From a virus: a stretch of 64,000 nucleotides of DNA. Of the stretch, positions 1 to 64,000 are shown piece after piece. The stretch is from IMG/VR virus record IMGVR_UViG_3300028833_000146, positions 9,322 to 73,321 of that record; one strand, written 5' to 3'. How positions within the stretch are numbered: position 1 is the stretch's first letter; each line of letters begins with the position of its first letter. The translations under genes were made by a program, and so were the position numbers. Under the pieces are notes generated by a model that saw only the letters and a program-made list of their open reading frames with translations, ran no database searches and was not told where the DNA came from.

Positions 1-664
1 CGAACACGTCTTTAACCGTCTTTTCGTCTTTAGATTCTTCGTCCATGTCGTCTTCTTTGTCAGCATGTTCGACAGCTTCTTCTGTCTCTGACTGCTGTTT
101 CTTTGTCTCTCTCTTAGGTTTCTGAGGTTTCGGCTCTTCCTTAGTTTCAATTACAGGCTCTTCTTTAGCCTCTACTACAGGCTCGCCCTCGCTAGTCACA
201 GTATGCTCGATATACAGCTCTTCAACATCGTTGTAAATAATTGCAGAATCTGCAGAAATCTCTCCATGCTCTAGAACTGCATCAATATACGCCCCAGGAT
301 TTGCACCTGCTAGTACCAGGCTTACTTCACGAATTGCGCCGTGAAGGACATCACTTCCCTGCTGCTTAAGCTTATTTGCATAAATAGACAGTGCTGTAAC
401 ATCACCGTGCTGTACAAGTGCTTTAGCATTATTTCCAGCAGGAGTGTTGTTGAAAGAGCAGTATGCATAGACTCCTTCGTCGCGATTCTCAAGCAAAGCA
501 TGACCAAGAACATTCATTGGATCATTATGGTCATGATTCCACACAAGCGGAACTGTCTGACCATCATTCTGCTTAAAAGCGTCCTTACGAATTGTTCGTC
601 CATCAGAGCATCTGAGATCGTTTCTGGTCGCCCAGCCACTGAAATCAAAATTCTTTTTGCTCAT
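1..664 (-). CDS. Prohead protease (HK97 / S78-like) with acidic scaffold-like C-terminal tail; 5' part only, gene runs off window start
   Basis: ATG at 664-662 with AGGAGA RBS; hand translation MSKKNFDFSGWATRN...WNHDHNDPMNVLGH...EVSLVLAGANPGAYI matches HK97-family prohead protease signature; acidic E/K-rich tail; absent from ORF track because it has no in-window stop. Confidence 0.65.
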   Translation of the reverse strand, partial: MSKKNFDFSGWATRNDLRCSDGRTIRKDAFKQNDGQTVPLVWNHDHNDPMNVLGHALLENRDEGVYAYCSFNNTPAGNNAKALVQHGDVTALSIYANKLKQQGSDVLHGAIREVSLVLAGANPGAYIDAVLEHGEISADSAIIYNDVEELYIEHTVTSEGEPVVEAKEEPVIETKEEPKPQKPKRETKKQQSETEEAVEHADKEDDMDEESKDEKTVKDVF

Positions 665-810
665 ATAAGTGTTTTCTCCTATCGTCTATAAAACAACTAA
701 GCACTATAGATAGATCCTCCCCTCATTTTGAAATCGGGTATTATTCCTCTTATTTCGATAACAAGATTCAGAACAACCTAGCGTCTTAGTATGTTTATTA
801 AATAAAAAAA

Positions 811-2076
811 TTACGGTCCTTCTTCTCGGACCGTTTTATTTTCTGTATATGTTACTGGTGTATCGCTATTTGTTGTCGCAAATTGCTGACCATTTCCGAC
901 ATTAAGATTCTTATTTCTAAGCTCATCTGCAATAGGATTATCAACCGGCTTCATGCCAATGATCTGCCTAATCTCATTAGAAGAAGCGATCTCATTGCGG
1001 GTAAACTTATCGGCAATTTCTGCAATTTGACTTACAGGTACCATCTTAAATGGATCCTTAAAGTAAATAATCGATTGATTCTGTGATCTAGCGGTTTTTG
1101 TCAAGAACTTGCGCTTCATCTCGTCAACTATAGCAGATACGATAGGCTCTATAGTACGATTTGTATAATTAAGCATCGCCTGTTCATCTGCTGTGCCTTC
1201 GAGAATTTCTTTTGTAATACCGAGCTGGCTATACAGCATATCTGTAAGATACTCAATCTGTTTCATAAGATTGTTATCCAACGACCGATTAAGCTGCGTT
1301 ACTCTCTCGGTGCCGTCAGTATATGCTATTCCATATTTGGAATTAGCAAGCTGCATCTCAATTTCTCTTCGACGAGTTTCAGCTTGCTGTCTACGTTGCT
1401 CGTTCTTAATAATGTAAGGCAACTGAATAATAAGATCCAGCTTACCTGCTCCGCTTTGTTCATCAATAACGTCCAGTAAGTTCAATTTACGAATAAGACG
1501 TTGCATAGTAGAATTCGGTTCATTCATAATAGCATAAAGCGGATTCTCGACTATTGCCACTGTCTTCTTTGGTAAAACAACTCGCTCTTTAAGCCCAGTT
1601 GTCTCATTAAAAACCATAAGGCCAACCGAATAAGGATACCACTCGATAATCTTACCCGTTCTTAACTGCGTTATGTCATAAGATCCGGTTAATCTCGGGT
1701 TCATCGTGGTTTCCACAGGCACAATAGCCACACAACCATCATCAAACATGGACTGAACAACATCTTGCATAAATGCGCGGCCTGTTTGGTCCACGTTAGC
1801 TTCAAGTGTCAAACACGTATTAAGACCAGAATCGATAACAGAAGTGAATCTTCCATTCTCATCCAGCCTAACATGCTCAATGGTTATTGCTGCGCAATCA
1901 ATCGATATTCTGTTGTATACACTTGTTATGATCGACTTCTCGTTTCCCCTCGTAAATCTCATACGATCCGGACGATAAGAAGATACATAACCAATGTTTG
2001 TATACTGATCGGGAGGATCCCGATTCATGAAAGCATTCCAGGCATGCTTAAGCCTATTGGAAAATGTCTCGGGCAT
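811..2076 (-). CDS. Putative portal protein
   Basis: 421 aa; GGGAGG RBS; sits between terminase and prohead protease in the canonical TerL-portal-protease order. Confidence 0.5.
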   Translation of the reverse strand: MPETFSNRLKHAWNAFMNRDPPDQYTNIGYVSSYRPDRMRFTRGNEKSIITSVYNRISIDCAAITIEHVRLDENGRFTSVIDSGLNTCLTLEANVDQTGRAFMQDVVQSMFDDGCVAIVPVETTMNPRLTGSYDITQLRTGKIIEWYPYSVGLMVFNETTGLKERVVLPKKTVAIVENPLYAIMNEPNSTMQRLIRKLNLLDVIDEQSGAGKLDLIIQLPYIIKNEQRRQQAETRRREIEMQLANSKYGIAYTDGTERVTQLNRSLDNNLMKQIEYLTDMLYSQLGITKEILEGTADEQAMLNYTNRTIEPIVSAIVDEMKRKFLTKTARSQNQSIIYFKDPFKMVPVSQIAEIADKFTRNEIASSNEIRQIIGMKPVDNPIADELRNKNLNVGNGQQFATTNSDTPVTYTENKTVREEGP

Positions 2077-2158
2077 AGGTTACCTCCCTGGAAATATTAA
2101 TTATTTCTTACGTTTCTGATTTGATTGACTACTTTGAGAAGCTTTTTCGTTTTCCATC

Positions 2159-2647
2159 CTAATCGTTATATTTATATGGATCGTATATAGTATTTACTGC
2201 TTTAGCACTCAGCGCGTTCATACTATAATTAAATGAACTAAATGAAGCATCCGCAAACTGTTTGCCTCGAGAAATCTGCTTCTGGCTCAACGAAGAAGCA
2301 AGATTATCACCATATCTACGTTCCATTTTGTTATAAAACTTATTTGCCTTATTAATTGCTCTGGTGAGTTTGGTATTCGCTTTATTAAGCTTACTTGCAG
2401 ACTTTGAAACTTTCTCTTCCGATCTAAAGAATGTTTTACTATTCTCCTTCGAAAACTTATATGCACGCTTCGCCTGTTTCTCTTGCCGTCTTATTACTTT
2501 ATCCTGGAGTCTATCCAGCTTGGACGAATCTTTATTTATTCGAGCTTTTCCTGCTTCAGTCAAAGTACCGTCTTCATTCTGATAGCGTCTTACTCCCCAT
2601 TTCTGGCCGAGAATGCCATGATGAGATAGTTCATTACTGTATTCCAT
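2159..2647 (-). CDS. GILGQKWGVRR-motif family protein 1 (K-rich C-terminus)
   Basis: ATG at 2647 (track TTG at 2668 is less likely); N-terminal motif HHGILGQKWGVRRYQNEDGTLTEAGKARI. Confidence 0.6.
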   Translation of the reverse strand: MEYSNELSHHGILGQKWGVRRYQNEDGTLTEAGKARINKDSSKLDRLQDKVIRRQEKQAKRAYKFSKENSKTFFRSEEKVSKSASKLNKANTKLTRAINKANKFYNKMERRYGDNLASSLSQKQISRGKQFADASFSSFNYSMNALSAKAVNTIYDPYKYND

Positions 2648-2670
2648 AGTCCATTCCCCTGTTGTCAATT

Positions 2671-3336
2671 CTATCGTACATTCGCAAGCTCTTCTTTATA
2701 ATATTTATTGTACAGTCTCTTTGCTTCCGTATTCCCATCTTTTGGAGTAAATATCGCTGTCATTGGAAGATGCATAGCAGCAGTCATGCCAACTGAAAGC
2801 GCAGTCATTGCTCCAGCAGCAACCCAATCGCTAATCTTGGTGGTTTTTTCAAACACCATTTTAACGTTATCTTGACCTAGTTTATTAGCTGCAGATTTAG
2901 ACAATTTCAGATCTTTGAAAGAAATATCTTTCACTTTTTCTTGTCCATACTTTTCTATAAGATTTGCGCAATGTTTCTTAACTTCCGCTTCTTTTTCTTT
3001 GTAATCTTTAGCTAATCGCATTGCTGTCGTTTGAGCAGCCGTAGCCTTTTCATATGCTCGTTGTGTACTTCGCTTTTTTGCATCTGGATCTTTTTCAAAC
3101 TTTTTCGAAGCCTTATCCTCAAGTTTCGCTGCTCGGTTCATAGCTCCGACAGTTGCTATACCATATATAGTAGCTTCTCTTCCTTTATTGTACGCATCTT
3201 TATTATCAGATTTCAGTTCTTTGTAATAACGTTTACGGCCATCTGCCGTCAATGTACCATCAGCATTCTGAAACCGTCTTACGCCCCATTTCTGACCGAG
3301 GACGCCATAATGATATAGTTCGTTATTATAATCCAT
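2671..3336 (-). CDS. GILGQKWGVRR-motif family protein 2 (K-rich)
   Basis: N-terminal motif HYGVLGQKWGVRRFQNADGTLTADGRKRY; lysine-rich coiled-coil-like remainder. Confidence 0.6.
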   Translation of the reverse strand: MDYNNELYHYGVLGQKWGVRRFQNADGTLTADGRKRYYKELKSDNKDAYNKGREATIYGIATVGAMNRAAKLEDKASKKFEKDPDAKKRSTQRAYEKATAAQTTAMRLAKDYKEKEAEVKKHCANLIEKYGQEKVKDISFKDLKLSKSAANKLGQDNVKMVFEKTTKISDWVAAGAMTALSVGMTAAMHLPMTAIFTPKDGNTEAKRLYNKYYKEELANVR

Positions 3337-3354
3337 AGTTTATCTGTCCTCTGA

Positions 3355-4056
3355 TCATCTAAATTTTTTTGTGACTTCGCGAATTTCTTCTTGGCTCACC
3401 CCGTTAAGGGACATATCAGTTACCTGATTTGACAATCTTCCTAGTTGTTTCTGTTTACTATCGCTAGACTTCTGAGATGCTTTATGACGATTATAAGCAT
3501 AGAGGCCTGCTCCAACTGCTACAGCACCCAAAGCAACGGCTCCTCCTAATCCTGCCATACCGCTTGAATACAGACTCTTTGCTAGTGTCGCTCCAAACTG
3601 TGAATTCATCAAGTTCCCAACTGCTGCTTTCGCAGATTCACTAATTGTAGAACCGGCTAAATTCTGTCCAAGAACTTTCTGAATTTGAGAACTCGCGTAG
3701 CTCAACGGATTATTAGCCAATTTATCTGCACCGTATTTTTCTAAAAATTTAGTAGCAACAGTCCTATACTTATCATTGCCAACTGCTTTGATGTAATTCA
3801 AATAAGAAAGGTCCCGAGCTTCTGCTAAGGTTCCAAGACTTTTAATCCCTAAGGCTGCAGCAGCAGTTCCTGTAGTTGTTGCGGCTAATCCACCAAGCTG
3901 TGCTTTAGAGTCCATCTTCTCTTCAAAATTTTCTTTATTCCCATAACGTTTTCTGCCGGCTTCAGTCAAAGTACCGTCTTCATTCTGATAGCGTCTTACT
4001 CCCCATTTCTGGCCAAGAATGCCGTGATGGCACAAGTAATCATAGTCGTAGTCCAT
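3355..4056 (-). CDS. GILGQKWGVRR-motif family protein 3 (Gly/Ala-rich, membrane-like C-terminus)
   Basis: AAGGAG RBS; N-terminal motif HHGILGQKWGVRRYQNEDGTLTEAGRKRY; C-terminal glycine-zipper-like hydrophobic stretch. Confidence 0.6.
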   Translation of the reverse strand: MDYDYDYLCHHGILGQKWGVRRYQNEDGTLTEAGRKRYGNKENFEEKMDSKAQLGGLAATTTGTAAAALGIKSLGTLAEARDLSYLNYIKAVGNDKYRTVATKFLEKYGADKLANNPLSYASSQIQKVLGQNLAGSTISESAKAAVGNLMNSQFGATLAKSLYSSGMAGLGGAVALGAVAVGAGLYAYNRHKASQKSSDSKQKQLGRLSNQVTDMSLNGVSQEEIREVTKKFR

Positions 4057-4074
4057 GTTGCATCATCTCCTTAA

Positions 4075-4557
4075 TTAGTCTTTATAAGCAATGTTCTTCT
4101 TTGTATATGCAACACGTCCGCTTGCATATACGCCATTCTTCACTTTACGCATATCATAGCCTTTATCTGCTATTCCAGGGGTGATACCCATCGATCCACG
4201 GTTTGCAACATACCTAATTACTCGTCCAGATGGTACCTCAATATCCCCGATTTTCTTATTAAATAGATCGGCTAATTTTCTATTATAGGCGTTCATGTAC
4301 GAAGAACTGATCTTGCCATCCTTGTTGTACTTTCTAATATTAGGCGTGACCTCAGTACGGAGATAGTTGTTCAGCTCTTTCTTAACCGACTTGTACACTC
4401 TCTTATGAATTCGCTTGTCTATTTTAGAAGCGAGCTTCAACTCTTTTTTATCAAGACGTTTCTGCCCAGCAGGGGTAAGTGTTCCATCGTAATTCTGATA
4501 GCGTCTTATGCCCCATTTCTGTCCGAGGATGCCGTGATGAACTAAATAATCCCCCAT
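4075..4557 (-). CDS. GILGQKWGVRR-motif family protein 4 (basic)
   Basis: AAGGAGA RBS; N-terminal motif HHGILGQKWGIRRYQNYDGTLTPAGQKRL. Confidence 0.6.
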   Translation of the reverse strand: MGDYLVHHGILGQKWGIRRYQNYDGTLTPAGQKRLDKKELKLASKIDKRIHKRVYKSVKKELNNYLRTEVTPNIRKYNKDGKISSSYMNAYNRKLADLFNKKIGDIEVPSGRVIRYVANRGSMGITPGIADKGYDMRKVKNGVYASGRVAYTKKNIAYKD

Positions 4558-4571
4558 TTTGATTATTCTCC

Positions 4572-4600
4572 TTGCTTACAATGTTTATTAGATGTATAAT
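4572..4600 (+). promoter_or_regulatory. Sigma-A/sigma-70-type promoter TTGCTT-N17-TGTATAAT for the plus-strand lipoprotein gene
   Basis: -35 TTGCTT at 4572-4577, 17-nt spacer ending in TG, -10 TATAAT at 4595-4600, GGAGG RBS at 4619-4623. Confidence 0.5.
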
Positions 4601-4631
4601 TAGACAACAATACTAAATGGAGGCGAAACTT

Positions 4632-5063
4632 ATGAAACAACTTGTTAGTCTAATTCTTGCACTAGTTTTATGCTTTTCTTTAGCATGCTGTTCTTACGCG
4701 GAGTCCGAATTCAATCTAGACAACATGAGCATTGATGAGCTGCTCGAACTTAACACTGCCGTCAAATCCAAAATCGCAGAAAAATTAAAAGACATCGATC
4801 AGCCATATAAAATTATTCCTGCTGGGCGATACAACGCAGCAATCGACATAGTTGTCGGCTCATATGAAATAAGCCCAGTAGAAGAAACATGTGACTGGCA
4901 ATGTGCCATTCGAGATGATACCAATCCGCAAGGCTGGCGATTCTATGGCGAAAAGATCATAGAACCCGGTTCATATCTGAGAATTCCAGTAGAAGAAAAC
5001 TCATGTTTTAATATTACAACGGCATGCTACATTCGCAAATCCGAAGTAATAAACTTCGATTAA
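4632..5063 (+). CDS. Lipoprotein (moron; possible superinfection-exclusion/host-interaction protein)
   Basis: MKQLVSLILALVLCFSLAC|C lipobox signal peptide; ATG 4632 eight nt after GGAGG; the only plus-strand gene in the structural region; its stop codon overlaps the terL stop tail-to-tail. Confidence 0.7.
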   Translation: MKQLVSLILALVLCFSLACCSYAESEFNLDNMSIDELLELNTAVKSKIAEKLKDIDQPYKIIPAGRYNAAIDIVVGSYEISPVEETCDWQCAIRDDTNPQGWRFYGEKIIEPGSYLRIPVEENSCFNITTACYIRKSEVINFD

Positions 5064-6811
5064 TCGAACGCGTCTTTGTTAAGCTTGTATGCTATAAACG
5101 CATCCATCATAGCAGCGACATTATCGATCTTCTGCTCATGACGTTTCTTCCATAGCTTACGGTTTCCGTTCGTGTCTTCCAGAGTAATAGCATTACCCAT
5201 CGCAAATGACATAAGCTCTTCATCAAATATTAAGAGTCGGTCCTCTGCAAGCTTCTTAAGCTCACCAAGAGGTACCGACTCTGTTTTTGCACCCTGTATT
5301 ACTTTCTCTATTCCAAATGGTCCGTTCTCTGTTTCCCAACGTTCTACAAACGCCCTGGCATTATATGGGTCGAATCCAAAGCATCTAACGTCATACTGCA
5401 TCTCGTTTATATGATTGTCGAGGTCATCGTAAACTTCTGTAAGATCGAGTAACGACCCTTCCAGTACTATTAAACTGCCTTCTCTCATAAATTCTTCGTA
5501 CTTAAGCCGCATAGCAAGCGGCAGCTTACTAAACGTAAACGAAGAAATGTAGCTTCTGGTCTTAATACCGAATCTACCTCCGCCAAGAGGGAACATAAAT
5601 GTAAAGGCACAAAAATCGTCACCCTGTGAAAGATCAGCGCCCATAGCACACGGCATATTCCAATAACTCTGTCTTTTGTGAGGAATAGTTTCCTCATAGG
5701 TAAAGAAGTAAGTGTAGCCCTCCATAGGGATACCAAACCGCTTGGCAAGAATGTCGTTTCGTGCTGCGGGAACTTTCTCAGCTCTTTCTACATCCAACTG
5801 ATAAGTTTCGTAGCTTACTGTCTTTCCTATATTAGGATTAGCTTTAATCCACATTGCAGGATCTGCTACTTCGTCCACACTATCAAGCTTGTAATACCAA
5901 ATCGAAATGTGAGGATTAACATAGTCGCCTTTTAAGATGTCCATTAGTTCCATCTTAATAGTATCGCCACTACCATTTCGAACTGTACCCTCAGAACTCA
6001 TGGCTACTATAAGATAGTCGTCTACACCGCCCTTAGCTGCGCCTTGCTCAATTGCACCGATAGGATCTTCTCTAAGATCTCCGCTCAGCCATTCGTCAAC
6101 CGTAGCGCATTTTACTCGAAGGCCTTGCAACTTATTAATGCTCATAGGTCTTATTTCGAGGAGAGATCCGGTCAGAAAGTTCTCAATACCTTTCTTTGTA
6201 CTGGCTAGTTTTACTCGAGCAGCCTTTGAGCCAGTCGTGTTCTGCAAACTGCCCTCAGTTAAAAACTTAAATAAAGGCCCCCTTGATCTTACAATCGAAG
6301 TTCTTATTGGTGACAGTATTTCTTCAGCCTGTTTCATAGTAGGAGCGGTTGTAATTTGGTGAGTAGTAGCAGTGTCTATATTAAGAAAGTAATTTTGTAT
6401 GCAAGAACCGTACATGCTCTTCGCAGCACCTCGAGCAACTATAAGATACTGTTTATTTACGAGTCTCTTTTTTATGCGCCTTGTAACATAACGGCCACCA
6501 TGACCCTCGGTATAAGGCTCATATACAGTTCTTTCTACAAAATAGTACCAGCCAAATATCTGCTCAGCCCAGAGCTTAAATGTATCAAGTAGAACGAGGT
6601 CTGATCCGTCGGTCAAAGTAAGCTCATTCTCGCAATACTCAATAAATCCAGAAATAGCCTGATCATCGTAGTATACTCCAGGATTCGCTATAAGAGCATC
6701 AATACGATTCATCTCCATCGATATCTCTCTGCAAACTGGAATCTCACCACGAATCACAGCGTCTCTAAATTTACCGTAGTAAAGTGGCGTTGCAGTGTTC
6801 GAAAGTGACAT
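5060..6811 (-). CDS. terL: Terminase large subunit
   Basis: 583 aa; Walker-A-like LIVARGAAKS in N-terminal ATPase; C-terminal nuclease-like region (FGFDPYNARAF); Terminase_1-like organisation. Confidence 0.85.
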   Translation of the reverse strand: MSLSNTATPLYYGKFRDAVIRGEIPVCREISMEMNRIDALIANPGVYYDDQAISGFIEYCENELTLTDGSDLVLLDTFKLWAEQIFGWYYFVERTVYEPYTEGHGGRYVTRRIKKRLVNKQYLIVARGAAKSMYGSCIQNYFLNIDTATTHQITTAPTMKQAEEILSPIRTSIVRSRGPLFKFLTEGSLQNTTGSKAARVKLASTKKGIENFLTGSLLEIRPMSINKLQGLRVKCATVDEWLSGDLREDPIGAIEQGAAKGGVDDYLIVAMSSEGTVRNGSGDTIKMELMDILKGDYVNPHISIWYYKLDSVDEVADPAMWIKANPNIGKTVSYETYQLDVERAEKVPAARNDILAKRFGIPMEGYTYFFTYEETIPHKRQSYWNMPCAMGADLSQGDDFCAFTFMFPLGGGRFGIKTRSYISSFTFSKLPLAMRLKYEEFMREGSLIVLEGSLLDLTEVYDDLDNHINEMQYDVRCFGFDPYNARAFVERWETENGPFGIEKVIQGAKTESVPLGELKKLAEDRLLIFDEELMSFAMGNAITLEDTNGNRKLWKKRHEQKIDNVAAMMDAFIAYKLNKDAFD

Positions 6812-6814
6812 TGT

Positions 6815-7423
6815 TTATTGCTTTTGGCCTTTCTTCTTAAATAATCCCTTTTTAGATTCGTTCTTACCATTATCTCTAGCTTTTTCAAGCTTATCCTGCT
6901 TCTGCTGCTTGTCATTGGAATTGTTATTACCAATTTTGAAAGCTTTATTCAGTTCGTTGCTCATAACATCTTCAAAGTCTTTACCTGAAAATGCAGAGAT
7001 AGCAAAGGACTTACCTGCTGCCACAAGAGTAGGTTTCAGAACATCATGGACAAGCGCATTTTTAATTGGACCAGACGCTTTTTTACCTTTTTCTTGGTAA
7101 TTCTTTACAAAGTTCTGTTCCATCTGGGCTCTATTATTTAAATCTTTAAGCTCCTGATCCGTAAGAAGGCTAGGCTTCATTTTAGCAAGCTTAGCTCGTT
7201 GCTTAGCTTCATTTTTTCTTTTAGCCATAGCTTCTTTCTCAGACTGCTTTTGAGCTACTTTTAGCTCTCGTTTTTCTTTTGCCTGCTGCTGTTTTGCATA
7301 ACGTATTTTCCCAGCTTCAGTGAGACTTCCGTCTTCATTCTGAAAACGTCTTATACCCCACTTCATACCAAGAATCCCGCTATGCTGCAAATCGCCATCG
7401 GAACGTATGACCCTATATTCCAT
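6815..7423 (-). CDS. GILGQKWGVRR-motif family protein 5 (K/Q-rich coiled coil)
   Basis: Motif HSGILGMKWGIRRFQNEDGSLTEAGKIRY at aa 14-42; immediately upstream of terL. Confidence 0.6.
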   Translation of the reverse strand: MEYRVIRSDGDLQHSGILGMKWGIRRFQNEDGSLTEAGKIRYAKQQQAKEKRELKVAQKQSEKEAMAKRKNEAKQRAKLAKMKPSLLTDQELKDLNNRAQMEQNFVKNYQEKGKKASGPIKNALVHDVLKPTLVAAGKSFAISAFSGKDFEDVMSNELNKAFKIGNNNSNDKQQKQDKLEKARDNGKNESKKGLFKKKGQKQ

Positions 7424-7438
7424 TTTGTTTACCTGCCA

Positions 7439-7945
7439 TCAACATTTATCGTCTGCCATATAAAACAATAGACTTTCTCCATCAGTCTTATATGTCACGT
7501 TAAGATCACTGTCATCGTAATCACATTTTTTAGAAGATTTATTATGACTCTTCCTACTGCAAGATGACCTAGAATTAGAATAATCATCGTACTCGTCCGG
7601 ATCAAAGTTTTTACTACTTTCTGCACTATACAATCGCCATTCTAACTCTTTAATGTTTTCATTAATTGCATTGGCGTGTGCTGAACTCTGTGGTGGATCA
7701 AACATCATGCGCACTTTAAGGGCAATGTAGGTCTTTACGGCTTGTATATCTGTTTTATCATCGAAGAAATCCGACCATCTAGCCGAGGCATCTTCGATCA
7801 TCATAGGAGTATCCGGACCAACTCCCATCTGATGCAGAATCATCAGAACTGAATTAATGTCCATAAGAATATCTGCATCGAAGTACTCGTAATCTTCAGA
7901 TATACCGAGCAATTTCTTTACCGATATTAGAATTGATTCGGACAT
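7439..7945 (-). CDS. Hypothetical protein (acidic C-terminus); function unknown
   Basis: ATG 7945 preceded by GGAGGTGCTC RBS (track GTG at 7951 is less likely). Confidence 0.5.
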   Translation of the reverse strand: MSESILISVKKLLGISEDYEYFDADILMDINSVLMILHQMGVGPDTPMMIEDASARWSDFFDDKTDIQAVKTYIALKVRMMFDPPQSSAHANAINENIKELEWRLYSAESSKNFDPDEYDDYSNSRSSCSRKSHNKSSKKCDYDDSDLNVTYKTDGESLLFYMADDKC

Positions 7946-7962
7946 GAGCACCTCCTAATTGT

Positions 7963-8829
7963 TTATTTATTCTTGGAACGTTCGTAGTTACGCCTGTCCC
8001 AATCATCCATAACTTGATTGTAAAGTTCAAAGCTACGTACACCAGTTTTGGCTTCATTATCTAGCACTTTGTTATACCATTGCTCTCCCTTATCTACAAG
8101 GGCCTTAGTTTTTGGATCTTTTTTTGCATAGTTTTCCCATACATTTAAATCCATGTCCAACGAACCTTTTGAATCTTCAACCCAACGTTTGACGAAATCC
8201 TCTCTGGTTTCATCACCAGCCAGTCCTTCTTTTACACGCCGATCGTACCGTTCGTTAGCTGTTTCAGAAGCATACTTATTATATAGTTTTTCGTCACGGT
8301 GCAATTGTTCATATCTTTTATTAATTTCATCTTCAAGATCGAGTCGCTTTTCATAGTCGTACTTTTTCTTTTGCTCTTCTGATAAAAGACCATACTTGTT
8401 CGGGTTAGTCTTTTTATCATATTGTCTTAAAGCTCGCTCATCTATGCCTTTTTTATTACCTGAATTATACCGTTTCTCTCCAGCAGGAGTGAGAGAACCA
8501 TCTGGATTCTGATACCTACGAACTCCCCACTTCATTCCGAGGATACCATGATGAGCAAGTTCATTAGAAGGAATGTATTTAGAGAATCTATTTACATCAC
8601 CAACAGAAATATCGCTGAAGCTTAGTCCATACTCTTTCATACGTTTAATAATAGCAGAGGCAAGTTCCTTTTCATGTTTCGGATCTACATAATTAAAAAA
8701 CTTAATAGCTGATCGAACATGGTCTGCATCAGGCATTGGAAACTTCTTCTGGCTAGGAACACCATACTTTCTGTCCTGTTCATCCAAAGAACCAATTTTA
8801 ACTGCTCTGTGTATCATATACTGATTCAT
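7963..8829 (-). CDS. GILGQKWGVRR-motif family protein 6 with ~90-aa N-terminal extension
   Basis: Start ATG 8829 with AAGGAGAAAG RBS and ATGA overlap with the HNH gene stop (track start 8865 would translate the RBS); motif HHGILGMKWGVRRYQNPDGSLTPAGEKRY is internal. Confidence 0.55.
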   Translation of the reverse strand: MNQYMIHRAVKIGSLDEQDRKYGVPSQKKFPMPDADHVRSAIKFFNYVDPKHEKELASAIIKRMKEYGLSFSDISVGDVNRFSKYIPSNELAHHGILGMKWGVRRYQNPDGSLTPAGEKRYNSGNKKGIDERALRQYDKKTNPNKYGLLSEEQKKKYDYEKRLDLEDEINKRYEQLHRDEKLYNKYASETANERYDRRVKEGLAGDETREDFVKRWVEDSKGSLDMDLNVWENYAKKDPKTKALVDKGEQWYNKVLDNEAKTGVRSFELYNQVMDDWDRRNYERSKNK

Positions 8830-9260
8830 ATTACTCTTTCTCCTTTGCCTTGTTTCCATGGGCATGTATCATTTTTCTTTCTCTCTATAGGATCTTGTGG
8901 TAGCAAGTCAAAGCTGCCATAGTGAATAGCATTGTGTGTTCTATCCCCAACACAGATTAAGAACTCTGGATTCAATAAAATTTCGCGCTGGTAAATAATG
9001 TCATCTGAATCTACAGGATTCATATGATGCACTATAATTCGGCCAGCTATAGGATAGTTTGCTAATCCAAATTCGCAGCCATTATCGCGGACTATAACGC
9101 TATTTCGAACTCGCTTCCAAATTTCTGTATGATAAAAAGTTTGGTTCAAATATCTCTCGAATCCAAACGTCTCCTGACCAACAAGACCTCCGAGTTTCAG
9201 ATAGTTAAATCTTTCTACTAGAGAAGGAAGCTGAATCAGTTCACTGTAAGTCTTCATCAT
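8826..9260 (-). CDS. HNH endonuclease (packaging-associated)
   Basis: IIVHHMNPV...DRTHNAIH HNH motif; typical position next to the terminase genes. Confidence 0.75.
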   Translation of the reverse strand: MMKTYSELIQLPSLVERFNYLKLGGLVGQETFGFERYLNQTFYHTEIWKRVRNSVIVRDNGCEFGLANYPIAGRIIVHHMNPVDSDDIIYQREILLNPEFLICVGDRTHNAIHYGSFDLLPQDPIERKKNDTCPWKQGKGERVI

Positions 9261-9588
9261 TCTCCTGGGTACTCTGGCCGCTGTAACCTCTAAATGCCTT
9301 CATAGCATCAGCGTATAGTTCTTCGATATGCTTAGCAGATTTAAGTGCTTCGGTCTTTGCATCTAGCAACTGTGCCTGCTTAGCCATTATTTCTTTTTCT
9401 AACTTCTCTTTGGTCGAACCAAGCTTTAGATAATGCGTTATTACTTGTGAAGATGCCGTTCCATCTCTTAATTGCTGCTCCGCCAAATCAACAGCCAGTG
9501 CTATAAGTTGATTCTCTCGCGCTTCGGGAGTACCTGCAGGAGGACTTGGTAGAGTCGATTTTAACGGCTCTTTTCTAGTTTTTCCCAT
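9241..9588 (-). CDS. Hypothetical helical protein; possible terminase small subunit
   Basis: AAGGAGG RBS; 115 aa helical protein directly upstream of HNH and terL; no motif recognised. Confidence 0.35.
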   Translation of the reverse strand: MGKTRKEPLKSTLPSPPAGTPEARENQLIALAVDLAEQQLRDGTASSQVITHYLKLGSTKEKLEKEIMAKQAQLLDAKTEALKSAKHIEELYADAMKAFRGYSGQSTQENDEDLQ

Positions 9589-9695
9589 AGTTCTCGCCTC
9601 CTTACTCTGAGAATCAACAGGGTATTATATGACTCTCTGGAGGAATTGCTGTGGTTCGTAATATATTTCCTCCTACTTTCTATTTCATCTTGTTT

Positions 9696-9920
9696 TCATA
9701 TATCAGGATAACCTGCTCCTGGCGAAAACTGATCATGCTCGAAGTTGCACTTCCGTCCGCATGTGCATCTTATTATTCTTGCGGGATTGTAATAAAAGCA
9801 CTTTTTACAAGGGCGTTTACTTTCAATCTCTTCTATTCTGGCAAGACGCTCTTCAACTCTCTTCTTAGCGTCGCCATCTACTAATATTTGCTGTGCAAAA
9901 ATACCGGCCATACTATTCAT
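9696..9920 (-). CDS. Small Cys-rich (zinc-ribbon-like) protein
   Basis: AAAGGAAGA RBS; CKKCF...CTCGRKC. Confidence 0.4.
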   Translation of the reverse strand: MNSMAGIFAQQILVDGDAKKRVEERLARIEEIESKRPCKKCFYYNPARIIRCTCGRKCNFEHDQFSPGAGYPDI

Positions 9921-10083
9921 GTCTTCCTTTATGTATTATTTAAAGAATCATTTAAAGAGACGTAGGCAGAAAAGCAGAAGAAGTTTCTGTTGGTGTCATT
10001 ACAATCATCTGGAGAGGAGAAAAGCAGGGTCAACCATATTTCAAGAAAAACCTACGTCCCTTTAAATAACTCTCTAAATATAA

Positions 10084-10157
10084 TACCGAGGGAAGGATTC
10101 GAACCTTCGATCATACGATTATAAGTCGTCCGCTCAAACCTACTGAGCTGCCCCGGT
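10084..10157 (-). tRNA. tRNA with anticodon UAU (Ile, AUA-reading)
   Basis: Hand-folded cloverleaf: acceptor ACCGGGG/CCTCGGT (one G-U), D-arm GCTC/GAGC, anticodon loop CTTATAA, T-arm GAAGG-TTCGAAT-CCTTC, discriminator A; 74 nt. Confidence 0.8.
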
Positions 10158-10211
10158 AAAAACATTCTCAAAAATATCCCTCCGGAGAAATTCCGAAGAG
10201 GCCGGCGATGT

Positions 10212-10247
10212 AGAGGGGGGTGTATATAGTATAGGCCCCCCTCTAGG
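10212..10247. other. GC-rich 9-bp-stem hairpin (AGAGGGGGG...CCCCCCTCT) beside a second palindrome TAGGGTCACCCTA
   Basis: Perfect G/C stem in an otherwise AT-rich ~400-bp intergenic region next to the tRNA; no adjacent T-run, so not a classic terminator. Confidence 0.3.
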
Positions 10248-10656
10248 GTCACCCTAATATATAGGGGTGGTTTGGATATTTTTGTCTAAAACATTTCAAA
10301 ATACTACTTATTTCTTGAAATAATTATTAAATAGTTTGAAAAGAATCATTTAAAAAAGCTTTTTTAAATCTTTTCTTTTAATTGACCCCCCTTACTTACA
10401 AACAAAAATACATTTTTTTTTGTTTGTAAAGCAACAGGATCGCTAATGCATAACTTTTCTTAGTTATTTCTTAACAAATTCGCTAACAACTAAAACAAAA
10501 TTCCATTTAAACAAATCACAAAACGATTCTTAAATGCTACAAAGGTATTAGTTTGTTAAACTTTTTCTAAAAACTAATTAAAATTATTAGTTAAAAGAAC
10601 AAATTTTTAAACTTTTGAACTTTAAAAGTTAATTCTTTTCAGAAAAACTATTAAAA

Positions 10657-10923
10657 CTAATCAAGTTTCATTTCTTTTGTTTCTTTAATGAACACATTTA
10701 AAGGATCATATTTAATAATTTCGTCAATTGCACGATTAATTTCTTTCTCATTTTCGATAATTGAAAGTTGATCAGAAGTATATGCAAAACGACCAATCAT
10801 TCGAGTTGCTCTATTTCCTGTATAATTCTCATAAGCTTCCCATTCATCTCGTTCATTAAAGTAACTATAAGGATTGTCTTTCGTTGTAAGAGCACTAAAT
10901 AGCAATTGGAGCACCCCCTTCAT
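10657..10923 (-). CDS. Hypothetical protein
   Basis: 88-aa ORF overlapping the 3' end of the RNAP-like gene by 29 nt; no RBS seen; weak call. Confidence 0.3.
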   Translation of the reverse strand: MKGVLQLLFSALTTKDNPYSYFNERDEWEAYENYTGNRATRMIGRFAYTSDQLSIIENEKEINRAIDEIIKYDPLNVFIKETKEMKLD

Positions 10924-13900
10924 CTACTTGCATGTTGTTTTCAGCACCTTGTGAACCGAATCCAACAGCAATACGATCGACGGCACCTACAGAAATACCC
11001 AAAATGTCGGCTATGGTGGCTGGGCTGTAACCTTTTTCAAGATAGTTTCGAATTCTAGCAGCTTTTGATTCACTAACTTGATTTTTGTAATCTTTAGGCA
11101 TAGCTCTGTCTCTTAGCTTGTCCATGTCAGTGTTCTCAAGAATCTGTTTCAATTTATTTGCACTTATTGCGCCTGCTTGAATAGCTTCCCATTCTTCATC
11201 AGATACGTCTATACGTGCCTTCTTAGCCCCATACCGTACCCGTGCCTCTGCTAGCGCTTGGGATTTGACCTTTTTTTCATCTTCTGATGACATATTTGGA
11301 TTGTCTTGCTTTTTAGTCTTGAAAATCCAGTTAGCAGAGAGCTGTGCTTGCCGTTCGCGGGGGGAGTTCTTAAGGGCGTCGTCTAATTTATTATTCAATG
11401 TCGCAATTTCATTCTGATAACGGGCAGCAGCTTCCTTACTATAGGGGGTAGGGGCGGTAGCAATTAGTTCTTTTCTTGCTCTATTAGCAAGGGCATAAAG
11501 ACTATTCGCATAGTTAGCGTACGCAAGCTCTTGCTGCGTCTGATAATCTGACACCAAATATCCAGCGTCACCATACGTCTCTAGGGCGTACTGCATCTTA
11601 GAGATCTTTTGCTTCTTTACAGTAGGCTTATCCTCATATCCAACAATAAGAGGCTTCTGAATATCCATACCGGTTTTAGGGTCCTGTATGGTTATCGTTT
11701 CCTTTATTTTACGCCCATGACTGTCCTTTAAAACGACACCATTTTCATCTCTTTTATACTCGTATATGGGCTTATTATATGACTCGCCTGTTACCTTAAA
11801 GACTTTTTCACCTGTAGAAATATCAATTCCGTTTTTTACATTTGGATTGTTTGGATCGGTGTATGCTGTACGCCGTTTCGGAATATCCATAGGTGATTTT
11901 GACTTGGATATTAACGTAGATGCGCCGCCATTAGATTTTCCTTGATATTTAATATAAAGTTCTTTGACCTTATTATCTTTAGCACTCTGTCTCCAATCTA
12001 GATGATGTTTCTCAGCATCAATTATAACCATGGAGTGCTTGACTGCTCTACATATTTCATCCTCGTCTGCACCTTTAAGCGTCATATCAGTTATCAAATT
12101 GGATATTTTACCCATCTGATCCTGTTTCCTAAACCCATGCGCAGCATCAACAGGATATAAAGGAGAATTCTTATCTGTGATCTCGTACTGGTCTGTTGTA
12201 AAGTTCTCTAGCCCTTTCAACTTTGGGGTGGCTTTTATTTTGGTGCCAACGCCACCAAGTGATATCGGTATAACAAGGGCTGTATCGCCATCGAAATCTG
12301 CACCTGAAAGCTGAGAAGCGGCCTTCATGTTTATTCCGACTGCATCCGGTGCTTGTCCTATAATATCAATACCAGGTTTATATTCATTATTAACTTTCAA
12401 AACCGGTATTTCAAAGGTTCCTCCGTGCGGATGTCTAACAAGCACAACTGTATCACCAGTATGATAATTTGGCGCATAAATCTGTCCTTCAGGAATATCA
12501 GGAAGAGGCAGCAAAAGAGCACTAGTTTGTCCAGGAAGAGACTGTGCTTTCAAATGGACAGCCGAAGCATCGCAATCATCTGCGAATGACTGAAGATACT
12601 TTTGTCTGATCACCGGATTCGTGATGGCCATAATATCTTCATACTCATTCAACTTGCCTTGATAAGTAATATCCAGCTGCTGCTTGATAAGCGGAATATT
12701 CTGCTTTGAAAGAAACTGTGCAGAAAGGCGTTTCTTCCAGTTCATCCAGTCGCCTTCAGAGTTAACAATGTTAATAGCAGAAAGATGCTCTTTTCCGTCA
12801 GAACCAATATAGAATCTTTGACCGCCTTTTTCTTCTGGCTTAATCGCCGCACCAAATACGTTGTCTCTGTCTACAACTTTAATTCCATTTTCTTCTTTTG
12901 TTTTAAACTTTTTAAGTACATCTGACAAAGGTGTTCCTTCTGGATGCTTTGTATTAAAACGAACGTCAACTCCATCTGGAAGATTGTCGGAATAAATGGC
13001 CATTCCTTTGAGATAGTATTTGTCATCTACAGCAATTCTTACCTGAGCATAGTTTGATTTGCCAAGAGAAATGTCTTCTACTCCTCTTCGCAACTCAATT
13101 AGTCCATCCATTTCCGTTCCGCCAGTTCCATCTGGTTTGCCGTAGTTAATGGCTATGCGACTTGAATCTATGCTTTGAGGATAATACATTCCGTATTTAG
13201 TTCTCTCAAAACCCGGATGTTTTTCCTGAGCGGCGATAGAATATCCATCGTAATCGACAACAGATCTAATGTCTTCTAAGTTGTTAAACACATCTTTCTT
13301 GGTCACTCCCGGAGGAGCAAGAACTTTAAGGTGCGTGAATGAACCTGGATTTGTTGCCTGAGGAACAGTCAAATCAGAGAACAAAGAATATCCATTAGCC
13401 TTCAACAACTGTGCAGCTGCATTAAGGGTAACATCTGATACTCCGAGTTCTCTCTCAACACCAGCGCCAATATCCAGCATACCAACAGCATCTACCTGTT
13501 CCTTAAGTCTGAGAGCAATTGAAGATGCAGTTTTCTTACCTAATGCATTGTCCTGGGGTTTTAAATAGTTTCTGACTGTTCCTTCTGACAGGCCAAGCAT
13601 TTTGCCAATAGTACCGTTAGAATATCCATGGCGCTTCAAATCGACAACTTGCGCAATGTCGTCGATTTTCTTTGCTTCTTTGTTTGTGGTTATCTTCGCT
13701 CTAAACTCTCCAGTGGACATGTTCATGTCATGAGCGATTTGTGTATTGTTCCAATCAGGATGCTCTTTCTTTATCTCGTTTAATCGAGAAGCAAAGCCTT
13801 CATCTCTTTGAAACGGATTTTTTCCTGAACCAAGCGGATATCGACCTGATCCAACAGGCGCTCCATCAAGTTTACTTCTTCCTTCATGAGCTAAACTGAA

Positions 13901-13948
13901 AATATCCAGATCGTTGATCTCATTAAAGTAGGTTTCTTCCATGATCAT
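10895..13948 (-). CDS. Putative YonO-like single-subunit RNA polymerase (beta-prime-type DPBB with ADFDGD) flanked by N- and C-terminal HTH domains
   Basis: ~1017 aa; VVLVRHPHGG...GINMKAASQLSGADFDGDTALVIPIS aligns by eye with the beta-prime NRAPTLHR...NADFDGDQMAVHVP catalytic region; HTH-like GYSNGTIGKMLGLSEGTVRNYLK near the N-terminus and GYSPATIADILGISVGAVDRI near the C-terminus; start chosen at ATG 13948 (ATGA overlap with upstream stop), 13972 or 13942 are alternatives. Confidence 0.5.
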   Translation of the reverse strand: MIMEETYFNEINDLDIFSLAHEGRSKLDGAPVGSGRYPLGSGKNPFQRDEGFASRLNEIKKEHPDWNNTQIAHDMNMSTGEFRAKITTNKEAKKIDDIAQVVDLKRHGYSNGTIGKMLGLSEGTVRNYLKPQDNALGKKTASSIALRLKEQVDAVGMLDIGAGVERELGVSDVTLNAAAQLLKANGYSLFSDLTVPQATNPGSFTHLKVLAPPGVTKKDVFNNLEDIRSVVDYDGYSIAAQEKHPGFERTKYGMYYPQSIDSSRIAINYGKPDGTGGTEMDGLIELRRGVEDISLGKSNYAQVRIAVDDKYYLKGMAIYSDNLPDGVDVRFNTKHPEGTPLSDVLKKFKTKEENGIKVVDRDNVFGAAIKPEEKGGQRFYIGSDGKEHLSAINIVNSEGDWMNWKKRLSAQFLSKQNIPLIKQQLDITYQGKLNEYEDIMAITNPVIRQKYLQSFADDCDASAVHLKAQSLPGQTSALLLPLPDIPEGQIYAPNYHTGDTVVLVRHPHGGTFEIPVLKVNNEYKPGIDIIGQAPDAVGINMKAASQLSGADFDGDTALVIPISLGGVGTKIKATPKLKGLENFTTDQYEITDKNSPLYPVDAAHGFRKQDQMGKISNLITDMTLKGADEDEICRAVKHSMVIIDAEKHHLDWRQSAKDNKVKELYIKYQGKSNGGASTLISKSKSPMDIPKRRTAYTDPNNPNVKNGIDISTGEKVFKVTGESYNKPIYEYKRDENGVVLKDSHGRKIKETITIQDPKTGMDIQKPLIVGYEDKPTVKKQKISKMQYALETYGDAGYLVSDYQTQQELAYANYANSLYALANRARKELIATAPTPYSKEAAARYQNEIATLNNKLDDALKNSPRERQAQLSANWIFKTKKQDNPNMSSEDEKKVKSQALAEARVRYGAKKARIDVSDEEWEAIQAGAISANKLKQILENTDMDKLRDRAMPKDYKNQVSESKAARIRNYLEKGYSPATIADILGISVGAVDRIAVGFGSQGAENNMQVDEGGAPIAI

Positions 13949-14595
13949 ACTACTGCGTCCTCTGCTTTCCATTTACTTACGATTTTGTCCAATGTTATAA
14001 TCTGGTTCATTGCAGTCTGAATATCCATAGGATCTGGATCGCTTTCAATAATCTCGTCGCTTTGATAAATCCTCAAATGTGTAGAAATATCCATAGGTTT
14101 TACTCCGTACTCCAGACAAAAAAGTGCAGAATAAATTAGTGGCTGTTCAATATGAGCCGGAGTAACTCCACTTTTATAATCGTGAATTCTTAATTCTTTG
14201 TCGCGAAAATATATAGCGTCAGTTGTCCCGAAACAATTGTCAGAATAATAGAGCAGAACTTCTGAATCCATCTGAAAACCGATAGCATCATTTACATAGC
14301 GCTTCAAATTATCAAACTTAGAATCGAGATCAATCACGCTCATCGGTAAACCCTTGTCGAGCAAGTACATCATCACATCATTTTTGTCAGTCTTGTACAT
14401 TCGCAGCCGATATTTAATTCTCTTTTCGGCATATTCATGAAGGGTTGTTCCGATCACAGTAGCGTACTGAGCTTTGTACCTTCGAAATATCAATTCTAAA
14501 GATTCTTCGTCAGTTCCATAATTAAGCCAGCTGTAACCGCTTGGATTAAATAGTGCATGCTTACCTACTAAATTTGAGTGCTTGTTCCAGTTCAT
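13945..14595 (-). CDS. PD-(D/E)xK-family nuclease (exonuclease-like)
   Basis: 216 aa; TTDAIYF...ELRIHDYKSG resembles a D...(D/E)xK core; AGAGG RBS. Confidence 0.45.
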   Translation of the reverse strand: MNWNKHSNLVGKHALFNPSGYSWLNYGTDEESLELIFRRYKAQYATVIGTTLHEYAEKRIKYRLRMYKTDKNDVMMYLLDKGLPMSVIDLDSKFDNLKRYVNDAIGFQMDSEVLLYYSDNCFGTTDAIYFRDKELRIHDYKSGVTPAHIEQPLIYSALFCLEYGVKPMDISTHLRIYQSDEIIESDPDPMDIQTAMNQIITLDKIVSKWKAEDAVV

Positions 14596-14869
14596 TTAAA
14601 ACCTCTTTCTTGTTTTCTGGATAAATGTAACTTGCATAGGACATCTCATTCATCCTTTTCACATAATATGGTTGATTTCCTCTGTCTTGCGATTGAAACA
14701 TTTCTGCTTCATCACGTTTACACTCAAGCGCAGCCCAATTATTATTGTAAAGAACTAAAAGGTCTGGAATTCCCTGAATATATCCAGCATCATTCTTAAG
14801 AACAATACATCCAGGAAACCGACTTTTTAATTCTTTAATCAGCTTTGCTTGAAAATTATTCTCTTTCAT
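14561..14869 (-). CDS. VRR-NUC domain nuclease
   Basis: GIPDLLVLYNNNWAALECK matches the VRR-NUC PD..(D/E)xK core; GGAGAGAAG RBS. Confidence 0.65.
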   Translation of the reverse strand: MKENNFQAKLIKELKSRFPGCIVLKNDAGYIQGIPDLLVLYNNNWAALECKRDEAEMFQSQDRGNQPYYVKRMNEMSYASYIYPENKKEVLNELEQALKFSR

Positions 14870-15455
14870 TTCTTCTCTCCAAAAAGAAATAGGAGATGGA
14901 AAATATCCATGAAGAACACACTCCGTCCATTTTCTCTTTCTCTCCTATTATGCGCGGTGTATTTTTTACGCTGAAATTAATTGGCATTAAAAAATGTAAA
15001 AATAGCTATAAAAATACGTCTTATTTTTTGTCCACAAAAAATTGGCCAAATTGCCCAGTTTTTTTTTTATTTAAATAAAAAAAAAAAAAAAAAAAAAAAT
15101 TAATAATAGGAAAAAAGGTGGGCAAACTGGCCAAGATTATTTTTTGTACCCACAAAAAATCAATTTTATTGCCACTTTTTTATCGTTTTTCGCGTTTTTC
15201 GTCAACTTTGGAAATATTTGTGCCCACAAAAAATAGCCAATTTTGCCCACTTTTTTTCTGGCCAAAACCCACTTTTTCTGGCCAAAAACGATTATTTGTG
15301 GGCACAAAAAATATCCATTTTTCAAAAAATGCAAATTTTGGCCAGTTTTTATCGATTTTGGCCAGTTTTTGAAAAGTCAAATCTGGCCAAAAAACACGAT
15401 TATTTGTGGGCACAAAAATTATTTTTCGCTATTATTTGTGGGCACAAAAAATATC
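14870..15455. repeat. Non-coding palindrome/iteron cluster with AT-only palindrome T10-ATTTAAAT-A23; candidate replication origin or regulatory hub
   Basis: Six copies of the palindrome TTTGTGGGCACAAA(AAAT) (15028, 15143, 15217, 15292, 15396, 15430); at least eight TGGCCAAAA / TTTTGGCCA units; direct repeat CACTTTTTCTGGCCAAAA twice; homopolymers T10 (15059-15068) and A23 (15077-15099); the ORFs predicted here are low-complexity artefacts. Confidence 0.6.
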
Positions 15456-15500
15456 AGAAAAATCAAAAAATGAGATGCGTTGTATTATTTGCATCTCATT
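15456..15500 (-). terminator. Intrinsic terminator after the RHH gene
   Basis: 10-bp stem AATGAGATGC/GCATCTCATT followed by a T-run on the minus strand. Confidence 0.5.
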
Positions 15501-15509
15501 TATATTGTG

Positions 15510-15710
15510 TTATGGTCTTACGTTTTCGTACTTTTCCCACATTTCTTCCAGCGCTGTTCGCATGATTTCAGACTTTCCACAAGAAAACTCTTTGGACAAA
15601 ATACTCAATTTGCGCCGTTCTTCTATAGTAAGCCTCAGTTTGAAAGAGTCACATCTTTTATTTACAAAGTCTATTCGAGGGCGGCCTCTTCGTTTTTCTG
15701 CGCTTTTCAC
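15510..15710 (-). CDS. Ribbon-helix-helix (MobC/CopG-like) DNA-binding protein
   Basis: KRRGRPRIDF...RLTIEERRKL pattern; probable GTG start at 15710 overlapping the upstream TGA (GTGA coupling) after GGAGGAGGA; the track TTG start at 15740 lies inside the upstream gene. Confidence 0.5.
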   Translation of the reverse strand: MKSAEKRRGRPRIDFVNKRCDSFKLRLTIEERRKLSILSKEFSCGKSEIMRTALEEMWEKYENVRP

Positions 15711-16270
15711 TCCTCCTCCAAATCGTTCAGAGCTACACAAATTAGATTCAGAAGTTTTTCAACTTTAGATTTCGTTGCGGTATTAAATATAATCCCTTCT
15801 CGGTTTTTATCGTACCAGTCAAATACTTCGTATAAATTTCCTGTTCTCCAGCTGAAAGACCACCAGTCGCAGATCATCTCCAAAATATCCATATCAGGCA
15901 TTTCTAGTGGCTCAACCTGCTCATCGCTGTGGTCATCATGTATCAAAACCCAGTACTGCCAATGATGCGGATTCGAATGTATGTGATGTAACCAAGCATA
16001 ATTAAAGCTCTTATCGACCTCTTCCGATTTAGACTCACTGTCATCATTTCCGTAAAAATAGTCGTCATAAGCCTGATATTCTTCTAAACTGTATTTCGAA
16101 ACATCGTGATTTCTAATCCTTTCAAGCATTTTCTGCTCGTTTTCGGCACCGAGCATGTCCGGAAGTGTTTCCTTTAACTCTTTTTCATCAATGTGCTGTC
16201 TGATCCACAAATATCCAGTTCTTACGGCATCAATGTGACTTTTCAAATACTCATCATACTTTTTGCTCAT
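15707..16270 (-). CDS. Hypothetical protein (His/Trp-rich)
   Basis: ATG 16270 after GAGGG RBS. Confidence 0.45.
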   Translation of the reverse strand: MSKKYDEYLKSHIDAVRTGYLWIRQHIDEKELKETLPDMLGAENEQKMLERIRNHDVSKYSLEEYQAYDDYFYGNDDSESKSEEVDKSFNYAWLHHIHSNPHHWQYWVLIHDDHSDEQVEPLEMPDMDILEMICDWWSFSWRTGNLYEVFDWYDKNREGIIFNTATKSKVEKLLNLICVALNDLEEE

Positions 16271-16463
16271 TGTTATTACCCTCATCTTCTGAATCGTTTT
16301 TCTTAACTCGCAAGTGGACAGAATTCAAAAGCGGCATCAAAAGAAACCACAGTAATGAATATCTATTAAAATGTATAGACGCATACACAATTCCGCATAT
16401 AAAAGCAATGTTTTCAAGCATATTACATATTGAATTAATAATAAAAGCTTTTTCCATATTCAT
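16254..16463 (-). CDS. Small hydrophobic protein (uncertain)
   Basis: 69-aa ORF, no clear RBS. Confidence 0.3.
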   Translation of the reverse strand: MNMEKAFIINSICNMLENIAFICGIVYASIHFNRYSLLWFLLMPLLNSVHLRVKKNDSEDEGNNNEQKV

Positions 16464-16614
16464 AACACACCCAATCTATGTAAAAAATATCCATAAAGAA
16501 CCAGCAAAATACCGCTAAATACTTTCACTCGACCAAATTTCAAATGGTCCATGAAGTCAAACCATTTTCCTGCAATCAAGCACACTAGTACCAGGGCACA
16601 TAAGCGAACAAATA

Positions 16615-16860
16615 TCAAGCTTGCTCACCGCACATTTTGTTCCAACCGCTCCTTAGATCCTGCATTACATCTTTAAAATCATTCTCGTCTTCACCATAGC
16701 CGACAGTCGAAATTGGCATCAAGATACATTTATCACAGCCAACGGTCAAATATCTAGTCCCCCATTCGACTTCTTTTGGCTTTCTACCACAATAAGGGCA
16801 CTTTCCCCATAATTTCTGCTGATTTTTAAGACTAATTTTCAGAATTTCGTTGTTTTCCAT
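16615..16860 (-). CDS. Zinc-ribbon protein
   Basis: AGGAGA RBS; CPYCG...CDKC. Confidence 0.5.
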   Translation of the reverse strand: MENNEILKISLKNQQKLWGKCPYCGRKPKEVEWGTRYLTVGCDKCILMPISTVGYGEDENDFKDVMQDLRSGWNKMCGEQA

Positions 16861-16872
16861 TATTAAATTCTC

Positions 16873-17094
16873 CTAATTTCGTAGATTCCAGTTCTTAATA
16901 GCTCTTTTCTCAGCTTCTAAGTAACTCCTTATCCCAGCAGTTCCGGTCTTAGAGCTTTCAATTGTGGACCTTCTCCTACATTCAGGACATTCTAAATAAA
17001 TGAAACCATCATACAAGCACACTAAAGGCACCGCATGACAGTTTCTGCAAGGTAAAACAGTCCCGTCGAGTTGTCGTTTTAAAATATTACTCAT
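16873..17094 (-). CDS. Zinc-ribbon protein
   Basis: CRNCH...CPECRR; ATGA overlap with the upstream gene. Confidence 0.5.
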   Translation of the reverse strand: MSNILKRQLDGTVLPCRNCHAVPLVCLYDGFIYLECPECRRRSTIESSKTGTAGIRSYLEAEKRAIKNWNLRN

Positions 17095-17474
17095 TTTTTC
17101 GCAGCATTAACTTGTGCTAAGATCTGACTCTTAGTTTCATCTAAATCAATCACTATTTTAGTGTAGCTATTAAACTTGTTTGTTGATTCGTCGTAGAAAT
17201 ATAATTCTCCTGCCCTTACTAGACTAGGAACCGCATATCCACATTCGCTATGAATCCATTCTAAGAAAGCTTTTGCTCTCTTTGTATCAAGAATGTAAAT
17301 ATAACAGGCCCGTTCATATGCAACCGACGGATTTTTGTCTGTGATAAGTTTCTTCTTGCTATCGAACAGCATCACACTATCGATTGAGTTAAGTCTCTCC
17401 TCATGCTCCAGGCACTCTTCTTTAGAATCGAATTCTTCACCGTCATCCGAAATATAAATCTCACGAATTTTCAT
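17091..17474 (-). CDS. Hypothetical protein
   Basis: ATG 17474 after AAGAGGAAAG RBS (track TTG at 17501 is less likely). Confidence 0.45.
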   Translation of the reverse strand: MKIREIYISDDGEEFDSKEECLEHEERLNSIDSVMLFDSKKKLITDKNPSVAYERACYIYILDTKRAKAFLEWIHSECGYAVPSLVRAGELYFYDESTNKFNSYTKIVIDLDETKSQILAQVNAAKK

Positions 17475-17603
17475 ATTCTTTCCTCTTAAAAACATCTCCA
17501 ATAATTTCCATTAACTCACTTGCTGGATGCGTTTCTAAAAACCTCAGAATCTCGTCATAAATATCATTCTTCTCATTTGTATAAGGGCTATCACCATACA
17601 TGC

Positions 17604-17789
17604 TCATTTTTTATTCCTATCCTTCATAGTAATTTCTTCTTCGCATTTTATAATGAATCCGTCCATAGTCACTCCAGACTCGATGTTGACCTTACCCTTT
17701 TTCTCCCATTCTTTTTTAATCGTATCTCTCGCAATTCTTCCACTAATGGTTAGAGGCAATACGTACTTCTCAGTATGGAGTATAGTCAC
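17604..17789 (-). CDS. Small hypothetical protein
   Basis: GTG start after GGAGAG. Confidence 0.3.
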   Translation of the reverse strand: MTILHTEKYVLPLTISGRIARDTIKKEWEKKGKVNIESGVTMDGFIIKCEEEITMKDRNKK

Positions 17790-17795
17790 TCAGTA

Positions 17796-18095
17796 TCATC
17801 TCTCCTTCATATCAGGTAAAGCATGAAACCAACTGCATGCCGAATCGTCTAGATCTATTTCACCGTGCCATTCGCAATAGTCTTTACCGTCAAGACCAAA
17901 ATATGCATATTCGCAGTTGCCACAAGTTTTATCCTCGTCCTTTTCCTCCTCATAAAAACAACTGCAAGCTGAACTATTTGGATCTACCTCACGTATTGGA
18001 TATTCCTCACGTGGATCCTCACAATACCATTTATCATCTTTGCTGCTATAATATACGAAATCACAATCGAAGCAGGTTTTACCTTCGTCTTCCAT
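17796..18095 (-). CDS. Cys-rich acidic protein
   Basis: GAGGAGAAA RBS; multiple CxxC pairs. Confidence 0.5.
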   Translation of the reverse strand: MEDEGKTCFDCDFVYYSSKDDKWYCEDPREEYPIREVDPNSSACSCFYEEEKDEDKTCGNCEYAYFGLDGKDYCEWHGEIDLDDSACSWFHALPDMKER

Positions 18096-18295
18096 TATTT
18101 CTCCTCTTCTTCCTCAAGTCCATAATACTCTTTCAAATACGGAAAGAACTCATCGGCGAACTTTGTGAAACAGCTTTTGCATAGATGGCCACATGGTTGA
18201 GCATCAACGCTTATGTGATGATAGTCACCTTTGTCACTTCTTGAGTCACCATACATTAGTTTCTCACAACAATCGCATCTGATCATGTTTGACAT
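18095..18295 (-). CDS. Cys-rich small protein
   Basis: GAGGAGGAA RBS; CDCCEK...CGHLCKSC. Confidence 0.5.
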   Translation of the reverse strand: MSNMIRCDCCEKLMYGDSRSDKGDYHHISVDAQPCGHLCKSCFTKFADEFFPYLKEYYGLEEEEEK

Positions 18296-18301
18296 GAAAT
18301 A

Positions 18302-18472
18302 TCATTCCTCCTCATCCTTTTCTCTAGGCCGCTTATCTCTGAATTTAAATGTCCGATTTCCCTTACACCACGGACAACTCCCATGATTCCTGCACGACTT
18401 ATCAATAGCCTTTGATCCATGAAACTGTTTCCGCCATTCTTTCTTATGCTCAATTGCTTTGTCCAGACTCAC
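18302..18472 (-). CDS. Small Cys-rich protein (56 aa), not in ORF track
   Basis: GTG 18472 six nt after AAGAGGTGA; translation ...CRNHGSCPWCKGN...; fills the gap between annotated genes. Confidence 0.4.
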   Translation of the reverse strand: MSLDKAIEHKKEWRKQFHGSKAIDKSCRNHGSCPWCKGNRTFKFRDKRPREKDEEE

Positions 18473-18485
18473 AGAATATCACCTC

Positions 18486-18740
18486 TTAATAATCAATGGT
18501 TTTGTAGATTTCTTTTCCATCGCCATATTCTTTAATAATCTGTTTGTATCCAGCATTTGTTTGCTTAGTATCTTCATAGTAAAAGAAAATGTGCCCGAAT
18601 TTAATTGCTTTATGCATAAATCGTTCAGCTTCTTTCTTTGACTTAGCACCGACTCTATATCTACCGGCGGTTGATCGTTGATACAATTTTCTAGGCCTAC
18701 CAGAATCAACTAGGAAAATATAATTCATTATTTGCTTCAT
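18486..18740 (-). CDS. Hypothetical protein
   Basis: 84-aa ORF. Confidence 0.4.
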   Translation of the reverse strand: MKQIMNYIFLVDSGRPRKLYQRSTAGRYRVGAKSKKEAERFMHKAIKFGHIFFYYEDTKQTNAGYKQIIKEYGDGKEIYKTIDY

Positions 18741-18942
18741 ATTTATTATCGGCGTCTACCATAGCATTCATTGCCTCGGTCATAGAACATTCTTCAAGAA
18801 GTTTTCTGCTCATCTCCTCAGTTTCAGCGCATATAAACATGTAGCCTATATCATACAAAATCTTTGAAGCATACTGATCTCTTTCGTCAGTACTTTTTTC
18901 AAGCATTTTCGAATAATTAATTATTTTTTGTCCGACATACAT
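18706..18942 (-). CDS. Hypothetical protein
   Basis: AAAGGAGAAAGG RBS. Confidence 0.5.
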   Translation of the reverse strand: MYVGQKIINYSKMLEKSTDERDQYASKILYDIGYMFICAETEEMSRKLLEECSMTEAMNAMVDADNKYEANNELYFPS

Positions 18943-18957
18943 TCGCCTTTCTCCTTT

Positions 18958-19284
18958 TCACTTAATAGCTCTGTTCTTCTCAGTACGCTTTCGAATCCTC
19001 TCAACATCTTTCTTAATAATATTTGTATCGGTTTTAGTTTCGTTTAATACTTCAAGTCTCTTAGTTATAAACATCAGCATATTTTTCTCATAACTCTGTC
19101 CCTCTTCAATACAGCATAGTTTTCTATGGCATTCGCAAAGCCAGTCATTAGCTATAATAACTTTTGCGGAAATCTCTTCAAGAGTTGACCGAATATCCAT
19201 TAAGCATAGGAGACTTGCAAGTGCACTTACCGCAGTTAACACAACTCCAACTATAAACACAATCATAACTTTCTCAACGTCCAT
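18958..19284 (-). CDS. Membrane protein
   Basis: AGGAGA RBS; N-terminal TM helix. Confidence 0.5.
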   Translation of the reverse strand: MDVEKVMIVFIVGVVLTAVSALASLLCLMDIRSTLEEISAKVIIANDWLCECHRKLCCIEEGQSYEKNMLMFITKRLEVLNETKTDTNIIKKDVERIRKRTEKNRAIK

Positions 19285-19294
19285 ATTCTATCTC

Positions 19295-19438
19295 CTATCT
19301 CTTCATAGATTTTATAAGGTAGACTATCTCCTCAACGTTGTCCAGGATAAGATGAAGGGTAACAGTCTTTATGGTTGAAAGCACAACAATAATAGTCATA
19401 AGTGTTATAACCAAGTACACAAAAGTATTAGCATCCAT
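19295..19438 (-). CDS. Small membrane protein (47 aa), not in ORF track
   Basis: GGAGGGAATA RBS then ATG 19438; translation MDANTFVYLVITLMTIIVVLSTIK... Confidence 0.4.
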   Translation of the reverse strand: MDANTFVYLVITLMTIIVVLSTIKTVTLHLILDNVEEIVYLIKSMKR

Positions 19439-19448
19439 TATTCCCTCC

Positions 19449-19640
19449 TCACTTTCCAATCAAATATAACGACATAGCAACCATAAGCGACAGAATTGCA
19501 TACAGCTGCTTCGTAATCTCCACCTGGAATGTATTCTCTCGTCTAATCACCATAAGCTCTATGGCATCGATTGCAAATATCACTGCGAATCCGATCATAG
19601 CAATAAGTCTTGCTGCGTCTAAAACTGAAAGTATTGTCAT
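19449..19640 (-). CDS. Small membrane protein
   Basis: ATGA overlap with the upstream gene; two TM helices. Confidence 0.45.
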   Translation of the reverse strand: MTILSVLDAARLIAMIGFAVIFAIDAIELMVIRRENTFQVEITKQLYAILSLMVAMSLYLIGK

Positions 19641-19807
19641 TTATAATCTCCTTTCTCCTTCTTATTTTGACATTTCTTAGGGAAAGAACGGATAAAACCT
19701 TGCTTCTTAACACACCAATAATTACTTACCGTGAGTTCCCCTAACTTGTTTTTATTCCTATAATACTTTGTAAAGTATATGCACCCTTTGCAGTCACGGA
19801 TATTCAT
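19637..19807 (-). CDS. Cys-rich small protein
   Basis: ATG 19807 after GAAGGAGGAAAC (track start 19840 would translate the RBS). Confidence 0.5.
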   Translation of the reverse strand: MNIRDCKGCIYFTKYYRNKNKLGELTVSNYWCVKKQGFIRSFPKKCQNKKEKGDYK

Positions 19808-19986
19808 GTTTCCTCCTTCGGTGGTTCTGTGCAACAGCAAGTCAGCAATTTTAGTTCAATCAGTTCCTTGCTCAGTTTCTCAATGGCATCGGCGGCTTGC
19901 ACAATTAAGTTTGCGGCCTCTTTGAACTGCGCCGCCTTTAGCATTTCTTCGACTTCTCTTAGATGCTTTACCAGTTCGTCATACAT
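19804..19986 (-). CDS. Hypothetical coiled-coil protein
   Basis: 60-aa ORF; ATGA coupling with the downstream gene. Confidence 0.4.
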   Translation of the reverse strand: MYDELVKHLREVEEMLKAAQFKEAANLIVQAADAIEKLSKELIELKLLTCCCTEPPKEET

Positions 19987-20018
19987 CAGCTTCTACCACC
20001 CTCCATTAACTTTAGCCT

Positions 20019-20258
20019 TCATATCTTTTCTCCTTTCAAATTCCAACTCTCTTTGACCCACTGTTCTCTACAAGCGTTACAGTCCTCGTCATAACAACAG
20101 AAACCGGGATTGTATCCAGGAGGACAAGGTATTTCTGAAACCTTATACGTATTTGAATCTGTTATCACGTATCTACTGTCATCGAGTTTGATCCCTAACA
20201 ATTTGGCGATTTCCTCTAGAGATCCTTCAACAACAGCACCATTAATGTAAGCAGTCAT
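20019..20258 (-). CDS. KVNG-family small Cys-rich protein (paralogue a)
   Basis: N-terminus AYINGAVVEGSLEEIAKLLGIK; C-terminus CPPGYNPGFCCYDEDCNACREQW. Confidence 0.5.
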   Translation of the reverse strand: MTAYINGAVVEGSLEEIAKLLGIKLDDSRYVITDSNTYKVSEIPCPPGYNPGFCCYDEDCNACREQWVKESWNLKGEKI

Positions 20259-20536
20259 TCATTCTCTCCCTCCAATTCCTTTTTAGCTTCATCTATGAAA
20301 TTTTTCATTAAAATAACCGATTTAAATACAAGTCCGTCTGGAGAAAACTCACTATGTTTGAAATCGTCTTCGGTTAGAACATAGTCCATCAAAATATAAT
20401 CCTTGGGTTCTTTTGCATTTTCATCCACAATTCTAATGATGAGAGATTTTTTCGAACAGCCTTCAAGACTGTCAAAGCATATGCTATAGCCGGAATTCAC
20501 CAGATTAAATATCTTGTTCAGTAATGTATTTTCCAT
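20255..20536 (-). CDS. Hypothetical protein
   Basis: 93-aa ORF. Confidence 0.45.
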   Translation of the reverse strand: MENTLLNKIFNLVNSGYSICFDSLEGCSKKSLIIRIVDENAKEPKDYILMDYVLTEDDFKHSEFSPDGLVFKSVILMKNFIDEAKKELEGENE

Positions 20537-20548
20537 TTAAATATCTCT

Positions 20549-20740
20549 TTAAAAACAAGTAAAATCCATTCCGCCTAATGTACAATGGCAAGGTCCTTTT
20601 CCATAGTTAGGACAGTTCTTGCATGGATCTGGAATAAAATCATAGTCAATTACCCGCACCGGACTTAACTGGATTCCAAGGATTCTCGCAATTTCTTCCG
20701 GTGTTCCTTCGACCTCTGTTCCATTAACCTTTGCTTTCAT
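20549..20740 (-). CDS. KVNG-family small Cys-rich protein (paralogue b)
   Basis: ATG 20740 after AGGAGC; MKAKVNGTEVEGTPEEIARILGIQ...CKNCPNYGKGPCHC. Confidence 0.5.
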   Translation of the reverse strand: MKAKVNGTEVEGTPEEIARILGIQLSPVRVIDYDFIPDPCKNCPNYGKGPCHCTLGGMDFTCF

Positions 20741-20756
20741 GTTCGCTCCTTCCTTT

Positions 20757-20969
20757 TCATAAACAGCGTTGTGGATTGCAACCCTCACCTTGATGAGGAC
20801 AACCCTTGCAAATGTCCAGCTCATCATTAGGTTTCTTATTTTTCTGTTCATGTTTGACCAAAAAATCATCGTAGTCAATCACCGGTCCATGATTGTATTT
20901 AACTTCAAGAAACTTAGCTATTTCCTCAGGAGTTCCCTCAAACTCAATACCATTAACGTTTGCTTTCAT
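20757..20969 (-). CDS. KVNG-family small Cys-rich protein (paralogue c)
   Basis: ATG 20969 after GGAGGAAGAG; MKANVNGIEFEGTPEEIAKFLEVK...CKGCPHQGEGC. Confidence 0.5.
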   Translation of the reverse strand: MKANVNGIEFEGTPEEIAKFLEVKYNHGPVIDYDDFLVKHEQKNKKPNDELDICKGCPHQGEGCNPQRCL

Positions 20970-21336
20970 TCTCTTCCTCCAATTTCTTGCGCATTTCATC
21001 TAGTATTTCGCATACAGCTTGTTCTGGGTCAACTGTGTAATTTATAAAATACTCCTGACTCGTAGCTCTGTTGATCGCTTTATTAAGAGAATTCTTCAAT
21101 AGTTGAATTTTTAAAATCTGGTATCCGAATCTACCGCCGTTGTTGAAAGACACGGTATAACCTTTACCGATTAGTTCAAATATCTTAGAAAACAAGTCGG
21201 CTTCTTCCCTCTTCATTTCGTTGTCTTTGTAACCTTCCCAACACTTCTCACAATTCATATCATAATCAGCACAAAACCCGCCATTGTATCCAGGTGGGCA
21301 GAAAGGATCTTCATTCATATTTTCACCCCTCCTCAT
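20953..21336 (-). CDS. Hypothetical protein sharing the CPPGYNGGFC module with paralogue a
   Basis: DPFCPPGYNGGFCADYDMNCEKCW near the N-terminus. Confidence 0.45.
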   Translation of the reverse strand: MRRGENMNEDPFCPPGYNGGFCADYDMNCEKCWEGYKDNEMKREEADLFSKIFELIGKGYTVSFNNGGRFGYQILKIQLLKNSLNKAINRATSQEYFINYTVDPEQAVCEILDEMRKKLEEENESKR

Positions 21337-21650
21337 AACCTTTCCTCTATAAACTTAATTGTCGATGAATCAGATGTTATAGTAAACGGATAATAGCTCC
21401 AAATATGAACTATTCCACTCGGGTAATCACAATCCATACGAAAATTTCCGCCTTTAAGTTCTACATCATCGCAATATCCGCCAAACCTTACTAGTTTCTT
21501 GTCCTCATCTTTGAAACTAGCAACGAAGTCCATACACTCCCAACCACTTTCATGTTTTTTACGATTAGGAATAACCCAGACTCCGATAACACCATGAAGA
21601 ACCTCATCCCATTCGCGTTTTGGTGTAGCGAGTAATTCTTTTCTTGTCAT
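21333..21650 (-). CDS. Hypothetical protein
   Basis: 105-aa ORF; ATGA coupling. Confidence 0.45.
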   Translation of the reverse strand: MTRKELLATPKREWDEVLHGVIGVWVIPNRKKHESGWECMDFVASFKDEDKKLVRFGGYCDDVELKGGNFRMDCDYPSGIVHIWSYYPFTITSDSSTIKFIEERL

Positions 21651-22082
21651 TCAAGCACCCTCCTCCACCAATTCGAATGTGAATCCTTTTACCCTTCGTT
21701 TTTCGCCACCGTATTTAGGCATATAAATAGCTTTGTAAATGTTTGAATTCTGCTCGTATGGAATTCCCAATGCTTCACAAACCGATCTATAGCCATAGAA
21801 TATCTCTCCAGTTTCTATGACACGAATCCTAGTTCTACAACTATCAGGAAACCCTTCAAATGCTTTTAAATATAACGATAATACTCCTCGCTTCACATGA
21901 CCTCGACCAGTGCTAAGTGTGACAGCTCCATAACGATCACGTTTTTTGATCCGCCCGGTCTTGTTATTCTTGACCCTCTGCTTGTTACTGACAGAATATA
22001 ATGGAAACTCAGAAATTATTCGCCACTGTTCTCTAGGTTCTGAAGTCTTCCAGATAGATTTAGGCAGTTTAAATTTGTCCAC
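21651..22082 (-). CDS. NUMOD4-motif protein (homing-endonuclease-associated DNA-binding module, no nuclease domain seen)
   Basis: EQWRIISEFPLYSVSNKQRVKNNKTGRIKK matches the NUMOD4 signature (..YEVSN.GRVRS..). Confidence 0.45.
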   Translation of the reverse strand: MDKFKLPKSIWKTSEPREQWRIISEFPLYSVSNKQRVKNNKTGRIKKRDRYGAVTLSTGRGHVKRGVLSLYLKAFEGFPDSCRTRIRVIETGEIFYGYRSVCEALGIPYEQNSNIYKAIYMPKYGGEKRRVKGFTFELVEEGA

Positions 22083-22264
22083 TCAGATCAATCCTCTCTA
22101 ATCGTCCTCTCCGTAAAGAATCTTTTGAATATCTTCTAGCTCGCGTTCAATTACGCTACAACTATCATCACTTAATGGTCTTTTATTCCTTAGACGCAAA
22201 AGAGCATTGTTAACACTTGATCTCATGTCCTCCAGATCATCCGTAGTAAATATCACTACCTGTT

Positions 22265-22456
22265 TCATAAGACCTCCTTCAATTTACACCACTCAGGTTT
22301 ACCGACATCAAACTCCGCATAGTGATAACGATCTACACATCCGTTAGAATATAAATTGCAACCTCTATAGGTTTCATCGCCAAATGGACACTCCGAGCAT
22401 TTAGTAATCTCATTGCTCACTTCGAACATATATTTGTACTTAGTGTACTCAGCCAA
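22265..22456 (-). CDS. Cys-rich small protein
   Basis: CSECPFG...C..C. Confidence 0.45.
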   Translation of the reverse strand: MAEYTKYKYMFEVSNEITKCSECPFGDETYRGCNLYSNGCVDRYHYAEFDVGKPEWCKLKEVL

Positions 22457-22639
22457 TTAAATCAATCCTTTCTGGATCAAAATATAAAGCGCCATGCCGG
22501 TGAATAGTGAACTCATAACTACATTTATAAGCGCTGAAATACCCTCATCCACATCATCTCCAGCAATAGTAGAAAACAAATAGCTAGCTACCACCACTGC
22601 AAATATAATTACTCCAACAGCAATCCGTCCTAGAATCAA
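22457..22639 (-). CDS. Small membrane protein
   Basis: two TM helices. Confidence 0.4.
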   Translation of the reverse strand: MILGRIAVGVIIFAVVVASYLFSTIAGDDVDEGISALINVVMSSLFTGMALYILIQKGLI

Positions 22640-22851
22640 TAGAAATCCTCCTCATAGTATCTCGTAAACAGCCAAAATTTCTTCCTTTCATATTCCAGTT
22701 TCTTACCAAGCATAGTTTCTAACTCCGTAACAAGCTGCTCGAATGCCACATCACAATTCTGTACACCAGGAGTTTCGATTTCGTATTGATCTAGCATTTC
22801 TTTAAAATTAGCGAAGACGGTCCTCAGCATTTCGAAACTCTGTTCAGTCAT
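22636..22851 (-). CDS. Hypothetical protein
   Basis: 71-aa ORF. Confidence 0.45.
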   Translation of the reverse strand: MTEQSFEMLRTVFANFKEMLDQYEIETPGVQNCDVAFEQLVTELETMLGKKLEYERKKFWLFTRYYEEDFY

Positions 22852-23085
22852 TTCTCCTCATCCTCCTATCAAAGAACCAACCTTCCCAATAGCCGAAAAT
22901 ATATCGTGCGTAGGCAAGTGTCACCTCTTCGTAACGTCTCAAAAGTTCTCTTAAAATATAAAGCCAGCGACGTGCGCCTCTTAGTAGCATTACGTAATTT
23001 TTTGGATTAAGCGTCTCACTATAATTGAACTAAAGATCTACGGCTATTACTCTTTTGACCTTATCAGCGAAAGGCTCATAAAATA

Positions 23086-23421
23086 TCAAAGTGCCTCGAG
23101 CTCCTTCTCCACATTAGCCAAGTTGCTTTCCACATCACTTTTAGTCGTTTCAAGTAAGATCCTCACAGCTTCTCTCGGAACAGGTAATTCTTCATATGCC
23201 ATCTCCTCATAACGCTTATCAAAATATAAAAATGACATTTTATAGAATGGGTCCGTAATATAGCCGTTGTCCCATTCATCCTTGGATCTAATTTTTTCTG
23301 TACACTTGATAGCCTTTTTATCCCAGTTGTCGAGAAGCAGCTGAATATCTTCAAGTATGCTTTTCAGTTTCTCAATTTCTTTTACTAAGTTGCTGGCTTT
23401 ATAGAAATTGTCAGTTGTCAT
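23086..23421 (-). CDS. Hypothetical coiled-coil protein
   Basis: 111-aa ORF. Confidence 0.45.
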   Translation of the reverse strand: MTTDNFYKASNLVKEIEKLKSILEDIQLLLDNWDKKAIKCTEKIRSKDEWDNGYITDPFYKMSFLYFDKRYEEMAYEELPVPREAVRILLETTKSDVESNLANVEKELEAL

Positions 23422-23427
23422 TTCAAG

Positions 23428-23775
23428 TTACCATTCTTTCTCACCATAGATGCATACTTTTGTGATTAAGTATCCACATACTTCAGTTGGTTTGTTATAG
23501 ATCATATCATATTCCAGATCAATCCTATACTCGTTTTCATCCACAATAACACCGTCTATACCAACGATTACGGTGTTCCAAGAATTATCAGCGAGACCTT
23601 TGTATACATTCACAAGATGCCTATCCACTTTACTTACACTATTTAAGTAGCGAAGCAAATGTTCTTTCGTGTCATTATAAAGATACTCTGTGCTCTTAGC
23701 CGTTAGAAACTCCATAAGATCATCATATTGTGTCTGTTTCTGGAATTCTTCAGTCATTTCCTCGCACATCCCCAT
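23428..23775 (-). CDS. Hypothetical protein
   Basis: 115-aa ORF. Confidence 0.45.
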   Translation of the reverse strand: MGMCEEMTEEFQKQTQYDDLMEFLTAKSTEYLYNDTKEHLLRYLNSVSKVDRHLVNVYKGLADNSWNTVIVGIDGVIVDENEYRIDLEYDMIYNKPTEVCGYLITKVCIYGEKEW

Positions 23776-24005
23776 TCCAGCTCCTTAAAAGCTTCAAATG
23801 CCTCATAAGCCTTCGAAGCTTCATCGAATAACGAATTGTACTTTTCGCGAAGCGGCATATCTTCTCCTAGTCGTGCTTTTGGATCGGCCATTATCTCAGC
23901 GTGCTTTTTCTCGTATGCGTCCCATGCTTCTTGCTGTTGCAAGTGTAGTTCCTGCGATTTTGCTTCAAGGATATGATATGTAGTCATCAACTCTTCAGCT
24001 GTCAT
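23754..24005 (-). CDS. Hypothetical protein
   Basis: 83-aa ORF. Confidence 0.45.
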   Translation of the reverse strand: MTAEELMTTYHILEAKSQELHLQQQEAWDAYEKKHAEIMADPKARLGEDMPLREKYNSLFDEASKAYEAFEAFKELEWGCARK

Positions 24006-24014
24006 ACTCTCTCC

Positions 24015-24437
24015 TTACAATCCAAGCTCTTCACTAAGTTTTTTAGATCTATAGTCTTTAATAATCTTCTTAGCATGTTCCTCGTCTCTAGCTGTGCAAT
24101 AGCCATTAAAATATAATTCATACAGTGTTTCGCGATAATATGACCCTCTTAAGAATTCGCCATAAGTTTGATAATTAGTTTTGTCTGTGTAATGATCGAC
24201 ACTAACCGATTTAATTTGTCCTTTGTTATCGACAATAACTTTGTAAACAGGATACAGCTCAGCTCGTTCTTCTGGAATATCAGCATCAAGAATGTACTCG
24301 GTTATGTACACAGGATCATCAACGGATCCGTATTTCCGTTCCATCCATTCTGCTTTCTCTTTATCCATCGTTACGGCCATAATATAACGATCGGAATACT
24401 CTCCATTTTCAATAACATATACGGTTTTATTGTTCAT
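24015..24437 (-). CDS. Hypothetical protein
   Basis: ATG 24437 with GGAG RBS (MNNKTVYVIENGEY...). Confidence 0.45.
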   Translation of the reverse strand: MNNKTVYVIENGEYSDRYIMAVTMDKEKAEWMERKYGSVDDPVYITEYILDADIPEERAELYPVYKVIVDNKGQIKSVSVDHYTDKTNYQTYGEFLRGSYYRETLYELYFNGYCTARDEEHAKKIIKDYRSKKLSEELGL

Positions 24438-24877
24438 TCCTCTTCTAACTCCTCTAGATGTCGCTCGCACTTCTCGACCAACGCCTCATATGTCCTGCAC
24501 TGTGCGTCACATGTCTGCTTAGCTTTTGCTATTTTTTCACGAGTATCCTTAATCTGATTTTGCAAATATATCTTATTCACTTTTTTTAAATACTCGTCAG
24601 AAGTATCAGGACGATCCCAGAAGTACGATGAAGTTTCGAAATCACGCCGTTTTGCAAGAAATAGGTCGTCGAGTAAGGTTTCTGTATCATCCGGATCATG
24701 AACACTGGCAAAACAAAGCTGGACCAACTCGTCATTTCCAGGAACGATCACATAAATATAATGCTGATTCAAGTAAGCAACAGCACGCCTCTCGACACTG
24801 ATTCGTCCGTCCGGATAACATATGACTTCGTAAATACAGTTCTTTTTGCTTAGGAACTGTTTCTCAGGTATGCTCAT
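24434..24877 (-). CDS. Hypothetical protein
   Basis: 147-aa ORF; ATGA coupling. Confidence 0.45.
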   Translation of the reverse strand: MSIPEKQFLSKKNCIYEVICYPDGRISVERRAVAYLNQHYIYVIVPGNDELVQLCFASVHDPDDTETLLDDLFLAKRRDFETSSYFWDRPDTSDEYLKKVNKIYLQNQIKDTREKIAKAKQTCDAQCRTYEALVEKCERHLEELEEE

Positions 24878-24886
24878 TTCTCCTCC

Positions 24887-25195
24887 TCAAGTCTCACTAT
24901 TTTCATGCCTCAACTCAAAATATCCAGTGTTTCTGCTCCCGCTGTATTCATATAGATAGTTTTCTAGCGCCTTAATACAGCATTCTTTAGAACAGAGATC
25001 GAGTGATTCGACCGATTCGCAGCTGTCATTTCCCCAATCGTAATGACCTGTAGTAAGATGCCAATATTCATTATGCCTAGTACGTTTATTATCATTAATC
25101 TCGTAAATTGTCTTTCCGCAAATATCACAAGTGCAAAGTCCGTGCACAGTTACTTCCTGTTCGACGAGCCTCTTCTCAGTTATACGTTTTATCAT
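24887..25195 (-). CDS. Cys-rich zinc-binding protein
   Basis: CTCDICGK...C..CC. Confidence 0.45.
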   Translation of the reverse strand: MIKRITEKRLVEQEVTVHGLCTCDICGKTIYEINDNKRTRHNEYWHLTTGHYDWGNDSCESVESLDLCSKECCIKALENYLYEYSGSRNTGYFELRHENSET

Positions 25196-25479
25196 TCGAT
25201 AATCTCCTTTAACGTTTTATATGAATATCTTTCTATCTCGATTTCCAGTAACTTCATCCCATCAAGTTTTCTCTGCCATTCGTAGGTAGGGCCGCCATAG
25301 ATAGATCGAGCACTATGCAAATATCTTTCGAAACCATTGTCTTTTAGAAGTTTAATCTTCCGCTTCCATTTGATGTTTTGTACAACACCAATGGATAGAA
25401 GTATTGAGAACGCTATTGCAAAGAAACCAATGATTGCGGCTTCTCCGATTAACTTTAGCATAAAATACTTTTCAACCAT
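25192..25479 (-). CDS. Membrane protein
   Basis: N-terminal TM helix. Confidence 0.4.
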   Translation of the reverse strand: MVEKYFMLKLIGEAAIIGFFAIAFSILLSIGVVQNIKWKRKIKLLKDNGFERYLHSARSIYGGPTYEWQRKLDGMKLLEIEIERYSYKTLKEIIE

Positions 25480-25625
25480 TTAACTCCTCCCTCAATCTCC
25501 TTATCTCATCCGCTGCCTCATTCAATAGCTTTCCCATGCAGGCAATGCACTCTCCTTTTTGTGATCTACGAAGCCCATCGAGTTCACATTCGCCACAACA
25601 GGCATCATCACAAATTGCGATTTTC

Positions 25626-25883
25626 TCAAGAATATCCATTTAGTTCTCCTCCACAAAACGGGCAATGTGTAATAGCAATTTCCGTCGTTAGTATTGGAAC
25701 TCGAAACATACTTTCCGTTCCTTCAAGTGTTCCTCTTAAAGAACTTCCGTCAGCATCATTTATCAAATATAAACGTAGAGTTAGAGCTCCGTTGAACTTC
25801 TCACCACAATGGTTATACAGCCAATCGCTTTCAAGAAATAATTTTCCAGTTTCTTTTAGCCGAGAACAAATTTTGCAGCTCAC
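25626..25883 (-). CDS. Zinc-ribbon protein
   Basis: CKICS...HCPFCGG. Confidence 0.45.
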   Translation of the reverse strand: MSCKICSRLKETGKLFLESDWLYNHCGEKFNGALTLRLYLINDADGSSLRGTLEGTESMFRVPILTTEIAITHCPFCGGELNGYS

Positions 25884-26170
25884 TTCTTCTCTCCTTCGAC
25901 ATCCAGTAGTTTTATAATCTCTCCTACTTTGTTACTAAGATCGATGAATTCGTCATAAGAAAGGAAATCCCCAGCGCAGTCTCTGTACTGTTTCAGTGCT
26001 TTTATCATTAGGTACTTTTGCTCACCGGTAAATATCTTAGCTTCGTCACCTTTAAAAGTTTCTAGCTCCCTTATAGCATTGCCACAACCCTCAAAATTTT
26101 CATGAAGAACATCATTGAAATATTTAAAGACCGTCTTGATCACTTCATGGCGATTAACGTATAGAATCAT
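25880..26170 (-). CDS. Hypothetical protein
   Basis: 96-aa ORF. Confidence 0.45.
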   Translation of the reverse strand: MILYVNRHEVIKTVFKYFNDVLHENFEGCGNAIRELETFKGDEAKIFTGEQKYLMIKALKQYRDCAGDFLSYDEFIDLSNKVGEIIKLLDVEGEKK

Positions 26171-26336
26171 TTAAAATCTCTCTTTCTCCGGCATGTTCTA
26201 CAAATATAACCGTTATAATCTTTGTAAAGCATTGTATGAGAGTCTCCACAAACAAAGCAACAAACAACAGTTCCTTTACGCTTTCTCTGCTGCCTTAAAG
26301 ACATCGTAGACATACAACCGTATAAATATGATTCAT

Positions 26337-26693
26337 TTACTGGCATATCTCGTCCTCCTTTACCTCTCTAGCTTCTTCTAAATATCCATGGAACAGGTAT
26401 TCATCTGAATTTCTATAAATTTCAGTAATATCATCTATGAATTTGTAGAACTCTTCTTTCTTTTCGATCCATCCAGATCTAGGAGAAGTGCCATAATCTC
26501 CGAATAGCATTACTGATATCATCCAGAACATTTCAAGCCATTCTTTTAGCTGGCCGTCATACTTATAATAATCTGGCAAAATGTATCCAGTAGTCTCAGA
26601 AGGCTGGATTTTCTTCCATTCAAGAATATCTTCTGCAATCCCGTTGTACCAAACTACAGAGTCTAATGCATATATTAGTTGTTCCTTGGTCAT
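26337..26693 (-). CDS. Hypothetical protein (C-terminal GYLEEAR module)
   Basis: C-terminus ...YLFHGYLEEAREVKEDE shares a 22-nt exact DNA repeat with 28958-28980. Confidence 0.45.
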   Translation of the reverse strand: MTKEQLIYALDSVVWYNGIAEDILEWKKIQPSETTGYILPDYYKYDGQLKEWLEMFWMISVMLFGDYGTSPRSGWIEKKEEFYKFIDDITEIYRNSDEYLFHGYLEEAREVKEDEICQ

Positions 26694-26875
26694 TTTTCTT
26701 TACCCCATTTGTATTTATAAGACTCGCACCAAACATCCGATCCCCAAGCATGTCTCTTGTCACAATGAATGAATTTAGGAGGACCTGCAACAATCGTCAA
26801 ACCGAATTTGCATTTACTACAAGTGACATTTTCTTTATCAACACCATACTTTTCAGCAAGCTCTTTTCTATTCAT
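26690..26875 (-). CDS. Zinc-ribbon protein
   Basis: CSKCKF...HCDKRH...C. Confidence 0.45.
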   Translation of the reverse strand: MNRKELAEKYGVDKENVTCSKCKFGLTIVAGPPKFIHCDKRHAWGSDVWCESYKYKWGKEK

Positions 26876-28155
26876 TTCCCCTCACCTTTCATAATCCGGT
26901 TAAAGTACCGTCCTTCGTTGAATGTCTTCTTCTCAGCAATAGCTCTGCCAATAGCAATATCAATTGGCGCTTTTGACTTCAGATGGTAGTAATACAAATC
27001 CTTAAACGGTGTATTGAGTCGGTCAATTCGTCCCTCAGCCTGTTTCATCGTCTTATAGCTGTAGTTCTGGCTGTAAAATATAATTGTATCTGTCTTGATG
27101 CAATTCCAACCCTCACACAAATTGTACTGCACTAGAAAGCACCACTTTTCCCCACTTGGTATCTCCTGGTGTTTATGCCCATTCCACTCAGCCACTTCAA
27201 ACCCATAAGCTATATCCGTAAGAGTTTCCTTAATTACCTTGAGCTCATAGTCAAAGTTGTAAAATATAATTGCTTTTGGATGCTCATCAAGGATGTCCAG
27301 CAGCTCATACAATCGCGAAACGTCTTTATTAACCGATTTCCTCAGGCAGTAACACAAACTGGAAGCATTATCGAGTGGCTCGTCCTTCCAAGGATCCCAA
27401 CGTTTTTTCATAATTTGTTTGTAGATGTTCTTATCCCATTCGCAATTAATATCAATATGGTGAGCAGTGGTCGGTCTTTCGAAGTCCATGTCTACAAGGA
27501 CCCGCTCCCTTAACCTCTCGAGTCTCTTCGTGTTGAAATATCTATCAACTTTCCAATAAGTGCCCATCCGCTTGAAAGAAACATGCTCCCGGTTGAACTC
27601 ACTGCGGTTTTTATAAAAACCATTCGCCACAAATACAGGAATATAATCAGTCCATGTATCACCAGGCGTAGCGGACAGTAAGATCCACTGGTTCTTCTTA
27701 GTAATCTTCAGAAATGCTTTGACCCAAGCGCCGTTCCCAACAACTCGCTGCTCGTCAAATATAAAGAACGCGCCTTCGATGTCAGAGTATTTATGGATGT
27801 TGTTCCATGAGTCGATCACCACTTTTAGATCAACGTATGGTTCCTTGCCACCACTATCTGCCTCTTTCTGCTTTTTTCCCTCACTAGTCGCAGAATATAA
27901 AAGAAACGGAATGCATTCTTTCTCCCATTCGAATGTATCCCGCTTCCTCGCAGTTGTTATTATGTATAAATCAATCGGATGAGTCATAAGTTCGAACTTC
28001 GGTCTTATTCTCCCTCCGCCCACTACACAGTGGTAATAAGCCAAAGCCGTTCTCGACTTTCCGGATCCGACCCCGCCACAGAGAATGCAGCCATTATGCA
28101 TGTTTTTTAGCGCTTCTCTCTGATGGTCATACAGGTTAATTGGCAATTTGCTCAC
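26872..28155 (-). CDS. SF2 (DEAD/DEAH-like) helicase
   Basis: GTG start; LYDHQREAL, Walker A GGVGSGKSRTAL, motif II FIFDEQ, motif III LLSATPG, motif VI QAEGRIDR. Confidence 0.8.
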   Translation of the reverse strand: MSKLPINLYDHQREALKNMHNGCILCGGVGSGKSRTALAYYHCVVGGGRIRPKFELMTHPIDLYIITTARKRDTFEWEKECIPFLLYSATSEGKKQKEADSGGKEPYVDLKVVIDSWNNIHKYSDIEGAFFIFDEQRVVGNGAWVKAFLKITKKNQWILLSATPGDTWTDYIPVFVANGFYKNRSEFNREHVSFKRMGTYWKVDRYFNTKRLERLRERVLVDMDFERPTTAHHIDINCEWDKNIYKQIMKKRWDPWKDEPLDNASSLCYCLRKSVNKDVSRLYELLDILDEHPKAIIFYNFDYELKVIKETLTDIAYGFEVAEWNGHKHQEIPSGEKWCFLVQYNLCEGWNCIKTDTIIFYSQNYSYKTMKQAEGRIDRLNTPFKDLYYYHLKSKAPIDIAIGRAIAEKKTFNEGRYFNRIMKGEGK

Positions 28156-28164
28156 ACCTTTGTT

Positions 28165-28395
28165 TTAAATATCATCCTTAGCATCTGTTAGTGGATACGT
28201 AACACCGGCTCGTTCGTAGTCACAGCAGTCATACGCATAATCAGTATCGAGGTAGTCATAGCCCCATGTGCAATCTTGTCTTTTGTAATGATCACAGCGC
28301 TTGCAATTTGATATGTTGTCTTCCATTTCTATTTTCATTTTACTCAATCCATCCAATAACGCTTCCATCCGGTCTCTTAAAACCATAAGTATCAA
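28165..28395 (-). CDS. Cys-rich acidic small protein
   Basis: CKRCDHYKRQDC...CCDYERAG. Confidence 0.4.
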   Translation of the reverse strand: MILMVLRDRMEALLDGLSKMKIEMEDNISNCKRCDHYKRQDCTWGYDYLDTDYAYDCCDYERAGVTYPLTDAKDDI

Positions 28396-29188
28396 TGGTG
28401 CTGGTATAAAGATTCTTTACCTCCTCAAATTTGTCAAAAGGTATTTCTTTTTCAAGATCGTAATCTATGGTCGGCAGGTGCTCATAATGCTCAAGATCAT
28501 AGAAATCATCTAAATACTCTTCTTTAGTCCATTCCCAATAGACTTTAAATAAGATAGTTCTCTTTCCAATATCAATTGTGACTCGACCCTCTTCCCAATT
28601 TCGAGTATTTAACATGCCTTCTTGTGTAATACTAAGAACCCCTTCGTTTCTACCTACACAATCGTGTATTGGTAAATACTTTGAAAGCTCCGGATCGGCA
28701 AGAATATAATTCCTTTCTAAAGCATTAATCCCTGCCCCCGTAGAGTCAAGAAGCTTGATAGCCAAATCCAGATCGTCTTTGGCCGGTTCTTGTATCGCAT
28801 TCAATTTGTCGAGAATAGCACCTGTGCGCCGTAAACTTATTCCGGTATATGCATCCCAGTGATAATACGCATTGGCAAGAAGTTTTCCATTAGAAACAAT
28901 TTCAACATTTAATCTCTGACCCATTTCTATTCTCCTTTTATAGTCTATCTTTTCCTTTCTAGCTTCTTCTAAATATCCACGGAGCATATATATACCGTAA
29001 TTTTCATTAACTTTCTGAAATTCTTTCGAAGGCGACGATGTCACCCAATTCAAATATAAATGCGCCTTAACCCAATAGAAAAACTTTTTGTTTTTGGTGT
29101 ACAGATACTTTTTCATGCTCTTAACAACGTCCGGAATATATTTCCACGGTCTGTTATACCAAAGTGTGAAAACTATTTTTCTAAACAT
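28340..29188 (-). CDS. Hypothetical two-module protein; an internal start at 28924 may give a separate C-terminal product
   Basis: N-terminal 88 aa homologous to the C-terminus of 26337..26693 (YGIYMLRGYLEEARKEK), then an internal AAAAGGAGAATAGAA-ATG at 28924. Confidence 0.4.
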   Translation of the reverse strand: MFRKIVFTLWYNRPWKYIPDVVKSMKKYLYTKNKKFFYWVKAHLYLNWVTSSPSKEFQKVNENYGIYMLRGYLEEARKEKIDYKRRIEMGQRLNVEIVSNGKLLANAYYHWDAYTGISLRRTGAILDKLNAIQEPAKDDLDLAIKLLDSTGAGINALERNYILADPELSKYLPIHDCVGRNEGVLSITQEGMLNTRNWEEGRVTIDIGKRTILFKVYWEWTKEEYLDDFYDLEHYEHLPTIDYDLEKEIPFDKFEEVKNLYTSTIDTYGFKRPDGSVIGWIE

Positions 29189-29200
29189 ACTTTCTCCGTT

Positions 29201-29491
29201 TCATTTCTCAATCTCTACAGCAAAGACGTTTGTGTTCAGAGCAGCGAATCGAAGAACCTTAGCTTCTGCATACTCCGGCTTCAAATACATCTTAGGCTGG
29301 AAAGGTGAGCATAAAGTAAACAATATCTCAGAAACATTTTTCTCCTCGCGAGTACAATCGCAGAATCTATTGAAATTCTCCTCACCATTAAGAACATAGA
29401 TTCGAATATAATCGAAATTAGTGCTTGTGTCGTAATCGAAACTACCATACGAATAAAGTACTACGGTATTTGCAAAGTCATTAAGTGTCAT
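29201..29491 (-). CDS. Hypothetical protein
   Basis: 96-aa ORF. Confidence 0.4.
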   Translation of the reverse strand: MTLNDFANTVVLYSYGSFDYDTSTNFDYIRIYVLNGEENFNRFCDCTREEKNVSEILFTLCSPFQPKMYLKPEYAEAKVLRFAALNTNVFAVEIEK

Positions 29492-29653
29492 TTTTCTCCT
29501 CCTCAGAATATAATTTGTCGAAATACTCGTTCCAGATTTTCTCGGTAAATCTTTGCAGTACGCCGAAAGGAAATTTCTCCTCGCTATCAGGTTTAAGTCC
29601 GAATTTCTGTTCCATTTCTTTTACGATGTAGCTCCATGAAATTGAGTAATCCA

Positions 29654-29860
29654 TTATCTATTAGTCTTCTTTATTAACCCTTTAACCCAGTAAATTCTTC
29701 TCATAACCTCTTTAGGTTCTTCGTCTACGTGGTAGTATTTGGTATGATAAGGTGTAACTGCTACTACACTGCCTGACCCCTTATCGCCCTCGACGACAAT
29801 GATAGAGTCGATGGAAATATAAATAGGCCCACCTTCGCACGTTAATTCAATGAACCCCAT
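29654..29860 (-). CDS. Hypothetical protein
   Basis: 68-aa ORF. Confidence 0.4.
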   Translation of the reverse strand: MGFIELTCEGGPIYISIDSIIVVEGDKGSGSVVAVTPYHTKYYHVDEEPKEVMRRIYWVKGLIKKTNR

Positions 29861-30189
29861 TTGTCGCCTTCCTCAAGCGCCTCGCCTACTTCCTTAAGCG
29901 CCGCATCTACTTTGTTCCGAATTGATTTTAAATATGCTATTGATGTCGACACATACCCAGCATCAGTATAGAATTCTTCGATGGTCCTCACCATCAGGAT
30001 CCTGTAACAAGCGTCTCTATCGAATTCACCGGCAAGAGGGCATTCATCACAATGCTTCCCAATACATAGTCTAAGAATCTTTATAAGTTCTGGTTTCGTG
30101 ACTTTGCTAATGTCTTTATCAAGTTTCATTACTTCTCCTCTCTTCATGATCATTCCAGTCCTGTTCGAGTTTTTGTTTGAAAATATCAT
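29842..30189 (-). CDS. Hypothetical protein
   Basis: 115-aa ORF. Confidence 0.4.
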   Translation of the reverse strand: MIFSNKNSNRTGMIMKRGEVMKLDKDISKVTKPELIKILRLCIGKHCDECPLAGEFDRDACYRILMVRTIEEFYTDAGYVSTSIAYLKSIRNKVDAALKEVGEALEEGDKWGSLN

Positions 30190-30448
30190 TCGCTAGGATA
30201 ACATTCTCAGCTTCAATTACACTCCACCAGGAATTATTGTATCCCACAAATCCATATGTGTTTAACCCATGACGCTCAACTGCAGCTTGATATTGATTAT
30301 AAAGTTGCTGGACACGTTCTCGAACATTTTTAAAGCCAATACCTTTAATTTCAGAATCAAACTCAGATTTTAAAATATCAAGATCAACTATCTGGTAATC
30401 GTCCCATGGATAGACAGGATACCATTTAATAAGATAGCGCCTCATCAT
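30119..30448 (-). CDS. Hypothetical protein
   Basis: 109-aa ORF. Confidence 0.4.
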   Translation of the reverse strand: MMRRYLIKWYPVYPWDDYQIVDLDILKSEFDSEIKGIGFKNVRERVQQLYNQYQAAVERHGLNTYGFVGYNNSWWSVIEAENVILANDIFKQKLEQDWNDHEERRSNET

Positions 30449-30711
30449 TTACCTATCCTCTCCCTCAGGAAATTATTAAATCGATCAATAGCATTCGCCA
30501 TAATACCAACTAAATAAGCCAATATCTGAAACGGCCAAAATGCCATTAAAATTAGCGCATCTGCTTCGTAGCAACACTCTTTTGGAGCAAACCACCTGTC
30601 TGGATACTTTACCGAAATAAACATAAAGAGCATGCAGACCGCAAAACCGACTACTAAATAGATGTAAATACCAAGCAAGACTTCTAATATTAGAGCCATT
30701 TCCTCCACCAT
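30445..30711 (-). CDS. Membrane protein
   Basis: three predicted TM helices. Confidence 0.4.
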   Translation of the reverse strand: MVEEMALILEVLLGIYIYLVVGFAVCMLFMFISVKYPDRWFAPKECCYEADALILMAFWPFQILAYLVGIMANAIDRFNNFLRERIGK

Positions 30712-30742
30712 CCTCTCCTTTCAGAAAATATAATTAGAAGCG

Positions 30743-31090
30743 TTATCGAAGCAATATCGCTTCTGCGTTATTAATAGTCCGCTCCATGTTACAGAGTTGT
30801 TCCACCAAACTGAGAATAAGGATCTGGTTCTCTTGTTTCAACTCAGAATATTTACTAATCAGTTCTACAGTTCTCTCGCCATGAGTATGCTGCCACCAAT
30901 CTCTTTCAGGACAAAACTCGCATTCGACAGGTTTCTTGCTCCCCCTATCGTATCCTAAGTCATATCCTTTCTTGTAAACTTCGGCATTACTTCCGCACTC
31001 CATCATGCAATTATCAAGTCTGTTCACAAACTCTCCAAGCTGAGGCCTGAGTGCTCTCCAATCTTCAGTTACTCGTTTTGGATCAGTCAT
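30743..31090 (-). CDS. Hypothetical protein (Cys/His-rich)
   Basis: 115-aa ORF. Confidence 0.4.
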   Translation of the reverse strand: MTDPKRVTEDWRALRPQLGEFVNRLDNCMMECGSNAEVYKKGYDLGYDRGSKKPVECEFCPERDWWQHTHGERTVELISKYSELKQENQILILSLVEQLCNMERTINNAEAILLR

Positions 31091-31488
31091 GAAATATCCC
31101 CTTTCTTTTTGCTCACGATCTCAATCGGGTAGCCCAGCTTGTCTTCGATTTCTTCAACCGACATTTTTCTAGGGTACCGTTCAAGCGTTTTCTCGGCATA
31201 TGCATATTTGGCATCCGATAGTTCTCCATTAGCTTCCCTCATGTAGCAAACATCGTCATCGAGCTTAATTTTGTAACTGATGCAATCACTAACAGCTCTA
31301 ATATTTAATTCTGGTACAAGCCGATTCGGTCTAAGTGGAAGTACTGCTTCTGGAATATCAACAAGCAACTTTTCGTATTCTGTTTCAACTAGATACTGTA
31401 TATGCATTGTTGGGTAATTTTCACCCTCCGGATCAATTTTCACATCACATTTAATAAGTTTAGCCTTAGCATCGGGTTTAATTTTCAT
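31087..31488 (-). CDS. Hypothetical protein
   Basis: 133-aa ORF; ATGA coupling. Confidence 0.4.
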   Translation of the reverse strand: MKIKPDAKAKLIKCDVKIDPEGENYPTMHIQYLVETEYEKLLVDIPEAVLPLRPNRLVPELNIRAVSDCISYKIKLDDDVCYMREANGELSDAKYAYAEKTLERYPRKMSVEEIEDKLGYPIEIVSKKKGDIS

Positions 31489-31507
31489 TTCCCTATTTCT
31501 CTCCCTT

Positions 31508-32479
31508 TCACTTAACTTTTTCGCTGGAAAGCCCTAAATCTAACATATAATTCGTGTTATCCCCAAGAACTGTAGAAGGAAGCTCGCCATTCCATTGTTT
31601 AATCCAGTAATACTTGATGAGGTCCTGTGTAAGAGCTTCGGAAATTCTCTGATTCATTTCGGCTTCTCTCTGACCAGCGAACAAACTTGCTTCAGCCTGG
31701 ATCTGAACAACTTCAAGATCGGCATTAGCAGCGATGATTGCTTTTTCTGCCTCTGCATTGGCTGCAATAACTGAACGTTTAGCCCTTGCTTCTTCTTCCA
31801 TGGTTTGCTGTGCTTGCTGAGTTTCTGCAGTTAGTTTGTTTTGTGCTGCCACCTGTTTGGCTTCGACAGCATTAGTAAACGCATCAGTAAAGTCGATATC
31901 TTCAACAGAAATCGAAATCACAACGATGCCATACTGCTTCATATCTGCTGCTGTTTCCTGAAGAATAGTATCTGATAAGGTCTCGCGCTTTGAAATAAGA
32001 TTTTCAGCTGAATACTGCGAAAAGACAGCTTTAGTGTTCTCTACGATTCTCGGATACATCACATTTTCGTAATATGAAGTGCCGACGGTTTTATACAGAA
32101 TCTGGGCTGTTTCCTGATCAATGCAATAGTTAATACTTAGGATTAGATCTACTTGCTGAATATCACTGGAAAAAGCAGAAGTCTGTATCTGAACCTTCTG
32201 GGTTCGATTGTCCATGATAATAACATTCTGCCAAGGAGCAATGAAATTAACACCTGCCTGAAGTGTTCTGTCCTCTACCTTACCAAATGTTGTTAGAATG
32301 CCAGTGTTTCCAGTTGGTACAATAGAAAAACAAGATGCAGTGAGCACCCCAACTGCCAGCGCGCATCCAATATATGTAGGATAGATTACCTTTTTGCCTT
32401 CTTCATTCAAAGTTGTAATTAATGTAGATATACCGATTCCAAGAACGATAAATACTATAGACAGCAAAATAGAAACCAT
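31508..32479 (-). CDS. SPFH / band-7 (HflC/stomatin/prohibitin-like) membrane protein
   Basis: N-terminal TM, GILTTFGKVEDRTLQAGVNFIAPWQNVIIMDNRTQKVQI SPFH core, A/E/Q-rich coiled-coil tail. Confidence 0.8.
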   Translation of the reverse strand: MVSILLSIVFIVLGIGISTLITTLNEEGKKVIYPTYIGCALAVGVLTASCFSIVPTGNTGILTTFGKVEDRTLQAGVNFIAPWQNVIIMDNRTQKVQIQTSAFSSDIQQVDLILSINYCIDQETAQILYKTVGTSYYENVMYPRIVENTKAVFSQYSAENLISKRETLSDTILQETAADMKQYGIVVISISVEDIDFTDAFTNAVEAKQVAAQNKLTAETQQAQQTMEEEARAKRSVIAANAEAEKAIIAANADLEVVQIQAEASLFAGQREAEMNQRISEALTQDLIKYYWIKQWNGELPSTVLGDNTNYMLDLGLSSEKVK

Positions 32480-32535
32480 TTTTCTTTCTCCTTATTTTTT
32501 AGTAATTAATCAAATTTGTTCAGTTCTTATTTCAA

Positions 32536-32730
32536 TCAGATTCCTAATATGTTCATGCACCATTGAGCCGCAAATGCGGAGATTATTCCAACTATCAGAA
32601 CAATACCTCCTATGAGATAACACATCTTGAAATCTCGTTCTCCACTTAAGAGCCCAAATATAGCTGTTGTAAATATATGACCAATTTCGAACAGCACCAG
32701 TCCAGCAACGATCTTAATTATCATTTTCAT
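32536..32730 (-). CDS. Small membrane protein, paralogue 1 (possible NfeD-like partner of SPFH)
   Basis: KIVAGLVLFEIGH...; paralogue of 32737..32964. Confidence 0.45.
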   Translation of the reverse strand: MKMIIKIVAGLVLFEIGHIFTTAIFGLLSGERDFKMCYLIGGIVLIVGIISAFAAQWCMNILGI

Positions 32731-32736
32731 TTCCTT

Positions 32737-32964
32737 TCAGACCGCCAAAATAGTTATACATCCATAAATAATTAACACGCCTAGCAAGAATGTTACTATG
32801 AGATCAAACGCTATTAAGTAAGATTGTTTGAAATTCTCTCTATCACTTGGACCTGTTAGCAATATTGTGCCTAATAGATGAACGATTTCGAACAGCACCA
32901 GACCAGCAACGATCTTAAGTATCACCATTAATCTGCATTGTTTTTTCAAGCATATCATTAGCAA
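32737..32964 (-). CDS. Small membrane protein, paralogue 2
   Basis: KIVAGLVLFEIVH... Confidence 0.45.
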   Translation of the reverse strand: MLMICLKKQCRLMVILKIVAGLVLFEIVHLLGTILLTGPSDRENFKQSYLIAFDLIVTFLLGVLIIYGCITILAV

Positions 32965-33136
32965 GCTTGAGCATTTCGTGAGTCGATGAAGTTTGTTCCT
33001 TCAGCCAATTGATGTAATCATCACGCTGTTCTTTTGTTACATATGGCTCGGCCATCCTAAAGCTTTCAATATAAAGCATAGTCCATCTTGTCTGAATAAG
33101 TAATTCCATCAGTAAAGCCTTATCGCCTGCATTCAT
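32915..33136 (-). CDS. Hypothetical protein
   Basis: 73-aa ORF. Confidence 0.4.
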   Translation of the reverse strand: MNAGDKALLMELLIQTRWTMLYIESFRMAEPYVTKEQRDDYINWLKEQTSSTHEMLKLANDMLEKTMQINGDT

Positions 33137-33345
33137 TTCTTAATCTCCCAAAATGTCACATCGCCATTGTCATCTTCCATTCGTTCAAACCGCTCAGGAT
33201 GATTCTCTGGATCTTTGCAAGGGCCATTCTTAGCATGATCTTCGAAAACTGTATGGTGACAAAAATATTCATCACCGAAGATCTCGCATTGCCGAAACCG
33301 AAGCTCGCAAGCTTTCCTGTCGCACAAATATAATGTTCCGTTCAT
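33133..33345 (-). CDS. Cys/His-rich small protein
   Basis: CDRKACELRFRQCE...CHH. Confidence 0.4.
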   Translation of the reverse strand: MNGTLYLCDRKACELRFRQCEIFGDEYFCHHTVFEDHAKNGPCKDPENHPERFERMEDDNGDVTFWEIKK

Positions 33346-33347
33346 TC

Positions 33348-33839
33348 TTAGTCTTCAGCCCCTTCTTCGATCTCGCCCGTAACTTCAGCTGTTCCAACAC
33401 AGTCACACCCTTCGGCCCATTCTCTCATGAAATTCGCGCATGCTTTAGCGAATTCTGGTAAATGTTCTTTAATCTTATGAGAATAGTCCGGAGCGATTCT
33501 CACATTTATACTCCAGCCGTCTTTCTTTTCTTCCGGAATCCACTTCTTAGAATCTTTCTTAAAGTCCTTGTAGCTCTCACCAAATATCTTTTTAAGCATG
33601 CACATAGCAATGCCCAGTTCATAGTTAAAGTCATCGTCCTTTGCGCACTTGGTAACCGTCTTGCTTCCATCGTTCCAAAATACGATCGTAGCCGGTCCAG
33701 AAAATATAACTTTACGAATCTTAATGTATTTACCGGCCTCAAACGTTTCCGAGGCTTTTATCTTTTTTATTACTTCTCTTTTTCCATCTGGCAGAAGCGC
33801 ATAAACTGTAGCGGCGTCAAGATCAAAATCAAACCCCAT
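33348..33839 (-). CDS. Hypothetical protein
   Basis: 163-aa ORF. Confidence 0.45.
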   Translation of the reverse strand: MGFDFDLDAATVYALLPDGKREVIKKIKASETFEAGKYIKIRKVIFSGPATIVFWNDGSKTVTKCAKDDDFNYELGIAMCMLKKIFGESYKDFKKDSKKWIPEEKKDGWSINVRIAPDYSHKIKEHLPEFAKACANFMREWAEGCDCVGTAEVTGEIEEGAED

Positions 33840-34022
33840 CCTCTTTCTCCTTTATCTAAAAATATTAAACGTCACAAGCATTGTAACTATCACCGAAAAT
33901 ATAATATTAATACCTGCTTTGAACCATCGTACATTACTTTCACTAGATGCGTATAATGTAATAAAACTTAGAATAAAAACAAAAATCGCAAACAAATACG
34001 TTTTTATCATCAGTTTTTCTCC

Positions 34023-34232
34023 TTAGTTAGCAACAGTTAGCAATACTTTTCTTACTATCTCGGTCAGGCTATCATTAAAATAATATGAATGATCATCCGC
34101 TGTACGAATACAAACCACGTTTTCTTCTTCGTAAATGGCTGTAATTTGGAGAACATTAATTAAGACTCGTCTTCCATCTGCCATTGTCAGATCAATAAAT
34201 TTAGGCCTTATCGTCGGATTTTGTATTGGCAT
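34023..34232 (-). CDS. Hypothetical protein
   Basis: 69-aa ORF. Confidence 0.35.
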   Translation of the reverse strand: MPIQNPTIRPKFIDLTMADGRRVLINVLQITAIYEEENVVCIRTADDHSYYFNDSLTEIVRKVLLTVAN

Positions 34233-34383
34233 CGTTCTCCTCCGGTTTTTTCCTCTGATATTGCGTCTTTAACCATTCGATTTCTTCTTTTTCTTTCTGT
34301 TGTTCTTTTTTACGTTTCTCCACCATTTCGAGATAGTTTTTATTCGCTATCCCGATAAGCGCTTTCTTTGCTGCGTCGGTCAT
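34201..34383 (-). CDS. Hypothetical K/E-rich protein
   Basis: 60-aa ORF. Confidence 0.35.
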   Translation of the reverse strand: MTDAAKKALIGIANKNYLEMVEKRKKEQQKEKEEIEWLKTQYQRKKPEENDANTKSDDKA

Positions 34384-34432
34384 ATAACTTTCTTTTATTT
34401 CCTTTCTAACATCGTCTATTCTGTAGAAAATA

Positions 34433-34810
34433 TCATTCTACATCAATCCTTTTGCCGCAATTAGGGCAAAATCTATCTCCAGGTTCACCAGCTTCATTAC
34501 AATATGGACAACACCACATACCCTTTACAAATATCCAGTTTCTTGCTCGCTCTTTAACATTAGTCAGGCCGAGCAAGTAATCGCAAGATACTCCGAGGTA
34601 GCTAGCCAGTACTTGCAGTGTTCTCGCCGAGGGCATTTTGTTGTTGTAAATATAATTATTTAGAGTCTCCCTACTTACAACCCCGTCATCTGCCAAAGCC
34701 TGCTTGGTTTGTCCGGAATCGCTTATAGCCTCGTTTAGTCTTTTTATAAAAATATCAGAATCTGAAACCATACGTGCTTTCGCTGCTTCACGAAACTCAT
34801 GCTTGGTCAT
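34433..34810 (-). CDS. XRE-family HTH transcriptional regulator with C-terminal zinc ribbon
   Basis: QTKQALADDGVVSRETLNNYIYNNKMPSARTLQVLASYLGVSCDYLLG (HTH_3-like); C-terminal CCPYCN...CPNCGK. Confidence 0.75.
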   Translation of the reverse strand: MTKHEFREAAKARMVSDSDIFIKRLNEAISDSGQTKQALADDGVVSRETLNNYIYNNKMPSARTLQVLASYLGVSCDYLLGLTNVKERARNWIFVKGMWCCPYCNEAGEPGDRFCPNCGKRIDVE

Positions 34811-34819
34811 ATAGATACC

Positions 34820-35257
34820 TCAGCGCATAAACATTTTATCACTACGGGTCATGCCGAGAGAAGGCGGTAATGTAAAGCGTAGCCACTTAAGCTTAGCAAA
34901 ATATAATACTTCCCATTTGTCGTCTCCGATTTCATAGCCCTCCCAGTTTTCGCCGTTCCAATAATCCTGAGAAATATAAATGTGGTCTTTCTCGATTCCA
35001 TCCTCACTGTCGAAATGAGCCTTAAGAATCAGAATATAATCAGCGGAGTTATTAGGCTTCATGTCGTTCGGACTTCCGGTATGCCAGAAATTCTCATATG
35101 TCGCTTTAACACGTTCTTGCTCTTCGTAAAGAACACTCTCTGCAATACTGAGGCCTTTGATTATTCCTGTTTCACGCTCGTCGTTTTCATCCGCTCTAAG
35201 TTCTCTATCCAAACGAAGTTCCTGCAATCTCTGAAGAGCTCTTGTGTATTTACCCAT
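34820..35257 (-). CDS. Hypothetical protein
   Basis: 145-aa ORF. Confidence 0.45.
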   Translation of the reverse strand: MGKYTRALQRLQELRLDRELRADENDERETGIIKGLSIAESVLYEEQERVKATYENFWHTGSPNDMKPNNSADYILILKAHFDSEDGIEKDHIYISQDYWNGENWEGYEIGDDKWEVLYFAKLKWLRFTLPPSLGMTRSDKMFMR

Positions 35258-35280
35258 TAATATTTCTCCTTTTTAAAAAT

Positions 35281-35319
35281 ATAAAATTAAGAAAAGAGGG
35301 TCATATTTCAGACCCTCTT
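35281..35319 (-). terminator. Intrinsic terminator after the SSB-like gene
   Basis: AAGAGGGTC...GACCCTCTT stem followed by a T-run on the minus strand. Confidence 0.5.
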
Positions 35320-35329
35320 GAATATCAAA

Positions 35330-35881
35330 TTAGAATGGTAATCCTTCGTCATCTGAATTAACAGCAGAATATCCATTTCCGACTCCTCCGCCAATTTCAG
35401 GAAGACTCTGGAAATCTTCGTCTGAGGTAAAATCATCTTCTTTAATCCAAACAATCAGCCCTCTAAGGTAAGCAGTGATTCCTCTGTTAGAACCTTTTTC
35501 ATACGGGCTGAGTGTAATCTGAACTTTTGCTCGCTCGATATACTCCCGATCGAGATTGCCGACGGTTTCCATTGTAAGACGCATCTTACCACGCGGTGTC
35601 ACTCTCCACATTTCTTCCGGAGGATAGGCACCAAACAGCACTTTCAGGGTGTACAGCGGCTCTCCATCACCATTCTCAGGAACATGTGTTCTGACATTTG
35701 CACCTTTAATTACTACTCCACTTTTAGTTACAAGCTCGACATTTGAAAGCAGATCCACCTGCTCGCTGTTTAGCACCACATTAAAATATCTTTTGCCTTC
35801 TTCTGTATAATCTGTGGCTCTTCCAGAAAAGTTTTTCCATCTAAGTTCGACATCTCTAAGAGTTACATTCATTCTAGACAT
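35330..35881 (-). CDS. Putative ssDNA-binding protein with SSB-type acidic C-terminal tip
   Basis: C-terminus ...NSDDEGLPF resembles the DDD(I/L)PF tail of bacterial SSB; no motif recognised in the rest of the protein. Confidence 0.4.
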   Translation of the reverse strand: MSRMNVTLRDVELRWKNFSGRATDYTEEGKRYFNVVLNSEQVDLLSNVELVTKSGVVIKGANVRTHVPENGDGEPLYTLKVLFGAYPPEEMWRVTPRGKMRLTMETVGNLDREYIERAKVQITLSPYEKGSNRGITAYLRGLIVWIKEDDFTSDEDFQSLPEIGGGVGNGYSAVNSDDEGLPF

Positions 35882-35908
35882 TGTTAATTATTGCTCCTTA
35901 AAATATAA

Positions 35909-36106
35909 TTAGTTATTTTCAGTAATTGTTTCCGGCTGTGCTTCAGCTTTTGCTTCCGGAATAAATTCAAACGCGTAGTCTTTCGTGATTAGGCCTTTAA
36001 GTCCAAGGCCTCCAGCGTAAGTAACTGCTATACCTGTGACGGCTGTGCTGATGCCAGTTATAAGCGTTACGACTGTAAAAAGAATATTCTGTGTTTTCTT
36101 ACTCAC
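35909..36106 (-). CDS. Small membrane protein
   Basis: 65-aa ORF with a TM helix. Confidence 0.4.
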   Translation of the reverse strand: MSKKTQNILFTVVTLITGISTAVTGIAVTYAGGLGLKGLITKDYAFEFIPEAKAEAQPETITENN

Positions 36107-36277
36107 TTCTTATTCCCTCCTTTCTTAATAATATTCCCCAGCCCTTTACGTTCCTGGTAAAGAGTCGGGAGCATCACAATTCCCTCCCTTAAATATCTTT
36201 CCTGACGATTGTGGTTACGCTTTTCGAATCCACTGTTTTTGTATCTGTTTGCCATTTTAGTTTTCTCCTTTCAAATA

Positions 36278-36310
36278 AAAGGAGGGCCGTTGTAGACCCT
36301 CAGTTTTTCT
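36278..36310. terminator. Bidirectional hairpin terminator
   Basis: A4-GAGGGCCGTTGTAGACCCTC-T5. Confidence 0.4.
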
Positions 36311-36312
36311 AT

Positions 36313-36507
36313 TTAGTTGCTTAATGCTTTTAAAAATCCGACCGTAAAACCTTTCAAATAGCCCCTAAAGTAGCTAATATGTCCAAGAACATAGCATTCA
36401 ATCTTAAATATAAAAATTCTTAAATCGCTATATCCGTCCAGCTTTAGCCTCGTACTATAGTGGGCAATCTTATTTCTAAGCTCTACTTCGTAATCTTTAA
36501 GTTTCAT
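36313..36507 (-). CDS. Hypothetical protein
   Basis: ATG 36507; promoter motif upstream. Confidence 0.4.
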   Translation of the reverse strand: MKLKDYEVELRNKIAHYSTRLKLDGYSDLRIFIFKIECYVLGHISYFRGYLKGFTVGFLKALSN

Positions 36508-36530
36508 TTTCGCTCCTCCTAAAAATAGTA

Positions 36531-36558
36531 TTTCATTTAAGGAGCTGTAAAATTTGCG
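36531..36558 (-). promoter_or_regulatory. Conserved phage promoter-like motif
   Basis: plus strand TTTCATTTAAGGAGCTGTAAAATTTGCG. Confidence 0.5.
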
Positions 36559-36911
36559 ACTAGGATGTTCAATTCATCACACATGGCTTTGAATCGTTCT
36601 TTCTTCTCGCTAAGGGACACAAGCCTCGCTTCTTCAGGACCGTACTGATCTCCTGATTCATAATAGCTGAAATACCAATCCGGACCTTTGAACTCGAAAT
36701 CATCGTACTTAGGTTCATGCCTGTAAGAACCGCAACCATAAGAGTGAGCTAACTCGAAATATCTTTTTACCAAAAGTGCCTCTTCTTTAGTTCGCGCATA
36801 AATAGCCTCAATATTATGGTAAGAGTCTACTTTACATGGCATTTTGTCGATAACGTACCTGCGAATATCTTCATAGTTATTGATATGAATGTATCTTAGA
36901 ATATCATCCAT
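36537..36911 (-). CDS. Hypothetical protein
   Basis: ATG 36911 overlapping the upstream stop; the track 37055 start runs through the upstream gene. Confidence 0.4.
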   Translation of the reverse strand: MDDILRYIHINNYEDIRRYVIDKMPCKVDSYHNIEAIYARTKEEALLVKRYFELAHSYGCGSYRHEPKYDDFEFKGPDWYFSYYESGDQYGPEEARLVSLSEKKERFKAMCDELNILVANFTAP

Positions 36912-37338
36912 CCGGTTTCTTCTTTTTATACCTCTCCTCAAATGGAGGATAAATATCAGGGCTGATGTACTCGTACAGTTCTTGATCCAGCTTAGATCCA
37001 GACCACCAGAGATCAGTGTCATGATTCTCCTCAACATCCAGATCAAATAGATCACCGTAATCAGCTGAAGCTTCTCCTATATACTGCATCAAATCAAGAA
37101 AGAAGTCATTGGAAATATCAATCTTCTTCTCCGCTGCCATTCGACCAAGAGCAATGATCGCCATGTCAATGCCATAGGTTGTTCCGGAACCAATCCCTTG
37201 CTGACAAGCTTCATGCCGAATCGGTTTCATGTAGGTCTTGAGATACTGATTGACTATTTCTGCAAAATACTCATCGTGCTCTTTCTTAGATCTGAAGACT
37301 GCATAATATGGGACTTTAATCTTACTCACTTTCATCAT
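36904..37338 (-). CDS. Hypothetical protein
   Basis: 144-aa ORF. Confidence 0.45.
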   Translation of the reverse strand: MMKVSKIKVPYYAVFRSKKEHDEYFAEIVNQYLKTYMKPIRHEACQQGIGSGTTYGIDMAIIALGRMAAEKKIDISNDFFLDLMQYIGEASADYGDLFDLDVEENHDTDLWWSGSKLDQELYEYISPDIYPPFEERYKKKKPDG

Positions 37339-37529
37339 TGATTGCCTTTGTTAAATATCACAAGAGCTTCACGAATTAAACGACTAGTATGATCATACAC
37401 ATAGCTAGCAGATTGAACTGTCTGATCCTGATGAGTTCTTAAATATCTGTTAATTTGCTCTTCGATCGTATTCGATGCTGCTCTATTAACTATGTCTTCT
37501 TGAAACACCTTAGCTATTTGACGCATCAA
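37335..37529 (-). CDS. Hypothetical protein
   Basis: 64-aa ORF. Confidence 0.35.
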   Translation of the reverse strand: MMRQIAKVFQEDIVNRAASNTIEEQINRYLRTHQDQTVQSASYVYDHTSRLIREALVIFNKGNQ

Positions 37530-37761
37530 AAGCCTCCCTTATCACGTTAATAGGCCCATTAAGTGTTGTGAAACTAGTAGGAACATTACCATAATAAGCG
37601 CACCGAACTTCAACGATAACGTCTTGTGAGTTAGATCCTCCAGACCAAGTTTTAAAGTCTTTAACAGCGCCTTGGAAAATATCTTTCTTGCTACAGACCT
37701 GCGTATGAATGCATGAATCACACGATTTAGGAATATTAATCATTCTTATCTGTCCTTTCAC
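37510..37761 (-). CDS. Cys-containing small protein
   Basis: 83-aa ORF. Confidence 0.35.
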   Translation of the reverse strand: MKGQIRMINIPKSCDSCIHTQVCSKKDIFQGAVKDFKTWSGGSNSQDVIVEVRCAYYGNVPTSFTTLNGPINVIREAFDASNS

Positions 37762-37933
37762 AAATATCAGCGCATTCTTTAAAATGACTAAATGACACAG
37801 GGTACGGATAACCGGACTCTTTAAGATCCTTAGTAATCTTTGCCCGAAAACAACTCTCTGGGCATTTTTCAGGATCGTAATCGAGACAATGACAAATATC
37901 AGAGTGATCCATTGTTCTCCTGCTCCTTTTCAA
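37736..37933 (-). CDS. Cys-rich small protein
   Basis: 65-aa ORF. Confidence 0.35.
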   Translation of the reverse strand: MKRSRRTMDHSDICHCLDYDPEKCPESCFRAKITKDLKESGYPYPVSFSHFKECADICERTDKND

Positions 37934-38495
37934 CCGATTCGATCATCCAGTTCAAATATACTCTAGCTTTCTTCAGATCTTCGAGACCATTCTTCTGCCG
38001 GAATCTCCAGACGTACTTCAGAACATTTCCCTTGCAGTAGTCCTGAAATCCATCAGGAGGCATGGAAGCTTCAATGGCCTTGATACACTCGATTCCGCCT
38101 TGAGTATAGTGGTTTGGATGATTGACCATATCTGGCTCAGATTCCTTTTCGACACTGTGAACCATACTGGTAACGTTATTAAGCAAATTTTTCATATGCT
38201 CCATATCACGTAGGTCATCGGCGCTTGGCCCATAAGCACAAGTTCCGTCAATATCTGGAACTATGCCGCAATGACCTTTGCGAGAACAATAATCACATAC
38301 ATAAGGCTCGCTCTTTGCCTCAGCATGCTCATTTACTCCGACATAGTCAATTGCTGGGATTGGTGCTGCATCTGTAATATAATCAGTACAATTTTCTACA
38401 AAACGATCTGGGTTTATCTGCGCACATCCATGCCCAAACAATGAGCACGTTCTACATGTGAGTGCTGATGTACTTACTGTTGTTGCTTGATCCAA
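37899..38495 (-). CDS. Cys-rich N-terminus plus DUF3310-like C-terminal domain
   Basis: TTG start after AGGAGG; C-terminus NHPNHYTQGGIECIKAIEASM...GNVLKYVWRFRQKNGLEDLKKARVYLNWMIE. Confidence 0.45.
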   Translation of the reverse strand: MDQATTVSTSALTCRTCSLFGHGCAQINPDRFVENCTDYITDAAPIPAIDYVGVNEHAEAKSEPYVCDYCSRKGHCGIVPDIDGTCAYGPSADDLRDMEHMKNLLNNVTSMVHSVEKESEPDMVNHPNHYTQGGIECIKAIEASMPPDGFQDYCKGNVLKYVWRFRQKNGLEDLKKARVYLNWMIESVEKEQENNGSL

Positions 38496-38514
38496 AATAT
38501 CATTCCTCCTTTTT

Positions 38515-41500
38515 TTAACTTACAAACCACTCAAAGTCACCGAATTTAGAAATATCAGTTACCGCGTCGTCTGCTAGGCGCTTGTAATAGCTTGTGTCAA
38601 CTTTATCCTGAAGATCTCTCAATCGTACGACTTCGGATTCTAGCCACCGGTAACCTTTCGTTCCAGCGACAGCACCTTTTTTATCCCCGTTTATTCTGAA
38701 TAATTCACCTGCACCATAACCAGCTAAAATAGGTGTAAACTGTCCAACACGTCCAACGAAAATATAATTATGCTCGTCTTCAGCAAGCCCTTCATTCATG
38801 TCCAAATATATGGCAGCATCACCTGCAACGGATTTTGTTTCGCAGTAGTCTTCAAACACAATTGGCTCGTGACTGAAGAGTGTCTTAAATACATACGGAA
38901 CTGCAAACTGAGTTCCAGTAGCAGTCCATCTGGTTGGTTCAGGATTTCCTTTTGCCGTGGCTTTTTTACAAGCTTTGACCCAATCTCCATCGTCTGTTGT
39001 TACTTTCGCGATATAAACAGCGTCATTTACGAGGCAGATCTTCTCGAACTTATGCTCGATCTCAAATCTGTAGCCGTATTTCTCTCCAAAGCCAAGAATA
39101 AATTTCTGAAGCTCAGGAGTAGGATCCACAACTTTGATCGAGTCTGTTTTACAATGGATCGGATGGCCTCCGCGGGCCTTAACCTCCTCCAGCAAATCGA
39201 CCATAAACAGTGCGCCACGCTTTGCAACAATATTATCTTTATTGCGCTTGTCTCTAAACGGACTCTGATAGCCGTCTCTCTCTATTTGAGCAGTCAGGCC
39301 GTAGACAGCGTTGATAGCTATTTTTTCAGCTGAGGAGATGCCTTTAGGATCAGCGCCCTGCTCTAAGAACGGAGCCAGTCTTCCTCCGAACAAAGTTTTT
39401 GCTTTTTCAAGATCTTCATGCTTAATGGCTAAACGTGACTGCAAAATATCATAAAAGTTGTGCGTGTATTTCCCAAATAAGTATTCTGTGCAAACACTAT
39501 TTGGGTGCTCTGATTCCACATCGAATGTTATTACGTTTGAGTACATTCCAGGCTCGGACCATACGAACCCACCTTCTCCTACATAGTGCCCTCTATAATA
39601 AGAGCGCTGATCCTTTGGTTTTGAAATATCAAACGTATACCCTTCGAAGTATGGAAGAACACTTTGAGCTTTTCCGTGCTTTTGTGCCATCATTTTAGGA
39701 TAGTTTGTTTCAAGAAATTCCCGCATCTCTTCCGGAATATCAGCAACTGGTTCTGCCAAATTACGGTAATAGAAAACTGATTGCGGAGATCTATTTGTGC
39801 CAAATATCAGTTTTGCTGTTAGACTATTCGTTGAATCGTTAGCAGTGCCGCCGGCAAGATCCGCTAGTATCCTTCTGGCAATAAAGTCGGACTCCAGATG
39901 CTCAAATACAGCTTCAGTTGCAAGAACATCGTTTACACAATAATCTGCAACGAGATCCCATTTATCTTCAGGAACAGGCTGATCCCATGGCAGACCCAAC
40001 TCTTGATGGTGAATGCCAAGAGATATTTCCCATTTTTTTAAGCTCTGTTTTTTAGCTGCAAAGTCATAAATATCCGTGTACGATATATTGTATGCAGCTC
40101 CGATTTTAGCGGCTCTCTCATTAGCAATTATAGCTTTTGAACGATTATAGAGGTCTAAGTTACTTTCTCCCAGTAGTCTTGCATACAGAATGTGATTATC
40201 ATAATCGCGATTATTAAAGCCAATTAATTTAAACTTAACAAGTTCTGAAATATCAGTAGGAGTTGGGTTAATTAGCTTCACGGGGTTTTTTCCCTTAGCT
40301 TTATACACAACTACAAATAAATTAGGAAACACCTCAACGTCGAAAAATATCAGTGTATCGAAATCGTATTTTTCAAAGTTTTCGCTGAGGATTTCCGATT
40401 TCCACTTCATCTTGTTTGTTAAATTCAAACAATAATCAGCGTTGTGTGTACTTCTGCCAGCAAAACTAATCACCGCAGCGGCCATATCCGAAACATCGTA
40501 TTCCAGATTATCTTCATGAGCTTTTTCGAGAGCTTTATAAATATAATCTATACTTGTTTTTGTAGCATGCGGAGGATACTCTTTCAGCAAATTGCGCTTA
40601 ATATAAGTTCGTATGGCTTTTTCGTTTTTAAACCCGTCGAAATTGATCATTTTTTTAGTAGCTTTTAATGGCAATCCCGAATCAATTGTTGCTATGGGCA
40701 GGTTATTGCATCTCGTTAATTTTCTTCTTAAAGAACTTTTGCCAGTAAATATCTTTATTTCGATAGAGTCATCATAGATCCTGCTTAAATTATTTACATC
40801 ACCGCTGTAAATATAATGAAGATGAATCCCCTCTCCAGATTTACTGCACTCTGCATAAGTCGCAGGCCATTTTGCAGCAGCTTCTGCATTTAATTCGAAC
40901 GATTTTTTCCCGTCAGAATCCTTGATGTCAAAATCGACTACAATATAATTTTGAAACTCTTCCGGAAACAATAGATAATGCTCTTTGGTTGTATCGAGAT
41001 CTTTAAGCCTAGTCTTAACTTTATCCCATGGTTTATATGGCGTTCCGTTTTCATTTGAATACTGGGCAGGCCATTCTTTACAAATATCATCTAAAATAGA
41101 CTTAGTTTCTGTCAAAGAAAGCATTTCGGTTTGAGGCCTTGGCTCGTTCACATAATCAAGCGTATTCATAAACTTGTCAGTTATAAACCCAGAATATAAG
41201 TTTCGTACCCTGCTACCTTTGTCGTCGGGATTTTTTCCCCTCTCCTCAAAATCTTTGAAATAGGACTTCAATTCTTCTTTAAATATCCGCATAGAATACG
41301 GAAACGCCACCCTTGCGTCATCGCAGTAGGTCTTATACATCTCGTACGCGGCTTTCAGCGTTGTAGAATCGTCACGTTTGAATACTTCATATGAATCCAA
41401 CACGAAATTGTAAAAGTCATTCGACGCTCCTATCATAGCTGTTGGAATATAATTATTATAGTAACCAGGATCTTCGTTATAGACATCGAGACAATGCTGC

Positions 41501-42474
41501 GCTATCCCTCCGAGCTCAAACTTAATTTTATTTGTAAGCTTGTCATATGTTTCGCGAGGTAATTTGTTACCTGTTGGTGATACATCGATAAGTCTACGTA
41601 TTATACCTGATTTAGAGTCTGTAATTCTAACCGGTTTATTTGTGCCCATGATAAGGAACGAGTTAAATCGCATTGGATAGGCCGATTTAAACTTTTCGTT
41701 CATTACCATCGTCTCGTGTGATACAATGCTATTTAGCCGTGTGTTATCTTCTATTTTAGATAAATCACCGTCGTGCTGAATTGCTACGAGAGGATTTGCT
41801 TTAAATGGCTCCATCGCGAAAGTATTATTCGGATTTCCTAGCGACTTTGCGTCAAATACACTCCAATATCCTTGAAAAAGAAGCTGAATAATATTAAGAA
41901 CAGTAGATTTACCTGTTTTCGGCGCACCGTACATAACTAGAAACTTCTGAATGTCTTTAGAATCCCCAGAAATAATCGCGCCTATAGCCCACTCGATTTT
42001 ATGCCGTTCGGTAGGAGAATATAATGTACTTATTAGTTCTTCCCACGCTGGAATCGGAGCACTGCCTATTGAATATGGTAATTTCATACTTGCATAATCG
42101 GTTTTTGTGACCTGCGTGTTCTGGAATATAAGTCTTTCGTCAAGAGAAACATAGTTATCCCATAATTGCTCCTTGACATATTGATGGAACTTATTAACCA
42201 TTTTCGTATCTCCATCCCACATATATGCTATATGCATTTTTCCACAATCTGGGTTTTGTTTCTTATATTCTTCAGCTCCGGCTTTAAGCTCCTTATCTAT
42301 CAAATATAATGCGACTTCTTCTTTTGTAGACCAAAGATTATTTTCTTCATCCCAAATAGCATAAAATTCATTGCCTCTAACCATTAGATCTTCACTGGAC
42401 TTAACAATGAACTTTGGATATATTTCCACTCCATTTTTCGTTATTTTTGAAGTGGCTTTCATAAAGTCAAGCAT
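38515..42474 (-). CDS. Replicative fusion protein: SF3 helicase, archaeo-eukaryotic primase (AEP) and family-B DNA polymerase with 3'-5' exonuclease
   Basis: 1319 aa; SF3 motifs GAPKTGKST / LVAIQHD / FLIMGTN; AEP motifs VVDFDIKDSDG and SGEGIHLHYIY; Exo I FFDVEVF, Exo II NNRDYDN, Exo III YCVNDV; Pol A ITFDVESEHPNS, Pol B KIAINAVYG, Pol C CKTDS. Confidence 0.75.
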   Translation of the reverse strand: MLDFMKATSKITKNGVEIYPKFIVKSSEDLMVRGNEFYAIWDEENNLWSTKEEVALYLIDKELKAGAEEYKKQNPDCGKMHIAYMWDGDTKMVNKFHQYVKEQLWDNYVSLDERLIFQNTQVTKTDYASMKLPYSIGSAPIPAWEELISTLYSPTERHKIEWAIGAIISGDSKDIQKFLVMYGAPKTGKSTVLNIIQLLFQGYWSVFDAKSLGNPNNTFAMEPFKANPLVAIQHDGDLSKIEDNTRLNSIVSHETMVMNEKFKSAYPMRFNSFLIMGTNKPVRITDSKSGIIRRLIDVSPTGNKLPRETYDKLTNKIKFELGGIAQHCLDVYNEDPGYYNNYIPTAMIGASNDFYNFVLDSYEVFKRDDSTTLKAAYEMYKTYCDDARVAFPYSMRIFKEELKSYFKDFEERGKNPDDKGSRVRNLYSGFITDKFMNTLDYVNEPRPQTEMLSLTETKSILDDICKEWPAQYSNENGTPYKPWDKVKTRLKDLDTTKEHYLLFPEEFQNYIVVDFDIKDSDGKKSFELNAEAAAKWPATYAECSKSGEGIHLHYIYSGDVNNLSRIYDDSIEIKIFTGKSSLRRKLTRCNNLPIATIDSGLPLKATKKMINFDGFKNEKAIRTYIKRNLLKEYPPHATKTSIDYIYKALEKAHEDNLEYDVSDMAAAVISFAGRSTHNADYCLNLTNKMKWKSEILSENFEKYDFDTLIFFDVEVFPNLFVVVYKAKGKNPVKLINPTPTDISELVKFKLIGFNNRDYDNHILYARLLGESNLDLYNRSKAIIANERAAKIGAAYNISYTDIYDFAAKKQSLKKWEISLGIHHQELGLPWDQPVPEDKWDLVADYCVNDVLATEAVFEHLESDFIARRILADLAGGTANDSTNSLTAKLIFGTNRSPQSVFYYRNLAEPVADIPEEMREFLETNYPKMMAQKHGKAQSVLPYFEGYTFDISKPKDQRSYYRGHYVGEGGFVWSEPGMYSNVITFDVESEHPNSVCTEYLFGKYTHNFYDILQSRLAIKHEDLEKAKTLFGGRLAPFLEQGADPKGISSAEKIAINAVYGLTAQIERDGYQSPFRDKRNKDNIVAKRGALFMVDLLEEVKARGGHPIHCKTDSIKVVDPTPELQKFILGFGEKYGYRFEIEHKFEKICLVNDAVYIAKVTTDDGDWVKACKKATAKGNPEPTRWTATGTQFAVPYVFKTLFSHEPIVFEDYCETKSVAGDAAIYLDMNEGLAEDEHNYIFVGRVGQFTPILAGYGAGELFRINGDKKGAVAGTKGYRWLESEVVRLRDLQDKVDTSYYKRLADDAVTDISKFGDFEWFVS

Positions 42475-42513
42475 TACATAACATTTCTCCTTTCGCCAAA
42501 ATATAATGGAGAA

Positions 42514-42696
42514 TTATTCTTTAGGAGTTTCCTCCTGCGTCTCGCCATTCCCAAGTACTTTTGAAATATAATAGGCAATAAATAAAGTAATAGCGGTCGC
42601 TGCAACTTTGCCGATATTATATCCGAAACCTTCTGCAAAACCATTTTTGAAAGATTCTCTAGTTTTCACTTTTGTCCCCTCCAACATAAATTTCAA
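42514..42696 (-). CDS. Small membrane protein
   Basis: 60-aa ORF with a TM helix. Confidence 0.35.
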   Translation of the reverse strand: MKFMLEGTKVKTRESFKNGFAEGFGYNIGKVAATAITLFIAYYISKVLGNGETQEETPKE

Positions 42697-42961
42697 TTAA
42701 ACTGTCAATATCATAATCTTCATACGCTTTCGGCCAATCTAGCCTATTTTTTTCTGCATCGGCCATGACAGCCATATAAGAAAGAACTCGCAGCATGTCT
42801 TCTTTCGGAGCTCCCAAATACTCCATTTGCTCTATAAGAAGATTACACGCCACGAGTTCTTTTGCTTTATTAATAATCACAAACGGTTTGTCTTCTGGCA
42901 AAATATACTTTTCTTTAACTTTTTCAAGTAGTTCTTTTAACTCGTTCGAAATCTTATCCAT
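42659..42961 (-). CDS. Hypothetical protein
   Basis: 100-aa ORF. Confidence 0.4.
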   Translation of the reverse strand: MDKISNELKELLEKVKEKYILPEDKPFVIINKAKELVACNLLIEQMEYLGAPKEDMLRVLSYMAVMADAEKNRLDWPKAYEDYDIDSLIEIYVGGDKSEN

Positions 42962-42974
42962 TATTCCTCCAGTA

Positions 42975-43526
42975 TTAATACGTCAGCTCGCTTAAATACC
43001 ATGTTAGTTGACACCATATCTCGACAATTCGCATGTCCTTCGAATCATCGTGAATACGGAACAAGCCACCATCGCCATCCTTTGCATATTTTCTATCGAG
43101 CATGGTATCTACTATTTCTTCAACTCGTTCTTCGTCAAAATTCTCATCAGTCATTTGATCCAAATGCATATTGGTGATCATTTCCCAGAACCATTTTCCT
43201 GTATTGTCTCCTACACTAGGGTCACCCATAATGTGATCTTCACATCTTCTTGCTAATGCCGCCATCATTTCGAGAACACTGCAAGGGCCTGTTAAATATA
43301 AATACACGTCACGGTAAGAATACTCAGATTCTACCGCCTGCTCAACGAATCTGAATCTAAGATCTAAGCCGTCTGATGCCCTATTATTATCATTAGGCAT
43401 GATTGGAATAAACTGCCTAAAATATAAATAGGACATCAGCTCTCTATAGTTACCGTGATAAGAACACCAACTGCAAGTAAGATCGACTAACCATGCGCAA
43501 TAGTCTTCCCTTATCTTGCTTTTCAA
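42975..43526 (-). CDS. Hypothetical protein
   Basis: 183-aa ORF. Confidence 0.45.
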   Translation of the reverse strand: MKSKIREDYCAWLVDLTCSWCSYHGNYRELMSYLYFRQFIPIMPNDNNRASDGLDLRFRFVEQAVESEYSYRDVYLYLTGPCSVLEMMAALARRCEDHIMGDPSVGDNTGKWFWEMITNMHLDQMTDENFDEERVEEIVDTMLDRKYAKDGDGGLFRIHDDSKDMRIVEIWCQLTWYLSELTY

Positions 43527-43535
43527 ATTTGCTCC

Positions 43536-44186
43536 TTATCCGAACATTATTTCATCATATGTTCTATCACTCTTTGTAATATCAATGTCAATGCCGAGCT
43601 CATCGTTTCTAATGAATATTTCATCTTTCTCCGTATGCTCAACATAGTCCATCATCGCTTTACCTATGTACTCTTCTATTTCCATTTCTGAGCCGTGAGT
43701 ATCCGCATAAGTGCCGTCTACATAATACACAATGTTAATAGGCGTATAATACGGCCGTTCATTCGGACTCGGCATACGTTTTAGAATATAAGGTTTCGTC
43801 ATATCAGTACCAGGTTCTACCAAAGTAGAATTATCTACTTCTGGCTCATCGGAATCAGTTTCTTCAAAATCTTCCCCCTGGAAATTTGAGTAATCAATTT
43901 TATGAGCATCTACTTCTATGTTCTTAATGGACGATTCATCCAGTTCTTGTTTTCGAGCCATATCAAGCGCTTTTGTGTAAATATCAAGAGAAGGCTTGTT
44001 CTTAGATGCCTCAGCTTTTTCTTTTGCAGACTCGCTGTAAGCTGCAAAAGCCTGACGGACAGACTCTAGCTCTTTTTCATACAAAGCCTTATGCTTATTA
44101 TCGAGTTTTTTGTTTAATACGGCAAATGTAATAACAGAACCGAGTGCAACTCCGATTGCAAATATAATAGGTTCCTTAACGTTCAT
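43536..44186 (-). CDS. Membrane-anchored acidic protein
   Basis: N-terminal TM helix. Confidence 0.45.
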   Translation of the reverse strand: MNVKEPIIFAIGVALGSVITFAVLNKKLDNKHKALYEKELESVRQAFAAYSESAKEKAEASKNKPSLDIYTKALDMARKQELDESSIKNIEVDAHKIDYSNFQGEDFEETDSDEPEVDNSTLVEPGTDMTKPYILKRMPSPNERPYYTPINIVYYVDGTYADTHGSEMEIEEYIGKAMMDYVEHTEKDEIFIRNDELGIDIDITKSDRTYDEIMFG

Positions 44187-44400
44187 CGCTCTTCTCCTTC
44201 AAATCGATGGTGCAGCCATGCACTACTTCATCAGGGCCAATAATAATGCCAAGTTTTGTGCACTTTGCCTTTTCCATATCGTCGAGAATACCATCCAAAC
44301 GAGCATCGATCTTACTGTATAGTTCTTTGAGGATCTCCAAATCCTCAGGATTATCTCTAGGTGTAAGCGCGGGGCACGTTGCTTTAACTTTAATACTCAT
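44176..44400 (-). CDS. Hypothetical protein
   Basis: 74-aa ORF. Confidence 0.4.
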   Translation of the reverse strand: MSIKVKATCPALTPRDNPEDLEILKELYSKIDARLDGILDDMEKAKCTKLGIIIGPDEVVHGCTIDLKEKSDER

Positions 44401-44414
44401 TCTCTAATTACCTC

Positions 44415-45485
44415 TCAATCATAAAATGACAAAATATTAGTCTGAACGTTGAAGTCCATAATGTAGCATTTGCGAAGTTCGTATTTGCAAGTATTCTCGT
44501 TGTATTCTTCATACATTACCGGAAACAGTTCAATACGAATTCCTTCATCTAAATATCGTTTTTCACCAGTGTGAGGATCCACAGCTACAAATCTCATCTC
44601 TCTTGTCTCAGGATCGATTTCGGCATGGTATCCCATGATTTGTCCAGCTGCAGTTCTCTTAAAGCCAAGCTCTTTGAGAATATCATTCAAGGCATAAGTG
44701 TGCCTGTAGCTGTATCTAATCTGTCTATTAAAGTATGTTTCCCAGTCTCGAACGAACTTGTTATTGTAAATATAATTTTCTTTAAGTGTCTTAGGATCAT
44801 ACTCGAATTCTTCTGTATGCTCGGCGTCAAATATCTGTGCATACATGGAGTGCTTAGCAAGTTCCTCACTAAGTACTTCCTGCTTAGTACGTCTGATCTT
44901 CGGTTTTCCTTCACGATCAAGTTTCGGCTCACCGTTCTTGTTTGTCTCTACTTCTTCGTATTCTCTTTCAGTAATACCATAATAGAGCTTTCGTTCCTCG
45001 TCATCTCCAACTTTGTCCCTGACACGATCACGGTATCCAGCAAGTGTGCTCGCATAAAGGCCACATGTTTCAATCGCATTAGACAGCCTATCGCTAATAA
45101 TGCCAACGCCTTTGCCGATTAAACCAAGCGAAACAATCTCTAATCCGACAGCCGGGCCTATAACTTTGCAAATTTTCAGGCCGCCATTAGCATAGGCTTC
45201 ACAAAGAAGAACCCAGCCTTTCTTGCCAGCTTCCTCGAGCTTTTCGCGATCTTTTGCTGTTTCTCTAGCTTCTGAAATATCATTCTTGACTTCTTCGATG
45301 GTTTCCTTAGTCTCTTTACCTGCTTTCCAGGCAAGGTACGCAGAAGCGACAGAGCCTATCATGCCAAGCGTTACATAAATAATAGGTTTTGACTGGTAGA
45401 GTTTATTTGTCGCCTTATTTACGAGGGCACTTTCGATGAGCTTGTTCTTAATACTCATAATATGTTTACTTCCTTTCAAGAGCAT
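44415..45485 (-). CDS. Two-TM membrane protein, family member A
   Basis: Two N-terminal TM helices plus a soluble domain ending ...ALNDILKELGF; paralogous to 46342, 47496 and 48371. Confidence 0.5.
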   Translation of the reverse strand: MLLKGSKHIMSIKNKLIESALVNKATNKLYQSKPIIYVTLGMIGSVASAYLAWKAGKETKETIEEVKNDISEARETAKDREKLEEAGKKGWVLLCEAYANGGLKICKVIGPAVGLEIVSLGLIGKGVGIISDRLSNAIETCGLYASTLAGYRDRVRDKVGDDEERKLYYGITEREYEEVETNKNGEPKLDREGKPKIRRTKQEVLSEELAKHSMYAQIFDAEHTEEFEYDPKTLKENYIYNNKFVRDWETYFNRQIRYSYRHTYALNDILKELGFKRTAAGQIMGYHAEIDPETREMRFVAVDPHTGEKRYLDEGIRIELFPVMYEEYNENTCKYELRKCYIMDFNVQTNILSFYD

Positions 45486-45486
45486 G

Positions 45487-45702
45487 TTACATTTGTGACA
45501 GAATATTCATCTGCCCTGGAATTTGTTTTTCTTGTTTTTTCATTCGGGGTTTATTTGTAGCTATTCTCCGTTTTGTATGCGATTTGTAGATGGCATAGAT
45601 CTGATTATCGGGCATGTCTATAATCTTCTGATTACGAATATAACCACGAGGATACATCGTCATCAATTTTTCACGCATATTAATGATTTCTTTATTTTTC
45701 AT
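45487..45702 (-). CDS. Small basic protein
   Basis: 71-aa ORF. Confidence 0.35.
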   Translation of the reverse strand: MKNKEIINMREKLMTMYPRGYIRNQKIIDMPDNQIYAIYKSHTKRRIATNKPRMKKQEKQIPGQMNILSQM

Positions 45703-45705
45703 ATA

Positions 45706-46323
45706 TTACCTATTGATAGGCTTAGCCTTTGGCAAATCGATTATATACTCGCCGTCGAAGTTGCGTTTGACCATCGCGCCGCTAAGATCGTTCCAACCGT
45801 AGTTATTACTTGTCCAGTTCGGTTGAGACATGTTTGAAAACTCATACATTTGCGCAACCGTAACATACGGATAAACTCGCAGATGTTCTTTCATAGCCAT
45901 CAAAACAAGCTCCGCATCTCCTTTAGATTCATATGAAAGATCATCGCATATAAACGCACTAGAAACACTTGGAGTAGGAGAATTTTGTTTCTTAGAAAAA
46001 CTGTTATAAGAAACCCTGTCGCCTATTCTTCTACTGCTAGTACTTGGCCGATAGTCTCCAAATATCATCATCTGGAAACTACTCTCAATTGTGCCGACGA
46101 TACCCTCTATAATATCGTAGAAGAGATCTTTAACTTTAGGGGCGATTATGTCGTTAATCACCCCATCACGAATATCACGGAAATCGTTTTGAATTAAAAA
46201 GCCCTTGACACCTTTTGGTGTTTGGGGCTTTGTTTTAGGAGTGCTAGTAATCACACTAGACACTTTCACGTCTTCATTGTTTTGTGCCGAAGGCATATCT
46301 ATGTTTGTCGGGTAATCGTTCAT
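45706..46323 (-). CDS. Hypothetical protein
   Basis: 205-aa ORF. Confidence 0.45.
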   Translation of the reverse strand: MNDYPTNIDMPSAQNNEDVKVSSVITSTPKTKPQTPKGVKGFLIQNDFRDIRDGVINDIIAPKVKDLFYDIIEGIVGTIESSFQMMIFGDYRPSTSSRRIGDRVSYNSFSKKQNSPTPSVSSAFICDDLSYESKGDAELVLMAMKEHLRVYPYVTVAQMYEFSNMSQPNWTSNNYGWNDLSGAMVKRNFDGEYIIDLPKAKPINR

Positions 46324-46341
46324 TTTTGTTTACGCCCTTTC

Positions 46342-47235
46342 TCATATGGAATACGGAATATAATTCGGTCCATTCCTAAATCGGATTACTTTATACGTAA
46401 ATCCTTGATCAGTAATGTTAATGTCGCCAGAGAACTGACAATATTCAACAAGCCCATCATTCACGTTAAATCCGAATTCTTCACCAAGTCCTGTCATGTC
46501 TAACCCAAGAATAGAATAATACTCGTTCAGTTTAACGTAACAATCATCGACACCGTAATAGCATCCTCTACCATAGCGAATATCATTGATTCTCATATTA
46601 AGTTCATTAAGGCACGAGTCTATGAACGCTGGACTTGCTTTGACCCATCTCTTTGTATAATAGTCCAAATATAACTGGGATCCTGTTCCAGTATCAAACA
46701 CGTTAGTGAGCCCATCTTCACTTCTATTTCGTGAAACATGCTGCTCTGCTGCTCGCTCCTCAATTTCATCGGCTTTCTCATCACCAAGAAGTTCTCTTGC
46801 TGCCGCTTTTGTGTCTTTGGAATCAGCGATATAATACGCGAGTGCTGTTGCCATCGACGACAGACGGTCCGTATTTTCTTTCTGAGCAAGAAGTAAAAAT
46901 ATAACACCGGCAGACTGAGCAAGAAGCGGAAGGATCCAATATTTGTACACTTCTGGAACTGCTTCTTTTACAGGAATCGGAGATGCAACAATTTCATCAT
47001 ACTTTTCCTGATCCTCATCGGATAAGTTTTCGTACTCCGACGGATCAGCGAGAATATCATTAAGTTTTTCCGCCTTCATGTCCGCCGTTTTGTTCATAGT
47101 TTTTACGGTTGCCATAACAGCCAACGCACTTCCGGTTATCATTAACACGATTCCGGTGCCAGTCATAATAGCAGGTCTGTTCTGAACAAATGAAGCTTTC
47201 ATAGAATTAAATGCGCTTTTTACATCAAATTTCAT
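46342..47235 (-). CDS. Two-TM membrane protein, family member B
   Basis: MKFDVKSAFNS... two TM helices; C-terminal LNEYYSILGLD. Confidence 0.5.
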   Translation of the reverse strand: MKFDVKSAFNSMKASFVQNRPAIMTGTGIVLMITGSALAVMATVKTMNKTADMKAEKLNDILADPSEYENLSDEDQEKYDEIVASPIPVKEAVPEVYKYWILPLLAQSAGVIFLLLAQKENTDRLSSMATALAYYIADSKDTKAAARELLGDEKADEIEERAAEQHVSRNRSEDGLTNVFDTGTGSQLYLDYYTKRWVKASPAFIDSCLNELNMRINDIRYGRGCYYGVDDCYVKLNEYYSILGLDMTGLGEEFGFNVNDGLVEYCQFSGDINITDQGFTYKVIRFRNGPNYIPYSI

Positions 47236-47247
47236 GCTTTTCTCCTT

Positions 47248-47281
47248 TTAAGATAAAAATATGGAGTCTGTAAAAGACTCC
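47248..47281 (-). terminator. Hairpin terminator with loop TGTAAAA
   Basis: GGAGTCTGTAAAAGACTCC followed by a T-rich run on the minus strand. Confidence 0.4.
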
Positions 47282-47287
47282 GATTTC

Positions 47288-47443
47288 TTAGTATTGGTTT
47301 CCCTCTTCAGTCGTTTCTACATCTTTCTTCTTTGCTTCGCGTATCGTCTTTACTGCTCCTGTTACGCCTGTATAAATCTGCGTAGCGCCGATAATCGCAG
47401 TAGCAATACACGCCGTCAAACCAACGATCATAGTTACTGACAT
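47288..47443 (-). CDS. Small membrane protein (51 aa), not in ORF track
   Basis: TAGGAGGTTTATATTTT-ATG 47443; MSVTMIVGLTACIATAIIGATQIYTGV... Confidence 0.4.
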   Translation of the reverse strand: MSVTMIVGLTACIATAIIGATQIYTGVTGAVKTIREAKKKDVETTEEGNQY

Positions 47444-47465
47444 AAAATATAAACCTCCTATAATG

Positions 47466-47495
47466 TTCTATTATGAACTCTGTAAAATTTACGAA
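47466..47495 (-). promoter_or_regulatory. Conserved phage promoter-like motif
   Basis: plus strand TTCTATTATGAACTCTGTAAAATTTACGAA. Confidence 0.5.
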
Positions 47496-48359
47496 TTAAG
47501 ACTCAGAAATAAACCACTCGTAGATCTCATCGAATGTCGGCTCAGAATCAAATATAATTAAATACCCGTACGTCCCATCATCAAAATAAATCTTCTTATG
47601 TGTAAAGCCAACCCAGTCATACCCGTTATCGAACCCCGCTTCTTTCGACCAACCATCACCATCTCCGTATGACACTTTGTCCGCTCCAAACATTGTTAAT
47701 AGCTCATTAAGACTAGCAAATTCCCCGTTGCGATCATTCCATAAGAACTTATTAAACGCATACTCTGCCATCAGAACTTCAAGCATCGTTGATTTGAACC
47801 ACATTCGATCACCATCATCTGAGTTTACGCCTTCGATATAGAATGTCATCTCATTGCCATAATCCTCGTGCTGTAGATCATCATCACTAAAATATAAATG
47901 ATGCGGCTTATTAAAAATCTGGTTTTTATCTTCCGGTTTCTTATCTCTTAATTCAGAAGCGAGAGCTCCAACTGCAAAGCCTTTGTACTTATCTAATCGT
48001 GCGGACTGATTATTAACAATTTGTTCGAGAGAGCCAACGGATTCGAGCGCCTTTGTATTTCCACGGCGAATGCACCACGATGTTCCAAATGCTGCAAGAA
48101 CTGGCGGTGTAAATATCACTGCAGTGCCAATAATTTCTTTAATTTTTTCTTTTAAAGAAAGTTCTTTGAATTTTTTCGGAACTGTAGATGACTCTGTGAT
48201 ATTGTCTTTAGAGCCCATTTCCCATTCCATCCACTTTGTTGTAGAAACAAATGTTAGAACTCCAGTTGCAGCTACTCCAGCAATACTATACCATGAAAAT
48301 GCGGTAGGAGATATAGCTTTAGTTTTAACTGTGGATAATAGGTCTTTAAAATTGATCAT
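47496..48359 (-). CDS. Two-TM membrane protein, family member C
   Basis: MINFKDLLSTVKTKAISPTAF...; ...TMLEVLMAEYAFNKF...NELLTMFGAD. Confidence 0.5.
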   Translation of the reverse strand: MINFKDLLSTVKTKAISPTAFSWYSIAGVAATGVLTFVSTTKWMEWEMGSKDNITESSTVPKKFKELSLKEKIKEIIGTAVIFTPPVLAAFGTSWCIRRGNTKALESVGSLEQIVNNQSARLDKYKGFAVGALASELRDKKPEDKNQIFNKPHHLYFSDDDLQHEDYGNEMTFYIEGVNSDDGDRMWFKSTMLEVLMAEYAFNKFLWNDRNGEFASLNELLTMFGADKVSYGDGDGWSKEAGFDNGYDWVGFTHKKIYFDDGTYGYLIIFDSEPTFDEIYEWFISES

Positions 48360-48370
48360 CGTTTCTCCTT

Positions 48371-49189
48371 TTACTCACGAGGATGATTATAAAGCGGCAT
48401 TGATCCGCCAAAGAACGGATCAGAATACGAGACACAATAATCACTGAAACTAGGGGGATCAATATAATCTACAGACACAATTTTTTCTCCGATTTCTTCG
48501 TCAAATATCCACGAATGCTTAAAGTGGATCCATTGAACTTCTCCGCCCCAATCTTCGATCATCTTCTCATAAGTCCATCCTAGTTTGTCATACTCTTCTC
48601 GGCACTGATCTAAAATATCAAGAAGCTCGAAGAAGTCATATACAGAAACTGATCCATAGCCTTCTGAGAATCTCTGGTTAAGCGCATACTCTGCAAATAT
48701 AACGTCTGCCATAGTAGACTGAAAATAGACAATATGATCTGCTGTTCCGCAAACGCTAAACCACTGCAGGCCTTCTTCTGGTTTCTTATGACTAAAATCT
48801 TTTAGCACCTCTGCCGCGGCTAAAGCAGGAGCCGTTGATCTTAGTGTTCTTAATCGATTCTGAGTATTCGTAGCGACAGAATTAATCACGCCAGTATAGT
48901 CGATCCACTTAGTTTCTGCTTTGTTGATGCAATACACTGTAGCGATCGCAGTTACTATTGTAGGAATATAATTTCTGACAACCGTTCGAATCTCCTCTGC
49001 CGTTTCTTCTGGAGTAGACTCTTTTTCTAAATTTTCACCCTGGGATTTTTTCTCATATTCGTGCTCGCATTGTTTTCTAGTGTTAAGAATTGCCATTGTG
49101 ATCGTAGCACCAACTCCAAACAGCGCATAAGTAGCAAACGCTTTCGGAGACGTTGCCCTATCAAACAGCCCTTTTAGATTAATTCTCAT
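48371..49189 (-). CDS. Two-TM membrane protein, family member D
   Basis: MRINLKGLFDRATSPKAF...; ...TMADVIFAEYALNQRF...FFELLDILD. Confidence 0.5.
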   Translation of the reverse strand: MRINLKGLFDRATSPKAFATYALFGVGATITMAILNTRKQCEHEYEKKSQGENLEKESTPEETAEEIRTVVRNYIPTIVTAIATVYCINKAETKWIDYTGVINSVATNTQNRLRTLRSTAPALAAAEVLKDFSHKKPEEGLQWFSVCGTADHIVYFQSTMADVIFAEYALNQRFSEGYGSVSVYDFFELLDILDQCREEYDKLGWTYEKMIEDWGGEVQWIHFKHSWIFDEEIGEKIVSVDYIDPPSFSDYCVSYSDPFFGGSMPLYNHPRE

Positions 49190-49322
49190 TTATCCTCCTT
49201 TTTCGCTGGTCTTACTTGCTTATTGAAAATATAAATAAGCTCAGCCATTTCTATCGGTCGAACCATTTGCGTAATAAGTAGATCTTCCATTATCTTAATG
49301 CTCTCCTCTCTCCACAGCATTG

Positions 49323-49550
49323 CTAATTTCGATCTTCAAACCCTCTCATGCATTGCATGTTACAAATTTCTCCGTCTAATTTGCAGAATGGTATATGCGC
49401 TCCCATGTCTTCTTCCCATTCAACACTTTCGCATTCTTCTTGAATCTTCTTTTCTTTAATATATCTTTCTGAGTCATACAGATTCCACGGCATTGGCAAA
49501 GGATTCATCGGCGCAGCCTGAAACTGCGATAAAAATTCTTTCTTGTTCAT
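49323..49550 (-). CDS. Cys-rich small protein
   Basis: 75-aa ORF. Confidence 0.4.
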   Translation of the reverse strand: MNKKEFLSQFQAAPMNPLPMPWNLYDSERYIKEKKIQEECESVEWEEDMGAHIPFCKLDGEICNMQCMRGFEDRN

Positions 49551-49593
49551 CTAATAGTCACCATCATAAGATTTAAAGTTGAAAAACTTCATA

Positions 49594-50334
49594 CTAATAA
49601 ACTCGTTCAGGAGTATATTCATTGACCGTGCTCATTCCATAAACATCAACTGTCGGATCATATAAAATATCTTCTCCATCGATTTCGCTAACCGTCCATG
49701 CATGATAGTGCGAATCGGCGAATCCTATAACTAGCTTAGATTTAATTCCTTGTGACCTGAGCATAGCAACTACTATAGCTGCTAAATCCTGGCATATCCC
49801 CATGCATTTGTTCAATGAAGCGTCAATCTCTGGGAGCATACCTGTAGATTTTGTTACAGCTTTAATAAAATCGTAGGCGAAATAGCTCTTAATATAATTT
49901 TTAACTTCTTCAAAATATTGCCTATCATTTTTTCCGTCATGCAAATCCGCAGCAAGTTTCACAACCTGTGAATCTTTTGTATAATTCACATACTGATTTG
50001 GAATATAAAAAGCTGCGTCAGGATTCTCCATTAGAGCATTAAAACCAACAGATCCAATTTCTTCATATGCGTTGCCATATGCATTAGAATATAAAACAAC
50101 AGAATAAAAACCGGGACCTTTAATTAACGGAAATAGTTCAAAGGCTCCGGCGTTATTCAGACCGTACGTTGCTCCGTAGTTTCCGTGTTGGAAAATACGG
50201 AGCTTAAGTTTGCTATTCGTAGGTTCTTTAATCGCTGCAAATATAAATCCTTCGCTTGAACCGTGCGAATCAACTAACAATTTTCCCCCTCTGCGATTAA
50301 CCTCTTTAAATTCGGGCCACAGATTATTTCTCAT
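49594..50334 (-). CDS. Transglutaminase-like cysteine protease domain protein
   Basis: Cys in NKCMGICQDLAAIVVAMLRSQGI, His in HYHAWTV, Asp in DILYDPT: C-H-D triad spacing of the transglutaminase-like superfamily. Confidence 0.55.
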   Translation of the reverse strand: MRNNLWPEFKEVNRRGGKLLVDSHGSSEGFIFAAIKEPTNSKLKLRIFQHGNYGATYGLNNAGAFELFPLIKGPGFYSVVLYSNAYGNAYEEIGSVGFNALMENPDAAFYIPNQYVNYTKDSQVVKLAADLHDGKNDRQYFEEVKNYIKSYFAYDFIKAVTKSTGMLPEIDASLNKCMGICQDLAAIVVAMLRSQGIKSKLVIGFADSHYHAWTVSEIDGEDILYDPTVDVYGMSTVNEYTPERVY

Positions 50335-51040
50335 TTTTAGGTTCGTAAGTAATTAGCTCTTCAGCATACGGAAGAGTCTTAATCCAGCCACAGAATCCAG
50401 TTTTCTCGCCAGACCATTCAGTGAGCTTATGATGCCTGCGAGCGAAGAATATCCGTCTAAGAGTCTGATAATTAAGGTCAACTGTCCTTTTCTGCATATA
50501 GGAAGAAGGAAGCATCTGAATTAGCTGTTTCCAAATAATGTACGACTGAGGATCTTTACGCTCTACTGCACGCACATATCTTTCTCTTATATGATTTAAA
50601 AAATCGATTGTTCCTTTAGCCCATTCCTGTTGCGTCATCTGTTCCCCATCGCAATCATAAAGAACAGTGCCATCAAGCGTCTCCCATGAAAAGTCGTTAA
50701 TGGTGATTTCTCTTTTCATAATTGTATGCATGGTTGACTCAGAATTAGCGACGGTACTCACCTTGTAAGTGTCAAATTCCTTCCACCAGTAAAGCGGAGC
50801 ATTTATATCTGCCTGTGCATGAATGTATCTCATGAACTTAGAGTCGTCATCTCCGCCTGCTCTGAGAAGCTTCTGACAGAGCTCGAGATCCTTATGGCCA
50901 ATCTCGTCTCCAAAACCAATGTCTGGATCAAAACTGTCAGACTTTTCTCTGTTCTTAAACGGGTTTCTCATACCCAGAATAGCACCATAAAATCCACTTA
51001 CTTCAATCGTTTCAATATTAATCACTCGTTTTCTCCTCAC
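50324..51040 (-). CDS. Hypothetical protein
   Basis: 238-aa ORF. Confidence 0.45.
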   Translation of the reverse strand: MRRKRVINIETIEVSGFYGAILGMRNPFKNREKSDSFDPDIGFGDEIGHKDLELCQKLLRAGGDDDSKFMRYIHAQADINAPLYWWKEFDTYKVSTVANSESTMHTIMKREITINDFSWETLDGTVLYDCDGEQMTQQEWAKGTIDFLNHIRERYVRAVERKDPQSYIIWKQLIQMLPSSYMQKRTVDLNYQTLRRIFFARRHHKLTEWSGEKTGFCGWIKTLPYAEELITYEPKNEK

Positions 51041-51222
51041 TTAGCCTGTTTATCGAAATAGTCATTTAAAATACTCTTGAATTTTGTTACATCTGTCCAT
51101 TTTGCTGAATCGTCTTCAAACGTATCTCGAACGCCATCAGGATCAGACTCAGAAAAACACTCGAATGATCCATCTTCGTATTTTACAAGCCTAATCGTCT
51201 CTAGTCTTTCAAGATCAATCAT
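51037..51222 (-). CDS. Small acidic protein
   Basis: 61-aa ORF. Confidence 0.4.
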   Translation of the reverse strand: MIDLERLETIRLVKYEDGSFECFSESDPDGVRDTFEDDSAKWTDVTKFKSILNDYFDKQAK

Positions 51223-51404
51223 TCTTTTTCTCCATTATTATCTAGGTAATTGTTCACAGTAGACTCTGACATTCCGAGTACTTCAGCAATCTGCTCTATA
51301 GAATATCCAGAATCGAGCAATGCTTTTGCTCGAATTTGAAGTTCTCGATCCTGTTTCTTTTTCTCTTCGCTAGCTTTTACCCGTCTTTTTGGTAGTTTCT
51401 TCAA
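51219..51404 (-). CDS. Small HTH DNA-binding protein (sigma region-4 / LuxR-like helix-turn-helix)
   Basis: GYSIEQIAEVLGMSESTVNNYL. Confidence 0.5.
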   Translation of the reverse strand: MKKLPKRRVKASEEKKKQDRELQIRAKALLDSGYSIEQIAEVLGMSESTVNNYLDNNGEKE

Positions 51405-51440
51405 ATGTACTCTCCTCTCAAAAATATAAAAGGACCTGCA

Positions 51441-51707
51441 CTAGGCCCCTTCCGCTTTTTCTTTTTCCCACTCTTCGCTCATTCTCTGATCTATCAGATG
51501 ACACTGAATATCCCAGACCTTATTTTTAACCGCTAGAATCTCTGTTTCCTGTTTTTTAAATAATGCTCTGAATTCCTCAGTAATCATAGGTGTCTCTAAT
51601 TTTGCCCTATATAATTGCTCAAGCATAGTTAACAGTGCATATTTGATAAGAGTGCAATCATCCTCGGTTAATTTAATAAGCTCTGCATCTTTTCCGTCTT
51701 TAGACAT
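51441..51707 (-). CDS. Hypothetical protein
   Basis: 88-aa ORF; promoter motif upstream. Confidence 0.4.
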   Translation of the reverse strand: MSKDGKDAELIKLTEDDCTLIKYALLTMLEQLYRAKLETPMITEEFRALFKKQETEILAVKNKVWDIQCHLIDQRMSEEWEKEKAEGA

Positions 51708-51729
51708 AGATAAACCTCCTAAAGTAGTA

Positions 51730-51758
51730 TTTCATTATTGGGACTGTAAAATTTACGG
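51730..51758 (-). promoter_or_regulatory. Conserved phage promoter-like motif
   Basis: plus strand TTTCATTATTGGGACTGTAAAATTTACGG. Confidence 0.5.
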
Positions 51759-52658
51759 ATCCTGTACTTTTGCAAATAACCCTATGTCTGCTATGCTTAA
51801 CTGGAACGATAGTTTGTATACAATGCCATCATCGTTAAGTAATGAGCCAAGAGCATTAAGGATTTCATCACGTGATCCGCTTAAGTTCATTTGAGCATCT
51901 ACCAAAGCAGAAAACATAAAAGCCGGTTTTTTTTCAGGTTTCTCCTCAGTATTAAATATATGAGCATATTCCGAAACAGGCCTAATATGTGTCTGTTTGG
52001 CGATAGTCTCGTTGCCTTCAGGAATTAAAAGAATATCACTATTTCCTGTTTTTGGAGGTTCTTTTCTGGTTTCAATTTCAAAACGTTCCTTAAGGATTTC
52101 ATCATCAGTCTTACTCTGTGTTGGCTCAAATTCCCGTTCTTTTACTGTCTGAGCTTCTGTCCTCTGCACAACCTCTGCATCTTCTTTCTTTTCTGGCTTA
52201 GTGAGGAAATCAAGAAAACGTTCATCCATTGTTTTTCCGGTTCCGCCTTTCTTAAATAGCGTCTCAGACTTAAACTTGGCGCAGCAATACTGAGAAAATG
52301 TTCCCGGCTTCACGCCAAACATATCTGCAATATCGCGTTGACGAGCGCCATAGTTGTTTACAAGACCATTAATATAATTAACCTGCATCGTTTTTGGAAG
52401 AGATCTGAATTTCTTCCAATCATGAAGAGGCTCGTTCATATTAATGGAAAAACAAGGGCCACTAAGCTTTTTTTTCTGTGCAGGGGTCAAATGATCCGAA
52501 GGCAGGGTGCACCTCTTACTTTTACTTCCGTTCTTCTTATGAAATGCACCCGTCTTCATTTTGCTGCGTTCCGCCACATCTTGATTGAATACATAGCGCT
52601 CGTCTGTCATAAAATAATTCTCCTCACAATTAATTATCTTTGTTTCCTTTATTTCCAC
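51753..52658 (-). CDS. Hypothetical protein with central HTH-like segment
   Basis: 301 aa; GARQRDIADMFGVKPGTFSQY. Confidence 0.45.
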   Translation of the reverse strand: MEIKETKIINCEENYFMTDERYVFNQDVAERSKMKTGAFHKKNGSKSKRCTLPSDHLTPAQKKKLSGPCFSINMNEPLHDWKKFRSLPKTMQVNYINGLVNNYGARQRDIADMFGVKPGTFSQYCCAKFKSETLFKKGGTGKTMDERFLDFLTKPEKKEDAEVVQRTEAQTVKEREFEPTQSKTDDEILKERFEIETRKEPPKTGNSDILLIPEGNETIAKQTHIRPVSEYAHIFNTEEKPEKKPAFMFSALVDAQMNLSGSRDEILNALGSLLNDDGIVYKLSFQLSIADIGLFAKVQDP

Positions 52659-52842
52659 GAAGCGTCATATCAGATAATAATTGGCTACATATAGTCACAG
52701 CCTCTTCATTGGTAAAGCCGTTCTTTACAAGACTGGTTTTAAGTAAACCGAGATACTCTCCAACAGCTCCAATTCCAACAATAAGTGCCTCTATCTGCTT
52801 GCTAACATCTTCTTTACTCATTGGTAGTTCCTTTCGTATCAT
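52630..52842 (-). CDS. Hypothetical protein
   Basis: 70-aa ORF. Confidence 0.35.
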   Translation of the reverse strand: MIRKELPMSKEDVSKQIEALIVGIGAVGEYLGLLKTSLVKNGFTNEEAVTICSQLLSDMTLRGNKGNKDN

Positions 52843-53011
52843 AAGTTTCTCTTACCATATCTGTTAAATAGTAATTTTTTAAATCACCAAGCTCTTCGCG
52901 ATGCGAGTTATAAAGGTGCACTACTAGTCTGGCGGTATTTGATCCTGCATAAGACTCTATAGACTTACCGCAAAATTTACAAACATACTTTTTTTGATCT
53001 GAAAATATCAT
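52814..53011 (-). CDS. C2H2-like zinc-finger small protein, paralogue 1
   Basis: CKFCGKSIES...HLYNSH. Confidence 0.45.
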   Translation of the reverse strand: MIFSDQKKYVCKFCGKSIESYAGSNTARLVVHLYNSHREELGDLKNYYLTDMVRETYDTKGTTNE

Positions 53012-53024
53012 GAAGCTCTCCTAA

Positions 53025-53264
53025 TCACGTTACTTCGAAGCACCCTATTATCTGCTCTTTTAATAATGCGATCGCAAAAGTCATCATAGAGTAGCCCTCA
53101 CGATGCTGTGTTCTTACATGGTCCATCAATTCCAAATAACCCCAAGCAGGTCTGGTTGTGTTTTCAGGAAAAAATATAAGTTCGCCACGTTCATCTTGGA
53201 ACATAGTGAACTCTTTACCACAGAATTTGCATTTACAAGTTTTTATCGCATCTTTAATTGGCAC
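53025..53264 (-). CDS. C2H2-like zinc-finger small protein, paralogue 2
   Basis: CKCKFCGKEFT...HVRTQH. Confidence 0.45.
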   Translation of the reverse strand: MPIKDAIKTCKCKFCGKEFTMFQDERGELIFFPENTTRPAWGYLELMDHVRTQHREGYSMMTFAIALLKEQIIGCFEVT

Positions 53265-53284
53265 TATAAACCTCCTTAAAACAT

Positions 53285-53315
53285 AAAAAGAGCCACAAAT
53301 ATGTGACTCTTTTCC
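53285..53315 (-). terminator. Hairpin terminator
   Basis: AGAGCCACA..TGTGACTCT flanked by A/T runs. Confidence 0.4.
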
Positions 53316-53321
53316 TTATAC

Positions 53322-53537
53322 TTACAGATCTCCATCCGGCATATCGTAATCTTCCGGATCATAATACTCTTCGTAATCGTCTTCCGGAACACGCTCGAAA
53401 TAAATAAGCGATTTTCCGTCCTTGACTTCTTCGAACGCTCGGTTTCCGCAGATTATGCACATCCATTCTTTAGGGCCACCTTCATCAACGCGGACCATGG
53501 CTGTGTCACATACAGGGCACTCTAAATATCTTTCCAT
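53322..53537 (-). CDS. Zinc-ribbon protein
   Basis: CPVCD...CIICGN. Confidence 0.4.
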   Translation of the reverse strand: MERYLECPVCDTAMVRVDEGGPKEWMCIICGNRAFEEVKDGKSLIYFERVPEDDYEEYYDPEDYDMPDGDL

Positions 53538-53576
53538 CTTAAGCCCTCCTGAAATAAGTGTAGGAGGATTAATATA

Positions 53577-54047
53577 TCACATAATTGGAATTTTGTCAAA
53601 TACTGTTTCCCATACTTCGCGTTTGAGCGGTTTAAAACGTAATTTCCACATAATCTGCCGAACTGTAACTGTAGGATATAATCCGTTATCATCTGGCCCT
53701 TTGGCATGCTTTTTAAAAAAGTCAAGAAAACCAGAAGCTAAATATAAATCGTCCACTAAACAAGCGTCAATCTCTGTCCAATAAGTAGTTTTATTCTTCG
53801 GATTAAACCGCTGCTGGATGACGGCAAGTCCAGAACTACTAATTTTATACAACGTGCACGTAGTATAAATCGGATGGTTACACGCGTATGTTTCTCCATA
53901 TTGGCTAAAATATAATTTTGGAGGCTTATAATAATATCTCATAACGTACTTTATAAAGTGAAGAGCCAGTGTATTCTCTATTGGCTCTTCACTGGTTACT
54001 AACGTTTCAAGGTCGGATTCGGATGATTTGGCTCCTTGTTCTGCCAT
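53577..54047 (-). CDS. Hypothetical protein
   Basis: 156-aa ORF. Confidence 0.45.
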   Translation of the reverse strand: MAEQGAKSSESDLETLVTSEEPIENTLALHFIKYVMRYYYKPPKLYFSQYGETYACNHPIYTTCTLYKISSSGLAVIQQRFNPKNKTTYWTEIDACLVDDLYLASGFLDFFKKHAKGPDDNGLYPTVTVRQIMWKLRFKPLKREVWETVFDKIPIM

Positions 54048-54460
54048 CTAGCGAATCTCGAGGTGTATGCATGTCCATTCGACTCAAAATACTCAGATTT
54101 ATACTGAGCCCTGGAATTCGCGATCCAAGTTCCAAGAAAAGTTACTAAGGTCACACCGGCGGTTATGCAAACCTGAATCATAGTGCGTTTTGCCTCGCTA
54201 TCTTTCATGCGAGTTTCGTGCTCAAGCTTCTCGCTTTCTATGCCTCTCCGCATAGAATCGATAGTTGCTTCAGCATCGATCCTGTCTTGTTCGATAGTCA
54301 GCTTATTTCGTAACTCATCATCGTCGTTTGCCAACTCAATGTGCTTAACTAACTGCTTGGAAATCTTCTCATATTCGTCCGACTCAGGATTAATCGTCGC
54401 AAGTTTGTCGCTCAAACGTGCAATCTCTTCATCCAACTTCTGCCTACAAAGATCATTCAT
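53999..54460 (-). CDS. Coiled-coil protein with C-terminal TM helix
   Basis: 153-aa ORF. Confidence 0.45.
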   Translation of the reverse strand: MNDLCRQKLDEEIARLSDKLATINPESDEYEKISKQLVKHIELANDDDELRNKLTIEQDRIDAEATIDSMRRGIESEKLEHETRMKDSEAKRTMIQVCITAGVTLVTFLGTWIANSRAQYKSEYFESNGHAYTSRFARWQNKEPNHPNPTLKR

Positions 54461-54488
54461 TTGATTTCCTCCTCAAAATTTTAATATA

Positions 54489-54514
54489 CCATTATGGGAA
54501 CTGTACTTTTTGCG
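54489..54514 (-). promoter_or_regulatory. Conserved phage promoter-like motif (variant)
   Basis: plus strand CCATTATGGGAACTGTACTTTTTGCG. Confidence 0.45.
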
Positions 54515-54743
54515 AAGAATCGTCCTCGATTGCTACTTTAAAAATCACAGTTTTCATTTGAGGTATCCTTTCAGGAGGGATGTTAAACTCAAAAAGATAC
54601 TTATCACTTTCTTCTCCTCTAGTTACATGTATTATGCCATCATGCTTGTTTTGTCTAAAAAATATAAAACCGGCCACAGTTCCAACTAGAAAGCCGATAA
54701 AAAACAGCATATACCACTGCATATTATTAAGGACTTCAAACAT
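54492..54743 (-). CDS. Small membrane protein
   Basis: 83-aa ORF. Confidence 0.4.
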   Translation of the reverse strand: MFEVLNNMQWYMLFFIGFLVGTVAGFIFFRQNKHDGIIHVTRGEESDKYLFEFNIPPERIPQMKTVIFKVAIEDDSSQKVQFP

Positions 54744-54761
54744 TTCTAATGCCTCGCACGT

Positions 54762-55175
54762 TTAACGTCCAGTAGATCCAAAACCGGCTTCTCCACGGTC
54801 TGTTTCGCTAAGCTTATTAACTTCTTTAATATCACATACAGCACACGGTGTTATAACTAGCTGCGTAATCTTATCGCCGACATTAAAACTTACAATCTGC
54901 TTGCTGGCATTAAAAAGAATGGCGTGCACGGAACCTCGATATGAGCTATCGATTGTTCCACTGCTCGTCACTCCTTTAAGCATCAACCCTGATTTACTTG
55001 TGATTTGTCCTACATAACCATCCGGTATCTCTACATGAACTCCGGTATCAATATCTTTATGCTCACCGGGATATAGATCAAAATCATAAGGTGTTTTAAG
55101 ATCTAATCCGGCGTCCATAGGATGCGCACGCTTAGGCAAATACGCTCCATTATCGAGTTTTACTTTAATAGTCAT
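54762..55175 (-). CDS. dut: dUTP diphosphatase (dUTPase)
   Basis: AGLDL, GTIDSSYRG, RGEAGFGSTG trimeric dUTPase motifs. Confidence 0.9.
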   Translation of the reverse strand: MTIKVKLDNGAYLPKRAHPMDAGLDLKTPYDFDLYPGEHKDIDTGVHVEIPDGYVGQITSKSGLMLKGVTSSGTIDSSYRGSVHAILFNASKQIVSFNVGDKITQLVITPCAVCDIKEVNKLSETDRGEAGFGSTGR

Positions 55176-55384
55176 GGTGTTACTCCTTTAATAAATGTTT
55201 TATATTTTCCATGGTTATCAGCGATTGACACTTTATCTCCTGCGAGATAATAGCCCTTAATTTGGTTCCACACATAATCGAGCGAATCTCCTTCCCAGCA
55301 ACGAATATCAAAGATATTGCCTAGATGCTCTCCTTTGTAAATTACACGTTTAAGTTCGATCATCGCCATCCTCCTCAATATCAT
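55172..55384 (-). CDS. Hypothetical protein
   Basis: 70-aa ORF; ATGA coupling. Confidence 0.4.
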   Translation of the reverse strand: MILRRMAMIELKRVIYKGEHLGNIFDIRCWEGDSLDYVWNQIKGYYLAGDKVSIADNHGKYKTFIKGVTP

Positions 55385-55519
55385 AGAAAGCTAAAGGGAA
55401 AATATCCACGTGCTCATTATCGGTCCAGTTCATCTCGCTAGGATCAGTTTCGCCCACAAACTCAAGGAGTTCTTTCTTGGCTTTTTCGTTCAGATCATGG
55501 TAATAGATCGTAAATGTTT

Positions 55520-55753
55520 TCATTTAGCGCCTCCTAAAGCTACTTTAAGTTCGTCATAAAGCCATCTCATGCGTTTTTCCATCTGATCTGACTCGCCATG
55601 ATAATACGTTGTATCTGCATCGTTGAAGTTCTGATGTGAAACACACGCTTGAACCCGACTATGTGAATAAATATCGCCTGTCTCCATTAAAAGGTTAAGC
55701 TTCTGGAGCGGCGTAGCATTTTTATGAATATCAACAAACTCATCAAAGGTCAT
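55520..55753 (-). CDS. Hypothetical protein
   Basis: 77-aa ORF. Confidence 0.4.
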   Translation of the reverse strand: MTFDEFVDIHKNATPLQKLNLLMETGDIYSHSRVQACVSHQNFNDADTTYYHGESDQMEKRMRWLYDELKVALGGAK

Positions 55754-55965
55754 TCGATTTCCTCCTCGAGATAAGCACGGATCTTATCTTTACATTCTTC
55801 AGAAGTACAACGACAAGAAGTCTTACATGGACAATTCCAGCAATCTAAGAAATCAAAAGAAATATCTACAGCGTCATCGATTGTCTTAATGCTGCCATAA
55901 AGAAATTCCATTCCTGGTTTAAGTTGTTCGAATCTAGTCATGCTGTCTCCTTTCCATTTAAGCAA
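55750..55965 (-). CDS. Cys-rich small protein
   Basis: CWNCPCKTSCRC. Confidence 0.4.
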   Translation of the reverse strand: MLKWKGDSMTRFEQLKPGMEFLYGSIKTIDDAVDISFDFLDCWNCPCKTSCRCTSEECKDKIRAYLEEEIE

Positions 55966-56324
55966 AGCTTCTTAATTATTGTCTGAGGACTACGTATAAT
56001 TCTGCTCCAATCAGCAAACAGTTCCACTTGCTCAATCGAATAGTCGTCACAATACTCGCCATCGCCATTTTCTCGTCTATAAATAATAGAAGCTCCAAGA
56101 TCACAGTTGCTTTCATCGTCCCAGTAAGTTGTAATCGAGTAACCTTTAAGCAATGTGTCGTTTTTTATTTTTCTCGTGGTGTTATCGATCAGCTCCTCCA
56201 GATAACTGCGAGCGTCTTCATAAGAAAAGAAAACTCCAACCGTATGACAATCGCCGGCTTTAAAATTATCCCATTCTCGATTTAAAATCTGCCAGCATTT
56301 AATGAATTCTCTTTCCATACTCAA
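55938..56324 (-). CDS. Hypothetical protein
   Basis: 128-aa ORF. Confidence 0.45.
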   Translation of the reverse strand: MSMEREFIKCWQILNREWDNFKAGDCHTVGVFFSYEDARSYLEELIDNTTRKIKNDTLLKGYSITTYWDDESNCDLGASIIYRRENGDGEYCDDYSIEQVELFADWSRIIRSPQTIIKKLCLNGKETA

Positions 56325-56429
56325 CCTCCTCGTCTAGTTTTATGAAAAATATCTTTTAAATAAGTAAAAGGCCGATCGTTAAGACCAGCCTTTCCAGTTA
56401 AAGCATGATATATTATATGAACTCCAAAT

Positions 56430-56633
56430 TCAAAGATGACGACCACCGAAAATATCAACAGCAATAGCTGAATCATAGCCTGATCCTTTCTCAACAATAT
56501 TTATAGTTCCGTTTCCAGTTCGATCAATTGTTATGTCAGGAGTTAACCCGTTTACTGTGACTGCCAGATTTCCGTATTTTCGAATCAGCAATTCAAGAAT
56601 ACTCACAAATTCAGAAGCCTTGATCTCGTCCAT
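56430..56633 (-). CDS. Hypothetical protein
   Basis: 67-aa ORF. Confidence 0.35.
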   Translation of the reverse strand: MDEIKASEFVSILELLIRKYGNLAVTVNGLTPDITIDRTGNGTINIVEKGSGYDSAIAVDIFGGRHL

Positions 56634-56639
56634 TCGTGC

Positions 56640-56966
56640 TCACTTCATAAAACTTGTGTCATAATATGGCGGGAACGTGATTGTGAACTTATATGAATCA
56701 TCAGACCCAACATAAAAATAAATATTGTCTTTATTCATTCGATCTTTAAACATAATCCTCTTCAGATTAAAACGAAGATCGTCTGAAATTTGGATCTTCA
56801 TTTTATCGCAGAGTGCCGAAATACTTACATACCCTTTAGCCGCAAGAAGATCATTGTATTCTCTAATAAACTCTATCGCTGCCTCTTCATCTCGGAAATT
56901 AAATTGGTCCAAAATATCATTCACTTTATCCTGTGTATGGTATGAAAGCGCATATTTAGTTACCAT
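56640..56966 (-). CDS. Hypothetical protein
   Basis: 108-aa ORF. Confidence 0.4.
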   Translation of the reverse strand: MVTKYALSYHTQDKVNDILDQFNFRDEEAAIEFIREYNDLLAAKGYVSISALCDKMKIQISDDLRFNLKRIMFKDRMNKDNIYFYVGSDDSYKFTITFPPYYDTSFMK

Positions 56967-58215
56967 TCTTTTTCTCCTCTTTTATTTCTTTAATCGCGTC
57001 GTTCAATTCGCACCAAGCTATTCCAGCCCCTATCATTTCTGGTCCCTCTTTGAAAATATCATTCGCTAAACCACTGACCATGCGTACTACATAACTTCTT
57101 GGGACGCATCGTAGATTTGAAAGCTCACAGTTTTGTTTATTCCCGTCCAAGAATATAATGCAATGATCTTCCGGAATAGAGCCATTGGCTTGCTCCCAAA
57201 TATAACGGTGTTTTGTTACCCAATTCTCTCGCCAATTTTTTGTTGAGTCATTTACTGGAATATCTGAAAGTTTTATCCAAATATAGCCGCTGTTAACTAT
57301 CTCAGTTCCAATGGGTTTAGTGTTTGTTGCAACAGGGGGCTTCTTAGGAATCTGTGTTCTTCCTTCTTTTTCTCTCAAGTTTCTGATTCTTCCGAAAACG
57401 CTATCCATGCTAAGTTTTATACCAAATTTATCTGACATGTCTTCAGCAAGTTGCGAATAAAACATATTCTGGTAATTGTCTAGTAGGTACTTGTCCATAT
57501 CATCGGTCCATCGCACTTTGCGTCTTAAGTTTAACCTGGTTACTTTGTTATTAATGCTATTCTCAGTCATCTGAACGTTAAACTTCTTGGACATAGTTGT
57601 AGCCAGCTCTTCATAGGTCATATATTCAAAATTATCAATAAGAAACTGGATCATTTCGTCGGTCCAATATGTCTTTCCTTTATGGCCCTTTTTAAAGATG
57701 TTGGGATCTTTTTTCAAACGCATTTGTCTAAGCTGATACGAAATACCCCATACAGTAATTGAGAGATTGAACTTTTCGGACATCTCAATAGCTAAATCTT
57801 CGTATTTCATCTTGGCATAATTATTAGCTAAAAACTCGCGCATTTCATCAGTCCAAATACTACTGTTATTCTGAGTTAATCCTAATTTCCGTAACTTATG
57901 CCCTATGCTTTCTTCGTTCATCGGAACGCCATATCTTTCAGACATAATAGATGCAAGATCTTTATGAAGCATGGACCCATAATTATCAACAAGAAACCGA
58001 ACCATTTTGTCGGTCCAATAAGATTTTCCTTTACATCCTTTTTTCAGCCCTAACTGACCAAGCTTTCTAGAAATATAATTATGATCCATAACTACACAGA
58101 ACTTTTCACTCATTACAGCAGCTAGATCGTCATAGTTCATTAAAGTATAGTTGCTGGACAGAAATTGGATCATCTCCTCTGTCCAGCGAACATCTGACCG
58201 TCTATTTCTACTCAT
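56956..58215 (-). CDS. HNH endonuclease with five tandem Myb/SANT-like DNA-binding repeats (homing-endonuclease-like)
   Basis: Five ~50-60-aa repeats WT(D/E)(D/E)M..FL..NY..M.Y..LA..MS.KF...; C-terminal HNH (IIFLDGNKQNCELSNLRCV); start ATG 58215 overlaps the upstream stop, since the track start 58302 adds a junk hydrophobic N-terminus inside the upstream gene. Confidence 0.6.
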   Translation of the reverse strand: MSRNRRSDVRWTEEMIQFLSSNYTLMNYDDLAAVMSEKFCVVMDHNYISRKLGQLGLKKGCKGKSYWTDKMVRFLVDNYGSMLHKDLASIMSERYGVPMNEESIGHKLRKLGLTQNNSSIWTDEMREFLANNYAKMKYEDLAIEMSEKFNLSITVWGISYQLRQMRLKKDPNIFKKGHKGKTYWTDEMIQFLIDNFEYMTYEELATTMSKKFNVQMTENSINNKVTRLNLRRKVRWTDDMDKYLLDNYQNMFYSQLAEDMSDKFGIKLSMDSVFGRIRNLREKEGRTQIPKKPPVATNTKPIGTEIVNSGYIWIKLSDIPVNDSTKNWRENWVTKHRYIWEQANGSIPEDHCIIFLDGNKQNCELSNLRCVPRSYVVRMVSGLANDIFKEGPEMIGAGIAWCELNDAIKEIKEEKKNGN

Positions 58216-58465
58216 CGGCAGCCACCAAAATCGCAATCTCAGAAGATTTAGGCAGCTTCTGCTCATAAACAAGCTTCTGAGCGCGCAGGATAACATCCGC
58301 ATTATTTATCATCTGCTTTGAAAGGCTAGAAAAGACCGCTGCAGAATCAAGAACTTTCTTCTGCGTTTCTCTCGGCAGGTTCTCGCTATCTTTTACCTTT
58401 TTAAGTTCTTCTCCGAGCATGTTATGCAGATCGATAAGATTCATTCTCTTTCTCCTTTTTAGCAC
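58208..58465 (-). CDS. Hypothetical protein
   Basis: 85-aa ORF. Confidence 0.45.
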   Translation of the reverse strand: MLKRRKRMNLIDLHNMLGEELKKVKDSENLPRETQKKVLDSAAVFSSLSKQMINNADVILRAQKLVYEQKLPKSSEIAILVAADE

Positions 58466-58469
58466 GTCA

Positions 58470-58823
58470 TTAAGATCCGATTAGTTCGTGTTCAATTATT
58501 TCAAAATAAAAATCCCACAGTTTCCATGGACGCTTTAGATCTTCATCTTCTTCATCGTCAGCATCTGAAATCTGAGCACCTCGAATATATTTTCTGGATA
58601 CCTCAGTATTGCGCCATGGATTTCTTTCATTCAATTCCTGTTCATCATATTCTTTTATTAGTTTTGGAAATTCGAACTCACTAACTTTTAGAATATCAAG
58701 ATTTTTCACTGCGTTCTCTGCCAGCTCTTTTGTGGCATAGAAACCAATCGCCATTTCATAGTCTTCACGAGCTTCATAAGATTCATAATTAGCGCAACGG
58801 CAGCGGATTTCATAAATTTTCAT
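58470..58823 (-). CDS. Hypothetical protein (Cys-containing)
   Basis: ATG 58823 after AAAGGAGAAAAAG (track start 58961 translates the RBS as ERRKRM). Confidence 0.45.
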   Translation of the reverse strand: MKIYEIRCRCANYESYEAREDYEMAIGFYATKELAENAVKNLDILKVSEFEFPKLIKEYDEQELNERNPWRNTEVSRKYIRGAQISDADDEEDEDLKRPWKLWDFYFEIIEHELIGS

Positions 58824-59325
58824 TCTTTTTCTCCTTTCTAAGCAGCCGAAGAAATATCTCTTCGAACTTCTCCCATTCTTCGTCTCGCTCCTCTGAGTCG
58901 AGATTACGATCTCGTGTATATTCATATGACTTCTGAATATCAATACCACCATGTTTTTCAAGTACTTTGTCCACTACTTCGACTGGAACCCATCCGTAGA
59001 CCGTATCCATTGGAACATTCGGATTTTCAGCATATCCTATCAATTCTTCATCTTCTTCAGTGGGAAAGCCGAGCTCAACGCTTTTATACGGTTTAAACTT
59101 TGAAACACGAATTTGGGACCTCCATCTTGGAATGAAACCGAACTTTGAAATATCAATCTGAGATTTTCTTGGCTCACAATAATGGTCCTCGCTAGCCTGA
59201 ATAGATACTCCGAATCCATCCTTACAGATAACAAATGGTCTTCTAAATTGCTGAAACGATGACCAGTCAGAATAAGTATGGACAGTACCACACCAAAATG
59301 CTTCAAGAAACTGATTAGTATTCAT
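58810..59325 (-). CDS. Hypothetical protein
   Basis: ATG 59325 after AAAGGAGAAAGAG. Confidence 0.45.
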   Translation of the reverse strand: MNTNQFLEAFWCGTVHTYSDWSSFQQFRRPFVICKDGFGVSIQASEDHYCEPRKSQIDISKFGFIPRWRSQIRVSKFKPYKSVELGFPTEEDEELIGYAENPNVPMDTVYGWVPVEVVDKVLEKHGGIDIQKSYEYTRDRNLDSEERDEEWEKFEEIFLRLLRKEKKNENL

Positions 59326-59651
59326 TCTCTTTCTCCTTTCCAAATAAACCCAGTCTGTTCGTACAAAAGCTTAGGGGAAATATAATAGTTAATCTTCCCT
59401 TTCCGTGAGTCGATGTCCTGCACGTCTAGGATCACATGACCGTTCCTAGTTGCAGTTCCAATCGGCAACCAACCGGCAATGATACCTGCATGTATCCAAC
59501 AAGGATCCTTACCAAACACTCGAGCAGCTACTTTAGTCGGAACTGATCCTGGAGGAAATGTCACGTCTGGCTTTAGCTTCTCTCCAAGCTGTGCCTTAAT
59601 ATCTGTTATCAGTTGTTCTAATTCTCCAATTGTTAACTGCGAAATATCCAT
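59322..59651 (-). CDS. Hypothetical protein
   Basis: 109-aa ORF. Confidence 0.4.
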   Translation of the reverse strand: MDISQLTIGELEQLITDIKAQLGEKLKPDVTFPPGSVPTKVAARVFGKDPCWIHAGIIAGWLPIGTATRNGHVILDVQDIDSRKGKINYYISPKLLYEQTGFIWKGERE

Positions 59652-59953
59652 CAGGCTCTCCTTTTCTTAGTCCGCTCAAGTATCGCCAGATCATACTCCT
59701 TTTCAATGTAACGAATATAAATAGGTATTTTGTCTATTGTTCTAACCACTGCTGTGTCGAGTTTATTCCAATGATTTTTAAAAGCTCTAGTCAGTGTTAC
59801 TCCGTTATATCCGAAATATTCTTTAATACCCTTTCGATACTTCTGACGAAAAAGAAAATAGTCTTTGTTTTCATACTTAATATAAAAATCATGGTACGCC
59901 TGATCTTTATGCTCGTCATATACCATCACACAATAAATACGCGGATTCTTCAT
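59651..59953 (-). CDS. Hypothetical protein
   Basis: 100-aa ORF with RBS GGAGGAAAC. Confidence 0.4.
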   Translation of the reverse strand: MKNPRIYCVMVYDEHKDQAYHDFYIKYENKDYFLFRQKYRKGIKEYFGYNGVTLTRAFKNHWNKLDTAVVRTIDKIPIYIRYIEKEYDLAILERTKKRRA

Positions 59954-59967
59954 AGTTTCCTCCTTAA

Positions 59968-59994
59968 AGTAATTATCGACTGTAGCAAAATATC
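59968..59994 (-). promoter_or_regulatory. Promoter-like motif (variant, -10 GATAAT)
   Basis: plus strand AGTAATTATCGACTGTAGCAAAATATC. Confidence 0.4.
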
Positions 59995-60077
59995 ATATTT
60001 TCTTGTCGTCTGCGTGCGGGTTATACAAAAGAAAAGAGCCCATGTCAGAACTCTTTTCTACTCAAACTATTGCATGT

Positions 60078-60299
60078 TCATATGTGTAGCTGCAGATCTT
60101 TATCGCTTGCAGTGACTCCTAGGTAAAATTCTGCTATGCTGAGACCTAGTTCAATAATGCCTAAGCTAGCTAAAATCTTCACTGCTGCTAAATTTCCAGT
60201 AGCAACTATAATAGCAGTAACTCCGAGCGCAAATCTTAATAACGCCTCGGCATAGCCCAAACCTAAAACAATTCGTGCAAGTTTATCCGAATAGTGCAT
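60078..60299 (-). CDS. Small membrane protein (holin-like, speculative)
   Basis: 73 aa, two TM helices, GGAGGTAGATT RBS. Confidence 0.45.
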   Translation of the reverse strand: MHYSDKLARIVLGLGYAEALLRFALGVTAIIVATGNLAAVKILASLGIIELGLSIAEFYLGVTASDKDLQLHI

Positions 60300-60323
60300 A
60301 ATCTACCTCCAAATATAATAGTA

Positions 60324-60352
60324 TTTCATTATATTAGCTGTAAAAAATACGG
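60324..60352 (-). promoter_or_regulatory. Conserved phage promoter-like motif
   Basis: plus strand TTTCATTATATTAGCTGTAAAAAATACGG. Confidence 0.5.
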
Positions 60353-60367
60353 GGCATGTAAAGCCCC
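60340..60367 (-). terminator. Hairpin terminator whose T-run overlaps the next promoter motif
   Basis: GGGGCATGTAAAGCCCC then a T-run on the minus strand. Confidence 0.45.
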
Positions 60368-60377
60368 AAATATAAAA

Positions 60378-60542
60378 CTACTCTTTATTTACATTCAGTA
60401 TATCGTTAACCTGCTTCTCTGTAAGTCCGGTTTTCAACGCGATCCAGCCATAAGTATAGCCTTTCTGTCTAAAACGCTCGATCTCGTTGGCTAACTTAGC
60501 TGATACTGTCGTACCGTTTCTTTTAATAGTTTTTACAGACAT
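60378..60542 (-). CDS. Small HTH DNA-binding protein (Cro/excisionase-like size)
   Basis: ATG 60542 after GGAGGTATTGTC; GYTYGWIALKTGLTEKQVNDIL. Confidence 0.5.
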   Translation of the reverse strand: MSVKTIKRNGTTVSAKLANEIERFRQKGYTYGWIALKTGLTEKQVNDILNVNKE

Positions 60543-60570
60543 GACAATACCTCCAAAATATAAATAATTA

Positions 60571-60599
60571 TTCACTATACAGCCTGTAAAAATTACGAA
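60571..60599 (-). promoter_or_regulatory. Conserved phage promoter-like motif
   Basis: plus strand TTCACTATACAGCCTGTAAAAATTACGAA. Confidence 0.5.
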
Positions 60600-60643
60600 A
60601 TTATTAATTATAGATGACAAAATTATTACATAACAGTCTGTTT

Positions 60644-60699
60644 CTATCCTAGATTAAGTGGTATACTCCTCTCGTGCGCACGGATTTAATCTAGAATAG
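60644..60699. promoter_or_regulatory. Operator-like inverted repeat flanking an extended -10 promoter for the plus-strand gene
   Basis: Arms CTATCCTAGATTAA (60644-60657) and TTAATCTAGAATAG (60686-60699) match 13 of 14 as an inverted repeat; between them TGgTATACT (extended -10, 60659-60667) and the palindrome CGTGCGCACG (60673-60682); the right arm overlaps the AGGAG RBS of 60711..61112. Confidence 0.5.
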
Positions 60700-60710
60700 G
60701 AGAAATATAA

Positions 60711-61112
60711 ATGAATCAGAGATCTGTTATTTCGCAAAAGAACAAATATTGGATCCCAAAACACAGGTACCTTGAACTTAAGCACTATTGCATGCAATAT
60801 CCTGAGTGGAAATCGGCTTTAAGATCAATCGCTCTTCTGCAAGCGCATTCCGATAAAATATCTGCTGATGGTTTTTCAGATCCAACAAACAGCATTGCTA
60901 TAAAAGAACTTAAATATAAAGAAAAGATGCAACTTGTTGAGTCTGTAGCCATTCAAACAGATCCCGAAATAGCTAAGTGGATCATCGAAGGAGTCATCAA
61001 CAGTTACAGCTATGAATATTTAAAATATCAACTTGGACTTCCTGCGGGACGAGACCTATACTACGACCGGTATCGTAAATTCTTCTGGCTTTTAGATCAA
61101 CGCAAAGCATAA
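60711..61112 (+). CDS. Hypothetical protein on the opposite strand (switch or moron gene)
   Basis: AGGAG RBS 8 nt before ATG 60711; 133 aa; only plus-strand gene in the region; divergent from the HTH gene. Confidence 0.55.
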   Translation: MNQRSVISQKNKYWIPKHRYLELKHYCMQYPEWKSALRSIALLQAHSDKISADGFSDPTNSIAIKELKYKEKMQLVESVAIQTDPEIAKWIIEGVINSYSYEYLKYQLGLPAGRDLYYDRYRKFFWLLDQRKA

Positions 61113-61144
61113 AAAAAAAGAGGGAGGCATCTGTAGCGTCCCTC
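61111..61144 (-). terminator. Intrinsic terminator
   Basis: GAGGGAGGCATCTGTAGCGTCCCTC, T9 on the minus strand. Confidence 0.55.
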
Positions 61145-61151
61145 TATAATC

Positions 61152-61460
61152 TCATGCTACAGGTGTCTCCACCTCTGGTACTGAAATATCATTCTCTACT
61201 GGAATCTCAGTGCTAGGGATTTCAGGATCAACTGGAGTTGAGGTCATCTCCGTTGCTTTCATGATCGCAATCGCCGCAGTAGCAGCGGCAGTAGCGACGC
61301 CAATATAGCTGCATACAGTCGCAACCGTCTTACCGACTGGTTTACGATCTCCTTTGGCAGCTTCTCGCTTAGCTTTTCGCTCTGCCCTCTTCTCTGCGCG
61401 GATTGTTTTCCGTTCAGCATGGTTGGCCTTAATAGCTCCAAAATTAATCACTTTTTCCAT
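61152..61460 (-). CDS. Basic protein with C-terminal TM helix
   Basis: ATG 61460 after AAAGGAATTACTATT (track TTG at 61544 is less likely). Confidence 0.45.
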   Translation of the reverse strand: MEKVINFGAIKANHAERKTIRAEKRAERKAKREAAKGDRKPVGKTVATVCSYIGVATAAATAAIAIMKATEMTSTPVDPEIPSTEIPVENDISVPEVETPVA

Positions 61461-61495
61461 AATAGTAATTCCTTTCTTTAAAAAATATTTAGTAT

Positions 61496-61524
61496 CCATT
61501 ATAGAAACTGTATTTTTTACGAAT
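61496..61524 (-). promoter_or_regulatory. Conserved phage promoter-like motif
   Basis: plus strand TCCATTATAGAAACTGTATTTTTTACGAA. Confidence 0.5.
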
Positions 61525-61552
61525 AAAAAATGAGGCCGTTGCAAACAGCCTC
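61524..61552 (-). terminator. Intrinsic terminator
   Basis: GAGGCCGTTGCAAACAGCCTC then a T-run on the minus strand. Confidence 0.5.
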
Positions 61553-61562
61553 GAACTGGGAA

Positions 61563-61739
61563 TCATTCGTCGCTATGTCGTCTCATAGAAGAATCAACTA
61601 ATTTGCAGATTCCAAATATCGCTGCGCCTGGAATCTTGAATGCACAAAATACAACAACCATTGACAAAAACCAATAATCCAGCATCGCTCGCCATATATA
61701 ACCTGCTATTTCTTTTGCCTTTTCTACAAAATCATACAT
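61563..61739 (-). CDS. Small membrane protein
   Basis: ATG 61739 after TTTAGGAGGTATTATT; MYDFVEKAKEIAGYIW... with a TM helix. Confidence 0.4.
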   Translation of the reverse strand: MYDFVEKAKEIAGYIWRAMLDYWFLSMVVVFCAFKIPGAAIFGICKLVDSSMRRHSDE

Positions 61740-61762
61740 AATAATACCTCCTAAAATATAGA

Positions 61763-61792
61763 TTCCATTATATAATCTGTACTTTTTTCGAA
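61763..61792 (-). promoter_or_regulatory. Conserved phage promoter-like motif
   Basis: plus strand TTCCATTATATAATCTGTACTTTTTTCGAA. Confidence 0.5.
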
Positions 61793-61830
61793 AGAGTAAG
61801 GCTATGTAAGCCAAACTCTTTCTAAAGTAA

Positions 61831-62055
61831 TTATTTAATTCCAATGTAATCGCCGTATTCATCGTATTCGCTTTCATCACAGCTATCACCGGCTAACGTG
61901 TCGAAACCGAGAACTAGCAGGGTAATCCCAAGGCCTAATTCTATTCCCTGTACCATATCTACCTTGGTCTCCCATACAAGTGCTCCGGTAATCGCCATTA
62001 TCACCCAAACAGCTAAAACCAGCATAACTCCAATAAATTTTGTTGATTTTTTCAT
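61831..62055 (-). CDS. Small membrane protein
   Basis: ATG 62055 after AAAGGAGATTATAAA; MKKSTKFIGVMLVLAVWVIMAITGALVW... Confidence 0.45.
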   Translation of the reverse strand: MKKSTKFIGVMLVLAVWVIMAITGALVWETKVDMVQGIELGLGITLLVLGFDTLAGDSCDESEYDEYGDYIGIK

Positions 62056-62080
62056 TTTATAATCTCCTTTAAAAGTATTT

Positions 62081-62110
62081 CTTTCATTAAAGAGACTGTA
62101 AAATTTACGG
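62081..62110 (-). promoter_or_regulatory. Conserved phage promoter-like motif
   Basis: plus strand CTTTCATTAAAGAGACTGTAAAATTTACGG. Confidence 0.5.
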
Positions 62111-62136
62111 CAAAAAAGAGGGCAATGTAAGCCCTC
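62111..62136 (-). terminator. Intrinsic terminator (loop ATGTAAG)
   Basis: GAGGGCAATGTAAGCCCTC then T6 on the minus strand; overlaps the stop codon of 62135..62293. Confidence 0.5.
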
Positions 62137-62293
62137 AGTCCTTCCTTTTCTTATCCCCAATATCTAATCGGCGAAACTTTTCCTTATTATAACTTCGTAC
62201 GACCTTCGATACGATCAACGATAATAGCATAGTAGCCACTATGACTATTAGTATGAACATAAAAATTGTCGATTTGTTTGCAATAATTATCAT
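62135..62293 (-). CDS. Small membrane protein (52 aa), not in ORF track
   Basis: TAAAAGGAGAATACTCT-ATG 62293; MIIIANKSTIFMFILIVIVATMLLSLIV... Confidence 0.4.
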   Translation of the reverse strand: MIIIANKSTIFMFILIVIVATMLLSLIVSKVVRSYNKEKFRRLDIGDKKRKD

Positions 62294-62317
62294 AGAGTAT
62301 TCTCCTTTTAAATATTA

Positions 62318-62347
62318 TTTCATTAAAGAGCTTGTAAATTTTACGAA
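62318..62347 (-). promoter_or_regulatory. Conserved phage promoter-like motif
   Basis: plus strand TTTCATTAAAGAGCTTGTAAATTTTACGAA. Confidence 0.5.
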
Positions 62348-62399
62348 AAAATAAAAGTGCCTGTTTTCTTTTATTACGGACCAGATTACCCGTTAATCT

Positions 62400-62545
62400 G
62401 CTTTACTTCACACTGCGTTGGTCAGTAAGCCCGTAACCAGTTCGGTCAAAACTGGCGAGTAGCATGACCGTGCTACTCTGGAAGCTTCCTTTTCCCAAGG
62501 AATTTAATGCCGCCACGTTTCGTTTTCGTCGCCCAGCAACTTCTT
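62400..62545 (-). ncRNA. Candidate structured ncRNA (~145 nt) driven by a conserved promoter motif
   Basis: GC-richer than flanks; no RBS or credible ATG after the promoter at 62548-62577; perfect local stems in the sense RNA: GAGUAGCA-CGGUCA-UGCUACUC, CCAGUU-UUGACCG-AACUGG, CAGAUUA-ACGGG-UAAUCUG; the 70-aa track ORF 62403..62615 starts with TTG inside the upstream terminator and looks spurious. Confidence 0.3.
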
Positions 62546-62547
62546 TC

Positions 62548-62577
62548 TTTTCATTATAGGACCTGTATTTTTTACGA
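62548..62577 (-). promoter_or_regulatory. Conserved phage promoter-like motif
   Basis: plus strand TTTCATTATAGGACCTGTATTTTTTACGAA. Confidence 0.5.
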
Positions 62578-62580
62578 AAT

Positions 62581-62613
62581 ATAAAAACTAAGGGAGGTGT
62601 AATCCTACCTCCC
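62581..62613 (-). terminator. Intrinsic terminator (loop GTGTAATCC)
   Basis: GGGAGGTGTAATCCTACCTCCC then a T-rich run on the minus strand. Confidence 0.5.
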
Positions 62614-62826
62614 AATGCTTTGCCAAAAACTAACTATACCATCAATAAAATCGCTAACTTCTACACAAGTAAGCTTATCGCCGCTAGCAGCCAGCATTAG
62701 TTCATTAGCATGTTTTAAAGCGTTCATAGTGCCATTCTCGTATCCCCAACTATACATTTCGAATGCACCTAATGCCAAACAAGCAATAAATATCAATGCC
62801 AGCAGCACATTAAATAATCTACTCAT
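62605..62826 (-). CDS. Small membrane protein
   Basis: AAGGAGG RBS; MSRLFNVLLALIFIACLALGAF... Confidence 0.45.
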   Translation of the reverse strand: MSRLFNVLLALIFIACLALGAFEMYSWGYENGTMNALKHANELMLAASGDKLTCVEVSDFIDGIVSFWQSIGR

Positions 62827-62858
62827 AAAAATGCCTCCTTATTTGATAAAGTATTATG

Positions 62859-62888
62859 TTTTCATAATATAAGATGTAATATTTACGG
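62859..62888 (-). promoter_or_regulatory. Conserved phage promoter-like motif
   Basis: plus strand TTTTCATAATATAAGATGTAATATTTACGG. Confidence 0.5.
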
Positions 62889-62890
62889 AC

Positions 62891-62920
62891 AAAAAAATGA
62901 GGGGCGCTGTAATACCCCTC
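62891..62920 (-). terminator. Intrinsic terminator (loop GCTGTAATAC)
   Basis: GAGGGGCGCTGTAATACCCCTC then T7 on the minus strand. Confidence 0.5.
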
Positions 62921-62927
62921 GTCCTCA

Positions 62928-63077
62928 TTAGTCATCTTCGTACAATACCTTATCGGACCACTTACGTATAAACTTTCCGTAACTTTTAGGGAACGCGTAC
63001 ATCCAAATTATCATGGCAACTCCGGCCACGAAACTGAACAGATAAGTAATCCCTGCAATTTTCATAAATTTACTCAT
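62928..63077 (-). CDS. Small membrane protein (49 aa), not in ORF track
   Basis: AAAGGAGAACCATT-ATG 63077; MSKFMKIAGITYLFSFVAGVAMIIWMYAF... Confidence 0.4.
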   Translation of the reverse strand: MSKFMKIAGITYLFSFVAGVAMIIWMYAFPKSYGKFIRKWSDKVLYEDD

Positions 63078-63100
63078 AATGGTTCTCCTTTAAAATAGTA

Positions 63101-63130
63101 TTTTCATTATAAGAGCTGTAATTTTTATCC
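63101..63130 (-). promoter_or_regulatory. Conserved phage promoter-like motif
   Basis: plus strand TTTTCATTATAAGAGCTGTAATTTTTATCC. Confidence 0.5.
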
Positions 63131-63144
63131 CCCCCCCGATTTTG

Positions 63145-63173
63145 ATGAAAAATGAGGGGAGTTGTATCCCCTC
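63145..63173 (-). terminator. Intrinsic terminator (loop GTTGTA)
   Basis: GAGGGGAGTTGTATCCCCTC then a T-run on the minus strand. Confidence 0.5.
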
Positions 63174-63185
63174 TTGCTCCTCCTT

Positions 63186-63344
63186 TCAATCGTAATCCCA
63201 ATCCATGCCATCATAGCTGGATCCATAATCACAAGTAGCCCCATAACCTCTGAGGTCAACAATAGAATCTTTTGTCTCCACGTACATTACCATGTGAGTT
63301 CTCGAATCGTACATCGTTACCATCTGAATGCTGGGGTTTTCCAT
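63186..63344 (-). CDS. Small acidic protein (52 aa), not in ORF track
   Basis: TTTGGAGGATTATATT-ATG 63344; MENPSIQMVTMYDSRTHMVMYVETKDSIVDLRGYGATCDYGSSYDGMDWDYD. Confidence 0.35.
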   Translation of the reverse strand: MENPSIQMVTMYDSRTHMVMYVETKDSIVDLRGYGATCDYGSSYDGMDWDYD

Positions 63345-63380
63345 AATATAATCCTCCAAAATGATGTGATTTGAGATTTA

Positions 63381-63410
63381 TTTCTCATTATAGAAACTGT
63401 AATTTTTGCG
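63381..63410 (-). promoter_or_regulatory. Conserved phage promoter-like motif
   Basis: plus strand TTTCTCATTATAGAAACTGTAATTTTTGCG. Confidence 0.5.
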
Positions 63411-63434
63411 TATTATGTAAACTTATAGAAAAAA

Positions 63435-63520
63435 ATAGCCGTTGTGGAATTGAACCACTTCTCATCCGGCGTTTTTCGTTCGACTATTCCCGATGCGCAT
63501 TTACCGTAATGCTAATGGCT
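63435..63520 (-). ncRNA. tRNA-like ncRNA (acceptor, D- and T-arms recognisable; anticodon arm aberrant)
   Basis: Sense RNA AGCCAUUAGCAUUACGGUAAAUGCGCAUCGGGAAUAGUCGAACGAAAAACGCCGGAUGAGAAGUGGUUCAAUUCCACAACGGCUA followed by U7: acceptor AGCCAUU/AACGGCU (6 of 7), D-arm GCAUU-ACGGUA-AAUGC, T-arm GUGG-UUCAAUU-CCAC, central CAUCGG/CCGGAUG helix closing a 20-nt loop; sits between its own promoter motif and a U-run; no protein-coding potential. Confidence 0.35.
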
Positions 63521-63526
63521 ATTTTT

Positions 63527-63557
63527 CTTTCATTATATGCATTGTAAAATTTGCGAA
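63527..63557 (-). promoter_or_regulatory. Conserved phage promoter-like motif
   Basis: plus strand CTTTCATTATATGCATTGTAAAATTTGCGAA. Confidence 0.5.
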
Positions 63558-63582
63558 AAAGAGAGCCTGTGTAAGAGCTCTC
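63556..63582 (-). terminator. Intrinsic terminator (loop CTGTGTAAG)
   Basis: GAGAGCCTGTGTAAGAGCTCTC then T5 on the minus strand. Confidence 0.5.
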
Positions 63583-63590
63583 GACTCGTA

Positions 63591-63962
63591 TTATTTCAAC
63601 AACTTCATACTTGCCAGGATCTGAGCCATTGATTCGCCATTCGAGCGTCTCTGGTCAATTTCCAGCGCTTCACTAGGTTTAAGCTTTCTATTAAGCTCGT
63701 GATAATAACCGAGCGAACGATCGTAAATATAAAGATCTTTCAGGTCCTGTTCCTTCTTCAGGTCGATCTTCCGGTCAACAGACTTAGCAATTCCGCTAAC
63801 TGTCTTAATAACCGTAATCCCTACCGGAATTAGAATTCCTGCTGTAATCTCTTTGTTTTCCTTCATCCACTCAATTGCCTGACGAGTCTTGTACTTCGCT
63901 TTAAATGTAAAGCCTGTCCATCTCGCATTCATTTCGCTCTTGATGTCTTCAAATGATTTCAT
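63591..63962 (-). CDS. Hypothetical protein with central TM helix
   Basis: ATG 63962 seven nt after GGAGG; TATAAT -10 at 63992-63997 on the minus strand. Confidence 0.45.
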   Translation of the reverse strand: MKSFEDIKSEMNARWTGFTFKAKYKTRQAIEWMKENKEITAGILIPVGITVIKTVSGIAKSVDRKIDLKKEQDLKDLYIYDRSLGYYHELNRKLKPSEALEIDQRRSNGESMAQILASMKLLK

Positions 63963-63983
63963 AATTTTTCCTCCAAATATAAA

Positions 63984-64000
63984 TTTTGTCATTATAGCAA
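63984..64000 (-). promoter_or_regulatory. Promoter motif, truncated by window end
   Basis: plus strand TTTTGTCATTATAGCAA (TATAATGACAAAA on the minus strand). Confidence 0.35.

Follow-up and report, generated by a model that had tools for sequence, protein, structure and literature searches.

Why would a bacteriophage place six otherwise dissimilar genes, each carrying the same short peptide motif, around its terminase and portal genes, and what could this peptide do for the proteins that carry it? The question is raised by a 64,000-nucleotide stretch of viral DNA (IMGVR_UViG_3300028833_000146:9322-73321, referred to here as the window), for which an earlier reading of the sequence had proposed a six-paralogue family whose shared 30-aa motif targets proteins to the capsid. 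All six open reading frames were confirmed on the minus strand at the coordinates in Table 1 (the sixth could start at 8865 or 8829), and the motif lies, as predicted, at the N-terminus of five proteins and inside the sixth (aa 103-132). The consensus found in all six is L-x-H-x-G-[IV]-L-G-[QM]-K-W-G-[VI]-R-R-[YF]-Q-N-x-D-G-[TS]-L-T-x-x-G-x-x-R; 18 of the 30 positions are invariant among the six copies, which are 63-90% identical in pairwise amino-acid comparisons. An HMM built from the window motif matched each of the six proteins (E ~1e-25), and no further match at E<1 was obtained across the 64 kb of the window.

The proposal that the remainder of each protein is unrelated was also upheld, with only 21-30% identity outside the motif in a forced global alignment. 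All six are nevertheless strongly basic (pI 9.3-10.1, K+R 13-23%), and family searches of the six recognised no domain in any of the cargo regions. In p1 (pI 10.0), whose ATG is preceded at a distance of 8 nt by a Shine-Dalgarno-like AGGGG, the N-terminal motif leads into a lysine-rich, helical basic tail; the middle of p2 (pI 9.6) is helical and basic, and its C-terminal stretch weakly hydrophobic. The Gly/Ala-rich p3 (pI 9.4) is the only one of the six with a clear hydrophobic segment (aa 164-188). The p5 protein (pI 10.0), encoded directly upstream of TerL in the position that ORF7 occupies in phage 1706, has a lysine-rich tail, and p6 (pI 9.3) consists of a folded DUF6582-like N-terminal domain, the motif and a long helical C-terminus.

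Table 1. Features of the window discussed in the text
Feature	Position	Strand	Remarks
HK97-type prohead protease, 5' part	1..664	-	gene starts at 664, continues past window start
Portal protein	811..2076	-	family matches; candidate tag receptor
DUF7211 protein p1	2159..2647	-	162 aa from ATG at 2647; motif coded 2540-2629
DUF7211 protein p2	2671..3336	-	221 aa; N-terminal motif coded 3229-3318
DUF7211 protein p3	3355..4056	-	233 aa; N-terminal motif coded 3946-4035
DUF7211 protein p4	4075..4557	-	160 aa; N-terminal motif coded 4456-4545; pI 10.1
TerL (terminase large subunit)	5060..6811	-	family matches; flanked by motif genes
DUF7211 protein p5	6815..7423	-	202 aa; motif aa 12-41, coded 7301-7390
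Head-tail connector (Phage_connect_2)	7439..7951	-	conserved landmark of block
DUF7211 protein p6	7963..8865	-	300 aa; internal motif aa 103-132, coded 8470-8559
HNH endonuclease	8826..9260		
Conserved 115-aa gene	9241-9588		PHROG 4259; alternative small-terminase candidate
YonO-like single-subunit RNA polymerase	10895..13972	-	1025 aa; catalytic GADFDGD in translation

The motif had been thought to be undescribed, and this proved incorrect: it corresponds to Pfam PF23847 (DUF7211; E 6e-10 to 8e-4), catalogued as an entry of unknown function. Three of the six proteins pass the Pfam gathering score of 27 bits (p6, 38.7; p2, 30.1; p1, 27.5), and the others fall below it with E <= 8e-4 (p3, 24.5; p5, 21.3; p4, 19.1 bits). 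The Pfam model has 25 residues and does not reach beyond the first half of the 30-aa motif found in the window; matches were also obtained to PHROG 32444 and several further PHROGs of unknown function. A literature search found no paper mentioning DUF7211, a family of ~30,600 clusters at 50% identity that matches 140 of 150 related proteins. The window itself derives from a gut phage of the supergroup that includes FP_oengus, Lactococcus phage 1706, ReqiPepy6, Gordonia DJ and Streptomyces BI phages, and the motif was found solely in phages of Actinobacteria and Firmicutes.

The position of these genes is one of the main clues to their function. Portal, terminase and HK97-type prohead protease genes were identified beside the motif genes, as the original prediction had stated, and in relatives the protease gene is a protease-major capsid fusion. 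In the 108 related loci that contain both TerL and portal genes, all but three of the 354 motif genes (351) are on the TerL/portal strand within the head block (171 at most 8 kb upstream of TerL, 180 between TerL and portal), a count made on loci that were gathered via the motif and span +/-10 kb, so that it is blind to distant copies; the full 64-kb window contains no distant copies. The positional exceptions adjoin a tape measure gene and are still within the virion module. Each locus has 1-8 motif genes, and in ReqiPepy6 every gene between TerL and portal (gp015-021) has the core motif. This arrangement, kept in >100 relatives, provides circumstantial support for capsid targeting.

The motif is also modular. 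It lies within the first 50 residues in 467 of 488 motif ORFs, but it can also be internal or form tandem units, with up to five copies per protein. In related phages it is joined to toxin and enzyme cargoes, which include a papain-fold glutamine deamidase toxin (8 of 150 proteins scanned), GNAT, 2H phosphoesterase, PG_binding_1 and Ntox50; most cargo regions in the family are without a recognisable domain. For example, Gordonia phage Mossy gp17 has the order motif-GNAT-motif-glutamine deamidase toxin, and a small ORF comes after the Ntox50 gene and overlaps it. Strong basicity extends across the family: the median pI of motif proteins is 9.71, with 86% above 9 (n=442), and that of neighbouring ORFs is 5.49, with 16% above 9 (n=1365). 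Confidence is lowest at the invariant core in both AF2 models examined (pLDDT 47-63), and the flanking domains reach 85-97; the model of p4 shows the core as a coil (pLDDT 55-63), with two helices and a small beta unit after it. The most conserved residues are thus predicted to be disordered, as those of a docking peptide would be. Searches of PDB and BFVD gave no match.

A link to the virion comes from phage 1706, whose ORF7 contains two motifs (41.8 bits against Pfam DUF7211) and is annotated in GenBank as 'structural protein', as is ORF75, an RNA polymerase homologue; ReqiPepy6 gp019 has the same label by similarity only. A polymerase of this kind is also encoded in the window. The YonO-like or two-barrel polymerase family has been described by motifs that include a DxDGD loop (bioRxiv 10.1101/842583). 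With this loop in its translation, a match to PHROG 4291 at E 1e-300 and homologues that are ~40% identical in 250 phage records, the ORF at 10895-13972 is, on sequence grounds, a single-subunit polymerase of that family. Its N-terminus (~13820-13894) has the tag in divergent form, SLAHEG...GSGRYPLGSG, and such a copy occurs at the N-terminus of ~50 homologues; the pattern [DE]-x-L-x-H-Y-G-x-x-R-x-S-G-R-Y-P-W-G-S-G was found in 46 of 46 distinct N-termini as well as in 1706, Streptomyces, Gordonia and Arthrobacter phages. Alignment by hhalign of the polymerase N-terminus with the DUF7211 'WGxRNGPPYPLG' variant gave a probability of 74% and P 2.7e-5, against P 0.2-0.4 for reversed controls; the similar stretch is short, and its probability moderate (63-74%). 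A scan of the window's 144 minus-strand ORFs with a length of >=60 aa for the loose pattern [LIFMV]xH[YHSE]G picked out the six motif proteins and the polymerase, and no others.

Given the confinement of the motif to the virion genes of a single phage supergroup, its modular use with toxin and enzyme cargoes, and the basicity, predicted disorder and 1706 labels, capsid targeting is the reading best supported after testing, on evidence that is circumstantial overall. We propose, with slightly more confidence than doubt, that DUF7211 is a portable docking peptide that loads basic accessory proteins into the virion. The core [FL]-L-x-H-[HY]-G-[IV]-x-G-[QM]-K-W-G-x-R would act as a short docking peptide and not as a folded domain, recognising within the assembling head a conserved site that may lie on the portal or the protease-capsid fusion (the prohead protease being a candidate receptor or processing enzyme for the tag). 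Strongly basic accessory proteins, variable as a set, would in this way be packed into the virion beside the DNA and would probably reach the next host cell together with the genome; by means of its degenerate tag, the YonO-like RNA polymerase may likewise be virion-borne and serve early transcription. For the phage of the window, we infer packaging, the receptor, ejection and any cleavage.

Other functions could be assigned to the repeat, including one exerted by the DNA itself. The original coordinates of the motif DNA were right to within a few bases, and the nucleotide identity, put by eye at ~80%, was measured at 62-86% with a mean of ~70% among copies. The DNA pattern GGNCARAARTGGGG, with <=2 mismatches, has 11 matches against 2.7 expected, a number reached by 0 of 100 shuffles, and the motif copies supply six of these matches: the four that are exact, and two out of the seven that have 2 mismatches. 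If the repeat were mainly a recombination substrate for C-terminal modules or a cis-acting nucleic-acid element, the unrelated C-terminal parts would be accommodated, as would the p1/p3 pair, whose motif DNA has a 56-nt exact run in common and 77% identical codons at identical residues (same-codon fraction 0.77). Against this, the longest common exact run in the other 14 pairs is <=17 nt, and the same-codon fraction at most motif pairs is 0.35-0.65 compared with 0.39 expected from codon usage; fractions scattered around 0.39 and short exact runs therefore point to conservation at the protein level, and the amino acids of the motif are conserved across phyla despite GC differences. A DNA-level role as the primary function is largely refuted, and we regard it as highly improbable. 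Since DNA conservation at most pairs is as protein-level selection predicts, the original suggestion of recombinational shuffling of C-terminal domains is weakly supported, and may apply to the genes at 2159-2647 and 3355-4056 and to no other pair.

At the protein level, the basic helical tails would also suit scaffolding or DNA-binding roles. A scaffold whose helical basic proteins are attached through the motif to the portal or the protease-capsid fusion, with the core later removed or degraded and never delivered, would suit genes in the head module of a lineage that has this fusion and no separately annotated scaffold gene, and long helices are predicted for several of the proteins in the window; we nonetheless consider it unlikely, because 1-8 hypervariable copies per genome are unlike an essential scaffold, toxin or enzyme cargoes and a tagged polymerase would make no sense in one, and 1706 ORF7 is labelled as present in the virion. 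Rather less probable still is that the basic motif (K, R-R, K/R-R) and tails bind DNA for condensation or, like a small terminase, for packaging initiation. Such a role would explain why motif genes adjoin TerL: all the proteins are basic, and one copy is usually directly upstream of TerL, the usual place of the small terminase, in a lineage where none is annotated. In several loci (L055, L087, L131, L137, L155), however, the connector abuts TerL with no upstream motif gene; multiplicity, enzyme cargoes and membrane segments are ill-suited to a small terminase, for which the PHROG 4259 gene is another candidate, and the best-conserved residues (H, G, W, G) are atypical as DNA contacts. Family searches with the six motif proteins gave no TerS match. 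We attach a similarly low probability to a peptide that binds a hub protein of Gram-positive hosts, in transcription, translation or secretion, and has no connection with the virion. The confinement of the motif to phages of two host phyla invites this explanation, predicted disorder suits a docking peptide of any kind, and a phage RNA polymerase could use a hub-protein contact; yet early takeover genes are normally outside the terminase-portal block that holds nearly all copies counted, two 1706 carriers are labelled structural, and the motif is near-constant across host phyla, where the shared component is the phage head proteins.

A virion-loading peptide would have several functional precedents. 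The capsid-targeting sequence (CTS) of phage T4, MKTYQEFIAE, comprises ~10 N-terminal residues that bind the scaffold core and are removed by the prohead protease. On IPI-III and Alt, it is the sole conserved part of hypervariable basic proteins that are copackaged with DNA and injected (PMC3012670). The analogy with T4 drawn in the original prediction holds for this logic, as DUF7211 too is a short conserved tag on variable basic proteins, and fails for the type of leader: DUF7211 can also be internal or form tandem units, which makes it more than a cleaved N-terminal leader, and a free N-terminus is apparently not required. In addition, the DUF7211 motif is longer and without sequence similarity to the CTS (searches matched only DUF7211 and function-unknown PHROGs), and its phages are siphoviruses of Gram-positive hosts. 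SPP1 gp7 reaches the procapsid by binding the portal, and its MuF family is fused to diverse toxins including Ntox50 (PMC5576092). DUF7211 genes likewise lie in the packaging module beside the portal and are fused to polymorphic toxin domains, a likeness that we treat as a functional analogy only: MuF is a folded domain of >100 residues (PF04233/PF06152), usually encoded once per genome after the portal, whereas the DUF7211 tag is a peptide of roughly 17-30 aa in 1-8 genes. No MuF match was obtained in the six proteins (E <= 1), in 150 relatives (E <= 1e-3) or, by Pfam, in the called genes of two relatives.

The N4 virion RNA polymerase and gp66 of crAss-like phages travel in the capsid and are delivered to carry out early transcription. 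The putative virion role of the YonO-like enzyme, whose 1706 homologue is labelled structural, resembles these systems, although the phage of the window is a siphovirus by gene set and packaging of its enzyme is only predicted; to our knowledge, neither N4 nor the crAss-like phages offer a parallel to a tag common to polymerase and accessory proteins. Encapsulin cargo-loading peptides are also short, conserved and flexibly linked to diverse cargo, and bind the inside of an HK97-fold shell; they differ from DUF7211 in being usually C-terminal, in sequence and in serving a non-viral compartment, and so offer a mechanistic analogy only.

More tentatively, and with the balance tilting somewhat against it, DUF7211 could be a universal virion-loading and delivery tag of this large siphovirus supergroup of Actinobacteria and Firmicutes hosts, carrying effectors and, in a degenerate version, the phage's YonO-like polymerase for co-injection with the DNA. 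The effectors, all basic and polymorphic, may include toxins, acetyltransferases, phosphoesterases and membrane proteins, and the system would then parallel, in Gram-positive hosts, the T4 CTS and N4 virion RNA polymerase systems. Cultured phages suited to direct tests include FP_oengus, 1706 and SEA-PHAGES Gordonia, Streptomyces and Arthrobacter isolates. If virion loading by DUF7211 is correct, it would account for a block of 'hypothetical' genes in hundreds of sequenced actinobacteriophages, lactococcal phages and gut Clostridia phages, tie ~30,600 protein clusters to one process, and supply a short peptide for loading chosen proteins into phage heads and delivering them into Gram-positive bacteria. 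It would further lead one to expect an RNA polymerase and variable effectors among what these siphoviruses inject, with a bearing on host takeover and defence evasion.

The prediction that six minus-strand genes (p1 to p6 in the table) have one motif in common and otherwise unrelated products was borne out by ORF analysis, by an HMM of the motif that matched exactly six ORFs when the 64-kb window was scanned (E ~1e-25), and by forced alignment of the non-motif parts of the proteins, which gave 21-30% identity. The consensus, L-x-H-x-G-[IV]-L-G-[QM]-K-W-G-[VI]-R-R-[YF]-Q-N-x-D-G-[TS]-L-T-x-x-G-x-x-R, has 18 of 30 positions invariant among the six copies, and five of the proteins have the motif at the N-terminus; in p6 it spans aa 103-132. 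A degenerate DNA pattern of the motif had 11 matches, the six copies among them, against a chance expectation of 2.7. The six-gene observation is real and statistically secure. All six proteins are strongly basic (pI 9.3-10.1), and p3 is the only one with a clear hydrophobic segment. In p6, aa 1-100 form a DUF6582-like N-terminal domain (pLDDT 85-97), which in relatives is mostly free-standing (87-100 aa) and only sometimes fused to DUF7211.

Although the original prediction recognized the motif from no described domain, it is catalogued as PF23847 (DUF7211), a 25-position Pfam model without assigned function, and several PHROGs of unknown function also match it. In a functional sense it is undescribed, since searches of the literature with DUF7211, motif strings and descriptive phrases found no paper describing it, and genome papers on Arthrobacter, Microbacterium and Gordonia phages do not mention it. 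NCBIfam gave zero matches, a PDB sequence search with the six-protein profile gave no meaningful match, and a Foldseek search of BFVD with the p4 model returned nothing at E <= 0.001, its best matches being weak ones within this phage group.

Features of the window and of related loci (L numbers, motif-carrying loci fetched from related phages)
Feature	Coordinates	Strand	Remark
HK97-type prohead protease	starts 664		off the window start
Portal	811-2076		
Motif ORF p1	2159-2647	minus	
Motif ORF p2	2671-3336	minus	
Motif ORF p3	3355-4056	minus	
Motif ORF p4	4075-4557	minus	
56-nt exact repeat	2540-2629 + 3946-4035		shared by the motif-encoding segments (these coordinates) of p1 and p3
TerL	5060-6811		
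Motif ORF p5	6815-7423	minus	
Connector	7439-7951		
Motif ORF p6	7963-8865	minus	alternative start 8829
HNH endonuclease	8826-9260		
115-aa PHROG 4259 gene	9241-9588		opens HNH-to-portal block
YonO-like single-subunit RNA polymerase	10895-13972	minus	1025 aa, catalytic loop GADFDGD
Cas4-like exonuclease	13945-14595		
Motif-only ORFs (40-80 aa), then out-of-frame continuation	L001 9764-10364; L002 10001-10445; L112, L114, L090, L119, L140		

Annotated coordinates confirm that the motif genes neighbour those for the portal, TerL and the HK97-type prohead protease. This block has a single clear plus-strand gene (4617-5063), inserted between the fourth motif gene and TerL; its 148-aa product has a lipoprotein-like signal, LALVLCFSLACCSYAES, and no family match. 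Opposite-strand genes also lie beside TerL in Faecalibacterium phage FP_oengus (L003 10803-11855) and in L002 (6569-7624), so this site may be an insertion hot spot. The polymerase gene lies ~1.3 kb upstream of the 115-aa gene, with only a few short ORFs in the interval; between the 115-aa gene and a small gene downstream of the polymerase is ~1 kb that likewise has just a few short ORFs (9589-10656). Because the ends of relatives' linear genomes fall at the equivalent place, this region may hold the packaging site or termini.

The phage has 39% GC and no close relative among GenBank phages: when its first 12 kb were compared with phage records by megablast, the only match was one TerL stretch (5064-5998, 72% identity over 935 nt to Gordonia phage Schwartz33), which is unusually high nucleotide conservation for phages of different host phyla. 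Judged by gene order and proteins, it can be placed in a supergroup that includes FP_oengus, Lactococcus phage 1706, Rhodococcus phage ReqiPepy6, Gordonia cluster DJ, Streptomyces BI phages and several Arthrobacter clusters (bioRxiv 10.1101/842583). Phages of this supergroup have in common HNH, connector, TerL, portal and a protease-capsid fusion, plus a Cas4-like exonuclease followed by the YonO-like RNA polymerase.

In a HMMER scan of 1.84 billion representative proteins, 30,638 clusters had the motif at E <= 1e-3, and a single protein had as many as five copies. The motif, TerL, portal and connector were mapped in 155 loci on viral, genome and MAG contigs, a set that was chosen via the motif, spans +/-10 kb only and includes some near-duplicates. 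In the 108 loci where TerL and portal are both present, the strand of these two is also that of 351 of the 354 motif genes, of which 171 lie <=8 kb upstream of TerL and 180 between TerL and portal; loci have 1-8 motif genes, which puts the six of the window at the high end. For example, all seven TerL-portal genes of ReqiPepy6 (gp015-021) start with the core D-D-F-L-A-H-Y-G-V-K-G-M-K-W-G, large proteins upstream of TerL in ReqiPepy6 and Gordonia phage Mossy have it internally, as does 1706 ORF7, which has two copies. The second half, YQNxDGxLTxAGxxRY, is specific to the Clostridia-phage branch, and ~10% of copies continue instead as WGxRNGPPYPLG. The few motif genes outside the TerL block adjoin the tape measure gene, so the motif belongs with the virion module, without being confined to head genes; in L069 (8676-12913) and L093 (6474-8100), motif genes do not flank TerL but have a PHROG 4338 gene on one side and the tape measure gene on the other. 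The many 43-80-aa 'stand-alone motif' proteins that topped the homologue list were rejected as true mini-proteins, as 12 of 19 short ORFs examined in the loci have an out-of-frame ORF downstream. Many motif-only ORFs of metagenomic relatives (table) show such a continuation. Runs of A7-A9, T7 or G5 are frequent sites of the break; these ORFs are probably frameshifts or assembly errors, and transcriptional slippage is a conceivable further source.

The motif is modular in that it stands before unrelated sequences, and the proposed search of relatives for other C-terminal domains found toxin, GNAT, phosphoesterase and PG_binding_1 cargoes. Pfam analysis of 150 diverse relatives identified papain-fold Gln deamidase toxin (8 proteins), GNAT, 2H phosphoesterase and PG_binding_1 domains, with Ntox50 on one further motif relative, and no known domain in most relatives or in the six window proteins. 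Mossy gp17 has the layout motif-GNAT-motif-glutamine deamidase toxin. At L002 18073-18821, among the tail genes of a phage contig that looks lytic, a 174-aa motif-Ntox50 protein is followed by a 75-aa ORF overlapping by 4 nt, an arrangement that resembles a toxin-immunity pair. Median pI is 9.71 in 442 motif proteins versus 5.49 in 1365 neighbouring ORFs. In AlphaFold models of p4 and p6, confidence is lowest in the invariant core (pLDDT 47-63) and reaches 85-97 in the adjacent domains, the pattern expected of a linear motif that would be ordered only on its partner.

In addition, the RNA polymerase, which has HTH regions at both ends, may carry a divergent copy. Its ~40% identical homologues in 250 phage records are mostly annotated merely 'helix-turn-helix DNA-binding protein'; the 1706 homologue, ORF75, is labelled 'structural protein'. 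The window polymerase begins DIFSLAHEGRSKLDGAPVGSGRYPLGSG, and the N-terminus in 46 distinct homologues reads [DE]-x-[IL]-L-x-H-Y-G-x-x-R-x-S-G-R-Y-P-W-G-S-G, a form found in 1706 ORF75, Streptomyces Bilo gp57, Gordonia Duffington gp91 and Arthrobacter MrAaronian gp86. It has an acidic-hydrophobic-L-x-H-Y-G start in common with DUF7211 and a G-x-x-Y-P-[LW]-G end in common with the PPYP variant. Profile-profile comparison of this N-terminus with the PPYP variant gave a probability of 74% and P 2.7e-5 (reversed controls, P 0.2-0.4). Of 144 minus-strand window ORFs (>=60 aa), only seven match the loose pattern [LIFMV]xH[YHSE]G, namely the six motif proteins and the polymerase. Record counts for motif and polymerase are identical in Gordonia (55/55), Streptomyces (54/54), Curtobacterium (7/7), Microbacterium (4/4), Rhodococcus (4/4) and Faecalibacterium (2/2) phages, and these matching totals, compared by count, suggest strict co-occurrence.

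The original prediction of a capsid-targeting module gains support from placement, modularity, cargo, charge, disorder and the GenBank label of 1706 ORF7, 'structural protein', and its most economical form has somewhat better than an even chance of being correct: the motif would be a docking peptide, portable between proteins, by which basic accessory proteins are loaded into the head. The RNA polymerase would probably be loaded by the same peptide, and loaded proteins would likely be injected together with the DNA; a receptor, ejection and any cleavage of the tag are steps that we infer. The same logic applies to the T4 capsid-targeting sequence, which is borne by hypervariable internal proteins (PMC3012670), and to the portal-binding MuF / SPP1 gp7, which has fusions to polymorphic toxins, Ntox50 among them (PMC5576092). 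However, the motif has no sequence or domain match to either and, unlike them, is also internal and in tandem, with many genes per genome, and therefore lies outside both families.

Among other explanations, a scaffold-like role of the motif proteins in assembly is unlikely, and a DNA-handling or small-terminase-like role and a motif that binds a host hub are each a shade less probable than that. A T7SS/WXG-type signal was rejected, since the only WXG100_2 match was non-significant (E 0.18) and the motif is no helical hairpin but an unstructured N-terminal stretch. A motif serving mainly in DNA-level recombination is very improbable. The six copies, predicted to be ~80% identical in DNA, average ~70% (range 62-86%), and residues identical between copies use the same codon in 35-65% of cases, versus 39% predicted from codon usage alone; the DNA similarity is thus what selection on the peptide predicts, and DNA-level conservation was rejected as a functional signal. 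The exceptional pair, p1 and p3, has a same-codon fraction of 77% and the 56-nt exact run (<=17 nt in all other pairs), which points to recent exchange and suggests recent gene conversion or duplication of the tag only.

The proposed capsid-loading tag is widespread and directly testable in cultured phages, and it has a link to a putative RNA polymerase of the virion in siphoviruses that infect Gram-positive bacteria.

Follow-up and report, generated by a model that had tools for sequence, protein, structure and literature searches.

A conserved repeat array with an A/T-only core as a candidate replication origin, and a separate promoter-like box, in a cos-type siphophage distantly related to Faecalibacterium phage FP_oengus

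Genes around the intergenic region

The window (the whole 64-kb stretch of DNA that was analysed) represents a cos-type siphophage distantly related to Faecalibacterium phage FP_oengus, and every gene in it lies on the minus strand. The repeat array considered here is situated at the distal end of the replication module, which comprises helicase, SSB and a D5-type helicase/primase-polymerase; in this replicase (38515–42474) a D5/DUF5906-type NTPase domain is fused to primase and polymerase parts. The array is bordered by the following genes and signal:

10895 to 13972, minus strand: gene of a YonO/RdRP-like single-chain RNA polymerase homologue with N- and C-terminal HTH domains (PHROG 4291, E = 1e-300)
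13945 to 14595, minus strand: gene of a Cas4-like PD-(D/E)xK exonuclease (DUF2800, E = 1.7e-6)
14561 to 14869, minus strand: gene of a VRR-NUC-type endonuclease, the first downstream (homologues 49–65% identical in 24 IMG/VR contigs)
15458 to 15501, minus strand: intrinsic terminator ending the upstream unit (11-bp stem AAUGAGAUGC.../...GCAUCUCAUU, then UUUUUUGAUUUUU)
15510 to 15740, minus strand: small ribbon-helix-helix (RHH)-like gene, with which the upstream transcription unit closes (start codon TTG at 15740, 76 aa)

The gene identities given in the original prediction stand, and the strand to be read with them is minus; since the genes lie on that strand, the RHH-like gene is upstream of the array, while the nucleases and the RNA polymerase (RNAP)-like gene are downstream. 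Homologues of the first downstream product are annotated as 'VRR-Nuc domain protein' in phage Bilo and as 'endonuclease' in FP_oengus; a Pfam search of the product itself gave no VRR-NUC match. Homologues of the exonuclease carry the annotation Cas4 family exonuclease. The RNAP-like protein, encoded about 1 kb downstream of the array, has a weak Pfam RdRP match together with matches to sigma-70 region 4 and HTH domains (the latter sigma-region-4-like and resolvase-like), and a DFDGD motif is seen in its translation. The RNA polymerase family of this homologue has been described (bioRxiv 10.1101/842583). The VRR-NUC/exonuclease/RNAP operon continues past cos into the packaging and structural genes.

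The RHH-like protein resembles RHH families only weakly. The database version of this gene, P0001, encodes 66 aa from GTG at 15710. The protein matches PHROG 876 'transcriptional repressor' (E = 6e-5) and RHH_3 (E = 0.009, below the cut-off); its only homologue reaches 20.2 bits against RHH_1, for which the cut-off is 20.5. An AF2 monomer has an extended segment followed by two helices (mean pLDDT 67). Comparison with PDB sequences gave zero matches, a fold search was uninformative, and 2 matches were found among 1.84 billion representative proteins. The gene upstream of it encodes a DUF5662 protein, and there is no ParA/ParM-type ATPase among the annotated window genes.

The RNA of the terminator at 15458–15501 folds at -13.7 kcal/mol (z = -5.5), equalled by 0 of 200 shuffles; the terminator scan missed it because its loop is 12 nt long. 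This terminator closes the early/replication transcription unit. Among Rfam families searched over 9000–17000, only tRNA reaches the gathering score, the array matching mir-1972, potC and mir-548 far below threshold, and a scan for consensus sigma-70 promoters gave nothing exceeding shuffled expectation.

No near-identical genome in which the A23 length could be compared was found: megablast against the phage collection revealed no close genome, the contig search found no contigs encoding the VRR-NUC protein or P0001, and genome and metagenome scans yielded only 1 and 6 loci, respectively. The lineage is widespread, including Oengusvirus-like gut phages, Lactococcus 1706-like phages and several actinobacteriophage clusters.

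The repeat array and its A/T-only core

The intergenic region is composite, consisting of the terminator, a candidate origin and a separate control element. The candidate origin has the following parts:

15020 to 15450, no strand: repeat array of quasi-palindromes, TGGCCA hexamers and GTGGGC cores in about 450 bp of non-coding DNA
15020 to 15160, no strand: imperfect dyad of 141 bp centred on the A/T core (inverted repeat of 30 nt, 80%)
15059 to 15108, no strand: A/T-only core, candidate DNA-unwinding element (T10 at 15059–15068, ATTTAAAT at 15069–15076, A23 at 15077–15099, then TTAATAATA)

Direct reading of the sequence confirmed the repeats and A/T-only element reported at first. Nothing else in the window clusters repeats in this way (score 70 for the array; runner-up 9). 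The 14-bp motif TTTGTGGGCACAAA, i.e. TTTGTG(GG/CC)CACAAA, has six sites in the array and zero elsewhere in the window: four exact (15217 on the minus strand; 15295, 15403 and 15435 on the plus strand), one with a single mismatch (15143) and one degenerate (15025). At no more than two mismatches it has 10 strand matches vs 0.47 expected, a number that 0 of 100 shuffles attain. The original prediction counted at least six copies of a 14-bp palindrome; the six sites are present, but the motif is a quasi-palindrome, to which the central GG/CC gives polarity. The sites at 15025, 15143 and 15217 point one way and those at 15295, 15403 and 15435 the opposite way. The 'at least eight' TGGCCAAAA units of the same account amount to five exact copies, eight being reached only when one-mismatch variants are counted.

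Exact TGGCCA hexamers are found at seven positions (15043, 15128, 15259, 15279, 15339, 15359 and 15384), accompanied by A/T runs, two pairs of them being spaced by 20 bp. The stretch 15000–15470 holds 14 of the window's 31 TGGSCA hexamers vs 0.13 expected (Poisson P ~3e-24). GTGGGC(A)/(T)GCCCAC cores are located at 15052, 15118, 15245 and 15268; GTGGGCA also sits within the 14-mer and is the core of the commonest repeat in related phages, AAAGTGGGC. A- and T-runs set the G+C cores of the array apart. A 16-mer, ATTTTGGCCAGTTTTT, is duplicated exactly at 15335 and 15355, and so is a 23-mer (15288–15310 is identical to 15396–15418). The 14-mer occurs in no true relative, and the exact 17-mer ATTTGTGGGCACAAAAA has 18 unrelated, chance-like single matches in IMG/VR.

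The A/T-only block is 50 bp long and is flanked by the repeats in inverted orientation, with further repeats continuing upstream. The palindromic T10-ATTTAAAT-A23 element that had been predicted is present, its perfect palindrome covering T10-ATTTAAAT-A10 (28 bp). Apart from the core, the window has no A/T-only run that reaches 22 bp, and no 50-bp duplex in it is less stable than the core (-45.9 vs a mean of -62.9 ± 3.9 kcal/mol); at the scale of 100–200 bp, A/T-rich DNA beside cos (10.28–10.66 kb) is less stable than the array region. The left arm of the dyad is [TTTTTTGTCCACAAAAAA][TTGGCCAAA][TTGCCCAG] and the right arm [GGTGGGCAA][ACTGGCCAAG]...[TTTTTTGTACCCACAAAAAA]; as single-stranded DNA the dyad folds at -28.9 kcal/mol (z = -4.25). 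Clustering of short repeats far above chance and adjoining A/T-rich DNA of low stability are traits of iteron origins, and the array has both. A cluster of DnaA boxes (TTATCCACA) is absent: the array contains one 8-of-9 match, and the window 26 vs 18 expected.

The conserved box and leader hairpin

The original prediction suggested that the region may also be the control point of the operon. Such a point exists, but it is separate from the array, as follows:

14940 to 14972, minus strand: window variant of a family-wide box, AGCGTAAAAAATACACCGCGCATAATAGGAGAG (-10-like CATAAT at 14947–14952; upstream alignments)
14879 to 14946, minus strand: leader hairpin, from purine-rich AGGAGAG right after the box to the U-run CUCCUAUUUCUUUUU, directly before the VRR-NUC RBS

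The family consensus of the box, CGCGAAAAAAACATGCCCTTTTATGAAGAGAG, is about 32 nt long and near-invariant, with one copy in the window and one per related locus. In its extended form the box is found at no fewer than 89 IMG/VR loci, with VRR-NUC about 100 bp downstream in 77 of 81. The RNAP-like gene lies downstream of the extended box at 56 of the 61 loci with sufficient flank vs 2 of 31 chance-like pattern matches. The box variant follows the RNAP/HTH subgroup, a correspondence confounded by shared ancestry. Blastn of the consensus against cultured phages retrieved FP_oengus only, in which the counterpart of the control element lies at 27.68–27.76 kb; the versions in P092 and Bilo were spotted by eye.

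The leader hairpin (-19.3 kcal/mol, z = -2.8) looks like a terminator or attenuator. When leaders were folded individually, a hairpin with a U-run was present at the equivalent place in all 20 relatives examined, with differing stem sequences. RNAalifold predicted zero pairs on the MAFFT leader alignment because the leader loop lengths are too different to align.

The element at 14879–14972, box and hairpin together, is a candidate promoter for the YonO-like RNA polymerase of the phage. The SPbeta late genes are transcribed by YonO as one operon from one start site with an undefined promoter sequence, and the promoter specificity of YonO-type two-barrel RNA polymerases is acknowledged to be an unsettled matter (PMC5467207).

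Architecture in related phages

The same architecture occupies the same genomic position, upstream of the VRR-NUC, Cas4-like exonuclease and RNAP-like genes, in FP_oengus, Streptomyces phage Bilo and dozens of uncultured IMG/VR relatives, which supports the iteron plus A/T-rich element reading proposed earlier. It consists of an A/T-only core between inverted repeat copies, with extra copies on the upstream side; the repeat sequence varies by lineage and the layout stays. In FP_oengus (26900–27085) it reads TGGCCAAAAACCCAC / A/T core / GGGCTTTTGGCCA, the core containing the sole A/T-only run to reach 22 bp in 50 kb of 49% G+C DNA. Repeats of the FP_oengus type are found in relatives L025, L027 and L028, GGTTGCAGACCGGCAACC in L033–L040, TGTTAAGGTTAT in L019 and L020, and ATGTCAAAATGTCAAT in L047; all of these have inverted copies on either side of the core and further copies upstream. 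The bracket of the window dyad (TGGCCA-N-CCCAC-T run / core / A run-GGGC-N-TGGCCA) recurs in FP_oengus, L025, L027 and L028. In Bilo, AGATTTCGCATG repeats and T5A8T6 lie right after the helicase gene in 58% G+C DNA.

A/T-only runs of at least 20 bp have a density of 0.37/kb in the 1.6 kb upstream of the box vs 0.025/kb elsewhere (15-fold), and 31 of 57 loci have such a run there. At least three AAGTGGG repeats are present upstream of the box in 59 of 109 non-redundant loci. Preservation of the layout while the repeat turns over fits an origin co-evolving with its initiator.

It is hardly probable that the array has no function of its own and represents low-complexity DNA prone to slippage, or what is left of a mobile insertion. 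Two points favour this reading: the length of the A/T core differs among near-identical relatives, which is counted for an origin as well, and the array is absent from the equivalent place in L022, L026, L038 and L042, which also counts against an origin. However, the three-part layout recurs with unrelated repeats in phages of Firmicutes and Actinobacteria, and an A/T-only palindrome in 58% G+C DNA should not survive drift.

The predicted link of the RHH protein to the repeats is not supported: the protein is weakly RHH-like and its gene an orphan, no homologue being found in any of the related loci compared that have TGGCCA/GTGGGC repeats. The RHH-like protein could read the 14-bp motif, which is specific to the window. 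RHH centromere-binding proteins such as R1 ParR and TP228 ParG bind short-repeat arrays beside their own genes, and the RHH-like gene abuts the array in the window, beside arrayed quasi-palindromes, as in R1 parC/ParR, CopG and P22 Arc/Mnt. A centromere-like partition site for this protein (as parC/ParR or parH/ParG), implying a plasmid-like prophage, is nevertheless a most improbable explanation. Unlike those systems, the window combines a sub-threshold RHH assignment with the lack of an adjacent ParA- or ParM-type ATPase (the upstream gene being the DUF5662 one), the cultured relative FP_oengus integrates by a tyrosine recombinase, and the array architecture is kept in relatives without the RHH gene.

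Array-to-box distance in relatives ranges from 20 to 2059 bp, and because the two are separable in this way, the array is not simply the operator set of the box. It is still conceivable, though rather unlikely, that the array is an operator or enhancer for the early-to-late switch, to which the RHH-like protein or some other repressor or activator would bind, and that the A/T tract provides a promoter or DNA that is curved or UP-element-like. On one side of the array is a terminator and on the other the promoter-like conserved box, which in several relatives is only 20–150 bp away, and in the window the adjoining RHH-like gene and the 14-mer are both window-specific. The A/T cores of relatives end in -10-like TATATAA-G or TATAATA-G, often with a gene next. 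In contrast, the window core has neither a TATAAT-type ending nor a gene between it and the box, up to 2 kb of unrelated cargo genes separate array and box in many relatives, and phages with the same TGGCCA/GTGGGC repeats do without the RHH gene. Inverted repeats around a 0% G+C core are also, to our knowledge, atypical of operator arrays.

Genome end and GC skew

The genome end was located in the window as follows:

10200 to 10244, minus strand: cos-type genome end (G-run/C-run dyad, then ...CTCTACAT/CGCCGGCC)

Seven related contigs stop at the homologous sequence, and so do the Bilo and P092 genomes at their deposited right ends. Terminase-binding sites are sometimes repeat arrays with bent A/T-rich DNA, and two related contigs, L034 and L045, begin within the A/T core. 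The array is, however, scarcely credible as a packaging site (pac or cos) or a terminal repeat, the alternative that had been named as refuting an origin: the cos-type end with the family G-run/C-run dyad is about 4.8 kb away from it, the array homologue of Bilo is about 4.7 kb inward of the right end, and contig breaks in an A/T-only low-complexity run would be expected assembly artefacts. The array is not attP either, since the FP_oengus integrase is at the prophage end.

GC skew, proposed earlier as a check, has its largest step of the window on the array, at 15.3–15.7 kb, but its sign never changes. A comparable step is seen in FP_oengus. Coding-strand skew drops across the array in nine of nine genomes, which is the reverse of a classical bidirectional origin, and the drop is explained equally well by an early/late gene boundary; the step thus also suits the operator explanation, which places a boundary of expression classes here.

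Candidate initiators

No protein was found to co-vary with the repeat type when all window ORFs were compared with the related loci, a comparison covering a 5–6 kb flank for most relatives. The N- and C-terminal HTH domains of the RNAP show no co-variation with it, the N-terminus of the primase-polymerase gives no clear signal, and no DNA-binding gene is consistently adjacent to the AAAGTGGGC arrays.

These comparisons bear on the possibility that the phage YonO-like RNA polymerase uses the array for loading or as a cluster of promoters, reading it by its HTH domains. The polymerase carries sigma-region-4-like and resolvase-like domains, and its gene is near. Such a role is very unlikely: the window RNAP shares 70% identity with its counterparts in L045 and L047, whose repeats are of other types, and 42% with that of FP_oengus, whose repeats are the same as in the window; both HTH domains are conserved across lineages with differing repeats; and the repeats run in both orientations and are found nowhere else in the 64 kb.

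Discussion

The array at 15020–15450 is most likely the phage replication origin, of the iteron plus unwinding-element type; this is the best of the explanations considered, at roughly even odds. An initiator protein would bind the GTGGGCA/TGGCCA repeats, and the A- and T-runs between the G+C cores would bend the DNA. The A/T core would then melt, and the D5-type helicase/primase-polymerase (38515–42474) would be loaded. More speculatively, the 14-bp quasi-palindromes, in which GTGGGCA is embedded, might add control, possibly via the adjacent orphan RHH-like protein. In the element at 14879–14972 the box overlaps the hairpin and U-run; the element would halt incoming transcription and start or license late transcription, and it may be the promoter of the phage's own RNA polymerase.

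The candidate origin resembles origins with iterons and an A/T element (lambda ori, P1 oriR, iteron plasmids, lactococcal phage ori) in its cluster of short non-coding repeats, in having the most meltable A/T segment, in the nearby replication genes and in lineage-specific repeats. It differs from them in that no initiator gene contains or abuts the array and there are no DnaA boxes. Instead of one tandem iteron, it has two or three related kinds of repeat (TGGCCA, GTGGGCA and the 14-bp quasi-palindrome) in both orientations.

In SF3-type origins, inverted initiator sites flank an A/T-rich centre, and ori/crr of P4 is bound by the alpha primase-helicase. The array is similar to the origins of SF3 helicases (HSV-1 oriS, SV40, the papillomavirus core, P4 ori/crr) in its A/T-rich centre, inverted flanking repeats and auxiliary ones on one side. 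The D5/DUF5906-type NTPase in the window replicase is a further likeness to SF3-helicase initiators; unlike them, the replicase has no origin-binding domain that could be found.

As at the T7 primary origin, where phage-RNAP promoters adjoin an A/T-rich region, an A/T-rich element lies near a promoter-like box, here strongly conserved and single-copy, and the phage has an RNA polymerase gene of its own; the box, however, faces away from the core, toward VRR-NUC, and cargo genes often lie between. The control element recalls pR'-tR'/Q of lambda and the one late promoter from which SPbeta YonO transcribes: a terminator hairpin comes immediately after a lone promoter-like site, and the operon runs over cos into structural genes. 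Unlike in lambda late control, a Q-like gene was not identified in the window, and the RNAP gene itself is downstream of the box.

A bolder and tentative proposal, which is possible but doubtful, unites both elements. The box would be read by the phage YonO/RdRP-like polymerase via its sigma-region-4-like HTH; as the box overlaps a terminator, transcripts of the host polymerase would stop there and those of the phage polymerase start inside the stem. Together with the array it would make up one replication-and-late-transcription switch across a supergroup of Firmicutes and Actinobacteria phages.

In the literature searched, no description of an origin or late-control site for this lineage and no experiments on this phage group were found. 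The array provides a precise, conserved candidate origin that could be tested in cultured FP_oengus or Bilo, and, since its repeats vary within a constant layout, a natural series in which the cognate initiator could be sought. Of greater importance, in our judgement, is the box. It is oriented, single-copy and near-invariant, accompanies the polymerase gene in no fewer than 56 genomes, and can be used directly for in vitro transcription. If its role as proposed is true, it would give the first promoter consensus for the YonO/RdRP-like polymerase family.

Genomic Context of the Array

The window is DNA of a phage; nearly all of its genes are placed on the minus strand by the ORF map and follow one another in this transcription order:

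38515–42474, minus strand: D5-type helicase/primase fused to a DNA polymerase
35330–35881, minus strand: SSB-like gene
26872–28155, minus strand: DEAD-box helicase
Minus strand: many small genes, then DUF5662
15510–15740, minus strand: small ribbon-helix-helix (RHH)-like gene, directly before the non-coding region with the array
14879–14972, minus strand: conserved box (~32 nt, family consensus CGCGAAAAAAACATGCCCTTTTATGAAGAGAG) with overlapping hairpin and U-run, just before VRR-NUC
14561–14869, minus strand: VRR-NUC, first gene past the non-coding region
13945–14595, minus strand: Cas4-like exonuclease
10895–13972, minus strand: YonO/RdRP-like RNA polymerase homologue (RNAP; 1025 aa, with HTH domains)
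Minus strand: small gene between the RNAP and the cos-type end
10200–10244: cos-type end of the genome, with CTCTACAT|CGCCGGCC after a G-run/C-run dyad
10083–10158, minus strand: sole tRNA gene of the window (tRNA-Ile, anticodon TAT), just past cos
5060–6811, minus strand: large terminase
811–2076, minus strand: portal

Apart from these, a 448-aa protein (56956–58302, minus strand) has an HNH endonuclease domain together with repeated D5-like regulator (PHROG 323) segments. Among cultured phages, Faecalibacterium phage FP_oengus is the nearest relative (polymerase 52% identical), and many actinobacteriophage and Lactococcus 1706-like genomes carry the VRR-NUC/exonuclease/RNAP module at their right end. 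This supergroup is covered at the protein level in a preprint (10.1101/842583), from which the words promoter, repeats and intergenic are all absent.

Anatomy of the Array

The clustering of repeats claimed in the original prediction is real and beyond chance, as judged by motif counts against expectation. TGG(G/C)CA, the core common to all array motifs, has 14 of its 31 hexamers in the window within 470 bp (0.13 expected), and no comparable repeat cluster is found elsewhere in the 64 kb. TGGCCA occurs in seven exact copies. The 14-bp motif TTTGTGGGCACAAA indeed has six sites, all in the array region (10 strand matches, 0.47 expected), but it is a quasi-palindrome rather than a palindrome: its polarity is set by the central GG/CC, with three copies in each orientation. 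TGGCCAAAA is present in five exact copies; eight or more are reached only by counting one-mismatch variants.

The predicted A/T element was read in the sequence as T10 (15059–15068), ATTTAAAT (15069–15076) and A23 (15077–15099). The A/T-only block extends to 15108; no other such run in the 64 kb reaches 22 bp, and the block forms the least stable 50-bp duplex of the window (4.4 SD from the mean). It is the centre of a 141-bp imperfect dyad (15020–15160).

Conservation of the Layout

At the homologous place in FP_oengus (26900–27085), two copies of TGGCCAAAAACCCAC are followed by an A/T-only core and inverted GGGCTTTTGGCCA; across the 50 kb of this phage (49% G+C), an A/T-only run of 22 bp or more is found in this core alone. 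Nine diverged genomes share a common plan of upstream repeat copies, a bracket copy, an A/T-only core and an inverted bracket copy, which some lineages keep with unrelated repeat sequences. The window 14-mer itself is absent from the relatives, and the GTGGGCA core within it is common there.

Repeat types of the arrays
TGGCCA(C)/CCCAC: window, FP_oengus, L025, L027, L028
GGTTGCAGACCGGCAACC: L033 group
TGTTAAGGTTAT: L019, L020
ATGTCAAAATGTCAAT: L047

In the 58% G+C DNA of Streptomyces phage Bilo, the helicase gene is followed directly by AGATTTCGCATG repeats together with a T5A8T6 palindrome. No array is found at the homologous place in L022, L026, L038 and L042. Among loci retrieved independently, via the conserved box, the 1.6 kb preceding it is 15-fold richer in A/T-only runs of at least 20 bp (0.37 per kb vs. 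0.025 per kb elsewhere), with such a run in 31 of 57 loci; in the same interval, 59 of 109 non-redundant loci have at least three AAGTGGG repeats, mostly in both orientations. The A/T cores of near-identical relatives differ by small indels (L027 5755–5789 vs. L028 5758–5794; L033–L040, ~5485–5515), such as A8 vs. A9 or extra TTA units, which fits the slippage expected of the A23 tract.

Nature of the Array

The array, whose position and layout are kept throughout a large phage lineage, is best read as a replication origin of the kind built from repeats and an unwinding element, a reading with a roughly even chance of being right. No DnaA-box cluster was found in it, and no known RNA family matches it.

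GC skew is negative along the whole window. Its largest step (0.17 at 15.3–15.7 kb, about twice the next largest, over 4–6 kb spans) falls on the array. The sign does not change, and the step runs the opposite way from one at a classical bidirectional origin. Coding-strand skew climbs over ~25 kb, then drops abruptly. It falls across the array in nine of nine genomes, comparisons which are not independent because all nine have orthologous downstream genes. In FP_oengus a similar step (L043 25700–26400), the largest or second-largest, lies 0.6–1.3 kb upstream of its array. The step is a boundary marker and is not counted as evidence of initiation.

The array does not mark a genome end, and a terminal repeat or pac site, the alternative raised in the original prediction, is not supported. 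Seven related contigs break off ~3.6–4 kb downstream of VRR-NUC, where a conserved G-run/C-run dyad closes in ...CAT, and phages Bilo and P092 have their deposited right ends at the same sequence. The window carries this sequence internally (10200–10244) and therefore spans joined genome ends. The tRNA-Ile opens the packaging and structural arm. Between cos and the small gene after the RNAP lie ~400 bp of A/T-rich non-coding DNA (10250–10660), the least stable duplex of the window at the 100–200 bp scale. The terminase probably binds cos on this side; alternatively, DNA opening could take place here. An attP role for the array was rejected because the FP_oengus integrase is located at the prophage end.

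Candidate Readers of the Repeats

The RNAP has a sigma-70 region-4-like HTH (residues ~100–140) and a resolvase-like HTH (~960–1000), well conserved family-wide, with the window, L045 and L047 as a subgroup of their own. The window RNAP shares 70% identity with its counterparts in L045 and L047, whose repeats differ, and 42% with that of FP_oengus, which nevertheless has the repeats of the window. Both HTH domains are also kept in lineages that differ in repeat type. Repeat type therefore follows neither RNAP identity nor the HTH domains, and this polymerase was rejected as the reader. Comparison of the N-termini of the primase-polymerase gave no clear signal.

The RHH-like protein, originally proposed to bind the repeats, is missing from the related loci and was therefore rejected as reader of the repeats found family-wide. 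This near-orphan is matched among 1.84 billion representative proteins by itself and one 46%-identical homologue, and is tentatively assigned to RHH by sub-threshold profile matches and a low-confidence model. Conjecturally, it may read the window-specific 14-mer. No DNA-binding gene consistently adjoins the arrays among relatives.

The Conserved Box before VRR-NUC

In every relative the box, a hairpin beginning in purine-rich GAGAG and a U-run directly precede the VRR-NUC ribosome-binding site. In relatives the gap from array to box measures 20–2059 bp and houses cargo genes; the two are therefore separate modules. The proposed control hub holds insofar as an operon control element exists, but not as part of the array: the candidate origin sits between an upstream terminator and this separate, highly conserved late-operon control box. 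The gap is a cargo-gene hot spot (L053–L172), with one apparent membrane-protein family in 31 loci; in L025 a 1.2-kb insertion is flanked by a 28-nt duplication of the terminator 3' side.

A search of IMG/VR with a 14-base core pattern yielded 120 loci. In 89 of them the box is present and near-invariant in its extended form, preceded by CGCGAAAAA and followed by a purine run, two features that the search did not require. VRR-NUC follows in 77 of 81 extended-box loci (median 100 bp) and an RNAP homologue in 56 of 61; chance-like pattern matches have these genes in only 2 of 31. Versions of the box are found in Lactococcus phage P092 and phage Bilo. The box is present once per locus; at L045 150–420, two tandem copies of box, hairpin and U-run were observed upstream of VRR-NUC.

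The window box is a variant with CATAAT at 14947–14952. The window shares with L045 and L047 both a variant form of the box (...CATAATAGGAGAG) and a variant form of the N-terminal HTH of the RNAP, which fits recognition of the box by the polymerase but is confounded by shared ancestry. In SPbeta, late genes are transcribed by YonO from one start site, the promoter of which is undefined (PMC5467207). The box is a candidate for the equivalent site in this phage, and could serve as promoter or attenuator of the late operon. It is a more novel lead than the origin-like array.

Follow-up and report, generated by a model that had tools for sequence, protein, structure and literature searches.

The question raised by this locus is whether a phage gene that joins five HTH repeats to an HNH domain encodes an enzyme that cuts DNA or a protein that only binds it. 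The gene lies in the window, the whole stretch of 64,000 nucleotides of viral DNA that was analysed, and encodes a 419-aa protein whose features are collected in Table 1. A sequence-only reading had proposed a homing-type nuclease guided by an array of Myb/SANT-like repeats, an interpretation that as a whole is partly supported by the results described here. The identical 419-aa protein has been called in public assemblies (P0001; L003), and it matches phrog_1891 (E=1.5e-57). A scan of the 64-kb window for the repeat and for the C-terminal domain revealed no copies beyond those in this gene.

Table 1. Features of the locus, with positions in the 64,000-nucleotide window and the basis of each assignment.
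Feature	Position	Strand	Basis
Promoter-like motif, repeated; nearest copy upstream, putative start of the operon (partner and main gene)	60315..60351	(-)	inferred only
Partner gene, 78-aa helical protein, phrog_2044; translationally coupled, stop overlaps the main gene's ATG	58208..58444	(-)	phrog_2044, E=5.5e-8
Gene of the 419-aa protein: five HTH repeats and degenerate HNH_3 domain; stop codon 56956-56958	56956..58215	(-)	ORF and translation (419 aa + stop)
Repeat 1, aa 11-56, three-helix Myb/GcrA-like HTH	58048..58185	(-)	motif and identity; AF2 helices 13-22, 28-39, 45-54
Repeat 2, aa 67-112	57880..58017	(-)	motif, identity, AF2 model
Repeat 3, aa 121-168	57712..57855	(-)	motif, identity, AF2 model
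Basic linker 3 (KDPNIFKKGHKGKTY, net +4), relic of the F-x-K-G-H-x-P-x-N-K-G motif	57667..57711	(-)	charge calculation; motif in relatives
Repeat 4, aa 184-229	57529..57666	(-)	motif, identity, AF2 model
Repeat 5, aa 236-283	57367..57510	(-)	motif, identity, AF2 model
Other basic linkers	58018-58047; 57511-57528; 57316-57366	(-)	charge calculation
I-HmuI-type (HNH_3) domain, aa 301-419: PIGTE beta-hairpin, KHRYIWE helix, beta-beta-alpha core, long C-terminal helix	56959..57315	(-)	
Ile354-Phe355 codons, positions of I-HmuI metal ligand Asp74 and general base His75; degenerate active site	57151..57156	(-)	BLASTP register to 1u3e
Asn367 codon, keeps structural Asn87	57115-57117	(-)	BLASTP register to 1u3e
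Val376 codon, in place of metal ligand Asn96	57088-57090	(-)	BLASTP register to 1u3e
Terminator-like hairpin, 12 pairs and T run, downstream of the 419-aa gene; putative operon end	56366..56394	(-)	inferred only

The tandem array of five repeats was confirmed. W-T-[DE]-x-M motifs begin at aa 11, 67, 121, 184 and 236 (periods of 56, 54, 63 and 52 aa, in agreement with the 52-63 aa of the first reading), and over a 46-aa core the five repeats share 33-50% pairwise identity (mean 0.41), compared with a mean of 0.059 +/- 0.011 and a maximum of 0.107 in 5,000 shuffles. The pattern WT(D/E)(D/E)M by which they had been described was essentially right but approximate, since repeat 2 reads WTDKM. The duplications are old, because nucleotide identity between the repeats is 46-63% and third-position identity 28-54%; a search for repeats at the DNA level detected repeat 2 against repeat 4 only, with the DNA 63-70% identical.

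The assignment of the repeats to the Myb/SANT type was borne out by their fold. The PDB was searched by sequence with the protein and with the canonical relative P0039, and by profile with the C-terminal domain, the repeat and the partner; no match was significant, so that a comparison of folds was needed. AF2 modelled the whole protein with a pLDDT of 86 and the single repeat, a bundle of three helices that spans about 50 aa and whose third helix is the recognition helix, with a pLDDT of 92.5, while the pTM of 0.46 makes the relative orientation of the repeats unreliable. The best Foldseek match of the full model was the SNAPC4 Myb array (7xur_A), and the best structural matches of a single repeat were Myb/SANT/GcrA-type HTH domains, the closest being the DBD of GcrA and the HTH of the small terminase, both of which bind DNA. 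The likeness to GcrA is at the fold level only: GcrA (PF07750) gave no Pfam match and was not recovered by the PDB profile search. The repeat unit lacks a Pfam model. None of the Myb Pfam families matched the 419-aa protein at E<=10, one of the 38 repeats scanned matched Myb_DNA-bind_4 (E=0.06), and one repeat of the relative P0135 passed Pfam Myb_DNA-binding (PF00249; 30.5 bits, cut-off 24.4). The variable positions between repeats, for which a role in base specificity had been suggested, are found on the exposed face of helix 3, where the high-entropy columns of 605 repeat units are located. Judged from the modelled fold, the array is predicted to bind DNA.

The C-terminal HNH domain was also correctly recognised, but its catalytic residues are missing. 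For Pfam HNH_3 (PF13392), whose curated gathering score is 24.8, aa 335-377 reach 57.1 bits (E=1.3e-15), so a domain of the HNH family is present, and its beta-beta-alpha fold, preceded by a beta-hairpin and an HR helix, matches I-HmuI (1u3e) structurally. In the register to 1u3e (I354/D74, F355/H75, N367/N87, V376/N96), the general base His75 is replaced by Phe355, and Ile354 and Val376 occupy the positions where the rule for metal ligands asks for an acidic residue or His before the catalytic His and for Asn or His where the helix begins (PMC5714182). The structural Asn is kept as Asn367 and is invariant in the family. The His in beta1 has been described as nearly invariant, and groups in which neither His nor Tyr is present have been regarded as DNA binders without activity, for example Smad MH1 (PMC5714182).

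The loss is conserved in the family. Across 150 family domains the catalytic column holds Phe in 116, His in 13 and Tyr in 8; each of the six copies read from cultured or related phages has Phe (6/6), and even relatives that share less than 30% identity keep it. His is present in the canonical relative P0039, which reads IHHKDENK...SASEH, and P0115, among the His keepers, retains the helix Asn as well; since 13 of 150 domains keep the His, activity may persist in part of the family. As substitute catalytic residues we considered and rejected H351, which is the only His nearby and is Arg in 96%-identical orthologues, and H336, which is Gln or Tyr in relatives; no Tyr or His is invariant. The invariant polar residues E305, K315, K335, E341 and D357 could form an unrecognised active site.

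Directly upstream lies a conserved phrog_2044 gene that is newly described here and is absent from the earlier reading. With its ATG at 58215, the 419-aa gene overlaps the stop codon of this upstream gene, the two genes sharing 8 nt (ATGAGTAG). Across relatives the phrog_2044 protein is helical and has 74-80 aa. Three relatives (L004, L088, L089) carry a family member at the same locus, directly after the same partner gene, and phrog_2044 also stands next to the family gene in Staphylococcus phage Southeast, Streptococcus phages phi20c and SF39, and Vibrio phage K303. Defining the pair as a phrog_2044-like gene of 74-80 aa that ends within about 150 nt upstream of an HTH/F-type HNH_3 gene, a definition that includes the overlapping genes of the window, we found the phrog_2044/phrog_1891 pair in 68 of 73 IMG/VR loci (13 of 15 testable clusters) and in six other loci. 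The gene pair is conserved across phages of Firmicutes and Vibrio, and relatives that share only about 45% identity in their arrays share 78% in the partner. Repeat number is variable, syntenic relatives carrying 2, 3, 1+3 or 5 repeats. The label 'RNA polymerase beta subunit' attached to phrog_2044 found no Pfam or PDB support in the 78-aa partner and is probably a propagated annotation error.

The architecture, which the first reading had not recognised, is not unique to this phage. Relatives with 1-10 repeats are abundant and fall in phrog_1891; searching with the repeat profile recovered 5,066 protein clusters, whose longest arrays reach 10 repeats, five or more repeats occur together with a C-terminal domain of the HNH_3 type in about 19 representatives, and at least 525 loci of the family are present in IMG/VR. 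Close relatives were found neither in the phage nor in the IMG/VR collections, and megablast of the gene and of the window from 50 to 64 kb against cultured phages gave no match. A literature search yielded no experimental study of any family member. A scan of genome contigs with the full protein returned a single distant match, in a Nitrosomonas MAG, and identified no host.

The loss of the catalytic residues, together with the adjacency of the partner gene, led us to see in the product a probable non-cutting DNA binder and not a homing nuclease. We consider it reasonably probable that the 419-aa protein is a non-cleaving, sequence-specific DNA-binding protein that derives from an I-HmuI-type (HNH_3) homing endonuclease and acts with its partner. 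Five Myb/GcrA-like HTH modules on short basic linkers would each show the DNA their own recognition helix (helix 3) and might jointly read a long asymmetric site, with one sub-site per repeat. The beta-beta-alpha domain, keeping its fold and structural Asn without catalysis, is proposed to serve as a DNA-contact or protein-contact module only, since the general-base His and the metal ligands are lost. The protein would be co-produced with the translationally coupled 78-aa partner from an early or middle operon and probably works with it in phage DNA metabolism or regulation. No candidate target site for the five-repeat array was found. The repeated promoter-like box was examined as such a target and rejected, as nothing ties it to the 419-aa protein; being near-palindromic, it is better suited to a dimer.

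A wider view, possible but rather doubtful, is that of a widespread two-gene phage module in which 1-10 fast-evolving Myb/GcrA-like HTH repeats would recognise long DNA sites in modular fashion, while a naturally dead I-HmuI-type HNH domain and the conserved 78-aa partner would together convert this binding into a non-nucleolytic function. Such a module might shield sites or DNA breaks against the host's defence nucleases or competing homing endonucleases or, alternatively, control the start of the replication/recombination module. If this view were true, the family would represent a naturally selected parallel to the nuclease-independent effect that has been reported for mutated homing endonucleases.

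A more specific explanation, which we think unlikely, regards the protein as an anti-defence or competition factor acting by DNA binding only, which would mask breaks or specific sites from break-sensing nucleases of the host or from rival homing endonucleases and keep the dead HNH domain for DNA contact. Dead (His-to-Ala) I-HmuI-like proteins still attenuate GAPS4 defence, for which DNA-break masking was proposed (bioRxiv 10.1101/2025.09.07.674715); however, this precedent comes from unrelated coliphages, and the binding of breaks is not obviously in need of a sequence-specific multi-HTH array. In Streptococcus phages the gene pair stands directly before a Mu Gam-like end-protection gene, and fast-evolving arrays beside a conserved partner and C-terminal domain would fit an arms race. 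PADLOC defence models gave no match, a weak check because these models exclude anti-defence proteins.

The active enzyme originally proposed, a site-specific HNH homing or nicking endonuclease whose five HTH repeats specify a long target and which spreads by homing, appears quite unlikely. In its favour, His-Me finger group 2 homing endonucleases typically carry modular HTH arrays (PMC5714182), small early genes surround this free-standing gene, HNH_3 is passed well above threshold with a fold that matches I-HmuI, and a minority of relatives keep the His. The nuclease reading nevertheless fails because Phe stands in place of the general base, and Ile and Val in place of the two metal ligands, Phe being the conserved state of the family with no invariant His or Tyr in substitution; in I-HmuI-like proteins, His-to-Ala kills enzyme activity and abolishes nuclease-dependent phage interference (bioRxiv 10.1101/2025.09.07.674715). 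The locus is also syntenic and paired with phrog_2044, not sporadic, and the sporadic presence with an intact target in gene-less genomes that would mark a homing gene was not observed. The search for an empty site gave none: as IMG/VR contains no relatives of the downstream 108-aa gene, a gene-less relative could not be found. Presence and absence in Streptococcus suis phages correspond to mosaic replacements, not to clean insertions or deletions.

It is very unlikely that the repeats are SANT-like protein-interaction units, forming a scaffold for host or phage proteins such as the transcription machinery and not binding DNA. SANT-type domains with a protein-binding function belong to the same fold class, and among the structural neighbours are the SANT domains of CoREST, MiDAC and Bdp1 and the RiPP-recognition elements SkfB and PqqD. 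The five window repeats are acidic to neutral (net charge -2 to +1), which counts against DNA binding when compared with the basic typical Myb repeats; family-wide, however, the repeats have a net basic charge (+1.8), helix 3 carrying +2.2 on average (605 repeat units), and by charge calculation the linkers are strongly basic. The polymerase label of the partner family would suit a transcriptional scaffold, but it sits on a 78-aa helical protein that gives it no support. The DNA-binding function of the closest structural matches and the fusion to a DNA-binding nuclease fold also argue against a scaffold.

That the gene is a decaying homing endonuclease remnant with no function left is extremely improbable: catalytic residues are lost and homing endonuclease genes degenerate after fixation, but the ORF is intact in all five 95-96% identical variants from separate samples, conservation within the protein is highest in the C-terminal domain (59-62% identity versus 26-52% for the repeats), and both the Phe and the gene pair are conserved across distant relatives.

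With I-HmuI and the HNH_3 type (His-Me finger group 2), the protein shares the Pfam domain, the 1u3e fold, the structural Asn, the D-G-N loop and the HR helix, as well as the modular fusion to HTH-type DNA-binding units that is typical of the group (PMC5714182). It differs from I-HmuI in the three replaced residues (His75, Asp74 and Asn96), in the pairing of its gene with phrog_2044 and in its DNA-binding modules, which are N-terminal Myb/GcrA-like repeats and not NUMOD or I-HmuI-type C-terminal helices. Both analogies drawn for the array in the sequence-only reading were not supported. Profiles of NUMOD1/3/4 are absent from the Pfam matches of the 419-aa protein at E<=10, and TALE arrays consist of near-identical 33-35-aa two-helix repeats whose differences lie mainly in one hypervariable di-residue, whereas the window repeats have 52-63 aa and three helices, are only 33-50% identical and spread their variation over many columns. 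Unlike GcrA (PDB 5yiu), which has one DBD and a sigma70-binding domain, the protein carries five copies and a nuclease-like fold. Compared with tandem Myb proteins (c-Myb R1-R3, plant R2R3, SNAPC4 Rh-Rd), the window repeats lack the regularly spaced Trp triad, are less basic and reach no Pfam Myb model, and the protein is of bacteriophage origin and fused to HNH_3. In WhiA, which combines LAGLIDADG with an HTH, the nuclease fold is used for DNA binding after catalytic loss. Smad MH1, which comes from a His-Me finger (PMC5714182), has likewise kept a nuclease fold for DNA binding after catalytic loss, DNA binding being predicted from the fold in the present case; the lineages and contexts of Smad MH1 and WhiA differ from those of the phage protein.

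Thousands of family genes in phages are annotated as 'HNH endonuclease', and these annotations mislead should the family lack catalysis, which is what the conserved replacement of His by Phe indicates. In that case nature would have retained a homing-endonuclease scaffold in this family for DNA binding alone, which bears on the benefit of homing-endonuclease-like genes to phages. The compact three-helix repeat, present in 1-10 copies with variable recognition helices, might offer a modular DNA-recognition scaffold, and phrog_2044 with the family gene constitutes a concrete two-gene unit despite the misleading label. To the same family belong the phrog_1891 'HNH endonuclease' proteins of Staphylococcus, Streptococcus and Vibrio phages (Southeast_049, phi20c_0042, SF39, K303_0042), which share with the window the layout of HTH and F-type HNH_3 and the upstream phrog_2044, but have one or two repeats (two complete modules in Southeast) as compared with five. 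Shorter relatives carry an F-x-K-G-H-x-P-x-N-K-G motif between the HTH and the HNH_3 domain; unlike the cultured-phage members, the window protein has no intact copy of this linker motif.

The minus-strand ORF at 56956-58215 encodes 419 aa followed by a stop codon, and a longer ORF in the same frame runs up to 58302. The start is placed at 58215 on two grounds: this ATG and the stop codon of the preceding gene overlap by 8 nt (ATGAGTAG), and precisely the 419-aa product is annotated in public assemblies (identical protein P0001; locus L003). The five tandem repeats noticed in the sequence-only reading were confirmed: W-T-[DE]-x-M motifs start at aa 11, 67, 121, 184 and 236 (periods of 56, 54, 63 and 52 aa), and the 46-aa cores are 33-50% identical in pairs (mean 0.41 vs 0.059 +/- 0.011 in shuffles, n=5,000). 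Identity at third codon positions is only 28-54%, which argues that the duplications are old. Pfam HNH_3 was matched at aa 335-377 (57.1 bits, cut-off 24.8); the repeats gave only marginal Pfam HTH matches, and no Pfam model for the repeat was found even with 38 repeat units scanned singly. The protein belongs to phrog_1891, 'HNH endonuclease' (E=1.5e-57, five matched stretches), and its repeats also match two PHROGs 'transcriptional regulator' families. An AlphaFold2 model with 39 homologues as input (mean pLDDT 86) predicts, in order, five helix-helix-helix units, a beta-hairpin, a helix, a beta-beta-alpha core and a long C-terminal helix. Together, these results show that the description as Myb/SANT-like repeats with an HNH-family domain was right at the fold level.

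The proposed nuclease function was not supported. Using an I-HmuI sequence that exactly matches structure 1u3e, BLASTP aligned D357...V376 with D77...N96 of I-HmuI. In that enzyme Asp74, His75, Asn87 and Asn96 reportedly have the roles listed in the table. These roles are consistent with the general rule in PMC5714182. The general base and both metal ligands are replaced by Phe, Ile and Val; at the aligned positions P0039, a canonical relative from the same search, has IHHKDENKLNN...SASEH. At the catalytic column, 116 of 150 family domains have F, 13 have H and 8 have Y, and every copy read from the syntenic relative and from phages of Staphylococcus, Streptococcus and Vibrio has F. H351, the only His nearby, was rejected as a substitute catalytic residue, being Arg in 96%-identical orthologues, and no invariant His or Tyr was found in the C-terminal domain among the family sequences compared. 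His-Me finger groups that have neither His nor Tyr, Smad MH1 and ENPP among them, are regarded in PMC5714182 as DNA binders without activity, and in I-HmuI-like proteins a His-to-Ala change abolishes nuclease-dependent phage interference (2025 preprint, bioRxiv 10.1101/2025.09.07.674715). On these combined grounds the C-terminal domain is read as a putative pseudo-nuclease, and an active nuclease is less likely.

The sequence-only reading had also likened the repeats to TALE-like arrays and suggested that their variable positions might encode base specificity. The columns conserved across 605 repeat units form a hydrophobic core ([YFW]-T-x-E...[FW]-[LI]..N...E-L...F-N..F-G...T...I), and entropy peaks in the loop joining helices 1 and 2 and on the exposed side of helix 3, a distribution that does not bear out a TALE-like single-site code. 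The pattern agrees with a recognition helix whose contacts diversify. Helix 3 is basic (family mean charge +2.2), although the window's own repeats have a net charge of -2 to +1, a caveat to this reading; its linkers are positive, +3 to +4 in four of five, with link2 neutral. The low charge of these repeats would suit a SANT-like protein scaffold, but with the basic helix 3 of the family we consider this less likely. Also less likely is a decaying remnant, to which the lost active site might point: five variants of 95-96% identity, each from a different sample, keep the ORF and all five repeats intact, and conservation is strongest in the C-terminal domain (59-62% identity to the nearest homologues vs 26-52% for the repeats), as in a gene that is maintained.

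Word-indexed searches returned 39 relatives, 151-332 aa long and carrying 0-4 repeats, all shorter than the window protein; the 151-aa one is the canonical P0039, which has no repeats. An exhaustive search with a profile built from 38 repeat sequences matched 5,066 cluster representatives at E<=1e-3 (1,593 at E<=1e-10), with a maximum of 10 matched stretches per protein. Five or more repeats were present in 30 of 185 proteins examined; 19 of the 30 have an HNH_3-like C-terminus, and the others include arrays alone and one NUDIX fusion. The C-terminal domain is encoded at at least 525 IMG/VR loci. The five-repeat form thus lies towards the upper end of the range in a large unnamed family and is not unique. 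The family is already in databases under generic annotation and is of a known type, HNH_3 proteins with HTH modules. The literature searched held no description of its conserved active-site loss, variable-length Myb/GcrA-like repeat arrays or conserved phrog_2044 partner, and these features appear undescribed.

Position by position, the repeats of the three-repeat homologues are orthologues of one another. None of the window's five can be paired one-to-one with any of these, a sign of probable independent duplications. The syntenic relative L004 (ENA scaffold of 84.7 kb) has two tandem paralogues at the same locus (5444-6879), a one-repeat gene (186 aa) and a three-repeat gene (292 aa), both with Phe at the catalytic position. 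Staphylococcus phage Southeast gp049 (L001 3986-5059) joins two complete HTH plus F-type HNH_3 modules in one protein, so the whole module, and not the HTH repeat alone, can duplicate.

The phrog_2044 label of the partner, 'RNA polymerase beta subunit', found no Pfam or PDB support. A phrog_2044 gene directly precedes the family member in Staphylococcus phage Southeast, Streptococcus phages phi20c and SF39, Vibrio phage K303, the syntenic L004 and the relatives' loci L088 and L089. In IMG/VR it ends <=150 nt upstream in 68 of 73 loci with sufficient upstream DNA, and once the C-terminal domains are clustered at 70% identity, the upstream partner is present in 13 of the 15 clusters that could be tested. 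The partner proteins of the window and L004 share 78% identity, whereas the arrays are ~45% identical and unequal in repeat number. A near-identical RBS/start context (AAAGGAGAAAGAGAATGAAT, coding strand) is common to four genes, including the partner gene. One or two genes downstream of the family member, L088 (1715-2752) and L089 (4075-5106) encode a 343-345-aa protein with Pfam matches to HTH_3, sigma-70 region 4 and RNA polymerase alpha-CTD.

All genes of the window phage, among them portal, large terminase, YonO-like RNA polymerase and a 1,319-aa polymerase-primase, lie on the minus strand. The neighbours of the pair are small early or middle genes. A copy of a repeated promoter-like motif (~60.3 kb) stands on one side of the pair and a terminator-like hairpin (~56.4 kb) on the other, and a dUTPase gene lies downstream; in Streptococcus phages the pair is followed by a Gam-like/gp157 gene, helicase, Erf and SSB. 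As a mechanism class, we somewhat favour a predicted non-cleaving modular DNA binder from an I-HmuI-type endonuclease, acting with the phrog_2044 partner. The ancestral endonuclease would have lost cleavage and become a modular DNA-binding protein, and the two proteins would act together in early DNA metabolism or regulation. More specifically, DNA sites or breaks might be masked from nucleases, a version with precedent, since His-to-Ala homing endonucleases still attenuate GAPS4 defence (bioRxiv 10.1101/2025.09.07.674715).

Positions of active-site residues (aa) and of other window features (nt)
Feature	Position	Counterpart or setting	Role in I-HmuI, or family	Basis
Ile	354	I-HmuI Asp74	metal ligand	BLASTP register
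Phe	355	I-HmuI His75	general base	BLASTP register
Asn	367	I-HmuI Asn87	structural	BLASTP register
Val	376	I-HmuI Asn96	metal ligand	BLASTP register
78-aa partner ORF	58208-58444	directly upstream of the 419-aa protein gene	phrog_2044	
Shared RBS/start contexts	58439-58458, 58818-58837, 59320-59339, 51217-51236			
CATTA-N6-CTGTAWWWWTTDCG, example sites	60327-60351, 62085-62109, 62552-62576, 63386-63410			
110-nt segment cores	2526-2635, 3215-3324, 3932-4041, 4442-4551, 7287-7396			

The motif CATTA-N6-CTGTAWWWWTTDCG occurs in 16 same-orientation copies between 14946 and 63555 (chance expectation 0.06). Read on the coding (minus) strand, it consists of a near-palindromic CGTAAA/TTTACG box and, 5-6 nt downstream of the box, a TATAAT-like element, a spacing unlike that of a standard -35/-10 promoter, and most copies in the 60-64 kb region come after terminator-like hairpins. 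The copies may represent a class of promoter or operator specific to the phage. The YonO-like polymerase is a 1,025-aa protein (10895-13972, minus strand) that matches phrog_4291 (E=1e-300), a YonO-like single-subunit RNA polymerase family labelled 'RNA-dependent RNA polymerase', and has an additional N-terminal HTH-like stretch at aa 90-183. Clustered direct repeats at 15025-15454 (TTTGTGCCCACAAAAAAT..., AAACACGATTATTTGTGGGCACAAAAA), of inverted-repeat character and in a region with no long ORFs, are iteron-like and may mark a replication origin. Near portal and terminase (2159-4557 and 6815-7423, minus strand), five to seven ORFs have in common a 110-nt segment of 69-75% identity and form a paralogous gene family. 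Three phrog_2152 paralogues are consecutive at 44415-45485, 46342-47235 and 47496-48359 (minus strand), and the sole tRNA in the window is a tRNA-Ile with anticodon TAT (10083-10158, minus strand).
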